Of a DNA stretch of 64,000 nucleotides, positions 1 to 64,000 are shown piece by piece; the first letter of the stretch is position 1; every line of letters starts with the position of its first letter. The position numbers and the translations under genes were made by a program. The stretch spans positions 75,516,001-75,580,000 of the forward strand of contig NC_091479.1 in the NCBI RefSeq assembly GCF_036971445.1, in the 5' to 3' direction. Source of the stretch: Narcine bancroftii (lineage: Eukaryota). The notes beneath the pieces are model-generated. The model worked only from the letters and a program-made list of their open reading frames with translations, searched no databases and had not been told where the DNA came from.

Positions 1-60
1 AAATTATTTGACTTTTGTCTATTGTAAGGCAGACAGAGTTGCCCCTTTGTCCCTCACAGA

Positions 61-158
61 AACTTCCAGCACCTGGTGTTTCCCCTCCAAGTACTGACCA
101 GACGTGCTTGCTTAGCTTCCAAAATCAGACAATCTCATGCATCTTCAGGCTATTAGGC
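61..158 (-). pseudogene. 5S rRNA-derived sequence (pseudogene or SINE3-type head)
   Basis: Reverse complement reads gcctaatagcctgaagatgcatgagattgtctgattttggaagctaagcaagcacgtctggtcagtacttggaggggaaacaccaggtgctggaagtt. This is colinear with 5S rRNA (GGAAGCTAAGCAG...CTGGTTAGTACTTGGATGGGA...GGTGCTGTAGGCTT) with a short internal deletion. Confidence 0.8.
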
Positions 159-1699
159 TTCTGCACTTCACACTTTGTACCATATGATTGTGGCCATCCC
201 TGGCCTTTGGACCCTCCCCACTCCATTTGGCGTCACTAGTATCCAGGTTGACACATGCTAGTGACTGGCCATGTCGCTAGTGTGCGTCAAGCTTCAGTAG
301 TGTCTCGCACCCCCCCCCCCCCTCCCCGGTCGACAGGTAAGTACAACTAGCACCTCCCCATCTCCCCCAATGCTGAACGAGCCCCCCTCTAACCTGTGTT
401 CTGGCATCTGCCCTGAGAGAGTATGCTGTATGATACTCTCATGCGATGCTGCCATCACCCAGCATTGTGAGAGAGTAGTATACCGCATATCGCAAGCATG
501 GGAACAGATTCAAAAATGAAAAGTACGAATTTGAACATCACATCTGTATGGTACTCTTATTTCATCTGACTCATAAACCAACAATTTGGCAGACTCTTTA
601 CTGCCTCCTTGGGTTAAAGGCAGCTAGAAATGAACAGATGCTTCTTTGCAGCTGATTCCATCTCCAATTTTCACATGAAAAGCTTTGTACAATCCTCCCT
701 TGACGCCTACCTCAAGAAATTGACTCCAGTAGTAAGTATCCCCTCTCCAGCAGCAGAATCAAACCCTGACTCTTAAGCACCAGGTCCATCCTCTCCAACA
801 GTTGCCATCTCTCCACCATCTTCTCCTACATGATCCAATTATGTACTGTATTATTAGGTTTTGGATATTGTAGTGTATTTGGAAGTGTTTCACATGCAGA
901 GAAAGGTTAAATATATACTCTATGTGCTAAAAACTGAGATAAATATTTGACTAACTGAAATACAAATTTGAGTTAAAGACAGACCTAGGTAATGGAACTC
1001 GTTTTTAGCCTGGGACTGCCTGTAGTTTGGACTCAGATTGAGAGTGCTTTGACTTTTCCATCTGAGGTTTTGAGAACAGAGATATGCTTTCCTGTGATTT
1101 GTCCCTGGGAAGGTTTAGTCCTGGCTACAAATCGGAGAAAACAGAGGTTATTAAGCAATGATGCAAGATGTCCATTCCGGTTGTGATCCTCTGCATTTCT
1201 GGTTCTTCCTCTGAGTTGTGGACCAGGGCCACCTTTCATAATGTTAATGCTTATCATTAAGTTTTAGTATTACAACATTAAGTCCTTGCAATTTGGTGTG
1301 AGGGTGAGAAGTAAAGGCAGTGCCTTACTTTCTCTGAGCTTCTTGCACTATTTATTTTTTGAAATTTTATTATAGAAATATTTGCATTGTTATGCTACCG
1401 CAAAACAACAAATTTAGTGACCTGTTCATGACAATAAATTCTGATTCTGCTTTGTCCAGATGGAAATCCAGTTGCTGCATTTTTCCCTATTTAATATTTG
1501 GTAAGCTTATCCCTGTAGTTTAATATTTCCATTGGCTCAGTTTAAAATGCTAATTATTTCTGTCATTGAGAATCTTGGATTTGTGACTTTGCATCCCTTC
1601 ATCTGCGTTATTTGTGATCGTTTGAGTCTTTCTGCTGTTGTTCTTTATTCAGCGTGAATACATCAGTTTCCACGTTATCGGATCCAAAATCACAATATT

Positions 1700-2020
1700 T
1701 TGGAAAAAGTATTTTCAGAAGCTGTCTTGCACTTGGAGGAAATCAACCATTTCTCTGCCTGCCCTCTTCTCACCCTTGCAACAAATTCAGAAATCTGATG
1801 GCAGAGGGAAAGAAGCTGTCCTTGTGCTGCTGGGTGTTCGTCTTTCCTGATGGTAGTAGTGTGAAGATGGCGTGGCCTGGGGGGTGGGGGTCCTTGAGGA
1901 TGGAGGCTGGTTTCTTAAGATACCACCTCTCAATAGATGTCCTCGATGGAGTGGTCTGGTGCCTATGATGTTGCAGGCTGAGTTAACAACCCTCTTCTAT
2001 AGTTTATTCTTGTCCTCAGC
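1700..2020 (-). mobile_element. Rex1/Babar-type LINE 3' fragment
   Basis: ttcagaaatctgatggcagagggaaagaagctgtcc...ggcgtggcctggg matches the 3' ends of the longer Rex-type copies at 14600-15990 and 20280-22390. Confidence 0.65.
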
Positions 2021-2904
2021 GTTTTCTGATATTAACTTTCAGTGACTTGAGGTTTTGTGCATTGCCTCTGAGCGAAGTTTGACTTTGAGGATTTTGTATC
2101 TAGACTGAAGACAGATTGATTTACTTTAAAGTAGGTATTATAAATCAAATTGGAATAAAGATATAAAGTTAGGGTCCTAGTGAATCACTGTATTCGAGTA
2201 GCACCATTGCTGAATTATATTTTTTAAATATTTGGTGACCCACCCAAGAACAATATTTTTCTGCACAGAGAATGGGAATAATTTGCCTGTTGCTTTACAC
2301 AATTTAATCAGGAAGACCAGCCTTAATTCAAAGCACTGTAAATGAGATACGAGGTCGATATTACTGTGGTGTTAAGGCTCGACATTCTTTTTAATGGTTT
2401 TAAATGGAGTTTCACTTTCTCCAGGCATGTATTACAGGTTTTGATGGTCAAAGAAAATGAAGGCATCTACACAGAACAATGCATTCTTCTTGTGCCCATT
2501 TTGATTAACACGCAAAAAAATTCACAAGTGAAGGAAGAAAACTTCCCACACATTATAATAAGTGAAGGAGACAGAAAGCCCTTTTATAGAGTAAAAAAAA
2601 TGTGACTGTAAAGGCGGAGATTTTATGTCCTCACGTCACTGACCCAACCTTCATAAATGCTCCACAAGTGCCTCCAAGACTGACTCTGATCCTTCCAGGG
2701 GTAGTCCCAGCGGTGGAATGGAGCACTCCACCTTGCTTCATAAATGCAAGAGGCTGGCTAGGGCGGGCTAATGAGGTTTCTATGATGCTGTCGGCCTGCG
2801 ACCGATTACTGAAGCAACACACAACAATATTTACTTTCTATTATGTACATGAATTACACAGTTAATATTTCAGGAGGGGATGTGGAGAAAGAGTCCTACA
2901 GAAT

Positions 2905-3208
2905 TTACCTACATGTTTACATGAGATTGAAATGGCCACTTCTCCGCTTCCAGTGCTGATGAATGGTCACTGGCCGTCCTCGTTACCCATAATCCCACAT
3001 GCAGTTGGAACCACTCTGCATTTCTCAGAGCAGTTCCAGCTGTGTGGGGGATAATAGATAACGAAGACAGCCATTGCTCACCATGTATATATGCTGTCAT
3101 GTTGCCCTACCTCCATAGGCTCCAGAGGATGCTACAAGGAGCCGCTCTTCATAAAGGCAGAGTCGAAGCAGCCTTTTAGGGCAGCTCGATTTTAAAAAGC
3201 TAAGTTCA
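2905..3208 (-). repeat. Dispersed repeat; inverted relative of 32810-33170
   Basis: Shared sequence seen in both translations: MTAYIHGEQWLSSLSIIPHTAGTALRNAEWFQL versus MTAYMRGEQWLSSLTIVPQVSGTALRNAEQFHL. Confidence 0.7.
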
Positions 3209-3514
3209 GATTTGTCTTCGTGGATGGAGCCAAGGCCCAGCATAAAAACATCCATTAAGAGTTTTGTTGAGGTCCTGAAATTTCTGAAGCTAGTCTTTGG
3301 TGTTCACAATTGCATTCATTTTTTATATTCTTGGTTATTGTTTACCAGCAGCACCCTTAATGTCTTACATTCATTTAAATTTATTTATTGATCTATTTTA
3401 ACAAAATCAGTTGTCTTTAAGTCATATTTAAGTAAGAGTTGATATGTGGAACCACCAGACGTTGCCTCATGCTGTGAGTGGAACCATTATGAATGATGGT
3501 GCGAGATGACTGAT

Positions 3515-4350
3515 TAAGATTCAAGATTCAATTTATTATTATCATGTCATATTACATGAAATTTCTTTTTGCCTGCTGCAAGGTAGACAGATTTGCCACT
3601 GGCTGGAATTGCCTAAGCGCCTCTTACAGTTCGAGAGAGAGGGAAGCAAAAGAAAGTGCCCCTCTCCCTCCACCAACCCACCCCCCCGCCCCACAAGAAT
3701 CACCAAGTGTCATAGATTTGCCTCCAACCCTTCCTCAGCTACAAAGTCCAGTCCAAACCATTGGCAACCCGAGCTCCAGATCAGAACCTCTGACACAGTC
3801 AGGAACCCTTCAGCACACTTGGCACCTCCTTGCATCCCGGTTCCAATGCCTGGTTACCCCCCACCCCAACTAGTTCGAGCCAGTCTCCCAGTAGTCTGCA
3901 GCCCGACACTAGTTTCTCGACAGCAGTCTTCAGCAGCCCACAGCTTCCGCAGGTTCATCGCCTCGAGACTCCAGTAGCTCACCACATGCACTGGTTCCTC
4001 AGCTGCAGAGCCCCCTCACTGGTTTGCAATCGTGGTTACTGTCCCTGCGGAGCATCTCCTTCACTTCTCCCTCTCAGACAGGGGGTGATCTTCCTGACCT
4101 CTGGTGTCCTGCTCCAGTCCTCCACTTCCCTGGAATCTGCAGCCCCTTGTGACTGCTGCCGATTTGGCGCTGCCATCTTGGACACAGAGTCACGGTCGTG
4201 GGATTTCAAATAAAAATCCCCGTAGGTTCCCTCAGCGGGCTGTTCAAAACCCATTCAGAGCCGACAGCAGTCAACTGGGCGGCTGGTCCCCAGTGCTGAC
4301 GGAGCGCTGCATCACTGCTCCCCGTGGGTCTGTCAGTTCCGCCACCTTGA
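3515..4350 (-). mobile_element. Non-autonomous retroposon-like repeat with a LINE-type (GAATCTT)n tail
   Basis: Begins aagattcaagattcaatttatt, the reverse complement of an aataaa plus short tandem tail. The tail-proximal motif is shared with 8-35 and 5780-5870. Confidence 0.45.
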
Positions 4351-6214
4351 TACTTAGACTAGATATTTTATCCTATGGTCAAAATGGTCCAGTCCAACAG
4401 GTTTTGACCATTTGAGTTGAACTAGCATTGCAGTCACTACAGTGCAGTTAGGGTGAAACACATCATTCCAAGCTCTCTGGTTTCCCTATGACACACAGTT
4501 ATTGAAGCTCAGATCATGGCTGACTCTCATTTCTCAACCCACTAACATCACGAACTATCCAACATTATTTTCTCACCATCTTTGGAGAAGCTGGCTAAGC
4601 AAGAATTTCTCGCCCTACTTTCCTGCATCCATTTCCAACAGTGTGGAATATTTATTTAAGGTTGACAGTGAAAATGGGGGATGTGTAGGACTCCAGTATG
4701 TTCCCTTACTGAAGTTGATCATGTTAGAAATGTAGTCATCAAAACTACTGAAATAAACACAGAAAATGCAAGAAACATTTCAGCTTGGGAGAAATTAAAT
4801 TAGGGGTTTCATCTGGTGACCTTTCATGAGACTGACATTATAAAAGTAACACACTTCAGATGTACTTGTTTAGCTGCGAAACATCCAGAATGTCCTGAAA
4901 ACCACTGGATAAATGCAGGTCCAATTCAGCATGTCACCCAACCCATTTGGAAACCGAGTCATTGGCATTTAACAGCCCTCACTTATGCAGTCATTTTAAG
5001 TGAGTCATTTTACTAAATTAGGCAGATTCTACCTATTACAAATAATTACATTTGAACTCATTCCTGAATGTCTTTGTGAAAACATAGAAATGCCGGAGCA
5101 ACTCAGCAAGTCCCTGCAGCGTCCGTAGGAGATAAAAATACATAACCCAATGTTTCAGGCCTGAGCCTTTCTTCAAGGTAATTTTTGGTTGTTCAGATTA
5201 TTGGCAGTGCTATCATTTATTGTCTATTTACATTAATTAAAGAGTCAACCACATTGGTGGGTCTGGAGTCATGCTGGCCCAGACCAGACTAGCAGGACAT
5301 AATTTCTTTGCTGAAAGACGAGTGAACCAGATGGTTGTTGCAAACTGCAACAGTCTGCGGTTACTGTCCCCGAGCTTTCTCATCTCAAGCCACCAGTTTC
5401 ACAAGCTGTTCAAGAATTTTAGACCAGGAACAGTGCTGTAGTTAGGATGTGATCCCATGTTTTTGCTGTTCTTGTCCTTCTAGGTAGTAAAGGTTGTGGG
5501 GCTGAAAGGCACCGTGTCAGAAGCTGCAGAGTATCCTGTAGATGGTAGAAATTGTGTGTTGGGAGTGGAGTGAGTGAATGGCTGTGATGGGCTACTATGC
5601 CCAATATAGTATCAAGCTACGAGGTGTTGTTGAAGCTGCACAAACCCAGTCAAGTACTTTGGATACTGGATTCATTAGTCCTGTTACAACTGGAAAGGCT
5701 TCAAGCCCTGTGCACCGAGACCAGGCACAGCCTGCTTACTCTCAAAGCTGGCCTCATTTCCACAAAATGTCAAATTTCCTCAAGGTTCCTTTTATTATCA
5801 CGTTACAATACATAAAAATGTAATGTACATGATATACTTCAACTTTTGTCTGCTGTATGGCAAACAATAGGAGAAAGAGGAACAATTAGGAGTCCCTTCA
5901 GAGACACTGAATATCTGACGATTCGCCTCCCTATAAAATAAAAACTCAGCAAAAAACTTTCATTTGCCTAGAGTTGCAGTGTCTTGGTGAAGACAAATTT
6001 GGTCTGGCCTCGACAGTGAACTGAAACATTAATTCTTAATCTTGTACCTTTATGGTTACAGATAAAGAAATGGAGGGTATTTAGGTCGATCAGTTCTAAT
6101 CATGCTGAAAGCCACTAACTGAACAACTATTCCTGAGTAGAATAGTAGATGTGCCTGGCACAACATCACTGGGTGTCTAATGATTTATTTACCCTTCCAA
6201 CTAATCTTGAGCAG

Positions 6215-6885
6215 AGAACCATAGAACACTTCAGCACAGAAAACAGGCCATTCGGTCGGTGCCGACCATCATTTCCCCAGTCCCACTGACCTGCTCCCGT
6301 TCCATAATCCTCCAGACATCTCCCATCCGTGTACCTATCCATTTTATTCTTAAAACATTACAATCGAGCCTGCATTCATCACATCAGATGGGAGTTCAAT
6401 CTATGCTCCCACCACTCTCTGAGTGAAGAACTTCCCCCTAATGCTCCCTCTAAACCTTCCCCCTTCAGTTTAAAACTAAGACCTCTCGTATTTATTTCCC
6501 CTAATCTAAGTGGAAAAAGCCTATTCTCATCCACTCTGTCTCTACCTCTCAAAGTCTTGTAAACCTCTATCAAATCTCCCCTTCTTTTTCTTCACTCCAA
6601 GGAATAAAGTCCTAACCTGTTTAGTCTTTCCCTGTAACTCATCTCCTGAGACCTGGCAACATCCTAATGAATCTTCCTGCACTCATTCAACCTTATTATC
6701 CTTCCTTTAGTTAGGCACCCAGAATTGCACACAATATTCCAAATTTGGCCTCTTAAACAACTTCAACATAACACCCCAACTCCTGTACTCAATACTTTGA
6801 TTAATAAAGGTTGGCAGACCAAAATCTTTCTTTACAACCCTGTCCACATATGTCATCACTTTCAGGGAATAATGTACAGGGTACT
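6215..6885 (-). mobile_element. CR1 LINE, ORF2 3' end and tail
   Basis: Minus-strand peptides RPNLEYCVQFW and MIEVYKTLRGRDRVDENRLFPL...TRGLSFKLKG are characteristic of the CR1 ORF2 C-terminus; agaaccatagaac tail. Confidence 0.85.
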
Positions 6886-7190
6886 TGTTTTTCAGGGGGA
6901 CTCCCATCTGGGGTCCCTGCTCTACCTGCCTGATCCCTTTCTTAACTAACCCAACGACACTCTACCTGTCTCGTAGGTGTAATAGTGTCCCTATAAACTC
7001 CTGTCTATCACACCCTCTGCCTCTCGAATGCTCCGGAGTTTATCCATCGCCTGCTCCAAAGCCTCAACACGGCTTGTCAGGAGCATCAGCTGGATGCACT
7101 TCCTGCATCCGTAGTTATCAGGGAAACTACTGACTTCCCTAATAATCCACTGTACAAGAGGAGCCCTGCCCTGGGCTCCATTCTCATACT
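6886..7190 (-). mobile_element. CR1 ORF1 fragment
   Basis: Minus strand around 7128-7055 encodes FPDNYGCRKCIQLMLLTSRVEALE, resembling the CxxC/leucine-zipper start of CR1 ORF1. Confidence 0.55.
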
Positions 7191-8504
7191 TGCTCTACAT
7201 TGCCCTCTATCACCACAACACCAGCCCTCTCTGCCTATTTATGCTGGTAGTGTGGCTCCTGGGGAAGGCAAAAACCAAATGGAAAAAAAAACCCTGCAGC
7301 CAATTACAGGGAAAAGACTTTGGAAAATTCCTCCCCGACTCCTTGGTGGCAATCGAGCAAAGCTCCAGGAGATCACTGGAAATAGTGATACACTACCAGC
7401 AATACTATTTCTAATGTTTTATAACTATTATGCTCTACCACAAAATTAGACGAGGTGTCGCTGGCCCGGACTTCACTCTGCAGCTACTGCTGCTCCGCTG
7501 GGCCCACAAGGCCTGGGCTCTGTGCTCTCTTCTCACGCAGACCGCTTGACTCCACCTCGTCCGCTGCCCACCTCCGCTGTGCTGCCGCTCACGCCTGTTG
7601 CTTCCACTCACCTCCGCTGCAGCTGCCATCTCTGCTGCCCACCCCTGCTGCGGCCGCAGCTCTCCTCACATTCAAGCCTTTTCTCCTATTATCCATATTG
7701 TTCAAAATATCGCTTGCTCAGCATTAGAACTTGATGCTTTAATGAAGCTGTAAGGCTAAAGTTGCAACCAGGATTAATATTTTCATGAAATGGTTCCAGA
7801 GTGAAATAGATTACAGATTTAGATATTGAAAGAGGGCTTCATTGGCCGTAGGACACTATCATAAAGAGTAATATATAAAAGCCAAGAATTCTGTATAACT
7901 GGAGAAATTGTGGTGAGAATGTAAATACAGCAATGATACTTGGTAATTGAATCACAAGCTATTTTATTTCCAGAAGATGCCTTACATTTCAAACATGAAG
8001 CAATTTGCTTTTGTAGAAAGAATCAGAATACCCATTACTTCAACAAACCCTTCAAAAGGCTTTAATATTCTTGTTGAGGCAGATTATCTGGCACTGACTT
8101 CGATTATTCAACGAACACAGCCAGGCCCTATCACAGTGGACACACTGAGATTATACACTATTTGCAAGAATTATGGCAATCTTGATGCATTAATGACCTG
8201 TGCTTCAGATAGAATATACTTAGGGAATGAAAAATGACATTTCTTTATCCCCCTTCCTTTCCCGTAAGTGTCCCTGTGGCCAGTGGGCGACCTCTTATCC
8301 ATTTCTTCCCCAAATGTAGTACAAAATTCAGTTCATAAACTGGTAATTTTCACTCATCTGGTACTCATGCCAGGCACCACGTTACATTTGCCACATACAC
8401 ACCACCCTGGGTAAAAGTTGACAAATATCTTGCTTTGTGGAAACTCTCAATTCTTTTGACCATATATTCATTAAGTATTCTGCTCCTTCAGAGGAGACCA
8501 TGAT

Positions 8505-8695
8505 TGTTATGCTTGGTTTTTTTTCCCCCAAGAAGAATGACTTTGCGTGGGTTTTAACATTTAACCAACATTATTTTCTTTGAGCTGCTTCAATCGACTT
8601 CCAATGACCGCCCCTGTCATATATCACTTCCGGGTTCCAGCCAACTGTGTGCACTGCATGCTGGGAAATGCAGTTCTTATATGCATAATAACACA
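8505..8695 (-). repeat. 3' LTR (complete, ~190 bp)
   Basis: On the minus strand, follows the PPT directly, starts TGTGTTATT and ends CATAACA. Shares tgagctgcttcaa, cccctgtcat and gcactgcatgctgggaaatg with the other LTR. Confidence 0.9.
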
Positions 8696-8772
8696 TCTTT
8701 CCCCTTAAAAAATAAAAACACAAACACAATACGATGCCCACTAACAAAAGTACCTACATTCCATGGTCATTC

Positions 8773-9461
8773 ACTTTCTATCACTTGCATCTGATGACTT
8801 CTGCCTTCACTAAGTTATTCAAGTTCATTCAAGGCATCCGCAAGATCCGCAGAAATCTGTGACGAGGTTCTTGTTTATCTGCAATTCACGAACAGTCACC
8901 AGTAGCTGTTGATTTTGTTGTTGTAGTTCCTCAACATTACAGTAGGTCACCGGATGTTGAGAAATTACTTCAGAGTAACTGCTTATGTCAGAAGAGCTAA
9001 GTTCATCTTCATGAAAAATAGGATTTCCTCGTGCATCTTCTAGTTCAAACAAAAACACCCTGTTCTGCTGTGAAAGATCTGACACTTGCATTTTCTATCA
9101 CTGATTCTCCCTGTGGAGTAATGAAGCATGCTTATTCACCTCATCAGTGCATTTTTGTAAGTGGCAAATTTCCTTCATGCCTTCTAATTTAGCTGAGAGA
9201 TTTACCACAGATTCTCATGCTTGCGCTTCAGAAGTGGAGCTTCCATCTTTGCTTCTTTCACAGTTTCATCTAAATATTTATTCACTCTCTTATTTTACTG
9301 TTTTGCCAATAGCAATTAATTTTGGGCTTATACATCTCTGTGAACCTCATTCCAGGTTTCACAATCTTGGCCACAGCTGCTGCAGTGGGCGACCATAGCT
9401 GCCAGTTCCTCAGTGTGGTGGTTCCTTTAAGCTTTGTAGTTGAAAGAAGATGGTTTGCATC
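8773..9461 (-). pseudogene. TPR: Processed fragment of nucleoporin TPR (coiled-coil region) captured inside the LTR element
   Basis: Frameshifted translation [170 protein letters not shown] is colinear with recalled TPR ([21 protein letters not shown]; [33 protein letters not shown]). No introns; several stops. Confidence 0.92.
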
Positions 9462-9462
9462 T

Positions 9463-9528
9463 GTTAAGTGTAAAACCAATGTAAAATAATTCTTCTTGAA
9501 AGAACAAACATAACATGGTGTCAGACGT
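9463..9528 (+). promoter_or_regulatory. Inverted LTR end (putative R-U5, 9463-9515) and primer-binding site (9516-9528)
   Basis: gttaagtgtaaaaccaatgtaaaataattcttcttg...CATAACA is the reverse complement of about 8505-8565. It is followed by TGGTGTCAGAcGT, complementary to a tRNA-Leu-type 3' end. Confidence 0.8.
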
Positions 9529-9564
9529 GTCCGAGTGAGTAAGAGATGATAATAGTTCATAAGC

Positions 9565-11982
9565 ATGGATAAGTTAAGCCTCCAACACCGATACAGTTTA
9601 CCAGCAATCTAACCAATAATTGGAAGCGATTCATCATTTATTTTGAAGCTGGTGGAATAGGAGAGACTGATGGAAAATGTCTACATTTCTGCACATGATG
9701 GGTGAAGGTGCATGGACATCTATAATAGTTTTCAAATTGATGAGACAGCTTTCACGTTGGACACTGATGGCAAAATGTGAGTATTTTGTTCCAAGTTAAA
9801 ACGTCATGTTTGAGAGATTCACATTTTACTCCTGTGACCAGAAACAAGGTATGATCTTTGACCAATACTTAGCCAAGCTTCACACACAGACTCCTGTGAA
9901 TTTGGAGATTTGAAAAATTCACTCATTAAAGACCGAATAGTTTGCAGAATCCCATATAATGGATTTCGAGAAGACTGTTGCGTGAAAAAGATTTGACTCT
10001 GCAAACGTCTGTGAATATGAGTAGGGCAGCAGAGAATACATGAGCAGAAGCTAAGGAGCTGCTCAGGATAGACACAACAGTTAAGGAGCTGCACAGAATA
10101 GACATATAATGCATGTGATGAAAACAGATGAGCACCAGGAGTTTCCCAAAGTAAAGTGGTAAGCTCAAATGCAGCAGGTGCGGAGGTAGAGATATTCTAA
10201 AGATGTGTCCACATTATGGAAAGTTCTGGTATAAATGTAGGAAGAAGAAGCATTTTGCAAGGTGCTGCAAAGTTGAGGATACCAAGAGAAAGGTATACAC
10301 AGTGGAAGAAGAAATAGAGGAATTCTTTGTGCATTTGCTACAGACTGCTGCAAGCAAAACAGAATATATTGTTCCAGTGACTGTGAATAAGACAGTATTC
10401 CATTTAAGATCGACACCAGAGCCCAGGTAAATTTGTTGTCTATGGATGATTACAAAACCGTCACCACATAGAGCAAGATTTATCCTGTGAAATTAAAAGT
10501 GACAGACTACACTGGAGAGAATGCTCCAATAAAAGCGGGCTGTATGATGACCTTCAAACACAAAGGGCGGCATCTAAAGTCATAGCTATTGATTGTAGAA
10601 AGGAGAGTACAGCCAATATTAGGTCTGCGTGCATGTGAAGAGCTCGACCTGGTGAAAAGAGTTTTCACAGTGGCTTCACAGACTGAAGGCAAACACACAA
10701 CACTCATGGAAGAGTACCAGATGTCTTTGAGGGACTTGGATGTTTACTCAAGATCCACATAGATGAGATAGTGGCTTCTGTTGTCCATGGATGCAGGAAA
10801 GTACCATTTCCACTTAGAGACAAACCTAAACAAGAACTAGCATGCGTGGAACGGATGAAAGTCATCCAGAAAATTGAAGAACCTACAGATCGAATCAGCT
10901 CACTGGTCATCGTGCATAAGAAAAATGGAGCATTGCATATATGTCTCAATAAAGATATAAAGAAATAGCATTTTAAATTGCCCACACAGGAGGAAATAAT
11001 GTCCTAGTTTGCAGGTGCCAAGTGGTTTAGCAAGCACGATGCATCATTGCGATTTTGGCAAATGAAGCTCAATGAGGAAAGTTTGAAACTATGCACTTCC
11101 AATATTCCACAAGGAAGATACCGCTTTCTTCGGCTACCATATGGGATCTTGTGCACACCAGAAATCTATCTTAAAACCATCCACGTGATCTTTGAAAGTG
11201 TATCTGGAGTTGAGACCATGATGGATGATGTCATTGTATGGGGGTCCACCAAGGATGAACATGGTACATGATGAAGACAAGTGCTTGACATGACGTGGAA
11301 TGACAATTTGAAATTAAATAAAGAGAAATGTGAGTTTGGCATAAAGACCCTGGCCTTCATAGGAGATGAGGGAGAAAAGCCTGATCCAAGAAAGACATCA
11401 GCCATTGAGAATTTTGCAAGGCCCCAAAACAAAGAGTAGGTGAGACGTTTCTTGGTCATGGTGATTTACCTGGCTAAGTTCATCCCTCTTTGGCCGACTG
11501 TGTCAGCACCACTTAGATCACTCCTTGAGCAGAAAAATGAATGGATATGGCCGCATGAGCAAGAAGAATGTTTCCAGGCTCTCAAAAAGACCCTCACAGA
11601 GAAGGCTGTACTAAAATTTTCTGATCTGGATAGACGCACCAGGATCTTGGCTGATGCATCCTGACATGGCCTTGGAACAGTACTCCTGCAGCAACATGAA
11701 GATACATGGCAACCTGTGGCCTATGTATAAAGGGTTTTAACAAGTGCAAAAGTCAAATATGCACAGATAGAGAAAGAGCTTCTTTCCAGCATGTGAAAGC
11801 TTCCATCACTATAGTTTTGGATAAGCTTTGGAAGTGGAGACCGATCAATTTTGTCCAAACCACTGAATGACGGTCCCTTGAGAGTGCAGCGCATGTTGAT
11901 AAGGCTGCAGTAATACGATGTGAAAATGTTCTACATTGCCAGGAAAATGCATGTTTTCAGCTGATACACTGTCTCTAGCAGT
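9565..11982 (+). pseudogene. Degenerate Gypsy gag-protease-RT-RNase H (no integrase)
   Basis: Gag start [20 protein letters not shown]; zinc knuckle CPHYGKFWYKCRKKKHFARCC (~10200-10270); protease FKIDTRAQVNLL (~10403); RT YRFLRLPYGI and MMDDVIVWG (11118-11245); RNase H ILADAS, YAQIEKELL, PGK..ADTLS. Many stops and frameshifts. Confidence 0.92.
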
Positions 11983-12247
11983 TGTATAACTGCCCTGGAG
12001 AAGCGATACCTTAATGTACAGAATCAACCTCATTACATGTCATGAATGACAAACTGGAAAATGAGTTGGCAAATAAGGATGTCTTCTTACGCCAGCTAGA
12101 AGACAAAGATAGACAGTTACAGGAACGTCTGGAACTAGCTGAAGAGAAAATGCAGCAAACAATGAAATGAGCAGAAATTTTGCCAGAAGGAGAAGCTGAA
12201 CTTGCCCAGCGAATTGCATCTCTGGCAATGGGAAGAAGGGCATGGCA
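11983..12247 (+). pseudogene. Processed fragment of liprin-alpha (PPFIA, closest to recalled PPFIA2) captured inside the LTR element
   Basis: [86 protein letters not shown] versus recalled liprin-alpha [89 protein letters not shown]. Confidence 0.9.
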
Positions 12248-12405
12248 TTTACATGGGTTTAACACTTAACCGACTTTATATTCCTTGAGCTGCTTCAACT
12301 GACTTCCAACAACCAACCCCTGTCATGTGTCACTTCTGGTTTCCACCCAACCGTGCGCACTGCATGCTGGGAAATGTAATTCTTTTGTACGCGCATAATA
12401 ACACA
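12248..12405 (-). repeat. 5' LTR, lacking its distal (U5) end
   Basis: Aligns to about 8543-8695 (roughly 80-85% identity by eye) and stops after ...aaacccatgtaaa. Confidence 0.85.
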
Positions 12406-13194
12406 ATGACAAGTAGATTTAACAATTAGACCCCAGATGCACAGTGGTTTACAAATTGCTGTTAAAAGTGACTTGAACCTGCAATGCTTTTAATGCACTG
12501 GTAATGGCTATAATACTGCACAATTGATCAGCATCATTCCACTCAGGCCAGTTTTAATGTTGCCCGGTGGGCATGTCAGCCATGAGTAAAGGACATGCTG
12601 AGGTCGCTCAAAATGCCTTTGTAAAAGCTAATTTATTTTTCTAATTCAAGTCAGTTTATCAATCCAGACTCATGCTTTAGCTTTCCTCCTTGTTGCTACA
12701 TTAAGTAGGTCTTGAAACAATTCACATTTGTTTCTACATTTTCATGGAATTTTTATTTTGGGCAGAAATGGACTGAAGATAATTCCTGAATTTTGACTGG
12801 TTTGAATTTCTTGCCCTTTGTCTTGACCTCTCAATCTGAATGAATTTTTGAAACTCTACAATATTGCTACATCAGAAGTAATATCTGCACGAAGAATTTG
12901 AATTCAAATTCATCCATGGAGTTTGCATTGGTCCATTTTCAATCCCATTTTATTTTTATGTGTAATTAAGTGCATCCGAACATTTGGATTTATCTGTATT
13001 TTCTGGTTTGTCCTTTCCCATTTGGTTGCTCTTCGAAGGGTGGTAACATTGGCGTATCTAGCTATTTGGCATTCAGAATGCAGCTGATTGGTATAAATTA
13101 AAACATCAGCTGTTTAAACACTGAAAACATGGTCAAAATTTTGTTTGTCCTCCAAAATGATTGCAGCAAGTGTTTCATTGTTTATTCTTCAGCA

Positions 13195-13790
13195 AATCTT
13201 GACAAGTTTATTGTCATCTGATTATACAAGTACAACCTGACAAAACAGCGTTCTCCAGTCTTGGTTCAAAAAAATGTAGACACACGGTTGGGTGTACACG
13301 TACAGGCAAACAAACATATGCAATATTCATATTATATACAAATAAATAAATATTGTTTCAGAAATATGAAAACTATGTGGTTAGTGTGAACAGTTCCTTT
13401 GGTTGTTCAGCATTCTCGCTCCCCATAGGAAGAAGCTGCTTCTTTGCCTGATGGTGCTGGCTCTGATCCTCCTGTATCTTTTTCCTGAAAGGTGCAGCTA
13501 AAAGATGCTCTTTTTTGAAGGGTGGAAGGGGTCCTCACTGATTTTGCACGCCCTCTTCAGACAATGATCCTGGTAGATTATGTCGATTGGAAGGAGGGAG
13601 ACTCCAGTGATCCTCCCTCCCATTCTTGGACTCCGATCTATTTCTCTGCAGCAACCATGCACACTGTGATGCAGCTGGCCAGGACGACCTTGATAGAGCT
13701 TCTGTAGAAGGTTGACATAATGATGGCCAGTAGCCTTGCCTGTTCAGGAAGTGCAGTCACTGTGGCGCCTTCCTGACAAGTGGAGAGATG
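13195..13790 (-). mobile_element. Rex1/Babar-type LINE 3' fragment
   Basis: Tail caagtttattgtcatctgattatacaagtacaacc is shared with 29583; the body matches 29820-30050. Confidence 0.7.
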
Positions 13791-14392
13791 TTCCAGGATC
13801 TGCCCCAAATCTCGACAAGGTTTAACTTAACAACTGACTTCTGCATTGCACTTTATCAAATATTCTCTAGAAATCCAGAAGTGACGATCTTCTTCGATTG
13901 AGAATTGCTCAAGTATTTCAAGGAGGTTATTTGGGCAGGAATTTCACCATCTGAAATAATACCAGTGATCAGCTGGTTGAGGGGTTTTTATTGCACTAGA
14001 TGTCCCCAGTGTTCAGCTGCTCCAGGTTTAGTGCTACATGACTAGTTTTATCATGTGATCTCCTTTCCCCAACAAGCAGGCACATGTGACTACAGATGCT
14101 GAAACCTGAAGTGAAGAAACAAACTGCTGTAGAATTCACCAAGTCAGTCCTGAAGATCCAAACCACCAACTATCTTTTGCCTTCACAGACGCTGCTTGAC
14201 TTCGCTCCCTCCAACTACTTTATCCACTGTTATGTAATCAACCATTTTGCAGCTCCTTGTTTTTCCACTCTAATGAAGTCTTCATTAACTAACAACATTT
14301 CAGTTTTATAACAGACATTCAAAACAGAGTATTTTTTAAATTCAGAAAAATTTATTGTTATGAACATGTCACAAAATTTGTTGATTTGTGGC

Positions 14393-14596
14393 AAGACCGC
14401 AGAGCCCACCTCACTGACAAAAGACAAAGGAGGAAAAACTCAACACCCAACCCCAACCAATCAATTTTCCCTTGCAACCGCTGGAACCGTGCCTGCCTGT
14501 CCCACATCGGACTTGTCAGTCACCCACGAGCCTGCAGCAGACGTGGACATACCCCTCCATAAATCTTCGTCCGCGAAGCCAAGCCAGAGAGGAAGA
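14393..14596 (+). mobile_element. RTE LINE 3' fragment
   Basis: Near-identical to the 3' end of 18919-19629 (aagaccgcagagcccacctcactgacaaaag...gcgaagccaagcca). Confidence 0.9.
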
Positions 14597-14599
14597 CAG

Positions 14600-15990
14600 G
14601 TGCAAATATTGCTAAATTAACTGCAAAATAAGATAAAGTGAGCAAGTTTCTGTGGTTCATTTTCCATTCAGAAATCTGATGGCAGAGGGGAAGAAGCTGC
14701 TTTTGAATCATTGGGTGTTTGTCTTCAGACTCCTGTACCTCATTCCTGATGGTAGCAGTGTGAAGAGGGCATGGCCTGGGTAGTGAGGATCCTTGAGGAT
14801 AGAAGCTGCTTTTGTAAAATACTGCCGCTTCTTGATGCTCTTGATGGAGTGAAGACTGGTGTTCATGATGGCGCTGGCCGAGTTCACAACTACGTAGTCT
14901 TTCCTGTCCTGTGCATTGGCATCTCCATGCTAGACGATGTAACCGGTCAGAATGTTTTTCAAATTTTTGTAGAAATTTGCAAGAATCTTTGGTGACATAC
15001 TGAATCTCCTCACGAAGTATAGCCACTGGCGAACCTTCTTCATGATTGCATCAACTTGGAGACTCCAGGATAGATCTTCAGAAATATTTGAAATTCTTAA
15101 CCTTTTTCACTGTTGACTCCTCGATGAGGACTGGTTTGTGTTCTCCTGATTTTATTCCCCCCTCCTAAAGTTCCATAGTTGAGTGCAAGGTTATTGTAGT
15201 GACTCCACTCAACTAGCTGATCTATCTCCTTGCTGTCCACACTCTCATTGCCGTCTGTGATTCTGCTTATGACGTGGTGTCATCGGCAACTTTGTAGGTA
15301 GTATTTGAATTGTACCTTGCCACACAGTCATGGGTGTAGAGTGAATAGAGTAGTGGGCTAAGCACGCATCCTTGAGGTGAGCCTGTGTTGATTGTCAGTG
15401 AGGAGGAGACGTTTTTTCCGATTAGGCACTTCGATAATGTAGTCAAGGATCCAGTTTCAAAGGGTGTGCAGAGGGCCATGTTTTGGAGCTTGTTGTCCAG
15501 TAATGAGGATGTGACGGTGTTGAATTCAATGCTGTATTCAATGAAATGTAGCGTGATGTACATGTTCCTGTTGTCTAGGGCTGAGTGGAGAGCCAGTGAG
15601 ATTGCATCTGCTATGGAATAATTGTGGCAGTCAGTAAATTGCAGTGGGTACAGATATTTACTTGGGTACAACCTCTCAAAGCATTTCATCGTAGTAGATG
15701 TGAGTGCTAGTAGGCGATAATCATGGAAGTAGCTCAATCTGCTCTTCTTGGACACCGGTATGATCGATGCATTTTTTGAAGCAGGTCCATAAGGAGTAAA
15801 GAGAGATTGAAAATATCCATGTACACTCCAGTTAGTTGGTTGGCATAGAAATTCAGTACGCTGTCAGGTACGCCATCAGGGTCTGATGCCTCTCTTGAAG
15901 GATATTCTGATATTGGCCTCAGTGACAGATACCATAGGGTCGTCATCTTCTGCAGAGATTCTCATTGGTACCTGTTTTCCTTTTCAAAAG
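14600..15990 (-). mobile_element. Rex1/Babar-type LINE, RT region
   Basis: DYRLLALTSTTMKCFERL...INTGSPQGCVLSPLLYSLYTHDCVARYNSNTTYKVADDTT. Confidence 0.9.
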
Positions 15991-16381
15991 AAGCATAAGG
16001 CAGGACGTTGCTCCGCCGACTCACGCTCAATGGTTACGTGACATTTTGTCACGTTTAAATTCAGAGAAGATTTGATGCTCAATATCGGATTTGAATTTAA
16101 ATTTTCAAACTCTGTGGGGACCCTTTTTGAATTACTTTGAAAATATTTGATTTGGTATTAATGCAGAAGTGTTGGCTAATAAAGTCATTTATTACTGTGA
16201 CAGGGATTTTTTTTTCTTTGCCAAACAGCTTTGGTTTTGGTAATGGGATTAGATTTTTGTTTTATAATAAAATATTACTTAATATAATTTGCTTGATTAG
16301 GAATGCGGAGTACTGTGGATGAAATAGTAAAATCTGAGTGTAGTATTCTGTACTTTTTAAATATTTTGACTTTTAATATAC

Positions 16382-16610
16382 GTAGTGGTTAGCGCAACGC
16401 TTTTATAGCACCAACAATCGGGACACGTCCTCGGTTCGAATCCCATGCTGTCTGTAAGGAGTTTGTACATTCTCCCCATGACTGCGTGGGTTTTCTCTGG
16501 GGACTCCAATTTCCTCCCACCCTTCAATAATGGTTAATGGGGAATAATTTGGGCGGCAAAGACTCGAAGGGCTTAATTATCCTGTCAGAGTGCAGTATGT
16601 CTAATTTAAT
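16382..16610 (+). mobile_element. tRNA-derived V-SINE-like element
   Basis: A-box tagtggttagcg, B-box ggttcgaatcc, V-domain gtttgtacattctccccatgactgcgtgggttttctc...tttcctccca. Confidence 0.8.
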
Positions 16611-17889
16611 TGAATATGTATTAGTGTGTATTCTCTATTTTTTGTTTTGATGTGGAATTTCAATAAAAATATTGGAAAAGGAAAGCAAGTATAAAAGGTG
16701 TTCAGCATCACAGCCATTTATGATGTCAGCTTTGTCTTGTGGGGAGTAGTGGCCTGCACTCTCTGCCATAGCTGGTGATTATCTGACTGTCTCTAACTTC
16801 GCTTGGAATTGCCTCTTTGTTGCTGACAAAACCTTATGTAGGTGTTACCTGGACTTTTCATTCTGGGTGATTCCACTCACTGGAGACTAAATTGTTCTTG
16901 GTTTAGGTATCACTTTCTTGGAAACCTTGCACGTGTACTATTTATATTATTGTTTTGCAGGCTTTACCAGTCGATGATGATTGCCTCTTTGATACTGATT
17001 TTGCATGGGCGAATGCGGAATTGGTTCAGCCTTATGCTCATCCTGTAATGATGGGACCAGGGAGAGTTACCTAGTGAAGGTACTGCTAAGAGTGGGGGTG
17101 GGGGCAAGATGGTGAAACCACTATCGAATGTAACATTTAAAAGGCAGTTGGACAGGTTCAGGAACAGGCAGGAGATGAAGGAATACAGATCATGTGCATG
17201 CAGCTGGGGTAAGTGGAAATTGGCATCATGGGCCAAAGGGCCTGTTTGTTTGCTTTATTTTTCTATGCACTGGACTGATATCCAACTCTTTCTCATTTCC
17301 TGATTTATGATCATGTTGCTCATTCTGTGAGTTCTAATGCACGTACATTTATTTTTACTGCAGTTACGTCACCAAACTTAACTGCCATCACGTGTACAGA
17401 TAGAAAACAACTGCCTCTGAGACCAACACAATTATTTTACATTTCTATTGCTAGTGTGGTACAAACGGCTGGATGTCCCGCAATCCTAAATGTGTTTTAT
17501 TATTGTATATGGGAGAGCCAGAAGCTACATTCAGAGACCCCAAATTCTTCAGATGGAAACCAGCACACAATGTTCACTGCATGGCTCTTGCACTAAATGA
17601 TTGGCAGTAAATTCTCCAATCTCAAATATTTAATGGGCTTGACTGGTGATATTTGAAGATGCGCTTTGAGCCACAGCAGAGTTGTTCTGTCTGTTGTGTA
17701 ATGAATAGCTGCCCTTTGTAGTCAGGAACTGTGATTCTCAATGCTGCTCATGTTGGTGATTGTGGTCTCTGAGAACTCTTTGTAGAGTTAATAAATCATA
17801 ATGAATCCTCAGGACCACTTGGATTCAGTAAAAGGGATCTTCAGTAAAAGATCTGCAATAATTATTCAAAACTCATTCTTATACTTCCT

Positions 17890-18790
17890 TACTCACCACC
17901 TTCCAGGTGAAGCGAGGATTCACGTGCTCTACATCCATCTTTGCCTACTGAACTTGGTGTTCCCAATGCAACCTGCTCTCCATGGGCGGGACTGTGTAGG
18001 CTGTACAACTGATTTGTAGAGCACCTTGTTCCAAGAGCTCCCAGTTGCCATTTCAACCACCACCACCCCCCCCCCCCCCCCACATCTGACCACCCTCTGT
18101 CTTCTCCATTTCCAGTGTGTGCCCAACATAAACTAAAGGATTAATGCCCATGGAAGTTTCTACTTCCGGTCACTCTAATCTCCTTTGTATCTCCAGGCCT
18201 CACATTTTTGTCCCTTTCCTCATAACTGCCATCCAGCTGTCTGGTCACCCATTTTTTTTCTCCTTCCTAATTCTATCCACGTACTATCCATATATATAAA
18301 ACTCATCCGATCCTTCTCCCATTCAGCTCTATTTTCCTTTCCCCTCTCCCCAAATGGTTTCCATTATCACCTGCCTTACTAATCACATTCCAGCATTGGT
18401 AGCCTTTGTATTCCCTTCTATCATTCTCCAGCAGCTGTCTCCAGGATTACCCATTCCTCTCTGCCCCCCCCCCCCCCAAAAACCTGGCTCCACCTGTCCT
18501 TTAAATAATCTGTCAATTTCCACCTCTCACCCCACCCCTCTGTCTCCCAACATCCCTACCTGTCAATCATTCTTTCTTTCCCTCTCAGTCTACTGATCAC
18601 CTACTGGCTTTCTGCTTTTTCCCCCTCTTCCCTCCAATTTTTTTTAAACACCATCTATCTTTCTGCTCAACTCCCAGTCCTGATGCAAGATGACCTGAAG
18701 CATCGATAGTTCCTTTCCCTCGTACAACTTCTTGACCCACAGAGCTCCTAAAGCAGCTTGTTCTTTGGCCCAGATTTCAGCAACTGTAGA
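17890..18790 (+). mobile_element. Penelope-like element, degenerate 3' part
   Basis: ccttccaggtgaagcgaggattcacgtgc and cccagttgccatttcaa resemble the Penelope fragments at 37790-38310 and 61360-61530, followed by a pyrimidine-rich tail. Confidence 0.5.
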
Positions 18791-18918
18791 ATTGCAGTCT
18801 CTTGTGCCTTTCCCATTAGTTCTGGAACCAGACTGTTTTGCTTGGTGACTGTTGGGATCTGCTGAGGGGTTCGCAAATTCTGGATAGCATAAAAAGACAT
18901 GGGAGAGTGTTTTACCTT

Positions 18919-19629
18919 TAGCGCCTTTGGAAGACTACACAAAAGAGTCTGGAAAAACAACCAACTGAAAAACCTCACAAAGATAAGCGTATACAGAGCC
19001 GTTGTCATACCCACACTCCTGTTCGGCTCCGAATCATGGGTCCTCTACCGGCACCACCTACGGCTCCTAGAACGCTTCCACCAGCGTTGTCTCCGCTCCA
19101 TCCTCAACATCCATTGGAGCGCTTTCATCCCTAACGTCGAAGTACTCGAGATGGCAGAGGTCGACAGCATCGAGTCCACGCTGCTGAAGATCCAGCTGCG
19201 CTGGATGGGTCACGTCTCCAGAATGGAGGACCATCGCCTTCCCAAGATCGTGTTATATGGCGAGCTCTCCACTGGCCACCGTGACAGAGGTGCACCAAAG
19301 AAAAGGTACAAGGACTGCCTAAAGAAATCTCTTGGTGCCTGCCACATTGACCACCGCCAGTGGGCTGATATCGCCTCAAACCGTACATCTTGGCGCCTCA
19401 CAGTTCGGCGGGCAGCAACCTCCTTTGAAGAAGACCGCAGAGCCCACCTCACTGACAAAAGACAAAGGAGGAAAAACCCAACCCCAACCCACCAATTTTC
19501 CCCTGCAACCGCTGCAACCTTGTCTGCCTATCCCGCATCAGACTTGTCAGCCACAAACGAGCCTGCAGCTGACGTGGACTTTTTACCCCCTCCATAAATC
19601 TTCGTCCGCGAAGCCAAGCCAAAGAAGAA
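18919..19629 (+). mobile_element. RTE-clade LINE, 5'-truncated, little diverged
   Basis: Open frame KISVYRAVVIPTLLFGSESW...QLRWMGHVSRMEDHRLPKIVLYGELSTGHRDRGAPKKRYKD; tail gcgaagccaagccaaagaagaa. Confidence 0.92.
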
Positions 19630-20279
19630 ATACCTAACAATAGATAAATTATTAACTAATAAAAGTGATTTTTCTGAATTAGTTGTTTAGAAAGTAAGCT
19701 GTTTCTTTTTGAAGCCCCAAAGCACTTTGCAACCAATAAATTGCTTTTGAAGGAGTTCCGGTTGTAATGTACACGGCAAGCAGTTCACCCAGAAAACACT
19801 CAAACAGCAACTTGATAATGACCAGACAACTTGTTTACAAAATGTGAAGGAAGAAGGGATAACTTCCACGCTTCAAATCTGTGCTGTGGAATTTCTTGTT
19901 TCCCACTAAGGTCCTAGGTTTTCTTGCCATCCAAATGATGGCAATTCTGAGAATGTAGCACTCCCTCAGCACTGTGTGGAACAGCAAGATAGGGTTATTC
20001 ACACAAGTATTGGAGTGGACCTGAACATGCAATCTATTGATTGAGCAAGAGTATCCTCCTGTAACCCACAGCTGACAGTATTTAGCAATATGTAAGATGC
20101 ATCAGGCCATTAAAAATGTGCTTGGACAAGCCATAACATTTTCTAATATGTTTCATTGGTACTAGTCACAAATTAAAACAACACTGTGACCTTTCAGGGG
20201 TTTCAGTGAAGAATCCCTCAGCAAGATACTAATGGCACCTTTCAGGTAAAGTTGGCAAAGATGGACACAACTTTTGGAT

Positions 20280-22390
20280 AACGTGACGGTTATGTCCCAG
20301 TCCTGCTCCTCCGACCTGGAACATCTGACGATTAAGTGCCACCAAGTCTACCTGCTGAGGGAGTTCACTGCATCATCCTGGTCGCAGTGTACATTTTGCC
20401 CCAAGCTAATGTCAAGCTGGCACTGGAGGGACTGAACATTGTGATTAACAGATGTGAGACAGCACATCCTGATACCTTCCTGATATCTTCCTCAGACCAA
20501 CCCGAAGAAGTTGCTGACAAACGACCACCAACGCACCACATGTGACCATGGGAGCCAACACACTCGTCCTCTGCTACACCACCATAAAGAACGCCTACCA
20601 AGCCATACCAGGACCGCACTTCGGCAAGTCTGATCACCTGGCTATACTTCTACTCCCGGCGTACAGCAGAGACTGAGGACTACAGCACCAGTAGTGAAGA
20701 TGGCAAAAGTGTGGTCAAGGGAGATAGAGGAGGTATCTGCAGAACTGCTTTGAATTGGTGGATTGGAACATATTCAAAAACTTATCACCGACTTCATTGA
20801 GATCTGTGTGAACGAGTGTGTGCCAAAGCACGGGTGTTTCCCAAACAAAGGCCTTGGTGGAATCAGAGGATTCGCAACCTGCTGAGGCTGAGAATAAGGG
20901 CATTTAAGGCCGGTGATCGGGATCTTTACAAGAATTCCAGGTACAATCTGCAGAAGGCTAACTCTAAACTAAAATGGCAATTCTGGAGGAAGCTAGAGAC
21001 AGATACACGCCAGCTATGGCAGGGAGTGGAGGCCATTACACCCTACAAAGTGAGGGAAAACACCATAGATAGCTGTGATGCCTCATTACCTGATGAGCTG
21101 AACACCTTCTATACCCATTTTGAGAAGGAGAACCAAACAGTGTCTACTAGAATCCCTGCAAAGGCTGAGGACTCTGTGATATCAGACTTCAGAACATCAT
21201 TCAAGAGGATGAACCCGCACAAAGCAGGGTACTGAAAATCTGCGCCAACCAACTAGCTGGAGTGTTTACAGATATTTTCAACCTCTCAACTGCTACAGTC
21301 AGAGGTTCCTCCCACTTCAAAAGGGCATCAATCAAACCGGTGCCTAAGAAGATCCTTGTGAGCTGCCTCAACGACTAGCGCTAACTTCTACGTCGATGGA
21401 ATGCTTTGAGAGGCTGGGCGCGGCCAGAATTAACATGTCCGAAGCAAAGGTCTGGATCCACTTCAATCTGCCTATTGTCACAATTGCTCCTCAGGATACA
21501 CAATATTGCTGACTCTCCACTCAGCTCTGGATCACCTCGAAAACAGCAACTCACACATATGGTTGCTCTTTATCGACTACTGATTATCAACACAGGCTCA
21601 CCTTAAGGATGCGTGCTTAGCCCACTGCTCTACTCATGACTGTGTGGCCAGACACAATTCCAAAGCCATCTAAAATTTGTCAATGACACCACAGTTGTTG
21701 GCAGAATCACAAACGGCAATGAGGAAGTGTACAGGAGGGAGATGGATCAGCTCGTTGAGTAGTGTCATGCCAACAATGTTGCACTCAACATTAGCAAAAC
21801 TGAGGAGATGATCGTGGAGTTCAGGAGGAAGGCAGGGGGATACAATCCAGTTCTCATACAGGGCTCAGTGATGAAGTGGGTCAAGAACTTCAAATTCCTG
21901 GGTGTCAACATCTGTCCTGGAGCCTCCATGTCGATTCAATCCCAAAGAAGGCTCGCCAGCGGCTATACATAGTGAGGTGCTTGAGGAGATTCAGTATGTC
22001 ACCGAAGACTCTCGAAAACTTCTACTGGAGTACTATGAAGAACATTCTGGCTGGTTGCATCACTTTCTGGTATGGAGGCACCAACTCTCAGGACAAGAAA
22101 AAACTCCACAAGGTTGTTAACTCAGCCTGTGACCATTCCATTGAGGACATCTACATGAGGCCATGCTTAAAAAAGTAGCCTCTACCCTCAAAGACCCCCA
22201 TCATTTAGGCCATGCCCTCTTCACTCTGCTACCATCGGGGAAAAGATACAGGAGCCTGAAGATGAGCACTCAGCGGCACAAGGGCAGCTTTTTCCCTGCT
22301 GCCGTTAGATTCCTGAATAATCAATGAACCAAAGACACTGCCTTGCTTTTTGTGCACAATTCTGATTATTTATCTATTTATTTATTTATT
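20280..22390 (+). mobile_element. Rex1/Babar-type LINE (end of endonuclease plus RT), degenerate
   Basis: IILVAVYILPQAN; HFGKSDHLAILLLP; FPKQRPWWNQ; RT-region ggatgcgtgcttagcccactgctctac; KKARQRLYIVRCLRRF. Confidence 0.9.
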
Positions 22391-22728
22391 TTAAAAAGCG
22401 GTTTATATGAATATTTTCACAATGATGCTTAGCTGAATATTTGCATTTGTAAGAAGTTGGTGTCCACACTTGCACTATTGGCACTGATTGCCTCACCATT
22501 TTTAACCACAAATAATTTTCTTGGTCCAGCCAGTATAAGGTCTTTGTTTAACTGCCTATTTTGGGTTTGTTGCTGTAATTTTTTTTGAGAGAGGAAGAAT
22601 TGTATTTTATATATCATTGATTAGTAATTAGGCATGAAAGCTCTTTATACCTGATTGCAGCAATCCTTAATAACTTTGTGTCCAAGCATTCAAAATGGAT
22701 TAAATGTATCATTGTGTTTATTTTTCAG

Positions 22729-22941
22729 GCATTTGGACAAGCATATTCCAACCACCGCAAAGTTGCAGAAGATGGTGAGACCCGTGAGGAAACTCTTCTG
22801 CAAGAGTCTGCATCGAAGGAAGCGTATTATCTTAGTAAGATCCTGGAGCTACAAACCGATATAAAGCAAGTCAGGACCGTGGTGGTCAATGTCCAGTCTG
22901 AAAATGAACGGCTCAGTGCTGTTTCAGTGGATCTGAAGGAG
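22729..22941 (+). CDS. BICD1: BICD1 (Bicaudal D homolog 1, dynein cargo adaptor) internal coding exon, equivalent to exon 2
   Basis: Acceptor tttttcAG|GCA and donor GAG|GTaatt; 213 nt, phase 0/0. Peptide [71 protein letters not shown] matches recalled vertebrate BICD1 ([26 protein letters not shown]). Confidence 0.95.
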
Positions 22942-25639
22942 GTAATTCTGTTGCTTTTGTTGCTCCCAGGACAAGTGGGAAGGGATTGCATCTAAGTGTA
23001 GAATCAGAATTGACAAACACTGCACAGCCATATCCATACAGTGTTACATTGAACTGGCTATTGCACCCAAGGCTGCGCTGCATTCCACTATATTAGTTTT
23101 CCTCTGAGGTGACATGTTAAGTTAATAGGGATCAAGTTCTGTTCCAAAATGTTCATTTGATTTTGTCCACTGCATGTTTTGATCAGTGCTGGTTGACAAA
23201 TGTTCACACACCTTCAGTAGTTATTTTTCACAAAAAGTTTTCATGTTCTGGTATAGGCAACCATTTTCATTCATACAATGGAAGCATAATTGAGTCTTGT
23301 GGTTTCAATTGATGTCCAAATGGTTACATCCCAGCAGAGGTGACCAAGAGAGGCAATAACCTCTCCCTAGTGAGGGAAATGTGAAAGCCGAATGTTGTAG
23401 CCTCACCATAACACGAACATGAACATTCGGTTGAATCTGTGTTCACTTAATATACATCACAGTTATTAGTGATGGACTCGTATAGTGTTGTATGCAATAT
23501 TTTAAAAAGAGCAAAATAGTTAAGGTGTATATCTTGATAAACTATTTTGATCTGTCTATGGATAACAAATCATTGGATTAAGGGTATGACCTAGATATTA
23601 ATCTGCTTAAATAACACTGAGATTTAACTGTAAATCTCAACAAGGCCACAGAACTTGAGGGTATTTGTTACAAAGACAGCTATATTCAACTTTCCAGGGC
23701 AACTTATTTTGAGATAATCAGTCAAGAAAATTTATAAACCTGATTGGTAAGCTTATCAACTTTCAGTGCCCAGTGCAGTGAGTAAGTTAATTTGTGAAGA
23801 ACGTTACAAGATAGACTCAGTTAATTTTAGTCATCATAGAGTTATACAACCCTGAGTCAAGTCTCTTGGCCTAACTTGTCCATGCCAATTAAATTAGTTC
23901 TATTTGCCTCTAAACGGTTCCTTTCCATGTCTAAAAGTTTCCTCTGGCAGCTCTTAAAGCTTCTATCTTTGCAGAAAATGGTACAAAACTAAAGCAAATT
24001 ACATTTGTATTTGTGTTGTGGTTTCGTGTTAATTCTGCTCCAAATTGATGATATCTTCAGATAACTTTAACCAAATGATTCACTGTTGCACCTTAGAATG
24101 CCCTCTGTGGCACATCTTATAAAGCCTTCCTTTCATGCAGTCATTTGGAACAAACCTTTCCATTTCCCACTGTAAAACTGAGCAATGAAATCAAGGCTTT
24201 TCCATTTCCTATCACAACTGCACTATTTCTTGTACAAAAACAACAATCATATTTTAGCAGCTGAAATGTATGGAGCTCTGGGCAAGAAGTCATCTTCAAT
24301 TGTTCACTCATCCACTGCAGAGATCCCCCTCCATCCAGTCCCCCATTTTCCACCCTCCATCCTTGCACATTCATTGTGTGCCCTTCATTATTCACCAGAT
24401 CAAGGGTTGCAAAGCTGAATTGGACTCAAACATGTTGTGCAATGAAATTGCATTTACTACAGATCAAATAGGGGGGATGTTTTCAGTCCTTCTTTATACC
24501 TGATAGAATTCTGACATCTCGTTTTCATTTTCAGACATGAGGATTGATGAAATTTTGTGTCAAAATGTGGATTTCAGCACTTTGTGTTGCATTGTTGCGG
24601 TGTCATCTGAACGTTCAGTAATTAGATCATTCAGCTTCTCACACCAATTTTGTCATTCATTCAGCTATTGGTTGATCTTTGTTCTATTGCTAAAACATGG
24701 CTCTGTAATTCATAATACCTTTGGGTCGCAAATAGCCATGGCTTTTAGGATTGTAAAGAGATGATTGAGCTAGCAAATGAGGTCCATACTTTAATGTCTT
24801 TACTAATGCTGATTCTAAATGATTTGGTTCAGATTTTAAAATTATGTCCTCTTGTTCTGGCCATCCCGAATGACAGAAAATGCCTCTATTTGTCCTGTCA
24901 AATCTGCTAAGCTTCAATTGAATCCCCACTGACCTTTCATATTTAAGGGAACTGAAGCCTAAGTTTCATAATCTATTTAGATAATCCATTCTTGGAACAC
25001 AGCAGTGTCCTATGCAGAGTGATTTTTAAGTTGCGTTTCCCAGAAATGTCCAAAGTTTTCCAGCTCAGGACTAACTAGAACTTCTTGTAGCAGCTTCAGA
25101 TATTCCAGCTATCCAATTTTACCAATAAACGTTCTTATGGTCATCTTTAATCATGCTTTATACCATTCTACCATGTCAGACATTGGTCAGACATTGTCAG
25201 CCTTTTTGGCTATGGCTCCCTTTGAACTCTGCTCAAAGTTAATGGGCCCCCTTCCTTCTGAAAAGCATTCAAGTTTAGCTGGTTTCTTCCGTACTTCTGC
25301 CCTTCTGACTCAATAAAAAAACGTTTGTTATGCGAGGTGAAAAGAAAGCTATGTTTTTATTCTGAGCATAAACAACTGTGGCTCGTGATTCCAGAACAGA
25401 CAAATAGGAGTTCATTCTTATCAAACATGCAGGAAAGAAAAAAAATATGGCCAAACATATTACAAAAAAATTTCAAAATATTGGCACGCAATGATTTGTA
25501 CACAGTGTGTCACTGGGGAAACTTGAGCATAACTGCAAGGATGCGAAAATTTAATAAAAAGGACAAAAAAGAATTCTTGTTAAATGAAAATTGGGGGGAG
25601 ATTCCTGTGCAAGTTTTTTGATGTCAGGCTCCAAACTGG

Positions 25640-27130
25640 ATAGTGATAGTTGAACATCATCTCTTGTTGTGACATCATGGTCAAGGAAACTACCTTGCTG
25701 AATCCACATTCAGCTTGGTATGTTGAGGGGAAGGCAATGAAAAATATTTCAGCCTTTCCTCAAAGTTTTGGAAATGTATTCGGCAGGTCACTCTTCACCC
25801 AAAAAATATTTCTTAAATTAATTGAATTTGCAGATATAATCACTGAAGATCAATCAACTACTCTTGAATTTTTGCATTACCATCAGTGGGTTGTTCCTCA
25901 AATGGATCTAATATCCAATATGGGATATTGAGGTTTAACAAGTCATTAAATCTTTCCTGCAGATCTGCGTATATTTGCTTTTGTTGTTTCACATAAACAG
26001 TAATGCCGTCCTCTTTCAGTGCCTCTGCATTTGGAAATGGTAAAGATTCCCATGTCAGATATTGCTCCAAAAGACTTTGATCTTTTTAAGGAAAGAAACA
26101 ACGGCTTTCTTATTATCAATGAAGTTATTGTGTACTTACTCTGCAAAGTCTTGTTGAATGAATTGAGTTAGAAAGGAAACAATCATGTGCCAGAGTGCAT
26201 CAAAATGACGGGGATAATTTCCTTTGGACAGCCACCTCACCTCGGTATGCAGCAGCAGGGTCTGAAAATGTCTGTCATTTTCTTCACACAGCTGCCGGAA
26301 TAGATGAGCTTGGAGGGGATGAGATTTTATAAAGTTTAGAGTCTTTATGACAATTAAAAGTGGAGCATTTAAACATTCTCCAAGTTTTTCACCACTCCCT
26401 ATTAATTACACAATGAGCAGTAAAGACTAAAGGTATAACATTTTTGAGATGTGTGATGAACTCTCTGTATCGTCTGACCAATGAAATGGCACTATCAGTT
26501 GCACGGGCAACTGTGTTCTTGAATGGAGCACTTTTCTCCTTTATGTAATTCTTAACTTCTCGGAAAATAGTCAGTCCCTTAGCATCTGTTTTAATCCTTA
26601 CAGTAAACAACATCTCTTCCATTAGCTCATTGTCATTCCAGAATCTGGCATAAGCCATGAGAAGGGCACTGTTCGCTTGCAGAGTAGATTTGTCTAATTG
26701 TAAAGAGAATTTCTTGGGCTGTAATTAAATTACATTGAAAAACAATGTCCCTTGGCATCTCATCATTTCTTCTCAAAACAGTGGAATTACTCAAAGGAAT
26801 TACCTGAATAGTTTCTTTGGCATTTTAAGTTCATGACGTCATATTATTATGGACACTGAAGGCAAAATAAAAGACTCAGGGATGCTATGAGTATTTCCAC
26901 TTGTAGCAATAAATTCACTTGCCTTATATGATGCAAGAACACCCTTTTCTAATTTAAGTGATCTTCAGTAATGATCTCTTTGAGCATTGGCCTTCTCTCA
27001 ACATTATCTTAAAGGGTTTATCTTTCTTTTTGTTGCATATGGTCTTGAAATGTTGTTTTGGCTTTCTTGGTCTCATGCTTTTGTTTGAAAATGCATTCAA
27101 ACACGAGTCATCAGTGGGTGGACCAGCTTC
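25640..27130 (-). mobile_element. hAT (Buster/Charlie-type) transposase fossil
   Basis: Minus-strand motifs in order: NAFSNKSMRP..KQHFKT; LDKST..NSALLMAYARF; ATDSA...AHCVINRE; HTEVRWLSKG (~26250-26221); IAFPSTYQAECGFSKV (~25740-25690). Confidence 0.85.
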
Positions 27131-28261
27131 GTAAATACAGTAGTCAACAATAACTACATACAATGGAGGAAACATATCACTATAATGGGTAAAATTATTT
27201 CTGAAAGTAACAAAAATTAGCTGTTACAAAATGAAAGCACTTCTGACAGGGGTCAGCTCAAAAGTTGGTTTAAATTTTATGGAAAATAATAAATAATGCA
27301 GACAATACTGAAAAGGTAACAGAAGGAGACATGACATTCACTGCCTGTCATGAAAACTTGAAGTAAAATGAGTGTCCTTGTGCTTGCGAGAAATGTGTGT
27401 TATGGATCCTGGACAATTTTATTTTTGAACCAGGGACAGGACTGGACCTACGGCGGGGGAGAAAGGGAGGGGATTGTGCGCTGCTGTGAACGCTGGGAAA
27501 ACTGACAGCTGCGTGGGAAGCGCTGAAGCAGCACTGGGAGAAATGACAGTTAACAGAAGCACGAGAGCCATGCACTGGAAGCCAGTGGGCTCGTGGAGAG
27601 TGTGCCCACTGTTGTCAACCAATTGGGAGAGCTGAAGGCACATGCTAGAGCAGTTGAAGAACCCATCGCACTCAGTTTTGAACAGGTTAGTCAGTTGGTC
27701 AGAAGGCAGTCAGTCAGACGGTCAGTCTGTGTGTGCGTGCTTCACCCGGCAGCTTCAGCAAACAAGAGGCTGAGTTGCTTTATTCACAGGTGCTAGCACT
27801 GCCACCCATATCTGTCTTGTCAGTGTGCTCACCCAGTAGTTTCAGTGGGAGAAAGAAGACTGAGTCAAACACAATCATGTCCAAGCAAGAAATGCTCTGA
27901 AAGCATTGTAAATTTTTTGCATTGATCTAGGTAATTCTAGGCTGTCTCCAAATGACTCCCAAGATCTTGTGTTGCTTGGCAACTATATAGCAAAGCCTAG
28001 CGGCAAAGTCCTTTCCTTTCCGAGCAGATGTTTAATCTGTTCCATTTCCATGCCCCCCTTTTCACCTTGTGTCCCTCCTTATGAAAGATTTCAGTTTGTG
28101 GCTCAATAATTTAAATGCCACCAATGTTTATTCTTGGCAAATTTGAATAAATGTCTTTATTATATTGTTTAAGTCATAAATAATAAAATAAATTGTTAAG
28201 ACCACGTAGACAGAGTCCTGAAAATAACTGCCTTCCATTTGAACTGATCATCTATTCTCCT

Positions 28262-29343
28262 TGTTGCGATGGGATGATATTATATTTTATATTATGTATT
28301 GATATGTCTTTGGAGGAGACAGATTGTGGGGGGGGGGGGTTTAGAGTTTAGGTCATAAACAAACACGAACACTTCACAAAACAGATCTCATTTAAAATGC
28401 AAGAGCTTTGCTCAAACCAGACACTCCGGGCCCAGGGCCTTTGTAGGGACAATGAAAAAGGCTTTGCTAAAGGTTTTCACAAGGAGGTGCAAATAGAAGA
28501 ACCTGAACTCAAGAGACTTCACAAGTAGGTGTTAATTGGACATGATGTGTGGAGTAATGGATTATTGTTTTGAAAGCAACAGATAAACAGACTCAGAAGT
28601 TTGGGTCTGGTGTCACAATCTGTCTGGTTGCAGTTTGCTGCTCTAAGAAGGTCGTGTGGTTTTGCAAGCAAAGAGAAGAGACCAAAAAAATCTTTCTGTA
28701 AGAGAGAGAGAATTCATTTTGAGGTCTGCAGTGGCTTTTGGAAGTGGGTAGCTTGCTTAAATCCTATTTTGAAGATGGGTTGTGAGTTCTGAGTTCAGCC
28801 TGTTGAAAACCCTTGTGGTCCATACAAGAGGAAATGGCTAGCTAGAGTGTTTCACCTGAAATAAACAAAAAGAACTCTGTGGTGACCTGGAAGAAGAGGT
28901 AATCATTTGGAAAACCCTGATGGGACAAATTTCTTTGGCAAGACACTGAAGTGACCGATGGAAGTAAATCAGTTTGTGTGTGTCCAACGAACAACAAATC
29001 TCTCTGAAACCAACAAGAACTTTCCTGAGCGGTTACCATTTCATTTTAAGCACCAGAGTCTGGTGAAAATTCATAAATGTTAAATTCTGCGCACAGTATA
29101 AGAATTGCCTGATACTGGTGAACTTGGAGAAGTGAGATTGGACTGTGAATCAAAGAACTTTTCTGAATTTGTACACATTGCAAACACGTACACTTAGAAT
29201 TAGAAGGGGGTTAAGTTAATAGTAATAAGTTAAAGTTTGATCCTGTTTTTATGTTTAAAGCAAATTAACTTATGTTTAAGTAGCTATTAGTCTTGGTGAA
29301 TTTCTATTGATGCTGGGTTTTGGGGTCCTCTGAGCTCGTAAGA
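28262..29343 (+). mobile_element. Probable solo LTR (~1.08 kb)
   Basis: Termini tgttgcga...tcgtaaga form a degenerate TGTTACGA/TCGTAACA pair. The 3' end tcttggtgaatttctattgatgctgggtt resembles the LTR end next to the PBS at ~56441. No clear TSD. Confidence 0.6.
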
Positions 29344-29582
29344 ATTTTCTCTTTTGTCTTCTGAATGAATCTTCCAATGGGATCAGTAATTTCCTTTTCT
29401 TTGATTCTATGACTTTTTAATCTTAGTAAACTGTTTTTTTGCATGAAACTGATTTTCCAGAAATAATTTAATAAAATATAACCATATATATTTCCTGTTT
29501 GCTTCTTTGGATACTTCAAAAATATCTGTCAGGTATGACAAACACTTTACAAGCCAAAGTTAGCTCTCATCAGTCTGTATTT

Positions 29583-29726
29583 CAAGTCAAGTCAAATTTA
29601 TTGTCATCTGATTGCACAAGTACAACCCGACAAAACAGGATTCTCCGGTCCTCTGTGCAAAACTTGCAGACACACAACCAGACATAACACACTTACAAAC
29701 AATCAATACAAATGCAGGACAAGTGT

Positions 29727-29806
<80 letters not shown>

Positions 29807-30480
29807 TAAATCTTGTTGATTTTGGGGAGTTGGGTGAATGGGAAGGAGACTCCAAGTGATCCTCTCTTCCATTTTTATGGTCCTGTGGATTGACCTCCAA
29901 TTCATTTCTCTGCAGCAACCATACCACAGTATGATGCAGCCGGTCAGGATGCAGGTCCTTTAGAAGATTGACGTGATGGTGGCCATTAGCCTTGCCCGCT
30001 TCAGTCTTTTCAGGAATTGCAGTCGGTTTTGTGCCTTCCTGACAAGTGAGAAGATGATGAGTGTCCACAGTTAAATGAACTCTGCTCTCCACTATTTCCA
30101 CGACAGGGATGTGTGGTGGAGGGTGATCATGCCTGGTCTTCCTGAAGTCCATGATCATCTCCTTTGTCTTGTCCAGGTTGAGACTGATTGTTATTCTCAC
30201 ACCATTTCACGAGATTTTCCACCTCTTCTCTGTAGTGCGTCTCATCGTTGTTGCTGATGAGGCCGACTACACTGTGTCATTTGCAAACTTGTTGATACTG
30301 TTAGAGCTGGAACTGGCCATGCATTCGTGGGTCATGAACCAGAGTGGAGAGCACACAGCCCTGAAGTGTGCCAGTGCTCAACATGTCGGTGCTCGACGTT
30401 CTGCTACCGACCTGGACAAATTAGAGAGTCCAGAATTCAGTTACAAGGAGGCGTGTAGAGTCCCAGTGAGGACTCGATAC
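29583..30480 (-). mobile_element. Rex1/Babar-type LINE 3' fragment
   Basis: LNLDKTKEMIMDFRK; tcaagtcaagtcaaatttatt tail. Confidence 0.85.
29728..29804. repeat. (AC)n microsatellite, about 38 units
   Basis: Uninterrupted AC run inside the LINE 3' UTR. Confidence 0.98.
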
Positions 30481-32809
30481 CCTTCTGTGTTCTAATGTGT
30501 TCAGCCACTACAGATTGACCATTGGGTTTGTAACAACCCACGTTCTTTCTTGGAGTTTATCTTATTTAGCTATTTTTTACACACCCAACACCTCCTTGGT
30601 TCAGGCAAGCTAGGATACCAGCATTGCAAGTTCATTTCACATCTCATAAACAATGATGTGAAAAACAGGCTAATGACAACATTTCTAATCAGCAAGTGCT
30701 TTGGAAATGATGTCTAAAGCCTTTCTAGTTTACTCACATTTTTTTTTAGAAATTAGGTGGAAGCTTTCAGAATGGTAACTTTGGGTCATTATTTTTCTAA
30801 TTGTTTTCTTACTTATGTTGGCTTTAGTGAATTCCTGTTTTTAATTCATTGTCAGTTTTCCTTGTACATTTGTTGTGTTGATGGCCTTAACACGATATCT
30901 GACAACCAACATCAGTGTAACTGGGGCTGTGCCAGACAAGAGATGGCTGAAAACCAAGGAGAAGCTGAAGAACTGCACCACTTATGACATGGTTCAAGTG
31001 TGGCTGTCTTCAGGACACTAATCTTGTTCTTCCACTTGTTTGCAGGAACAGCACTGAAGCCTTTTTGTAACATGTATGAGCCATTTCATAACGTTGATAT
31101 TTTTTGGTCTGACTCATCTAATGCTTGTTCCGCACCCTGGGTAGGCAAATAAGTTTGACAAACAATTTTTGCTCTTTCAGAGCATGTTAGATCTGAGATA
31201 TTTTACATCATAAGTTGCGAGCTCTGCCAATGGTTGAGCATGCCAATAGATATTCATCTAATTGTTGCTTATTTTGGAATCTAATTCCCTACAACTCTGG
31301 CACCACAGCACTTCCACTGCTTGCCTGGTTGAGATCGAATTTTGGATCCAAGCATTGAATTAGCTAATTAAATTGGACAGCAGTTACAGGAATTTCAAAG
31401 CTATCTCTGGAAAATATATTAGACTTTACAATTATTGTGTCAAAGAAGAAACAAATAGAAAGCCCAGTACCCTGGCCTTTGGTCAGTTGGGAAGGAAGAG
31501 AGATTATGCGTTGTGTCTGGCTCTCTCTTCCTAATGGAGAGTGAACATCAGCCTAACTATATAGGAAACTGCAGTTATATTTTAATTTAGTAATTTTTTA
31601 AATTCTTCACTCTTTTTGGATAAAGCAATGTGATAAATAAAGCTTGGGTGTTTCTGCTTGATTGTCTTATCCTTGTAACAGTATATGGTTGGCTTCGATA
31701 ACTGAAACTGTTTTGAATTGTTTCCAGTCAATACAGTCACTTCCGACTTGCCTCTGCCCCACTGCAGCCAAACTCCTCGTGCACATTTATCAGCGAACAC
31801 CTGGTTCAGATTTCTATTATCTCGCCCCAGCAATTGCAGGGCATTCATTATCTGTAGATGTAAAATCTCACACTCTCATCATCCCAGTCAAGCACTTGCT
31901 CCAAAACTCTTCCAGATCTGAAAGAACTTGTTGTGATTTTTGAAGGCTCTCAGTACTACTGATTCACTTCTCTCTTGGGGGGGGGGGGGGGGGGGGTTGC
32001 ATAGCAGTTCCTCCTCATCTCGATCCTAAATATACTTCATCCAAACTGGAGGCAGTGTCCCTCGAGTTCTCATCTCACCTATCAGTGGAAACCACTTTCC
32101 TACCTCTATCATATCTATCCCTTCTGTATGCTGCAATCTTTCCCACCTGTGAGAACTTGATGCGAGATTGAGGGCTTTCAGGCCTAAGAGAATTTTATAC
32201 ATACTGGGAGTTCCCTATATTTGACCTCTACAAGCTGTGCCCATATTTGAAGTTTTACACTCTGCAACATTGCTATATTGTAAGAACAAAAATCACAAAA
32301 CATGTAACTACTATCCAAGGGCTAAAGTTAGAAAGTGGGTTTTCTATTAAGAATGGAATTATTTAGTCATGACCTTGTATTTCCACAGCACAGTTGATCC
32401 ATTCATGTAATCCATGCCAGTCAGCAGCTAGCAGCAGGTCAGTAGTTCAGATACAGGTCACATCATTGCCTCCTCATTTAACTGAATGAAAACCAGTAGA
32501 GTGTGGTTTTAATGGTGTACCATTGCTGCCACATATTGGTAGGTGTGAATTGCTGGGCTAATTGTGCCATTGTACACCATGTACAAAGACAATGGCCTAG
32601 ATCTTGGGAGAGAAATCTAAAGAGGTTCTCAGGTTGTGCTTCTATTAGGCAGTAAAGCAAACATAAATTTCTGGCATTCCAACTGTATGGTTAATTCAAA
32701 GTTCAGGAATTTGCAGTCCTCCAGAAGTTGAACTGAATTGAGATCTCACTGGGTGTTTTTATGGAGGGGCACTGCTTTGAGGCTGGCTCCATTGGCAGAG
32801 CAAAATGTG

Positions 32810-33170
32810 CACTTACCTTTTTACAGAATGGGCCTAAAAGGTGTCACTTTTATGAAGAGTGGTGCCTCATTGCATCTTCCGGAGTTGATGGAGGTGGGGC
32901 GACGGGTGCAGTAGCACCGCCCCTCAATATGACGGCATACATGCGTGGTGAGCAATGGCTGTCTTCATTAACCATAGTCCCTCAAGTTTCTGGAACTGCT
33001 CTGAGAAATGCAGAACAGTTCCACCTGCTGCATGGGGGATTATGGGTAATGAAGACAGCCATTGATCCTTCTGCCCAGCGCTGCCCCTCTGGCCCGCTGA
33101 GGAACTCCGACTTGCAGCACTTCTGTGGTATTACTGCTACGGTGACTGGGCCCTGGGTCATGGGCTGACG
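32810..33170 (+). repeat. Dispersed repeat; relative of 2905-3208
   Basis: acttacctttttac...cctaaaagg...ttatgaagagtgg and ggtgagcaatggctgtcttc are shared with the reverse complement of 2905-3208. Confidence 0.7.
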
Positions 33171-34097
33171 GCATCATCGTGATATTACCAGCCCACCCCC
33201 TAGCCAGCCGCATGCAATGGCAGTACATTCACGGAACAAGATGGAGCAAGGCGGAACACTCTGCTCCGCCTGTGCGAACCAGCCTGAGGAAGGATCGGAT
33301 TTCGGTGTCTTCAAGCCGCATGTGGAGGATTTATGGAGGTAGGTTCAGCAACGTGAGGGCAGCAATTTTTTTCTCTGTAAAAGGGCCTATTGAGAACTTG
33401 GGCGATGAACTGCAGGAAAGTGCAGGTTTGGCTGCAGCGAGTCACTGAACTAGCTGGGAAACATTAGGGCTGGTGCTTTTTTTTTTAAAAACTTAATTGC
33501 TGTCAAACCGCAACTGAATATTAATTATTATACTGTAAAAATCCACTTCACATTTTATATGGTTGTGATTGAAAAACAAGAGATTATTTAATTTTCCTTT
33601 CTATTTCTTTTATTTCCTTTTAATCCAATTGATCCCCTCTCTCCCCCCAATTTTAATAGTTAGATGCCTGAGTTGAGATTCTGTATGACCAATTGAGAGT
33701 TTCTTCATCTGGAAAATGAAGCACATAATTGGGTCACAAGCATTCCAGGTGCCTTGTTCAGAGTGCTATTTTAACTCCCTAATCATCACGTCCAATACAA
33801 AAGCCCATATTGTGGTGGAGAGTTGTTGCTGATCATTCCCCACTCTATCAAAATCCAGGCATTGAATAACTGCTGATTTATTCTGCTTAAACTTGTGGTG
33901 TCGTCATCACTCTTTCAATATGGATGTCATTGGTAGGGCAAACAATAATTTGCAACACTGCATTGTGCAACCTTGTGTTGAAATCTGCAATTTTGCATCA
34001 AAATAACTGAGCTAATGAAAAACATGCCTCTGTTTGGAGACTTGCTTTGGCTCCCAGATGAGCAATGGACTGATTTAAAAAAAAAAAAAAAATCATC

Positions 34098-34335
34098 ACG
34101 GTTGGCATAGTGGTTAGCGCAACACCTTTACAGCGCCAGCATTCGGGACCGGACTGGGGTTTGAATCCCGCACTGCCTGTAAGGAGTTTGTACGTTCCAT
34201 GTGAGCTTTCTTCGGGAGTTCTGGTTTCCTCCCACTTTTCAAAACATAGTTGGGGTGGAGGATAATGGGGTGTGAATTGGACTCTTAGGCTGAAATGGCC
34301 TGTTACCGTGTTGTATGTCTGAATGAAATTTTAAA
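34098..34335 (+). mobile_element. tRNA-derived V-SINE-like element
   Basis: tagtggttagcgcaacacctttacagcgcc...ggtttgaatccc...tgtaaggagtttgtacgtt; same family as 16382. Confidence 0.8.
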
Positions 34336-35179
34336 AACCACATTTCCTCAATTGCCTCCTATGCCTTCCTCATCATCTCTGGAACTGCTTGGAGTTGTAC
34401 AAACACCACACCATCATTGCTGTTCTTCCCTCCCTTCCCCTCTTTCACAAACTATTTTCACTCCTCCAAATGCTGGGTTTAATTTACTCCTCCATTGACA
34501 GCTATTTCTCCAACTCCTGAAGTCCAGGGTTCAGGAATTCCCCACCTCAGCTGTGATCTCTTCATCTCCATTCTTTTAATATCTTCCTGAAACCTATCTC
34601 TTCACCTGCTTTAATACCACAAGGTGAAGTGTTAATTTTTTATTTGTTAACATGTATTAAATATTTGCAGTAGGGCCGAACTGGCCTGTTCTGTCCTGTA
34701 AGTGGTTATATGGTTATAAGATATGAGACCCAAAATTTTGGCTTGAATATGGAATCTTGGAGTTAATATTCCTCAGGAATGTTTCCAATCTCATGCCATA
34801 ATATTTGGCAAAATATTCATGGAAAATCAAGGGAAATGGTAAAACCAGCCACTTTTTTGGACTTTTCTCTGAAGTTACATTAGGATATTGAAGAACCTCC
34901 TGCAAAATTCCACTGTCCACTTTAGATGGTCTCAAATTGGAACCAAATGAATTTATTTGGTAGTAGGAAACTGTCTGAATTTAGCACCATTTGGTTCATT
35001 ACTCCACAGATCCATGGAAGATGTGTGTGTATGTGTGTAATAAAGAAATGCAATATTGGGCTTGGTGTTTGAGAATGCTTCTTTTTGACACCTGACCGAA
35101 AGGGGTTGTTACTGCTCAGTAACTTCTCATGTTCTAGCTCCAAAATTTCTCTGCCTATCCTGGAAATCATCAAATTACC

Positions 35180-36665
35180 TACCCTGAGGAACAGCCACTC
35201 TGCATATCCATGGCTAAGGTGAGGAAAATCCTATACTGGGTGAAACCACACAAAGCAGCAGGTCAAGATAACACAGCTGGTCGGGTGCTGAAGGTCTGTG
35301 CATCCCAACTGACAAAGCTTGTAATGGACCTCTACAACATCGCACTGCAGCAGTCCACTGTCCCTGCAAGTGTCAAGGCAGCCACCATCATCCTGGTGCC
35401 CAAGACAACAGATTAAACGATGACTGCCAGTGGCACTAATGTCTACGGCAATGAAGTTCTGTGAGTGGTTGGTGATGGAATGGATCAAAGCAAATTTTCC
35501 AGTGACATTTCACCTGTTCTAGTTTGCCTCCCGTCCAGACTGGTCCACAGTCTTGACCCTTTACTCCATCCTGACCCACCTGGAGAATGATGCCTTGTAC
35601 ATCAGGCTGTTGTTTATTGACTTCAGCTCAGCATTCAACATGATAATACCTCAGAGGCTGGTGAAGTCCCTCACTGGGACTTAACACCCCTCTCTACAAC
35701 TTCTGGACTTCCTGACTGAAAGAAAACAGTTCGTGCAGGATGACAGCAAAACCTCAATCCCCATCTTGCTGAGCACTGGCACACCCCAGGGCTGTGTGCT
35801 CAGCCCACTACTGTACATGTTGCTAACTCATGACCGCACTGCCAGATTCAGTTCCAACATGATCAAAAAAATCTGCAGATGATACAACAGTAGTTGGCTT
35901 CATCAGCAACAATAATGAACTGCATTACAGCAAAGAGGTTTAAAGGCTCGTAAAATGGTGCGCGCACAATATCCTGAGCCTCAGTGTTGGCAAGACGAAG
36001 GAGATAATTGTGGACTTGAGGAGTATTATGGTTGATCATTTTCCATTATATTATCAACGGTTCTGTTGTAGAGAGAGTGGAAAGCACAAAGTTCCTTGGC
36101 ATCCATATAAGGGAAAACATATCCTAGACCCATAACGCCTCCCCATTAACCAGGAAGGTGCAGCAGCGCCTACACTTGCTGAAGATGGCAAGACTATCGA
36201 CCATCATCTTGGCAATTTTTTACAGGAGCACAGTTGAAGCTGTCCTGTGTGGCTGCATTATTGTGTAGTGTGGTAGCTGCAAAGCATCAGACCAGAGGAT
36301 TGATAGACCAGAGGATATTAAAACACCCAAGAGTCTCTCTTTCCTCCATAGATATACTGGGAGCGTGTCTGAATAGGGTTCAAGGAATTATAGAAGACCC
36401 TTTCTATCCAGTGTACAGTATCTTCATCCCACTATCATCGAGAAGAAGATGCAAGAACATCAAAATCAGGACTGCCAGTCTGGGAAATGGCTTCTTCCTA
36501 CAGGCTGCGAGTATCCTGTAACCATGAAAATCATCCAAAATATTTATTTTGATTATTTATGTAATCAGTAGGTTCTGCGTACTGTGTGGTTTTTGTGGGC
36601 TCACCGTGGTCTGAAGAGATGCTGTTTTGTCGGGTTGTATATGTACAATCAGAAGATAATGAACT
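35180..36665 (+). mobile_element. Rex1/Babar-type LINE, RT region
   Basis: KPHKAAGQDN..GRVLKVCASQL; [10 protein letters not shown]; STGTPQGCVLSPLLY; ADDTTVVG. Confidence 0.9.
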
Positions 36666-37451
36666 TACAAAACCCACTTGATTTAAATGTATAGAATGAA
36701 TAAACTTGGGAATGAATGGAAGGTTCTAATTCTGTTCAGATTCATAATGAGAATGACCTTTGGGACTTCTCAGTGTCAATGTTCCTGGCCTTGTATTCTG
36801 TCTTCTATGGATGATTGAGATTGGCATTTGAATTTTCAAGTTTTATTTCCCTCAAAGAATGCCATGCTGACGTATGATGAGAAAACTCTAGAAACACTCA
36901 GCAGATCAGGCAGCATCTACAGAAAGGGAAACCAAGTTAGCGTTTCGGGTCCAAGATCCTTCATTTGACCTGCCGTGTGCCTCTCGCATTTTCAATTGTT
37001 GTTTTAGATTTCCTGCATCTGCAGTTTTTTTTTGGTTTTCAATGTCATTTTATATTTGGCTAGAAATTTTGCTGAGGAATATAATTGTATAAATTAGAAA
37101 TACATGATGTTTAAAAGTACTCTACAATGCTAATGGAACATTAGTTAGCGATGCTAAAATACCATAACTATGGGAATGCAGTTGTTTAAGATGCATTCTT
37201 TATCTCTTCCATATCTGTTTAAAGCCATCTCGATTTGTATTTCTCTCAGTGCTTGCAGTTTCCTGATTGAAAAGCATGACATTAATTGGAATTGAAAATA
37301 ACATTATCAGCTTGTATATAGCGCAATAACAACCACAGTCCAGAGTGGTTTCAATAAACTGGTGGAATTAGTATGTCACTCACTCAGTAGAACAACAATA
37401 TATAACAATATGTACGAAGTCTTGGTATGGTGCCCACTCAGTGCAGTAATA

Positions 37452-37694
37452 ATCTTGGCGCCTCACAGTTCGGCGGGCAGCAACCTCCTTTGAAGAAGAC
37501 CGCAGAGCCCACCTCACTGACAAAAGACAAAAGAGGAAAAACCCAACACCCAACCCCAACGAACCAATCTTCCCCTGCAACCGCTGCAATCGTGTCTGCC
37601 TGTCCCGCGTCGGACTTGTCAGCCACAAACGAGCCTGCAGCTGACATTACCCCTCCATAAATCTTCGTCCGCGAAGCCCAGCCAAAGAAGAAGA
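37452..37694 (+). mobile_element. RTE LINE 3' fragment
   Basis: Near-identical to the 3' ends of the other RTE copies; gaagaagaa tail. Confidence 0.9.
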
Positions 37695-37789
37695 AATTGG
37701 ATGGCATGGGCTTGTGGGATGAAATGGTCTGTTACCATGCTGTATGTATGTCTAAAGTGGATGTGAGAGAGTTAGGACCATATATAACC

Positions 37790-38310
37790 AACTTTTAAAG
37801 CCTGAGCCCTTCTTCAAGATGTAAGCAAAAAGCAGACAGGCATCTGAATAAAAAGTCTGGGGGAGGAGCACAGGCAAAAGGCAACGATTGAACATGGATA
37901 GGAGGACAGGAGAGGAAAGGTGAGGTTGATCGGGGAAGAGGGGCTGGCTCTGTGAATGTATAGATAAAGGAAAGGAGATAGGGAAAGGGAAGAGGGAGAG
38001 AGTTAGAGGAAAGTAGATAGAGGGATAGGAGAATGGGATAGACAGGATGGGGGGGGCGGAAGGGTGCTAACAGATACCAAAGGCTGACGTTAATGCCATC
38101 TGGTTGCAGGGTGCCCAGACAGAATATGAGGTGTTCTTCCAATCTGCAGGTGGACTCAGTCTGGAAGTGTATGAGACCATGGACAGACATGTCGGCAAGG
38201 GAATCAGGTGGGGAATTGATATGGGTTGCCACTGGGAGATCCCCGCTGTTCTGGCAGATGGAGCTGAGGTGCTCAATGAAGTGATCTCCCAGTCTGCTTC
38301 CATTTCAAAT
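37790..38310 (-). mobile_element. Penelope-like element, GIY-YIG C-terminus and tail
   Basis: ATHINSPPDSLADMSVHGLIHFQTESTCRLEEHLIFCLGTLQPDGINV resembles the end of the Penelope GIY-YIG domain. Confidence 0.8.
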
Positions 38311-39049
38311 CAAGTGAAGTGGTGCAGACTGAGGTGCACAATAACATGACTTTGCCAAGCTACTAACAGGTTAATAACAAAATGCCCTTCTCTTCAGCTT
38401 AAATTGACATTCTTAGCGCAGAAGAGACTTAGGCAGGCTCTTTGTTGTGCATTACACTGCGAATTTAAGATAAAAGAAAGCATGGCAGGAGCCCTGTCAG
38501 ATATCACTTGGGAATAAATACTTCAGTAAATCTTGACAGAACAGAAAATATGCAAGTATGACTGTGTGTGGAATAAATGTGTTTTATCTGTTTTATGTAT
38601 TGGGGATTCAGGAAAATAGCCATAGCCCTTATAAAATGCATCAACAATGGGCTACAGTGGCTTTTTAAAAAATAAAAACGAGACCTAGCACCAAAGAATC
38701 TGTTTGAGATTTTGAGGTTTTAAGGAACAAGTGAACCCTCTTTCTCCACCCAGCCCCTCCATTTTTCTGCATATAATTACAGAACAGGAGGTACACTAGG
38801 ATTCTGAAATGTTGGAGAATAGATGATGGAAGACTTGCAGAACCAAAGAAGGTTGCAGAGATAGTAAAGGGGATTGATAAGGATCAAAGGAAATGGTGTA
38901 AAGCCTCTCATAAAATATTAGATTGCAAAATTTAATTGCAATGCCATAAAATGGGTAAAGGATTGGCAGATAGGAAATAAAGAATAGATATAAACAGGTC
39001 CTATTTCTAGTGTCAGGCTGTATCCAGTTCATTACCGATTGTACAAGTA

Positions 39050-39371
39050 CAGCATGTCCCTGGGTTAAGAATGTTTGACTTAAAGCCAACTTGTACTTAC
39101 AAATGGACTACGCGCGGCTTCAGTGGTTCGTCAACTCGAGGACGGAGAACGTGTCCACCATTTTAAGTCAGATCACGTTGCCATTAACACTTTGTTGAGT
39201 GTGTAACTTTGTATTTGGTTGAATTGTTCTCTTGTGTACCCTTGTAACCATGCCTTCAACGCGTAGATCTATTAAATAAGAACTGTATGTACCTGTTCCA
39301 ACTTATCTACAAATTCGACTTAAAGACAGACTGAAGGTAATGGATCTCATCTGTAACCCGGGGACTGCCTG
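39050..39371. mobile_element. Tc1/mariner (Tigger/pogo-like) MITE
   Basis: TA|cagcatgtccctgggttaaga ... tgtaacccggggactgcctg|TA: imperfect TIRs with a TA duplication. Confidence 0.75.
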
Positions 39372-39633
39372 TATAATCCAACAAAATAGTGTTCTCCGGT
39401 CCTTGGTACAAATTGTGCAAGGACACAACCAGACTTAACACATGTACAGACAAATGATGCATATGCAGTACATATATTAAAATAAATAAATAAATGTTGT
39501 TTTAGATATAGTAGTCAGAATATTAGAATGTGCAGTTCATTCAGTCTCACGGCCATGGAAATGAGCTGTTTCTCATCCTGGTGGTTATGGCTCTAATATG
39601 CTCTGTGCAGAAACAAAGACCTTGAAGAAGTTA

Positions 39634-40120
39634 TGGTAAAATCCCCATTATCTGGAATTCAAACACTGGCAACCTCATGCAACCGGCAAAAAAAAAATTG
39701 CAGAAAATAAACAGGTAAAAAATATGAAAGTTTAAAATTTGATGCCCCCAATAGTCAGTTTGCTAAACGTGCAGCCTGCAAAATCACGCATGTTGGAAAT
39801 GAGCCAAATGTGTGTGCTGTGCATGCGCAATGTGGAATATAAACTTCCACCTCGTTAGATCCAGAGAGGAACGACAGACTCCAGTGTTTTCCCAAATCCA
39901 ATTAGAGACCTATTTATAGTATTTATGAATGCCCTTGGTCCCGATCCCTCTCACACACACGTGAGTGGATTAGTTGATTGATGGCTCAACTAACCGGTAA
40001 CCCCCACTCCTGGCAACGATGGGGTCACTCTGTTTAGGACGTCCCAGGAAAGCAACTGGCAAATTCACTTACCCAGCATCTACCAATCCCCATAGGTGCT
40101 GGATACCAGGGGTTTTACTG
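39634..40120. mobile_element. Tc1/mariner-type MITE
   Basis: TA|tggtaaaatccccattatctgg ... ctggataccaggggttttactg|TA. Confidence 0.65.
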
Positions 40121-41058
40121 TACTTCGTTGCTGTGGTGATATTTAATGTAATCAGTAATCAACACAGTCCAACTGGAAGCTAAGATTAAATTTGTACAAA
40201 TTATTAATCTATTCAATGTAATGGCAATAAATAGGATATTGACTGGAGTCAGCTTTAAGGAACATTGGATTCACACTTTCTCATAATTCTTTAGAAATTT
40301 GCTGAAAGTGGTCAATAGTCCATTCATTCTTACTCAGATATAGTGTTGGAAGGTTGTTGATTAAGAGAAATGACTGGAATACACTGTAGTGACGTGGTGG
40401 GGTTGAAATGACACTTGCAACTTCAGTTTCAAATTTAATGGATTGATTTAAGAGTTGCAGGATTAGTCTGGTCAGGACATCTCTGCAGCAGTTAGAAACA
40501 CTGTTTATGGTTCTTCATAAGACCTTATGACCTTTAGAATGAAGCATTATTGTGTGTGTTTAGTTCCATATGCAGAGATCAATCAGTAGAATTGAGGTTT
40601 GAAATCTATTAGCAATGTGGATCTGCCAAAGGACTTTCTGGTTTTTTTGGCTATCTATGTGCATTTCTGTATCCCCTTCTTGACAGCCCAGAAACAAGCT
40701 GAAGAAGCATCTTGGATGAAGATTGTAGGTTGTCTGGTTTGTGAAGAAATAAATGTGTGTTTCACTGCTCTACAGAAGTTTAGGCTCATTATCCATTTGA
40801 TGCATGTTGATTTATTTTTGCATATTGATTTTTAATTTACAGTTTCTATCTCGTCTCCTTATTCCGGAAGAGGGCAATATTTAATAAGTTAATGCTACGT
40901 TAGTCAATCATGGTGAGATAGCCAATATTCCAATAGACTTGATAATGATCAACTTAATGGCAAAATCTGCTCAAATAATGGCTTGTAGGGGTGGTTCTCA
41001 GAATGTGCTAGAAATATTGAAAAGGGCAGGCAGCAGATGTGAAGAAAGAATCAGAGGG

Positions 41059-42217
41059 CCCTTTTACACTGCCCGTGAAAGATGGTAATTACTCACCTTT
41101 TTACTGTTTCAACGGTGTGAAGGCGACCAAGATGGAATGGGGGGGTAATTTTCATCCCAGTACTTGCCCACCAAGGTAGGTAGTATCAGATTGACTCCAC
41201 ATTGGCTCCATTGTAGAAGGTTTACCCGTCTTCCCCAGACGCCAATACTATAATGCTGCAGGTTCACCTCCTTTTGCACTGGGAGGCTGGGTCTCTATGC
41301 AAAAAGTCGCACTGAACCACCTTTTCTTGGTTCAGTGTGAATGCTCCAATCTGACCCAACCCAATTTCAAACACGGATTGTTGACATGCCAATTTAGTGG
41401 GGTCTTCAACCAGCTTATCTATCTCAGCTGCACCATTTCATCAGATGCAAGGATCGACAATGAGATAGACAACAGACTCGCCAAGGCAAATAGCGCCTTT
41501 GGAAGACTACACAAAAGAGTCTGGAAAAACAACCAACTGAAAAACCTCACAAAGATCAGCGTATACAGAGCCGTTGTCATACCCACACTCCTGTTCGGCT
41601 CTGAATCATGGGTCATCTACCGGCATCACCTACGGCTCCTAGAACGCTTCCACCAGCGTTGTCTCCGCTCCATCCTCAACATCCATTGGAGCGCTTTCAT
41701 CCCTAACGTCGAAGTACTCGAGATGGCAGAGGTCGACAGCATCGAGTCCACGCTGCTGAAGATCCAGCTGCGCTGGGTGGGTCACGTCTCCAGAATGGAG
41801 GACCATCGCCTTCCCAAGATCGTGTTATATGGCGAGCTCTCCACTGGCCACCGTGACAGAGGTGCACCAAAGAAAAGGTACAAGGACTGCCTAAAGAAAT
41901 CTCTTGGTGCCTGCCACATTGACCACCGCCAGTGGGCTGATATCGCCTCAAACCGTGCATCTTGGTGCCTCACAGTTTGGCGGGCAGCAACCTCCTTTGA
42001 AGAAGACCGCAGAGCCCACCTCACTGACAAAAGGCAAAGGAGGAAAAACCCAACACCCAACCCCAACCAACCATTTTTCCCCTGCAGCCGCTGCAACCGT
42101 GTCTGCCTGTCCCGCATCGGACTTGTCAGCCACAAATGAGCCTGCAGCTGACGTGGACTTTTACCCCCTCCTTAAATCTTCGTCCGCGAAGCCAAGCCAA
42201 AGAAGTGTAAAAAGGGG
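41059..42217. mobile_element. Putative MITE interrupted by an RTE copy
   Basis: Left terminus cccttttacact (41059-41070); its reverse complement agtgtaaaaagggg lies at 42204-42217, right after the RTE tail. Confidence 0.5.
41406..42205 (+). mobile_element. RTE-clade LINE, 5'-truncated, little diverged
   Basis: Open frame YLSCTISSDARIDNEIDNRLAKANSAFGRL...CSRCNRVCLSRIGLVSHK; same tail as the other copies. Confidence 0.93.
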
Positions 42218-42359
42218 TAAGAAATAACATTTCAGATCAGTGACCTATCATCAACATTATGAAATGTTAGAAAACAAGCTTGTTTTATGTTGCAAAGAAA
42301 GTAAAGGGGTGAAGGGAACGAAAGGGGAGGCATGTGATAGAATGGAACCAATTGTTCCA

Positions 42360-42600
42360 CAGTGGTGCAGCTCGTACTACAGGGCACATGGGACAGCAGA
42401 GGGCAGCAGTTTTCTTCATGACACCAGCGATCTGGTTCAATCCTGACCGCAGAGATGCTGCCTATGTGCAGTTTACTCCTAGTTGTTGTGACGGCATGCA
42501 TTTCCTCTAGGTGCTCTGGTTTTCTCCCTAATGCTGGTTGACTATAAATTGCCCTCAGTGTAAGTCGGTGGCAGAATAATTGGGGGAAATTAATGAGGCT
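42360..42600 (+). mobile_element. Diverged V-SINE-like element
   Basis: B-box-like ggttcaatcc and V-domain-like tttcctctaggtgctctggttttctccc. Confidence 0.5.
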
Positions 42601-43027
42601 GCAAAAGGAAGCAGCAGGATTAGGGGAAGTGGCTGGCTGCCTGCTTGTCAACACAGGAGCAGAGGCTGAGGCGTCTCTCGGTGCTCTCTGATTCTGGGCC
42701 TTATGAAGAGTCTTTTCAATAGTTCTATATATATTTCTGAAGCCAAATAGCTGCCAACTTTGTCCTTGAAGTTTGCCTTTCCCTTTTGATTTTTTTTTCC
42801 ATATTTGCAGTCTCTTTGTTTATTCTCACAGTTATTTTTGGTTTATTCTTCGATATCTGTTCAACTTAGCACTTCTTGGCTTTATTCCCAGGTTTTCCAG
42901 CACCCTTCTGTCTATTATTTCTTTCTATGATGTAATCAGTAAGTGTAACTGCTTACTAAAGCTGGATTTTTTTTTGTCCTTTCATCAAAGCTGCTGTTAA
43001 AATACTTGCGTGTCTGCGAAACTGTAG

Positions 43028-43680
43028 CACGGGACTTCCCAAACTTCTTAGGTCGTGGAACCCTTTTGGGGAACACATGGAAATCACGGAACCCCAATCG
43101 TCAATTATAGTTTAAAAGACCAGGGATATACTCAGGCTTAATAAGAAAGTAAATTAACTCACAATTCTCCACGCTGGATTCATTTGTTACCTCTAATTTA
43201 CATTTAATGGGATGAATGAAATAGTTTCTGACAAATAATTTTTATCATTCCTCTGTTTCTTTATAACACTTGATTTTTCTGATAAAAGCATAATTGAAGA
43301 ATCTTCATGAAAAAAACGGTGACACCTCAGTACTTTCTTCAGATGAATTATCTTGTCTCCTAGTTTCTTTTTCAATCTAACGATCTATGGTTCTTAATAT
43401 TGCGCACATGGAATATCTTTAAAATATGGTCAGCTTCACGCCAAAAGAAATTGGATTCTCATTGGTTGAAAATGATCTGCACTGCTGAGGTCAGCCCTTA
43501 TGATGCCATTTTCTTTCTTTAGGCTGGAGTGCACTGTTTGCTGCCGTCCCAGAAACAAATTGAATTAAGGGCACAGGTAATAAGTGATTTAAAGAAAAAT
43601 GGATAGATCATTATTACTCCCTGTCATTTCTTCCGCGGATCCCCTACGCCTTTCCATGGAACCCATTTTGGGAAACCTTG
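43028..43680. mobile_element. Non-autonomous hAT-like element
   Basis: Termini cacgggacttcccaaa ... tttgggaaaccttg, subterminal ggaaccc repeats at both ends, and ctgta in both flanks. Confidence 0.55.
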
Positions 43681-46414
43681 CTGTACCCTGTTCATGCATT
43701 GTGGGGCCTTCGAGGTATGATTATGCAGGCTATTTGCATAATCATCTGTCAAATGAGTAGTGTCATTGGTCTGGTAAACATGCATGTGTAACCTGGCTAT
43801 CATATAAACACTCTGCCTTGTTATTCTTAACATTGTTCAGCATCGAAACTACTCCCAGAAATAACCTACATTTGATCATTTTCACCATCCTGAAACATTA
43901 CCTCCTCTCTCAATTTAGACCCATTGAATATTTCCAGATTTTTTTGCTTCCATTCCAAGTACGTTTGGTGGGCTCGATTGCTGAAAACATTGTTCATCAT
44001 TGCTCGTGATCTGGCAGTCTTCATTTGTCTGTACACGAACAATAAGCTGTTTCATATTCTGATAAAGGAACCATTTGATTCGCAAAAGACACAAAATTAG
44101 CTGGTGTGGGAAATAGAAATATCCCACTGATATAGTAGGGAGAGCTGTTCAGAAATGTTGATTGAGTAAAGACTGGATCCAATCTTAATATAACAGGATA
44201 TGCAGAGGTAAAAGAGCCTGATCTGAACTGTACAGTAATATTGGGTTGCGTCCGATTCTGAGTTTGGCACCTTGGGGCTCTTCTTGATTGAGTAGCCAGT
44301 AGACTATTCCAACTAATCAAGAGATGATGGAAAATTCAAATGGTTACTGATTATTTTGAATGACTTCCAGGAGGTAATTGGTTGAAGACTGCATTGTCCA
44401 ATTCCTTTAGAAACGTTCTCACACATACAGGGGGAAAAAAAATGCAACACCAATGGATTCATTATACAGTAAGCTATTCTCATTGAAGTGAATTGATGAA
44501 GTAATTGAAGTGACCTTATGAGAACCCCCTTAGATTTGGTAATGAGTGGGAGTCACTGTGAATTAGCCCATTCTGTATTCACATTAATGATAGTACAATG
44601 GCAGTTATAGACAGGAAGAAGTGCAAATTAGTATAAATGGAAGTAATTAAGTTTCTGCTTACCAACTCTGACTGCACAATATCTCAGAACTACAGTGTTG
44701 ACGTGGTGGGTTGGAGGGGGCAGGAATGACGCACCTGTGGCAAAGCCAGAGAAGGGATTAAATAATGAAATGTTTCTGCATTTGAGAGACTGGCAAGTAA
44801 AGAGGGGACTGGATTCTCTCTTGGTAACCAGCTGCATTACTGGCACCAACTCTGTGGTAAATAACAGTTTCTTACTCTGCTGTCTGTCAACAATTGTGCA
44901 AAGTATTAATTTGGGAGGTGTGGGTTTGATGTGGAAACCAAATGCTAAAGGCTAAGAGCAGCACCTGGCCCATTGTGTAGCTGGATACTTGGTTTGTAAT
45001 GAAACTTTCAGTGAGAGTAACAAGTGAAAGATCTCAGTCTCTTACCAAACTCAAGGTTAATGTTGGAAACATTCAGTAGGTTAGGCAGCATCTGTGGTGA
45101 AAGAAACCGAGTTAAATACTTTTCATGAGATGTCAGTTCAGTTCTGTTTCTCTTTTGACAGATGTTGATTAAGCTGCTGAGTGTTTCCATCTTTTGGGCA
45201 AATGGGGGCGAAACAATAAGGAGCTTTATGGTGCCATCTATGAAGCCCAGACTTTTCTCCTTGATGGTTACATGATTGTAGCTAGCGACTTCAACCACCC
45301 CACCCTTTCTACCATGGTTTCAACAGCATGTGAACTTCGCCACCAGGTGAGAGAACACCCTAGATTGAGTGTACACCAACATTCCTAGTATGTACAAGGC
45401 TGGCCCGCTACCACTTTGGATACTTAGACCACGTATTCATCCTGCAAACCCCCACCATACGGACCGTTGGAAAAACATCTGAGCTTATGAGTATGCTCTT
45501 TCTTCTTAATGATGTTCATTAGTTTGGAATATTATTAAAAAGAAAGAAAATACTGGAGCACTCAATAATCACTAAGGGACTGCTTGCCCTCCCCTGCTGT
45601 AGAGCATTGGATCATGCTCAGTCAGCAGACCCATAAATGAGACAGAGAGATTCATTTGGTTCTCACTTCACTGCACCCCCACCACAACCCCCTCCCCCTG
45701 ATTTATTGGGATGGCTGTTTAAAGAGGACTCCTACCATCCTGCCTGCAGCATCTTCTAACTATTCCAGCCGGGAAAAAGATAAAGAAGTCTCAGAGCCAG
45801 AGCCACCAAGCTGAGGTACAGCTTCTTCCCCGGGCAGTGAGAATGCTGAATAACTGATGAACTGTGAGGGAAAAAAACTCTCCATGACTCTACTATTTAT
45901 TAATAATATTTATTTTAAATGTACGTGCTGTGTATATGTATTATTTGTGCCTATGTGTTATGTCTGTATGTGTGTTCCACACTGTGGACTGGAGAACACT
46001 GTTTCATTGGGTTGTACCGGTTCAATCAGATGAAAAAATAAAGTTGAACTTCATTTCATATTTCCAGCATCAAAAAAAATTATTAAAATTGAGGGAGTAT
46101 TTTATATTGGCAACATTAGCTGAGGGGCCACCTTTCAAAAGATCAGAAAAGAAATGTTGTCGCATCAAAATTCACACTTTTCCTTTGAACTCCTGTGCTG
46201 ATCCACTGGCTCATCTGCTAAATAATATCTGCCTGCTTGTTTTTTTTGTTTTTCTCAAGACTGTGTGGGCTGTTCCTTCTTGTCAATGCAAACTGCTGTG
46301 TAATTAGCAGTGAGGTGCAGATTGCCAATCAGTTCAATGATATTAAGCAAAAATAATATGTTTATTGGTGAGGCATGGATGCTTGTTTCTCATTGCTGAT
46401 CAGTGAGATGGGAA

Positions 46415-47850
46415 GAATCAGAACACCATGAAATTTGTTGTTTTGTGGCAGCGTTACAGTACAAATATTACTATGAATGACATTTTAAAATAAATAGTGC
46501 AAGAAAATAGGGCAAAGTGAGGTAATGCCTGTGGTTCATTGTCCATTCTGAAATGGCAGAGGGGAAGAAACTGTTGTATGTTACTGGGCATTCATCCCGA
46601 TTGTAGCAGTGTGAAGGGGGCATGGCTTTGTTGTGATGGAGGCTACTTTCTAAGACACCGCCTCTTGTAGATGTCCTTGACGAGTAAAAACTGGTGCCCG
46701 CAATGTCACTGGCTGAGTTAACAACTCTGGAGATTTTTTCCTGTCCTGTGCATTTGGACCTCCATACTAGACAGTGATGCAACCAGGCAGATGCTCTCTA
46801 TAGTATATTCACCTCTAGATTCTTTTGAGAGTCTCTGGTGCCATACCACGTCTCCTCCAACTCATCATGAGATATAGCTGCCTGAGAGACTTTTGTGATT
46901 GGATTGACATTGGGCCCCCCTGGACATATCTTCAGAGAAGTTCACACCCAAGAATTTGGAGCCTTGAGTCTCTTCACTGCTGACCCCTCATTGAGGACTG
47001 GTTTGTATTCTCCTCATTTCCTCCTAAAGTCCACAATCAGCTGCTTGGTTTTACTTGTGTTGAGTGCAAGTTTTCTGTTGTGGCATCACACAACTAGCTG
47101 ATCTATTCTCCATCCTGTATACTTCCTTAATGTCGTCTGTGACAACTGAGGTGTCATTAGCAAATTTGTAGACGGCTTGAATCGTGCCCAGCAACAGAGT
47201 TGTGGGTGTAGAGTGAGTAGAGCAGTGGGCATCCTTGAGGTGCTCCTGTGTTGATCATCAGTGAGGAGGAGATGTTTCCATTTCATACTGACTGTGGTCT
47301 TCTGACAAGGAAGTCAAACATTCAATTGCGATGTGGGGTGCAGAGGCCTATGTTTTGGACCTTGTTGACCAGCACTGAGGGAATGATGGTGTTGGAGGCT
47401 GAGCTGTATTTGATGAAGAGCAGCTGATTGTATGAGTTGTTGCTTTTGAGGTGATCCAGAACTGAGAGGAGAGCCAGTGATATTGTGTCTGCTGTGGAGT
47501 GATTGTGACAATAGGCGATTATAATGGGTCCAGTCCTTTGCTTAGGTACATATTAATTCTGGCCATGACCAGCCTTACAAAGCATTTATCACAGTATATT
47601 TTATTGCTACTGGATGATTGATGCCATTTTGAAGCAGGTGGGAATCTCTGACTGCAGCAATAAGAGATTGAAAATATCCGTGAACACTCTGGCTAGATGG
47701 TTGGGATAGATTTTCAGTACCCTGCCACAGGACCTGTTGCCTTGTGAGGGTTTACCCTCTTCATTGTTGTTCTGACATTGTTATCATAGGGTCATCAGCC
47801 TCTGCAGGAGTTCTCCTCCTCAAGGCGAGCATAAAAGGTGTTCAGCTCAT
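46415..47850 (-). mobile_element. Rex1/Babar-type LINE, degenerate
   Basis: Colinear with 14600-15990 (gtagagtgagtagagcagtgggc, gtgaggaggagatg, agagccagtga). Confidence 0.8.
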
Positions 47851-48194
47851 GGATGGTGAAGCATCATAGCCATTTATGGTGTTCAGCCTCATTGAAGGTC
47901 AATGTCTTCAGAATCCTTGACTGGTATTTGTGTGCTTTGAAATCTTTCTATGGTGTTAATTATGATAAGTGGCAACTTGCAATTCTGCTCAAAATTGATG
48001 AACTGCAAGCTGCAAGATCCTTTTGTAGCCTTGATGATGAGTAAGGTGTGAGCTGCCAATGCATTCTGTTACAGCAGAGAGCATGCAAAGTGCGAAGGTG
48101 AGCTGTAACAAATTGATGATCAATGAGACATGAGCTGCCAATATGAAATGTAGCATTGAAGATTATTAAAACATGGACTGTCAAGGTGGTCTGA

Positions 48195-48253
48195 ACCAAT
48201 TGATGAGGACATATCTGTGCATTTACCATTGATGAGGACATATCTGTGCATTT
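48195..48253. repeat. Tandem duplication of ~30 bp
   Basis: acca(a)ttgatgaggacatatctgtgcattt occurs twice, head to tail. Confidence 0.9.
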
Positions 48254-48451
48254 TAATTGCCTAATGTGGAATTGATGCCTGGTGTGGTGTGGATTGTTGG
48301 TGTGTTTTGGAGAATACTAGGGCACTGAGTAGTGTATGGTAAATGCTCTTTGCAGCAGTTATATTCATGAGGTAAAGACAGTAGATGTTCTCAACCTTGA
48401 TGAGCAATGAAATATGAATTGTCAAAACACTTGATCGTAAGCATCGAACTA

Positions 48452-48773
48452 CAAATCCAGACTCTTCGTGGATTGGGTGGGTCTGGATTTTCGGATTTTC
48501 TGGATTCTTGGGCAGTACTTTTTAACTTTGAGGAATAAAGAAGAGATGAATAGGTACATTTTGATAGCTTATTCATTGGAAAATTCAGCATGGTTCATTG
48601 GTCAAAATGAGCAATTTTAAAGAAAAATAAAGACACCTGTTGCCACTGTGCATCTGTGGCACTTTCTCATGGACGCGCGCACACAAAGCCCACAAAATTT
48701 AAAAAGTTTGAGTATTTTTCATAGTCCAGGTTTTCGGGTGGTCACGACTTGTGGCATCGAGGTTTTTGGACTG
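48452..48773. mobile_element. Putative Tc1/mariner-type MITE
   Basis: TA|caaatccagactcttcg ... cgaggtttttggactg|TA; imperfect TIRs. Confidence 0.45.
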
Positions 48774-49699
48774 TATGCTGCAGCATTAATTGAGGATTGG
48801 ATTTTCAGAACCTTCTACACAATGATGACACGGAGGGGGATGAGTTCGACACATTCTGTGGCAAACGTGATCGCTGAAGTGTCAGTTACCAATGGGTTTT
48901 GTTGCACGGACACGGTGAGGTGTGAACTGTCAAATCACTTGCAACATAAATGAGCAAGGAGATGTGGAATTACGTGTTCAGTATTACTGTAAAAATGTGT
49001 TGCGCAACAGACTGTCAATGAATTCTGCAGCGGGAATAAGCAATGTGTTGCTGTCACCTGATTCCCGTGTATCTTTTTATAACCTTGCTTAGTGGTCAAG
49101 GTTTTCGATTTGCAATTTTTTTTGGTTTAGGATTTTTTTTTTTTCTTTTTATTCTTTTTTTTGATTTCGATAATAAAATAGATAACTATTTTGCTCAATT
49201 GTGAATAATGTAAACATTGATAAAATTATTATAGAAGGAGAAGGAAGGAGAATTGTAAACCTTTTTTGTGGTTAAATCTTATTATTATGAGTGTTTTCTG
49301 GATTTCCTTATTATGAAAATATTGTATAATGTTTTAAATATTTTTCTTGAATCTTGTGGCATATTGTACTGTATAATTATACTGTACAATAATTGTATTG
49401 TACAATTATTCATATTTGTGAAACATCAAAAATATTTGAAAAAGAAAGCAATATGCCGCAGACATCAGTGTGTTCTGCAGCAGTGATATACAGTGTGCTA
49501 CAGACTGCCAACGTAACGGTAGCACGGAGGAGTAATTATTTTTGGAATGACGGAAGCCATTCAGCCCATCAGCCCTGTGTTGTCCTCCAGCAGAGTGATC
49601 CTCAGTCCCATTCCCTCTCTGTTCAATTTCCTGCAACCCCACAACCAAGAAAAAAAACAAACACATTTTCTCTCACCTGCTCACCCCATTGAATTCTTT

Positions 49700-49930
49700 G
49701 CCATTTACCCAAGGGAAGGGAAAAATGATTATCAATGCCACAGCATACTGTGGAAAGTGGAATTGTCAGAATGGGCATTTAAGCAATCATCTCTTTTTGG
49801 GATGTGGGTGGAATCAAGAAGATCTGTCAGAAACACACTTATAACCCTCACACAGACAGCACCCAAGACAAGATTAAACCTTGTCCCCTGGAGATGAGGC
49901 AGCATTAGGAACTGTTGTGCTACCCTGCTA
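49700..49930 (-). mobile_element. Diverged V-SINE-like element
   Basis: tttttgggatgtgggtggaatc...cctcacacagacagcacccaagacaagattaaacc is the reverse complement of a SINE B-box and V-domain. Confidence 0.5.
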
Positions 49931-51349
49931 CAGTAGGTGTTCATCATGGTAAATGCATTAGCAAGTAGTGAGGTGTGGTTTGTCAGAACATTCAGTTGGA
50001 TTGGTGAGCAGTGATTATTAAAGCATTTTGTTTCACCCGTGAACAAAGGAGTGCAGCTGTGCATGGGTTACATGGCCATGGAAAGCAGTGAAGTATTGTG
50101 TCAATTCATTCTTTCCCGCTGATGGTGGTTAATGTATTCGGTGGCATGGACAAAATATGAAGAAATGTGTTCTGTACAGTTGATCAGAACTGAGATGTCG
50201 ATTATGAACGCATATGTAGCAAAGACATGTATTTTGATCTGGTTAGTAAACGTGTTTTGTCACATTAAAGACATTGTCATGCGTGGATTACCCATGCACG
50301 ATCCAGATCACCAGGCATTTTGTGTAATACTGCTGACTTGTGATGTGCAATAAAACACTGATATTCTGAGCTGTGGAATGCCAATCTGTTCTGCACTATT
50401 GATGAGCAGTGCCACTGAGTGCTGTGGCCTGTCAATGGAATCAGTACTGTGGACAAGCAGCGACATTCTGGCAGTGGGGCATTTTGTAACAGTTACGATT
50501 AGCAAAGGGTAAATTAGTTCTGCAACATTGAGCAGCGAGCGGCATACAGTAAATTGGTTTTGTAGCATGATGAGCAATGGGTTTTCTTGCATTGATTAAT
50601 GAACTGCAAACAGTGAATGTACGTGCTCTGTAGGCTTCTAATCACTGTGATACGGTCAATATAATCAAAAGAACTGCTGAGCAATGGGGTGTTGACTAAC
50701 AATGAGTTCTGCACCATGGATGAGCAGAGAGGGTGGATATCAACAGACTGTATTCTGAATTATTGATGGTCATTATGTTTTGCAGCACTGAGGAGCTGGG
50801 TGGGCGACTGGCCAGTCTATTCTCTAATACTGATGAATAGTAAAATGTGAATCATTCTTTCCTGGAGTGTGGGCAGGCATATGGTGAAAGCATTTTGTAG
50901 AATTGATGAGCCATGATGTAGCAATGTATCTGTCGTACATTGTAGTACTGAAGACAAAAAGGGGCAGGCACGAAATGCGTTCTAAAGCTCTGTGATTTGT
51001 GACCGCGAACTGCCAATGTATTCTGCAGTTGGTGTAGATTGTTCAATGCATTTTGTAGCATAAATAATCAATGAGGTGTGGATTTTCAATGCATTTGCAG
51101 CAGAGATGTGGAGATGGCGAATGAATGAGCCCCCCCCATATGATGAAAACAATTTGAGGCATTGATTAACACTAAGGTGTGAATGTTGAGTGTGTTTGCA
51201 AACATTTACAAGAAGTGCATTTTGTAGTACTGTACTGACGAGCACTGAGGTGTACATTGTTTATGAATAATGTTCGTAGATACAGCATGGCAATCAAGCA
51301 TTATATTGGTTTAAATTGTGCGCTCCAGAACTGATGACTTGTAAATACA

Positions 51350-51670
51350 GACCGTCAGTGTGTTCTGCTGCACCGGTCAGTACTGCGGTATGGTCTTGCA
51401 GTGTGTTCTGCCGCACCGATCAATACTGCAGTACAAACTGTCAGTGTGTTCTGCTGCACCGATCGGTACTGCGGTACGGTTTTGCGGTGTGTTCTGCAGC
51501 ACCGATCGGTCCTGCGGTACGGGCTGGCGGTGTGTTCTGCAGCACCGATCGGTACTGCGGTACGGTCTGGCGGTGTGTTCTGCAGCACCGATTGGTACTG
51601 CGGTACGGTCTGGTGGTGTGTTCTGCAGCACCGATCAGTACTGCGGTACGGTCTGGCAGTGTGTTCTGCA
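51350..51670. repeat. 43-bp minisatellite, about 7.5 copies
   Basis: Unit gtgtgttctgcagcaccgatcggtactgcggtacggtctggcg; gtgtgttctg recurs at 51358, 51401, 51444, 51487, 51530, 51573, 51616 and 51659. Confidence 0.97.
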
Positions 51671-52029
51671 ACATTCCACAGCACTCGGAGAATTCAGGTG
51701 TTGTCCTCAATATACTTTGTGGTATTGATGAGTTTGAGGAGTTTTAGTTAAACACCTTGTAACATTGATGATTAGTGTAGCATGATCTGTTAATAGATTC
51801 TGTGGGACTGATGGTCATTGAGTGTGTTAGCAATGTGTTCTGCACCATTATTGAGCAGAGAAATGTGGATTATTTGCACTGATGGATAATAATTTGTTTT
51901 GGAGCAATGATGAAACAAACATCGATTACCAAAGCAACAGCATATTATGGAGAGTGGAATTGCCAGAATGCCTAAGCATTGAGCTACTGATGGTAAATGC
52001 ATTCTATAAAATTTTTTGGTAATATGTGC

Positions 52030-52480
52030 AGACCAGACAGTTGGTGTGTTGTGCAGCTCCCATCAGCGTGTGGTCCGGACAGTCAGTGTATTGTGCAGTG
52101 CCCACCAGCGTGTGGTCCAGGCAGTCGGTGTGTTGTGCAGCTCCCATCAGCGTGTGGTCCGGACAGTCAATGTATTGTGCAGTGCCCACCAGCGTGTGTT
52201 CCAGGCAGTCGGTGTATTGTACAGTCCCCATCAGCAGTGTGGTCCAGACAGGCGGTGTGTTGTGCAGCGCCCATCAGCAGTGTGGTCCAGGCGGTCGGTA
52301 TGTTGTGCAGTGCGGTCCAGACAGTCGGTGTATTGTACAGTCCCCATCAGCAATGTGGTCCAGGCAGTTGGTGTGTTGTGCAGCTCCCATCAGTGTGTGG
52401 TCCAGACAGTCAGTGTATTGTGCAGTGCCCACCAGCGTGTGGTCCAGGCAGTCAGTGTATTGTACAGTCCCCATCAGCAA
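52030..52480. repeat. 42-43-bp minisatellite with alternating unit variants, about 10-11 copies
   Basis: Units gtgtgttgtgcagctcccatcagcgtgtggtccggacagtca and gtgtattgtgcagtgcccaccagcgtgtggtccaggcagtcg start at 52044, 52086, 52128 and 52170. Confidence 0.95.
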
Positions 52481-52824
52481 TCAGTTGCATTGATGATGTG
52501 CAGAAAGTTTATGCTTTCTGTGACATTGAAGAATGTTGGACTGTGAATGTGTTGAGCCATTAGGTGTGAATTATCATTGTATTTTTCAGAATTGAAGACC
52601 AATGAGATGCAGGGACAGTAACATGCATTTGTAGAATTGACGACTTGTAACCTGCAGAAGAGTTGTGCATTCTCGAACACCTCTAGGGCAGTCGATCCCT
52701 TTGATGACCAGAGGTGAAACTTTTTGGGCAAATGGAAGAGCAAATGTCTTTAACCACTGCATGTTCTCACACAATTTGTGGAGGGGAAATTACAGTATTT
52801 GGGCTTAGGGACATTGAACAATAT

Positions 52825-53575
52825 GTCCGAGCAAGTAACAACCTGTATCGGAACATTGAAAAACAAAAGAGATGGTTGTTGATTTCAAGAGGGCCCACAA
52901 GGGACCACACTTTGCTGACCATTGAACGGCTCCACCATTGAGGTTGTCAAGAGTATCAAGTTCCTTGGAGTGCACTTGGAGGAGAACCTCACATGGTCTC
53001 TTAACAGAAGCTCCATATCCAAGAAAGCCCAGCAGCGCCTCTACTTCCTGCGAAGGCTGAGGGAAGTTCATCTCCCACCCTCCACCCTCACTACATTCTA
53101 CAAAGGATGTATTGAGATTATCATGTGAAACTGCATCACTGCCTAGTTTGGAAGCTGTACCTCCTCAGACCACAAGACCCTGTAGAGGATAGTGAAATCA
53201 GTGGAGAGGGGTGTTCTGTCTTCCTACCCTGAAGGACATTTACAACACCCAATGCAGGTGAAAGGCAATAAACATTGTGAAGGACTCCACACTCCCCTCA
53301 AGTAAACTGTTCTCCCTTCTGCCATCTGGTAGGAGGTACTGCAGCACTCAGGCCCTTGTGTGCAGATTGGCCCCCCAAGCCATCAGACTCCTGAACTCCC
53401 AGAACATTTGAGGATAGGGTACTGTAGACTGTTATAGTATAAGCCTTAATATTTTAATGTGTTTAAGTTCTATATTAACATATTTATGTAAATATGCTCC
53501 GTAGTTCTGGAGAAATGCTATCTCGTCTTTACTGTGCAAGCATGGTGTGAATGATAAATAAAGATGACTTGATCT
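52825..53575 (+). mobile_element. Rex1/Babar-type LINE 3' fragment
   Basis: NGSTIEVVKSIKFLGVHLEENLTWSLN..ISKKAQQRLYFLRRLR; aataaagatgacttga tail. Confidence 0.85.
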
Positions 53576-54499
53576 GAGGTGATCATCCAAGTGGTGGAGT
53601 TGGCTTCCTCTCTCTTCCTGGATCTTCACAATGGTAGAAGTCGTGGGTTTGAGAGGTGTTACTGAAGAAACATTGATAAATTTCTGCAGTCATTGCAGAC
53701 ACTTCAGGTGAAGTGTGACATGCCAATTAACAGGCTGGTTTGTCCTGATTATGTCAAACTAATTGATTCATTGGTTCAAAGTCTTAATTTTTATGAACAG
53801 CTTGTTGGCACACTTATTATTTCTGTCATGATCATGTCACCCAGCACAACTGGGATTCCTCAACAATTACTGAAGGCCTGATGATTGCCTTATTAACTTT
53901 TTACCACGGGTCCAAGATTTGATGTTCAACATGTGTCAATTTATCAATAGACCGTCTTCTCTTGCTGGACTTGTGCGTTTAATTTTTCTTACTGATTAAA
54001 GTTTGATTAGTTGGTTCAAATGAAAAATTAATTAGAATAAAAATGTTTTTGTTATTTACTGGAAGCTCTTTCTGAAGGTGCATGCTGAATACCTTGCATT
54101 TCAATTTTGAAATCAAAGAACATTGTGTGGTTGCTTGATTTGCATTTTAGCAAAACAAAATAAGAAGAGAAAAAGTGACTCTTAACTATCAAATTATGGA
54201 ACAGTAGGATAACCTATGTAAGTGCTCTCAGCTTACATGGTAAAATGGGCAATTCAAAAATTTTTCCATAGACAGCAAAGAGAAAGTTAATTGAGGCAAG
54301 ATGGTCCACTGTCTTCCAACCCAGGATGGCATTGGGTCTTTGTGTTTGTCAGTGATCGGGTTAGATCTCATCAGTATCTTGACCAAAGAGAGGATTGATA
54401 GAATTTAATTATTGGAATTTGCAGAAAGTTAAATATCTAAAAATAATTTTGAGCTGAGGCAATGTAGAAGACATTGTTTTGTCTAATGTATTTCTGATG

Positions 54500-57276
54500 G
54501 CGATTTGACCTGTCATTCAGTACAACGTTCCTGCTCATTCCAAGTGTCCTAGATTTATTTTCACCATGCACTTATCCTCTTATTGCAAGTGTATTTAGTG
54601 TGTTACTGAAATGCTTCCTCATCTTGAAAGGGAATCAGAAATTACATTATCCTTGCCTTTAATAAGAGCTATCATTAAATCATATTCTTGCAAAATTAAA
54701 CTCCAATTTAACAATCATTTATTTTTATTTTTCATTTTACTTAAAAGAACTAAAGGATTATGATCAGTGTAAACAACAATCGGTCCCCAAGCATTGCATA
54801 TGTAAACATTGAAATATTGCAAAGCCCAGACAAGGGACAATACTTTTTCAATAGTAGAATAATTCTTTTGATGTTGATTGAATTTTGTAGATATTTACTG
54901 GATGGTCAATATCATCACAATTATTCTTTTGTAATCGCACAGTTCCTGATGCTTCATTGCGAGCATCTACTGCTAAATTAAATGTGTTTTCAAAGTCAGA
55001 TGACTTGAGCAAAGGTTTTTGAAAATAAAATGGCTTTCAATTTGTCAAATGCTTCCTGAAAAATGGTTGCCCAAATAAACTTTTCACCCTTTTTCAAAAG
55101 GTTAGTCAAAGGAAGGACAGTATCAGCAAACTTTTTATAGAACTTTCTATAATACCCTACCATTGCTAAACATCTAACAGCTTTCTTACCTGTGGGAATG
55201 GGAAACTCAGGAATCGTCTGACCTTTAGCTTGAAAAGGTGCCACTTTTCCTTGACCAACAACATAACCAAGATATGTAACAATAGCAAGGAAAAATATGC
55301 CTTTAGCTAAACTAACCGTAAAGTTTGCTTCCGAAAGTTTGTTGAACATTTTCCCTAATGCAAACATATGTGCTTCCCAGGTGTCATCTTCAGTAACCAA
55401 ATGGTTAATATAAGCATCGTATGCTCTAAATCTTGAATCACAGAATTTTAATTTCTTCAACTAACACCAACTCTTTCAGACTATTAGAGTCACCATTTAT
55501 CTTTTTTGACGTGCACCATCTAAGTCAAAGCACATAGCTTTTTCATATGCAAAAATCTGTATATGAATTTCTCAAATTCCTGAATTTTTGTCTCTAAGTG
55601 TCTGGAACCAATTCATAAGCTTTAAGCACAGCTTGTTTTACAGTGTCTAATTATAAGGGCTGGCTGAGTATTCCCTTTGATTACACCCTGTAACATGAGG
55701 GACCAATGGTTTCTTGACCATTTCAAACTCTCAGCAACTTTCTCAAAATGCTGAAAATATTTATCAGTGTCAGCCTCAATAAATGGAGGAACTAACTTCA
55801 CCTCTCTACTAGTCATAAAACTCTCATGAGGACCATGAGATGAATCCCTCCTTGTCTCCTATTGCTTTCAAAATCCTTTGGTTTATCAGCTTTGTTTTTC
55901 TAGCTCTATCAAAAACAATCTTTGCCTTTCGACTTTCTCTTTGTTTTTCAACTTCTTTCTTTGTTTCTCTGCTTCACTCACCTCAGATCTACTTTTTTTC
56001 ATACCCTATCTCCAGTGCACATAGCTCAAGTTTCTTTTGTTCTCTCTCAAACTCAAATCTACGTTTTTCTAACTTAAACTGTTGCAACTGCTGCTCAAGG
56101 GATTTACTCTCAGGAAATTGTTTTTAACTCCTCCTCTCCAAAAATCCCCTCTTTTGCATAGTGGTCAACTATAACTTTCTGAATTACTTTTTTTTTCATC
56201 TTCTGTTTTACCTACACAAGTTTCAACTTTTTGAGCAATATTCAACAACTCATTCAAATCTGCAAAGATTGGCAATTCCAAAAACGTATCGATATCCATT
56301 GCTGTTTCTTTTCCACACAGACAAGCCTTTTAGTTGGCTTTTTAACAGTCAAATTGATTAAATTTCTTTAATCAATCAAATTTAAAATTAATCAATCAAT
56401 AAGCTCCAATTTTGGTTCAATCCCATTCTGGCCCCCAATTTCTTACAACCTAGCAGCAATAGAAATTGACCAAGATTATGTTATCTTCAAAACAATCATT
56501 TTTATTAATAACTATGTTTTATTTAAACTTAAATCTAAACTTAACCCCACTATATGCAAATGTATATGTGTATGTGGTAGATCCCAAACCCTACAGTTCA
56601 GGCACGATTCTGAAAAGTCAATTTCAAAGTTCTCAAAATGCACAAATTTGTGTAGAGTTGCTTTCAGATAAATGTTCCTTCATATGAATGATTTGTTTTT
56701 AACAATTCCCCACTCTTGCATGGAGGTTACAGAACTTGTGATTGCCACAATGATTTCATAAACCCAGCCAAGGGTTTTAGATGAAATGACCATTAAAATG
56801 GCCACAGTAGGACTGCTCTCTCAACGAGAAAAGACCGCCATCTTTTCCAAAGCCACTTTGATTCTGTGTTCCTCGCTTGACAAGGAGAACATGATAGCAG
56901 ACTTTTCTCATTACTGACTTCAGGTGAAACTTATTCGTCATGTTAAGATGCTTTCTTAAAGTGTCATAATTACTTGATATCACTACTCGCTCTGTTTCCA
57001 AAAGCAAATGGTCTCTGGCTTGCTACATAGGCCAACAAACAAATGGCTGTTTGCTTACACAGTTGCCTTTCTGAGCAAACATTCATTGACTTCAGCATTT
57101 CTATGGAACAATCAACACAAGTTTATTGCTCTGTTCACAGCTGGACCGAGCAGACACAGCATCTCTGGTGATGTTCTCTGTGCATAAGTGTCTTAGTGTG
57201 TGTTTGCCTGTTTCCAACCCACAAGTTACCTCTCTAAAATATAATACATTATAACTTAAAGATTAAATCTGTAACT
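54500..57276 (-). mobile_element. Second Gypsy LTR element, heavily deleted (LTR ~57276-56441, PBS, gag, RT/RNase H remnants)
   Basis: On the minus strand ...gtaaga is followed by aaTTGGGGGCcagaatGGGAT, a tRNA-Pro-like PBS at ~56437-56420. Gag REVKLVPPFIEADTDKYFQHFEKVAESLKW; RT AYINHLV..TYLGYVVGQG..MVGYYRKF..PLTNLLKK; RNase H end IKGKDNV near 54660. Confidence 0.8.
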
Positions 57277-57474
57277 GTGTCCAATAATAGTCGACCAACA
57301 ATGATGGATTCCATTTGCCTCGATACCACTTTTTCATGTCGCAATGTCCTGATGAAACCTTTCACCACATTTGTCTCTGACTGCACCAAGATCAGCAGGG
57401 AAGACGTCCAAATGCAAAAAAAAATCTAAATTTCTATGACACACTGCACCTCATGGTTTTGTACACTTGAAGTA

Positions 57475-58230
57475 GACAACGAGATAGACAACAGACTCGC
57501 CAAGGCAAATAGCGCCTTTGGAAGACTACACAAAAGAGTCTGGAAAAACAAACAACTGAGAAACCTCACAAAGATCAGCGTATACAGAGCCGTTGTCATA
57601 CCCACACTCCTGTTCGGCTCCGAATCATGGGTCCTCTACCGGCATCACCTACGGCTCCTAGAACGCTTCCACTAGCATTGTCTCCGCTCCATCCTCAACA
57701 TTCATTGGAGCGACTTCATCCCCAACATCGAAGTACTCGAGATGGCAGAGGCCGACAGCATCGAATCCATGCTGCTGAAGATCCAACTGCGCTGGGTAGG
57801 TCACGTGTCCATAATAGAGGACCATCGCCTTCCCAAGATCGTGTTATATGGCGAGCTCTCCACTGGCCACCGTGACAGAGGTGCACCAAAGAAGAGGGAC
57901 AAGGACTGCCTAAAGAAATCTCTTGGTGCCTGCCACATTGACCACCGCCAGTGGGCTGATATCGCCTCAAACCGTGCATCTTGGCGCCTCACAGTTCGGC
58001 GGGCAGCAACCTCCTTTGAAAAAGACCGCAGGGCCCACCTCACTGACAAAAGACAAAGGAGGAAAAACCCAACACCCAACCCCAACCAACCAATTTTCCC
58101 CTGCAACTGCTGCAACCGTGTCTGCCTGTCCCGCATCGGACTTGTCAGCCACAAACGAGCCTGCAGCTGATGTGGACATTTACCCCCTCCATAAATCTTC
58201 GACCGCGAAGCCAAGCCAAAGAAAAGAAGA
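57475..58230 (+). mobile_element. RTE-clade LINE, 5'-truncated
   Basis: Same peptide as the other copies with one stop (57673-57675), an intact C-terminus CNRVCLSRIGLVSHKRACS, and the gaagaa tail. Confidence 0.93.
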
Positions 58231-59018
58231 AAATATGACAGGAAATCACAAAACAAGGTTATATCCTTTTTTTAAAAAAAAGAAATGTGATAGGAAAATT
58301 TAGGTGATTTCCATGATCACCAGCCCAAAATCCATAAAATACACCCAAAAATATTCAGGAAGTAAAATCATTGTTGTCCAGTGTAATTGGTTTTTGTTTC
58401 TGCTGAATTAAAGGCAAGAACAATTACCAGAAGATCCTGTCTCTGGTTGCTCACCAATGACCTGTCAGTGAGTGAACACGTGTGGACAGCGCATCTGTAC
58501 ATAGTGTTGATTACTTGTATTGAAAAGCTAGACTAGAATTGTACATGTTGGAGAACATAATGAAATATAATACGGAAGGTGCAGCACAGGGTTCAATAAG
58601 TTCATATTGTGAATGATGGTTTATTTTAAGAACATCCTTTTTTTAACTTTATTATCTGATAGTCTCTTCTATTGGAACAAAAAATTAGTGGAATGTTGAA
58701 TCTGTTTTGTAATGGTAGCCTCTGTCAAAAGTTAAATGACAAAAAAATTCTACTCTTCTGATTGGTACCAGGTTTAGGAGGAAGTATTTTACAAAACTTA
58801 TCTACATTTATTAATGAAGATTCAGGCCAATGGTGGAAGTCAGAACTGAATCATATTTTGCAGTAGTGTGTGTTACCATTGTGACCAAAATGTTATCTGG
58901 TTGTCGGGACAATTTCCCCAAATTGAAAAGGAAGCCCCTCAAATAGATTCCCTTGGGAAGGCAGTAGATCAGTAAATTAAATGAATCAGCTCATTTGTCT
59001 TTGTTGTTTCCTTCTAAG

Positions 59019-59171
59019 AATAATGAAATGCTGGAGGTACAGCGAACACGAATGAAAGATGAAATACGTGAGTACAAGTTTCGCGAGGCACGACTACTGC
59101 AGGACTACACTGAGTTAGAAGAGGAGAACATCACTCTGCAAAAGCTTGTCTCAACTCTCAAGCAAAATCAG
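59019..59171 (+). CDS. BICD1: BICD1 internal coding exon, equivalent to exon 3
   Basis: Polypyrimidine tract then ctaAG|AAT; donor CAG|GTatgt; 153 nt, phase 0/0. Peptide [51 protein letters not shown] continues the previous exon in frame, as in BICD1. Confidence 0.95.
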
Positions 59172-61184
59172 GTATGTCGTGTGGGTGGGGCTTCATTAAA
59201 TGCTGCCAGCTGTCAGCAAATCATAAATTTGAAATATCTTACATAGTAAGGTAGCACTTCAATTCCTTGTGAACTTTGCAGTTTTTTTTGCATGTGTTGG
59301 TCAAGTATTATCTATGGGCTCATCTAAAGGTTTAGCCTGCTCTTTGTGTAAATCGTTACTTATTGCAGGTTAAAAGTGCACACGACTTACAAAGACATTG
59401 CATGGACCTCAGTATGATATAAGATTGAACTGGAGGCACTATTTTATTAAGAAATGCAATTTGTTTATCCTTGAAGCATTATGCATGGCATTTGTTCTGT
59501 GCATTCAACAGGATAAGGGTTTAATTAAACAAAATTAAAAACAATTATATAAATTTTTACAAAATGATTTGTTTACTTTGAGGTGCATAAAATTCAGATT
59601 GTCCATTTCTATGATTGGTCGGTGATGGGGGGGGTGGGGGTGGGGGTGGAATCATTGCTGATCCCCTTCAGTAATTTTACATTTATTTAGAATGTATACT
59701 TTTAGTTTGTTCTCCCACTACGTAAAGGTTCCTGCTTGAACAGATGCCAGGTTTTTGTGCAAAATTAAGCAGACTCAACTCTTCATCTAAAGTGTGATGG
59801 GGATTACCTGACAATAGCAAAACAAGAGAAATATTTGCAAATGGGCCTCATTCCTCAATACAATTTGGGGCCATCTCACCATGAGAATCCATTGCCTTTT
59901 CTTTTGCTTTTTAATGACATTAATTCCTTGTTAGATCAAGCATGATAGCATTGTGCAAATATTTAGAAACTTAATTTGATACATTTTTGCAATGAAGATG
60001 GCCATAGTATTGATTGTTCATCATTTGCTAAATATTTAATATAATTAAAAATCCATCCAGAAGAAAAAAAATCACTTGTAAGAAATTCTCTATTTACTCT
60101 ATTTAAAATTTAGTTCCAACAAAATCTTCCATAATTGGTGAGTTTTTGTTGGTATAGATTAAATACATTCTAAAGTTCACCAGACACAATTTTATAGAGG
60201 GTTCTATCATGGGTTTTGGGAACTGTCCAAAGGATATCTTGATACTATACTTTTTGATGCAACAATACCCTTGGGGCAATTCAATGCAAACAAAACACAA
60301 CCAAGAATCAGATGTTTAAAGAGGTAAAATGGACTCTGATGACTTGTGCAAGATTTGCAGCTTGTGCTAGTATTTGGAAACTAGATAAACATGCTAAGTA
60401 ATGCTGATCAAAGACTGGGTGACTGCAAGCAAGTACTCAAGGGTTCATGAATAAAGCCTTTGGTGGTATTATTCATCAAACATTTCTTTGTTGGATGAAC
60501 AGAGATTTTGCGCAAATGGCACAATAAATATCAAGGATATTAATTCTCTAACTCTGAAGTGTCAGTAATGATTTCAACCAGAAATCTAGACACTTCTGAA
60601 AGATTAATTCTTGTGGGACAAAATAGTGCACCATGTATAAACTCCAAATGATAATTCAACCTAACACCCTATCACTTCAAAAAACAATTAAGGTAGTATG
60701 GGCCACTCAGGGGAAAGGGGAGGAAATGATATGGTGACCAGTTTTTCTCTTCTCCTGAAGTCTTGCAATCAATGACTGCATTCTACAATCAGTAGATGGT
60801 CAGGACATTCAAAGTTAACTTCCCTTCCATCTCTGGGCCAGAGGGCATCCTGCAAGGCCAGAAAAATGGGAGAGAAACAGAATAATTTTTCAAATGAAAA
60901 CAAAACAGATGGAAAAAAAAAGGTCAAAAAGAAGGCTTTCTTCTTGAAATAAGCTTTGGAACTTCCTAGAATATTTGCTCCCATTGTCACTGCCTTCCCA
61001 TTTTTAAAGTATTTGGAGTGATTGCTGAGTGAATTTTGTTGAGTGACTGAACAAATAAGTTTCAGTGAGTTAAGCTGTGTTTGGGTGGAAGTTCATTGTG
61101 ATGCACCTCTGGAAAGTGGGACATGAAACTGGCAGTGTCAATAGGATAATGGGGGTCAAAGTCGGGCTTGTCTATAATTAAAAA

Positions 61185-61655
61185 TTCAGAAATGCCAGAG
61201 AAACTTATTTATTGGAGGTAGATATATTACCAATGTTTCAGGCCTGAGCCCTTTTTCAAGGTATAAGCAAAAAGCACGCAGGTGCCTGAATTAAAGACTG
61301 TGGAAAGAAAGCAGGAAGAATAGGAGGGGGGGGGGGGAAATCCTGACCAACAGACAAAAGTTGTGAATAGCGTAGATCTCCCAGTGGCCACCCTTTCAAT
61401 TCCCTGTCCCATTCCCTTGCTGACATGTCTGTTCATGGTCTCATGCACTGTCAGACTGAGACCACCCGCAAATTGGAGGATCAACACCTCCTCTTCCGTC
61501 TGGGCACCATCCAACCAGATAGCATTAACTTTCTGTGTACTTCATGCGCCTGCCCGGTTTTTGCTTATACCCTGAAGAGCTCAGGCCCAAAATATTGGTA
61601 ATATATCTTTACCTCCAATAGATGCTGCAAGACTGGCTGAGTTTGTGTTTTTACT
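61185..61655. mobile_element. Penelope-like fragment flanked by inverted arms
   Basis: 61210-61295 and 61540-61620 are reverse complements of each other (tattggaggta.atatattaccaat...cctgagc...ggtataagcaaaaa). The interior 61360-61530 matches the GIY-YIG segment of 37790-38310. Confidence 0.75.
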
Positions 61656-64000
61656 ACAATCACAATGTCTGTAGACTTTAGTGTTTCACTCTTTTCTATA
61701 ATTAATGCAACAATGAACAACTTAGATGATTCATTGCTGTGCATTTTGTTTTTGCAATCATCTCTCAAGGAACAACACTTGCCGGATAATGGGTTCTTTT
61801 GAACAGTGTCTTCCTATCATTGGGCTTCTGACTCATTGCAGAGGTTACAACAGATATCTATGGCTTTAAGAGCAGGCAACATAGTAGACTATCTCAACCT
61901 GTTTGACAAGGGGCATGCATAAAATAAGGTGGAACAGAGAAAACAAAAGATAAACTAATTTCCAAAATTAAAATCATTTAAATGACAATTTCAGTGTTAG
62001 TGATGTCTTTTTGACAGTTTAAAGAAACATCCCATAATCTTGAATGTATCAATTCTAATTTCTCCTCTATAAAATTATGCAAATTCATTGCTCCTCATGC
62101 ATTTGCTACCATATGAGGTCAGCTTCTGGAGGAACAGAGCGATGTCTGGATCTGTCTCCAACCTCACTTGTCACACTCTTGAACGAGCTCCCAATTTATC
62201 CCAGAACAACAGTAATTGCTGTTGGCTTCACTGTAATCAGTTACACAAAATCCTGTGCTGCATACTTTCCAAAGAAACTGTTTATACACTGAAAATCAAG
62301 CTATTGCCACCCAATTTAAAGCCTTGATGTATCTGGATGCAAGTTGAATTGCATCTTGTATGGAATTAGTTGAAACCAAAAGGCAGGAATTGTTTTCAAA
62401 AGTTCCCTTTGTTTATTTTATCCTTTCTTAAGAGATTGTGAACATGTCCACAGTGAAAGAACAATCCCTGAGGAAAGGGGAACCTGTGAATAAAGTAGGA
62501 TTTATTTGTGGATTTGTGGATTTTAAAACACTGACTTCTGATTCACTAACCTCTCTCTCTGGCCCTTGTCATTTAGTGAAAGATTAATTGAGGTGCCACA
62601 GTAATTCTTACTATAATAAATAATCTGTTGCTATCAACATTCTTCATTGCTGTCAATAGAATTACCAACTCCTGTAACATTACATGGCTTCTGTGGAGGA
62701 TCGGGGTTGATCCTCGATCCAGGTTCTGGGGTGAGGTCTCAGTCAGAAGTTTACTCCTGAGGAATGGAGGACATTTCTTTTGCTAATTCCCTGTGGGAGG
62801 TTTGTCACCTCCGCAGAGGATTTAGGAGCTCCCCGAATGTACAAATACATGGGTTTGTATACCCTGCCCCAATCTGATTTTAACCAATCACAAAACTGGC
62901 TTTGCCCATATGACAAGCATTACCCATCAGCATTACGCTACACACTATTCATCTACAAATTGCATCATTTTGTGGACCAATCACAGAAACAGGTTCCCCT
63001 TTCCTCAGGGATTGTTCTTGCAGGTGACGTGATCTAGGAAACTCCAGGTTAGTGGAAAATTTACCAGCTTGGCATAAGTCATGGGGCCCCTCACTTCTCT
63101 GAATATTTACAACCCTCTGCATTCTTATACAAAGCAGCAAGGCAGATGTAGGCATTAATTAATATTGATCAATCTACATCAGTCACACCCTTATTTCTTG
63201 CTTTCAACTTTGCCATCCCATTTCCGTACTGTAAATTGTTATATGTTATATGGTTATGTTGGTAATAAATTATGCCAGGTACTCTGTGAGGCAACTGCTG
63301 TAGCTACAATCCTTCCTGCTTGAGAACTCCACTCTCTCTGATGCATTCACACAATGCAACATCTTCAGCAGAATCTCTTCCCACAAGTCACCCTGATGGG
63401 AAAGCTTGGCTTTCAGTCAGATGGGAATCGCTGTGAAGAAAGAAACGGGCCAAGGTAACAGATGTCTGATCCTAGCGGAGGTGGGGGGAGTTATGCCGTA
63501 GTTGGTGGTCTGTAGTGGGGGCTGACAGTCTGTCAGGTGGCTCAGGATCCATAAACAGTGGTATATAATCACTTAGTTCTCCCCAAGCTATTCTTAATTT
63601 CCTTTAAGCCAATGGGGTTTCCAAAGCCAGAAATACAACTGTCCTCCACACTAAAATGTGCAGTAGCAGAAAGTTAAAGCTTCCTTTGCATTCTTATCAT
63701 GACATTTTGCCTTCAGAGTGTTTGTTTGGTTACCTTACTCCAGTTTAACATTTGTAAAGCATGTTGCAGTAAAAATCTGATGTTCTGCTACCTGACTATT
63801 TGCAGATTCGATTGGGTTGATGTATGTCTTGTCAGGTTATGCTTTGTCATACTCCCTACTCAGTGGACCCCTCGTTCATGAACTACCTTCAAACTTACCT
63901 GATTCACTCGAAAATTTATAATAAAACTGCCTAACATATAAAGCTGAATTTAAAAGTACATGGGGGGGGAGGGGGTATGAAGAGAAATAGCATCTGATCA

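Follow-up and report, generated by a model that had tools for sequence, protein, structure and literature searches.

The window (the whole stretch of DNA that was analysed, 64,000 nucleotides) contains an LTR retrocopy of two host genes with an inner inversion that is private to this copy. The carrier is an old, non-autonomous Mag-like Ty3/Gypsy element, a single insertion that spans positions 8505-12405 and whose core is reversed relative to its own LTRs. As a preliminary description of this DNA had it, the LTRs and the polypurine tract (PPT) lie on the minus strand, and the plus strand carries an LTR end, the primer-binding site (PBS) and gag-pol (Table 1). The inverted block (9463-12247, 2,785 bp) comprises this LTR end, the PBS, gag-PR-RT-RH and a piece of PPFIA2 mRNA, and it is bounded by an inverted duplication of 23 letters.

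Table 1. Features of the element with the inverted core, in positions of the window
Feature	Positions	Strand	Basis
Target-site duplication (TSD), left copy, ATGAT	8500-8504	.	4/5 match to right copy
3' LTR, complete, 191 bp, TG...CA	8505-8695	-	self-comparison, alignment
Counterpart of the 23-mer at its regular 3' LTR site (third copy)	8542-8565	-	alignment
Polypurine tract	8696-8706	-	sequence
3' UTR and probable last 5-6 pol codons	8707-8784	-	short-motif likeness to relatives
TPR mRNA piece, intron-less, broken, about residues 356-604 of whale-shark TPR (P0001)	8785-9462	-	Pfam PF25785, E 3e-17; tblastn, E 7e-65
23-mer, inverted (candidate R); breakpoint on the left	9463-9485	+	alignment
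Remainder of the LTR end (candidate U5), ends CA, absent from the 5' LTR	9486-9515	+	aligns to 3' LTR end
Primer-binding site, TGGTGTCAGA...	9516-9526	+	sequence
gag (two CCHC-type knuckles, decayed), PR, RT, RNase H	9573-11984	+	alignment to fish relative
PPFIA2 (liprin-alpha-2) mRNA piece, intron-less, broken, about residues 315-403 of P0073	11986-12247	+	Pfam PF25526, E 4e-16
5' LTR, truncated to 158 bp, TG at start	12248-12405	-	self-comparison, alignment
23-mer where the 5' LTR is truncated; breakpoint on the right, 12247/12248	12248-12270	-	alignment
Poly(A)-signal position, degenerate here	12275-12281	-	canonical in most other copies seen
TSD, right copy, ATGAC	12406-12410	.	4/5 match to left copy

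Structure, lineage and age of the element

A self-comparison, the kind of dot-plot check that the preliminary description had proposed, recovered two direct repeats (8542-8695 and 12248-12405) together with the inverted LTR end. The LTRs are 81.8% identical over 159 columns, and upstream of the 23-mer they differ at 20 of 130 sites (15.4%, about 7.7% per copy), which is about twice the 9% (41/459) between the TPR piece and its likely parent mRNA; this relation, together with a TSD that agrees in four of five letters, supports a single insertion. One contig of run X3 (organism A) matches the region around 8500 with 0 differences over 7900-8712. Organism B contains both flanks, on X5 pieces covering 7900-8438 and 12526-12781, and among the contigs listed for it none extends from the flanks into the element. 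As the flanks of organism B diverge by about 6-10% (at 53 of about 540 letters on one side and at 16 of 256 on the other), which is less than the roughly 15% between the LTRs, this organism should have the same insertion.

The complete 3' LTR carries motifs that we take to be ZNF143/Staf-like and ETS-like, and a TATA box at 12280-12275 was found in this copy alone. The PBS TGGTGTCAGA at 9516 is presumably of the tRNA-Leu type, and no tRNA gene was found within the 64-kb window. Downstream of it, gag, PR, RT and RNase H follow in order along residues 62-879 of the intact fish relative P0194, with RNase H ending at about 11983. The reading frame is shifted, and there are 18 stops in six aligned blocks. 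Integrase, which P0194 carries downstream of RNase H, is missing from the window copy. The last five to six codons of pol probably lie on the other side of the core, within 8707-8784, where the window reads VIESE-stop and the relatives read RLIESC (4/6) or RLIETC (1/6). With every frame broken and no hint of activity, the locus is dead as judged from its sequence.

Two CCHC knuckles in gag are a feature of the Mag lineage. Such knuckles are present in gag of 6/6 full-length relatives, and their counterpart in the window, at 10170-10260, has decayed. The nearest relatives found are fish elements, with an RT identity of 70-76%, and a search of viral contigs with P0194 found no relative. LTR length and TSD agree with the values listed for the Mag lineage in a survey of Culex, the available part of which gives LTRs of 119-304 bp (191 bp here), TSDs of mostly 5 bp (the 5-bp ATGAT/ATGAC here) and a PBS of the Leu or Ser type (a putative tRNA-Leu type here) (PMC3286476).

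Two host-gene pieces in place of the integrase

By alignment, PPFIA2 and TPR occupy the place of the integrase as cargo from spliced mRNAs. The PPFIA2 piece is in sense with pol and follows directly after the RNase H end, and the TPR piece is in sense with the 3' LTR, just upstream of the probable pol end and the PPT; the best protein matches of both are ray and shark proteins, which makes a cartilaginous fish the most likely host. Two exon borders are covered by the PPFIA2 piece when it is set against six fish liprin-alpha loci (L001-L006), of which L004-L006 resemble a single gene: an exon ends at K397 before a GT in 6/6 loci, and at the border 352/353 an AG acceptor precedes residue 353 in 5/6 and a GT donor follows residue 352 in the sixth. 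The parent TPR gene presumably has introns over the corresponding stretch. The TPR piece keeps the residue order of the protein. Over 9002-9460 it is also followed colinearly by an RNA-type X7 contig of 1,588 nt, which differs from it at 41 of 459 letters and is likely to be the parent TPR mRNA.

That the cargo is part of an amplified family and predates the inversion is a fairly firm reading of the contig data. Coverage relative to the flank, as summed contig depth and thus not equal to copy number, was 61-159x for TPR and 116-125x for PPFIA2 in run X3 (organism A), and 46-143x and 135-170x, respectively, in run X5 (organism B). Single cargo sites in X3 are represented by 22-53 distinct contigs, some of them longer than 300 letters and intron-free, and with dozens of contigs per site a single parent gene is insufficient as their source. 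TPR-like sequence goes beyond 9460 in seven X6 contigs and in three X7 contigs, one of the latter being the likely parent mRNA, and one X7 contig connects TPR with the PPT side (joint 8704-8812, with a short side of 21 letters).

The preliminary description had noted that both host fragments lie exactly at the breakpoints, which agrees with our finding that PPFIA2 extends to 12247 and TPR to 9460-9462, and it had suggested that the fragments bridged the rearrangement. The latter suggestion is not supported, as the cargo stands at about 45-170x flank depth in two organisms, both pieces are joined to pol in sense, and other TPR contigs continue past 9460; the breakpoints fell into older cargo. 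A capture of the host pieces during the inversion was rejected on the same depth in the two organisms. The simplest reading would be an amplified non-autonomous family that carries both pieces and is older than the split between organisms A and B, and two sister families with one cargo piece each are possible instead. Among the contigs listed there was none with both cargo pieces and no complete second copy, and a fusion of pol, TPR and liprin was absent from 295 proteins, in searches that are ill-suited to decayed fusions.

The breakpoints and their geometry

The 23-bp inverted duplication claimed earlier was confirmed at 21/23 letters between 9463-9485 and 12270-12248. The segment 9463-9485 is the sole plus-strand match of at least 17/23 in the 64 kb, and the chance expectation of a 21/23 match is about 1.5e-5. 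Where the duplication starts is uncertain by 1-3 nt, positions 9460-9462 fitting the LTR or TPR at 2/3 letters. The copy in the 3' LTR (8542-8565) differs from the 5' LTR copy by three substitutions and one indel, and from the inverted copy by four substitutions and one indel; the two duplicates differ from each other at two sites and have three letters and their length in common against the 3' LTR copy. The probability of two or fewer differences in 23 letters at the rate between the LTRs is 0.29, a value that sets no age of the duplication relative to the insertion.

In element order, the switch points are 12270, 12248, 12247 (the PPFIA2 end) and 9462 (the TPR start). The junctions are near-blunt, one of them blunt at the protein-level view and the other with 1-3 letters in common. 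The geometry is that of a single switch-and-return of type 3-1-2-4, with an inverted spacer between the arms of an inverted repeat, and it indicates neither the polymerase nor the timing. No hairpin or cruciform was found at the 23-mer (z 0.60, 1.01 and -0.79 for three stretches), and a 23-letter LTR pattern had no match in contigs of viral, metagenomic or prokaryotic genome origin.

Other copies of the element are normally oriented, since their contigs cross 12248 into the LTR end: 51 X3 contigs of other copies extend past this position into an LTR end of the type seen at 9486-9515. An opposite-strand joint of 9490 to 12248 is present in 3/4 runs. The 15 best-supported joints (of 375) and the 32 pieces listed (of 12,443) include no contig that runs across an inversion junction. 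A rearranged master copy that spread was rejected, given that it has no sense PBS and that no such joint is present in the best 15 of 375.

The 23-mer as candidate R

An AATAAA-like motif had been described just upstream of the 23-mer, with the proposal that the 23-mer may be the R region. The position of the motif held up, about 4 nt before the 23-mer, whereas the motif itself is degenerate in both LTRs of this copy. At 12280, 102 X3 contigs have the letter that makes the signal canonical, and the end of the 23-mer is directly followed by a GU-rich tract in other copies. This order of signal, about 4 nt, 23-mer and GU-rich tract is like the layout of RSV and MMTV, for which the accessible part of the source places the poly(A) signal in U3 and the downstream element in U5, with a short R between them (PMC3694450). 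On this analysis it is plausible, and slightly preferred by us, that the 23-mer would be R and the two pieces the opposite ends of the genomic RNA. A mapping of R for a Mag-like lineage was not found in the literature.

A joint near the same site is present in a contig of organism B (X5, depth 26), in which the LTR place 12268, at most 2 nt from the start of the 23-mer, is joined to pol at 11466. It is one of the 12 joints listed out of 97, with the strand relation unspecified, and by chance a joint would fall 3 nt or less from one given site among 158 with a probability of 0.044, without correction and for a coincidence noticed post hoc. If the start of the 23-mer were the cap site, the region of 12268 is where a run-off strand or strong-stop DNA would be expected to end.

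Origin of the inversion

Here we favour an origin of the inversion in the particle, during reverse transcription, and consider the chances of this reading to be about even. The tRNA-primed minus strand would copy U5, R, U3, the PPT and TPR and halt within TPR. The PPT-primed plus strand would stop at the end of R, move onto sense RNA at PPFIA2, copy back via pol, gag, PBS and U5, and run off the capped 5' end, from where it would jump to the stalled minus strand. A single break of the RNA between PPFIA2 and TPR could be the source of both inner ends. The product would end in U3 on the left and in U5 on the right and could be inserted by integrase acting in trans with a 5-bp duplication; the survival of both integrase ends would fit the TSD that is observed. 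It would also be a dead end, because the transcript of its 5' LTR would have no sense PBS. Jumps between template ends should need no common letters, which would fit junctions with 0 and with 1-3 common letters. In a narrower version, all four switch points would be template ends, namely the cap, the poly(A) end and the two ends of the RNA break, and this we regard as possible at best and rather doubtful.

The following observations speak against reverse transcription as the origin. A PPT-primed plus strand normally stops after the PBS, 48 nt further on, so that an extra assumption is needed; the two duplicates resemble one another more than either resembles the copy in the 3' LTR, although with some 1.8 expected changes in each copy a later duplication is thereby favoured only 1.4-2 fold; and the junctions are nearly devoid of microsimilarity, compared with its presence at 25/29 junctions in the available part of a survey of LTR-mediated captures (PMC5131818). 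The second of these is at the same time an argument for a chromosomal inversion after insertion, which we consider a serious contender at somewhat less than an even chance. An ordinary LTR-PBS-gag-pol-PPFIA2...TPR-PPT-LTR copy would have been inserted and later rearranged, either by staggered breakage of the 5' LTR (with fill-in of a 23-nt overhang) together with a break in the cargo, or by a switch-and-return at a replication fork, with the loss of some cargo at the far end. Such a route makes unusual reverse transcription unnecessary, as the cargo was already present and two breaks are enough, and the near-blunt junctions suit end joining. Precedents are available in the parts of two studies accessible to us: inversions with an inverted duplication make up 17/29 in Drosophila, 12 of them with the duplication at one breakpoint only (PMC1885836), and events of type 3-1-2-4/1-3-4-2 constitute 23% of the high-confidence human-chimp switch events (PMC5453318). 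Their size class is however unlike the present one, the Drosophila duplications measuring at least 46 bp and the human events being short-range (PMC1885836, PMC5453318, as far as accessible). The site also shows no hairpin or cruciform (z 0.6 and 1.0), and the position of the 23-mer would be left to chance. The preliminary description had preferred strand transfer to a chromosomal inversion; the RSV/MMTV-like layout is supportive of that preference, but a chromosomal switch or a staggered break gives an identical geometry.

It is improbable, in our estimation, that two elements or an outside cDNA were involved, with a reversed R-U5-PBS-gag-pol-PPFIA2 piece patched into a broken copy or with two cargo families having met. 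No contig among those listed has both cargo pieces, and the inverted block starts at a possible 5' end of an RNA, both of which would suit this explanation; the insert would however have to replace exactly the homologous resident block, a second TSD is absent, cargo depths are similar in both organisms, and each piece has one sense pol junction, at the ends of the integrase region, as would be the case in a single master element. Even less credit is due to an artefact of assembly or library preparation that reversed the core. For an artefact speak the lack of a junction-spanning contig among those listed, the fact that the best runs contain 0.59-0.64 of the sampled words, and the nature of the core as a repeat family. 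Against it, the copies of the 23-mer differ at two sites, where an artefact should produce exact copies, the outer ends have a common TSD, and the left flank, the 3' LTR and the PPT are matched exactly by one contig, perhaps from the assembled sample. Two other routes were rejected. Autointegration would join an LTR tip and duplicate about 5 bp; a LINE-type insertion of element RNA would add sequence and not replace it, and neither a tail nor a direct duplication is present.

Should the inversion have arisen by reverse transcription, the plus strand would be able to shift to an RNA template and to reach the cap with the integrase ends intact, which would constitute a route to inverted cargo and to antisense pieces of host genes, and R of this lineage could be read off the locus. 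If, in addition, each of the four switch points was a template end, the 23-mer would map R of this lineage straight from DNA, and similar junctions elsewhere would represent a recurrent route to inverted retrocopies. If the inversion were chromosomal, it would be an ordinary small inversion within a dead repeat. The family itself could serve as a test set, as two related fishes contain numerous old copies of it, in which odd junctions can be counted by their LTR position.

Comparison with known systems

In a literature search by title and abstract, in which older retrovirus work was thinly covered, we found no clear match to an LTR element whose inversion lies at R. Multiple-displacement amplification, which was used for the HIV-1 figure given here, can itself create inversions. 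Among HIV-1 proviruses, inversions were present in 2/78, as summed from a legend, and this precedent counts in favour of an origin in reverse transcription (PMC9278108). These defective proviruses and the window copy have in common that they are integrated products with inner inversions. In the available part of that paper, unequal LTRs are attributed to switches between two packaged RNAs, and the inversions come without a stated mechanism, none of them being bounded by R (PMC9278108).

The accessible part of the study by Ranz et al. (2007) shares with our case the inversion that is duplicated at one breakpoint only, and differs in that the inversions are large, with duplications of 46 bp-1.9 kb, compared with 2.8 kb and 23 bp within an element here (PMC1885836). 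What is available of Loytynoja and Goldman (2017) describes the same inverted repeat flanking an inverted spacer after a single switch-and-return; their events are short and take place at the replication fork, whereas here the spacer measures 2,785 bp and the polymerase may be reverse transcriptase (PMC5453318).

For cargo of this kind in cartilaginous fishes, a search by title and abstract with mostly open-access coverage gave no clear match. The closest parallels are the LTR-mediated retrocopies of animals compiled by Tan et al. (2016), which, in the part of that paper at hand, include the two-gene BATUMI chimera and are accompanied by a citation of maize Bs1 (PMC5131818). In the window copy, the host parts lie inside the ORF, in sense, between the LTRs and without a poly(A) tail. 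Common to both are partial spliced host mRNAs in place of part of the element ORF, two genes in one element, and the retention of both LTRs and of the TSD; the retrocopies of that compilation spread non-autonomously, and a spread of the present family is suggested by contig depth (PMC5131818, available part). As such, the family with two-gene cargo adds one more instance of a known process. The window copy differs from the retrocopies described in that part by a core that is reversed relative to the LTRs and has a 23-bp inverted duplication, and in that its inversion junctions are nearly without microsimilarity, unlike the 25/29 capture junctions reported in the same available part (PMC5131818).

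Results and discussion

The TPR and PPFIA2 mRNA pieces carried by the Mag-like Ty3/Gypsy insertion are apparently multi-copy in two organisms, as judged from contigs of the sequencing runs X3 and X5, and their repetition seems to point to an amplified Gypsy family with two cargoes, which merits a description of its own. A PPFIA2-like copy that skips 77 letters (window 12121-12199) was found in the DNA-type run X3 and also in X6 and X7, both RNA-type, and, given its presence in the latter two, another copy of this cargo may be transcribed. TPR-like contigs at 8735-9402 reached a depth of 11,000-26,000 in X6, which is RNA-type, vs 300-500 in X7, and the deep X6 contigs could stem either from the parent mRNA or from family copies.

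Odd junctions in other copies lie near the 23-mer, the LTR segment that is duplicated in inverted orientation in the insertion. In an X5 contig of another copy, LTR position 12268, close to the start of the 23-mer, is joined to mid-pol (11466) with one C between them. This joint may be the trace of an aberrant strong-stop jump, in which case it would mark the cap site. One X7 contig follows the LTR to 12271, immediately upstream of the 23-mer, and then passes directly into letters resembling the LTR end, as if the 23-mer had been deleted. Since the segment is flanked by short direct repeats, slippage between them could account for its apparent loss.

Features of the window
Feature	Positions	Basis or remark
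TPR mRNA piece	8785-9462	
PPFIA2 mRNA piece	11986-12247	
Presumed ZNF143/Staf-like and ETS-like motifs, 3' LTR	8656-8674 and 8626-8634	pattern search
Presumed ZNF143/Staf-like and ETS-like motifs, 5' LTR	12362-12379 and 12332-12339	pattern search
LINE-like 3' end, three copies	18919-19627, 41456-42205, 57475-58223	94-97% alike (self-comparison)
LINE-like 3' end, shorter copies	14393-14590, 37452-37696	self-comparison
Tandem arrays	51346-51673 and 52025-52479	periods about 86 and 42 letters
Second Gypsy relic	54622-55418	RT and RNase H pieces

Elsewhere in the window, the second Gypsy relic is much older, with 30-37% identity to relatives. The three LINE-like 3' ends, which we take to be RTE-like, gave no match in a Pfam search, and the two tandem arrays show a weak mutual likeness (65%, window self-comparison). 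Both LTRs of the insertion carry ZNF143/Staf-like and ETS-like motifs, a pair also found in TATA-less housekeeping promoters.

Follow-up and report, generated by a model that had tools for sequence, protein, structure and literature searches.

A single decayed insertion at positions 8505–12405 of the window, the 64,000-nt stretch of Narcine bancroftii DNA that was analysed (contig NC_091479.1, 75,516,001–75,580,000), belongs to a Gypsy family with spliced pieces of two host genes, PPFIA2 (liprin-alpha-2) and TPR. It is quite probable that the family arose by microhomology-guided template switches of reverse transcriptase (RT) and was spread in trans by integrase-bearing sisters, the cargo having no function beyond hitch-hiking. 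A sequence-only reading of this DNA had recognized a spliced liprin-alpha mRNA in an LTR retrotransposon, which was borne out by the loss of two introns and the match to PPFIA2; a second captured gene (TPR), two LTRs, a target-site duplication, and an internal inversion are now added to it. The RNase H/liprin junction highlighted in that reading is not the founding capture event, and is a dead one-off of this copy. The insertion and its flanks have the following features.

8500–8504, no strand: target-site duplication, left copy ATGAT, 4/5 bases equal to the right copy
8505–8695, minus strand: 3′ LTR, 191 bp, TG...CA
8696–8775, minus strand: 3′ untranslated stretch of the element, common to integrase-bearing copies
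about 8776–9460, minus strand: captured spliced TPR mRNA, decayed (Pfam TPR, E 3e-17)
9460–9515, plus strand: inverted 3′ portion of the 5′ LTR, 44/53 to the 3′ LTR
9516–9533, plus strand: primer-binding site, starts with TGG
9540–10713, plus strand: gag and protease, decayed
10714–11984, plus strand: RT and RNase H, decayed (Pfam RVT_1, E 6e-7; RT_RNaseH_2, E 6e-6)
11984–11986, plus strand: private RNase H/liprin junction, out of frame
11986–12247, plus strand: captured spliced PPFIA2 mRNA, parts of three exons, host spliced positions 34–301, ending at the inversion break
12248–12405, minus strand: 5′ portion of the 5′ LTR, matching the 3′ LTR at 130/153
12406–12410, no strand: target-site duplication, right copy ATGAC

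The flanking ATGAT and ATGAC and the split 5′ LTR identify one insertion in which 9460–12247 is inverted. About 270 nt of cargo are lost at the inversion break, and about 24 bp of 9460–9515 recur at the end of the other portion of the 5′ LTR, a duplication at the other inversion end. The target duplication of 5 bp is perfect in copy L017 and has 4/5 bases in the window and in copy L107. LTRs with TG...CA ends, a primer site, and a short target duplication are present, as in Ty3/Gypsy LTR retrotransposons. The domain order is also that of Ty3/Gypsy, with RT followed by RNase H in the window (Pfam fragments at 11008–11661) and integrase domains after RNase H in sister copies. The primer-binding site is presumably of the tRNA-Leu type, and a Mag-like clade is our guess for the element. 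The stretch that supports a single gag-pol frame is window 10155–10430, stop-free from the zinc knuckle to the first protease strand; none of the natural copies was stop-free all the way from the zinc knuckle to the protease active site. A tandem unit of about 30 nt (KELHRIDTTV-like) lies in gag at window 10052–10110, and its copy number differs between elements and organisms. Terminal inverted repeats were rejected, as the repeats are direct in unrearranged copies, and so was Pack-TIR or other DNA-level capture, as in addition the introns are gone. The insertion is also no L1-type processed pseudogene, because the cargo ends abut element sequence instead of the mRNA piece being surrounded by poly(A) and a target duplication.

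The liprin piece at 11986–12247 is 89% identical (239/268) to positions 34–301 of the spliced host PPFIA2, the exons of which were mapped at AG/GT borders. Pfam LIP-1 was matched at 12045–12167 (E 8e-12). Liprin-alpha-2 gave the best protein matches (89%), and the three paralogous host loci were 71–82% identical to the piece. Two exon junctions are crossed, near 12095/12096 and 12230/12231, and the host introns of 2.26 and 3.18 kb are missing. The second crossed junction is ALTK/AEERHG, the boundary that the sequence-only reading had named as ALxK/AEERHG. The host PPFIA2 gene is on the same contig 16 Mb away, and its parent exons are mostly 93–100% identical to the N. bancroftii liprin-alpha-2 protein. 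Capture of liprin from a spliced PPFIA2 mRNA is real; the piece is neither part of a single exon with flanking intron nor an ordinary pol linker, which had been named as the observations that would speak against it. The TPR piece of the window corresponds to host spliced positions 275 to about 1029, covers six exons with five junctions crossed, and is equivalent to about aa 355–605 of the primate protein. Its host parent gene is on contig C11.

The non-autonomous family has the structure LTR-gag-protease-PPFIA2 (five exons)-TPR (six exons)-LTR. The cargo stands in place of RT, RNase H, and integrase together, and no RT or integrase was found in the PPFIA2-TPR family. In the 3.3-Gb genome, 223 candidates were recognized by the liprin piece, and the best 40 of the 223, which were scored, were 83–88% identical. 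In 23 of 29 liprin-selected copies the protease ends at 10712–10714 directly before liprin, RT-RNase H was found in 0/29, and two LTRs separated by about 2.7 kb are visible in several. The first two PPFIA2 exon junctions are crossed in 29/29 other liprin copies, and the stretch 10714–11984 is missing in all other liprin-bearing copies examined. A TPR-selected sample, which partly overlaps the liprin-selected one, gave 249 candidates; 29 were fetched, 26 of them with liprin and none (0/29) with RT-RNase H.

The family PPFIA2 piece extends over host positions 22–564 and the TPR piece over 262–1029, crossing four and five exon junctions, respectively. Junction 1, from the protease/RT boundary to PPFIA2, has 8 nt of microhomology (window 10706–10713 is the 8-nt word where the family switches to liprin), and its junction word ATGGAAGA is present in both parents and encodes MEE in both. 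Junction 2, from PPFIA2 to TPR, has 6 nt (AAGGAA), is in frame, and spans a PPFIA2 exon junction; as the microhomology straddles that exon junction, the template was mRNA. Junction 3, from TPR to the 3′ untranslated stretch, has 6 nt (GTGGAA) immediately behind the pol stop; two codons past this junction, the cargo frame is closed by a stop. Both coding junctions are in frame, and the founder could therefore encode a Gag-PR-liprin-TPR protein. The original frame, which the sequence-only reading had held to be beyond settling from this decayed copy, can be read at the protease/RT boundary of the family, where the junction is in frame. This junction is read through in one frame in 19/29 copies, and copies L028 (173 aa, the longest run among the 29) and L017 (165 aa) are stop-free across it with no editing.

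The exact 19-nt family junction was found in 25 places on 10 contigs, with 0 for the control; all 25 sites run on into PPFIA2 and 23 reach TPR. Since the exact word is in 5/29 and 4/29 of the sampled copies, 145–180 copies are calculated, in agreement with the 223 and 249 candidates, and the family size is estimated at 150–250 copies. The 10712/10713-to-11986 joint was found in contigs of organism C and a 10713-to-12020 joint in those of organisms A, B, and C, so the family, which is also in contigs of two other organisms, is not confined to N. bancroftii. The tree is star-like, with tips of 0.095, 1/28 forks starred, and few supported, and LTR pairs are 72–87% identical; the tree and the LTR divergence fit one old burst. 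No report of a PPFIA2-TPR Gypsy family came up in the literature searched.

Integrase-bearing sisters were represented by 349 candidates with Pfam rve and Integrase_H2C2 domains. The pol-type junction word has 42 occurrences, and those elements carry integrase. In three further elements, L107:2400–4680 (contig C17), L122 (C17), and L123 (C15), the gag end is followed by a longer spliced TPR piece with its start near host 80–99, in frame where readable. TPR extends to about aa 880–897 in L122 and L123, L123 is without the TPR core (aa 450–605), and the 3′ junction common to L107 and L123 differs from that of the family. These TPR-only sisters may be the TPR donor, or they may have captured TPR independently. 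In another rearranged pair, L119:2834–6134, an integrase-type and a liprin-type element lie head-on on opposite strands.

The switch from pol to liprin on the same strand with no spacer was confirmed as described: other RNase H copies are similar up to 11984, and ITALEKRY starts from 11986. Integrase is missing at this point, also as previously read, and sister copies run on from the same base into the linker and integrase. The RNase H frame reads ...DTLSLAVV and then a stop at 11987–11989, and ITALEKRY is in a different frame. The two parents share about 2 nt (GA) in different codon phases, and one base comes from neither parent. Other copies with this junction, a search for which had been suggested, did not appear. 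With a 121-nt junction query, the window alone covered both halves among the best 40 of 146 candidates; a degenerate junction pattern gave one match, the window; and 0/29 other RNase H copies ran into liprin. As top candidates were scored and the pattern was strict, a few decayed copies may be missed. A short-read contig of run X1, which may be from the assembled sample, spans the junction at a depth of 6.2 against 6.4 in the flank, that is, as single-copy; it has six differing letters and then departs from the window. Zero cover of the flank 12408–12750 in organisms B and C at 94% is uninformative on orthology. A Pol-liprin coiled-coil fusion, proposed earlier as a possible former product, is not supported, the junction being out of frame and found in this copy only. 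Compared with the common family junction, the window junction is short of 12 nt of liprin (host PPFIA2 22–33, including four bases absent from pol and from the window junction), and the window form therefore cannot be the source of the family junction. RT template switching, as proposed in the sequence-only reading, thus stands as the likeliest route of liprin capture, but the RNase H junction was not the capture point.

In the most probable course, host mRNAs would have been co-packaged into the particle and used as templates for minus-strand synthesis, TPR possibly by way of an earlier gag-TPR sister element. The chimera, retaining LTRs, primer site, and gag, would then have been mobilized in trans in one old burst. 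We infer that the window copy is a later switch between family RNA and helper RNA, in which RT would have left the family RNA 12 nt inside liprin and gone on copying from the end of RNase H in the helper RNA. The inversion of 9460–12247, either in reverse transcription or after insertion, would have split the 5′ LTR and removed the cargo of about 270 nt. Membership of the window copy in the family was judged from its TPR-to-UTR 3′ junction, which is that of the family, rather than from a 19-nt TPR deletion. At gag-protease diagnostic columns the window has the liprin-family state at 6/7, as do 3–5 of 13 helper copies. Against this course, a gag-protease tree of 31 rows (28 of 58 other fetched copies were left out for cover below 85%) neither places the window nor groups it with the helpers, and DNA repair could have made the private junction, given its microhomology of about 2 nt.

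Such a repair after insertion, with the RT-RNase H stretch of another copy patched into a family element along with the inversion, is unlikely. The almost complete lack of microhomology, the duplication and cargo loss at the inversion ends, and the head-on helper/family join in L119 are in its favour; yet the parts at the junction are in element order and orientation, as in a switch between co-packaged RNAs, and RT-RNase H is continuous with the preceding gag-protease with no seam seen. If the template-switch course holds, the junction is a trace of recombination between a cargo-carrying element and its helper.

Selection on the cargo was looked for in the differences among copies. Compared with the present host genes, PPFIA2 has 9 family-wide differences, 8 of them silent, and TPR has 18, of which 17 are silent. 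As a TPR-only copy shares 17/18 of the TPR differences and the residue change in TPR is at a site variable among outgroups, most of these differences are likely host changes. A conserved PPFIA2 leucine is changed to serine in 12/20 copies. The burst likely came soon after capture, which leaves little for selection tests, and these have little power on a star tree. The N/S ratio is 3.42 (649/190) in singletons and 2.33 (21/9) in variants of at least four copies (p 0.38), with no signal of selection overall or within TPR aa 450–605. Two shared liprin deletions keep the frame, one of 99 nt (13 copies flagged) and one of about 84 nt (6 clear, 8 flagged). A frameshifting 19-nt TPR deletion near aa 566 is in the window and in 7/22 others, thus in 8/23 scored copies. 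This deletion was rejected as a subfamily marker, since it is flanked by 8-nt direct repeats and its distribution does not follow the liprin deletion types; it may be recurrent. Retention of the TPR core is 0.82 against 0.68–0.70 elsewhere (20 copies), a difference confounded by the picking of copies with both ends. Taken as a series, the in-frame joins are suggestive rather than decisive, and matches of 6–8 nt among these sequences give an in-frame rate of 0.33–0.67 by chance.

Liprin coiled coils dimerize, and by an adaptive reading of the cargo, which we consider quite unlikely, the liprin coiled coil of a Gag-protease-liprin-TPR polyprotein would have dimerized the pore-binding domain of TPR. 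[quoted passage not shown] The family TPR piece is equivalent to primate aa 351–605, with L458 and M489 falling in place, and by our own arithmetic, with TPR taken to be about 2,360 aa long, a random piece of equal length would hold aa 450–605 in about 5% of cases. This piece coincides, in a match spotted post hoc, with the NPC-binding domain of TPR reported at aa 357–606, the core of which was later narrowed to 450–606 (bioRxiv 10.64898/2026.10.08.757499, from the part available). According to the same source, homodimerizing segments of the domain bind pores; the published fragments carried an added nuclear import signal, which weakens the parallel. A scaffold-binding region was placed at aa 390–660 in another preprint (bioRxiv 10.64898/2026.02.20.707084, available part). 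Knockdown of TPR was reported to give more export of unspliced Gag/Pol-CTE RNA (PMC3258255, available part), and basket nucleoporins to affect Ty1 and Tf1 (PMC5909446, available part), both of which favour the adaptive reading. Its further support, and the main points against pure hitch-hiking, are that the TPR piece coincides with a mapped domain and that all coding junctions of the family, the gag-TPR join in three sisters with other junctions, and the two shared liprin deletions keep the frame. Against it are the in-frame rates expected by chance, N/S flat overall and inside the core, the deletion that breaks the frame in 8/23 copies, the sister L123 without the core, and the confounded core retention. 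An open fused frame under purifying selection, as in a Bs1-like functional retrogene, was not found, N/S being near neutral. If the domain match is not chance, a retrotransposon would here have equipped itself with a nucleoporin domain of its host, and if the adaptive reading is true, a Pol-less element would be among the most successful forms of its family.

A first capture of liprin at the RNase H end, replacing integrase only and followed by a later RT-RNase H deletion that gave the shorter family, is very improbable, because deletion from the window form cannot yield PPFIA2 22–33 of the common junction and that form is single-copy and out of frame, even if its junction is real and sharp and its gag-protease has liprin-family states at 6/7 columns.

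Hitch-hiking cargo caught by template switching resembles the gag-oncogene arrangement of acutely transforming retroviruses, which are helper-dependent and in which host coding sequence stands in place of pol as an in-frame fusion with gag. The element described here differs from these as a germline Gypsy element with no env seen and no sign of selection on the cargo. LTR-mediated retroposition described by Tan 2016 (PMC5131818, as far as available) is similar in the partial spliced mRNA that replaces internal ORFs between LTRs, in microsimilarity at switch points (median of 6 bp there; 8, 6, and 6 here), and in two-parent chimeras, common in-frame products, and non-autonomous secondary retroposition. 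Secondary spread there stands for more than one insertion site, with 18 sites for nine retrocopies, whereas one two-gene chimera is at an estimated 150–250 copies here, and this chimera, unlike those, has given rise to deletion subtypes and to a recombinant with its helper. The species that the available part of that study names include no cartilaginous fishes. Maize Bs1 (PMC5131818, PMC13317346, both in part) is likewise an LTR element with several host mRNA pieces, switch points common to all copies, and a chimeric ORF. It has 1–5 copies and is reported to be transcribed and translated, whereas every copy examined in the present family is decayed; unlike in Bs1, the two cargo pieces of the family are coiled coils in native frame. 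On the available parts of these sources, the capture mechanism, the multi-parent chimeras, and the secondary spread are already known, and the present family greatly exceeds those cases in copy number. As the family shows, the products of LTR-mediated exon shuffling can multiply into the hundreds in a vertebrate, well past the handful of copies in the cases known from these sources.

Retrocopies of cartilaginous fishes (bioRxiv 10.64898/2026.06.26.734816, main text) are similarly numerous, species-specific, mostly ORF-less, and with odd top parent genes (MIPOL1, SUDS3, SDF2L1, SLU7, and ZNF276), and their counts were linked there to non-LTR elements. PPFIA2, TPR, and Narcine are not in that main text, and its supplements may list them. 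LTR-borne cargo may explain a part of the odd shark and ray retrocopy lists credited to LINEs, and the family produces false liprin and TPR hits in annotation.

Elsewhere in the window, the longest stop-free frame has 314 codons (41195–42136, plus strand). Repetitive stop-free frames are at 51997–52560 in three plus frames, one of them Cys/Pro-rich, with a tandem-repeat-like appearance. Segments 54999–55460 (minus), 15270–15863 (minus), and 18893–19594 (plus) were taken by eye to be fragments of the RT of another LTR element and of LINE RTs.
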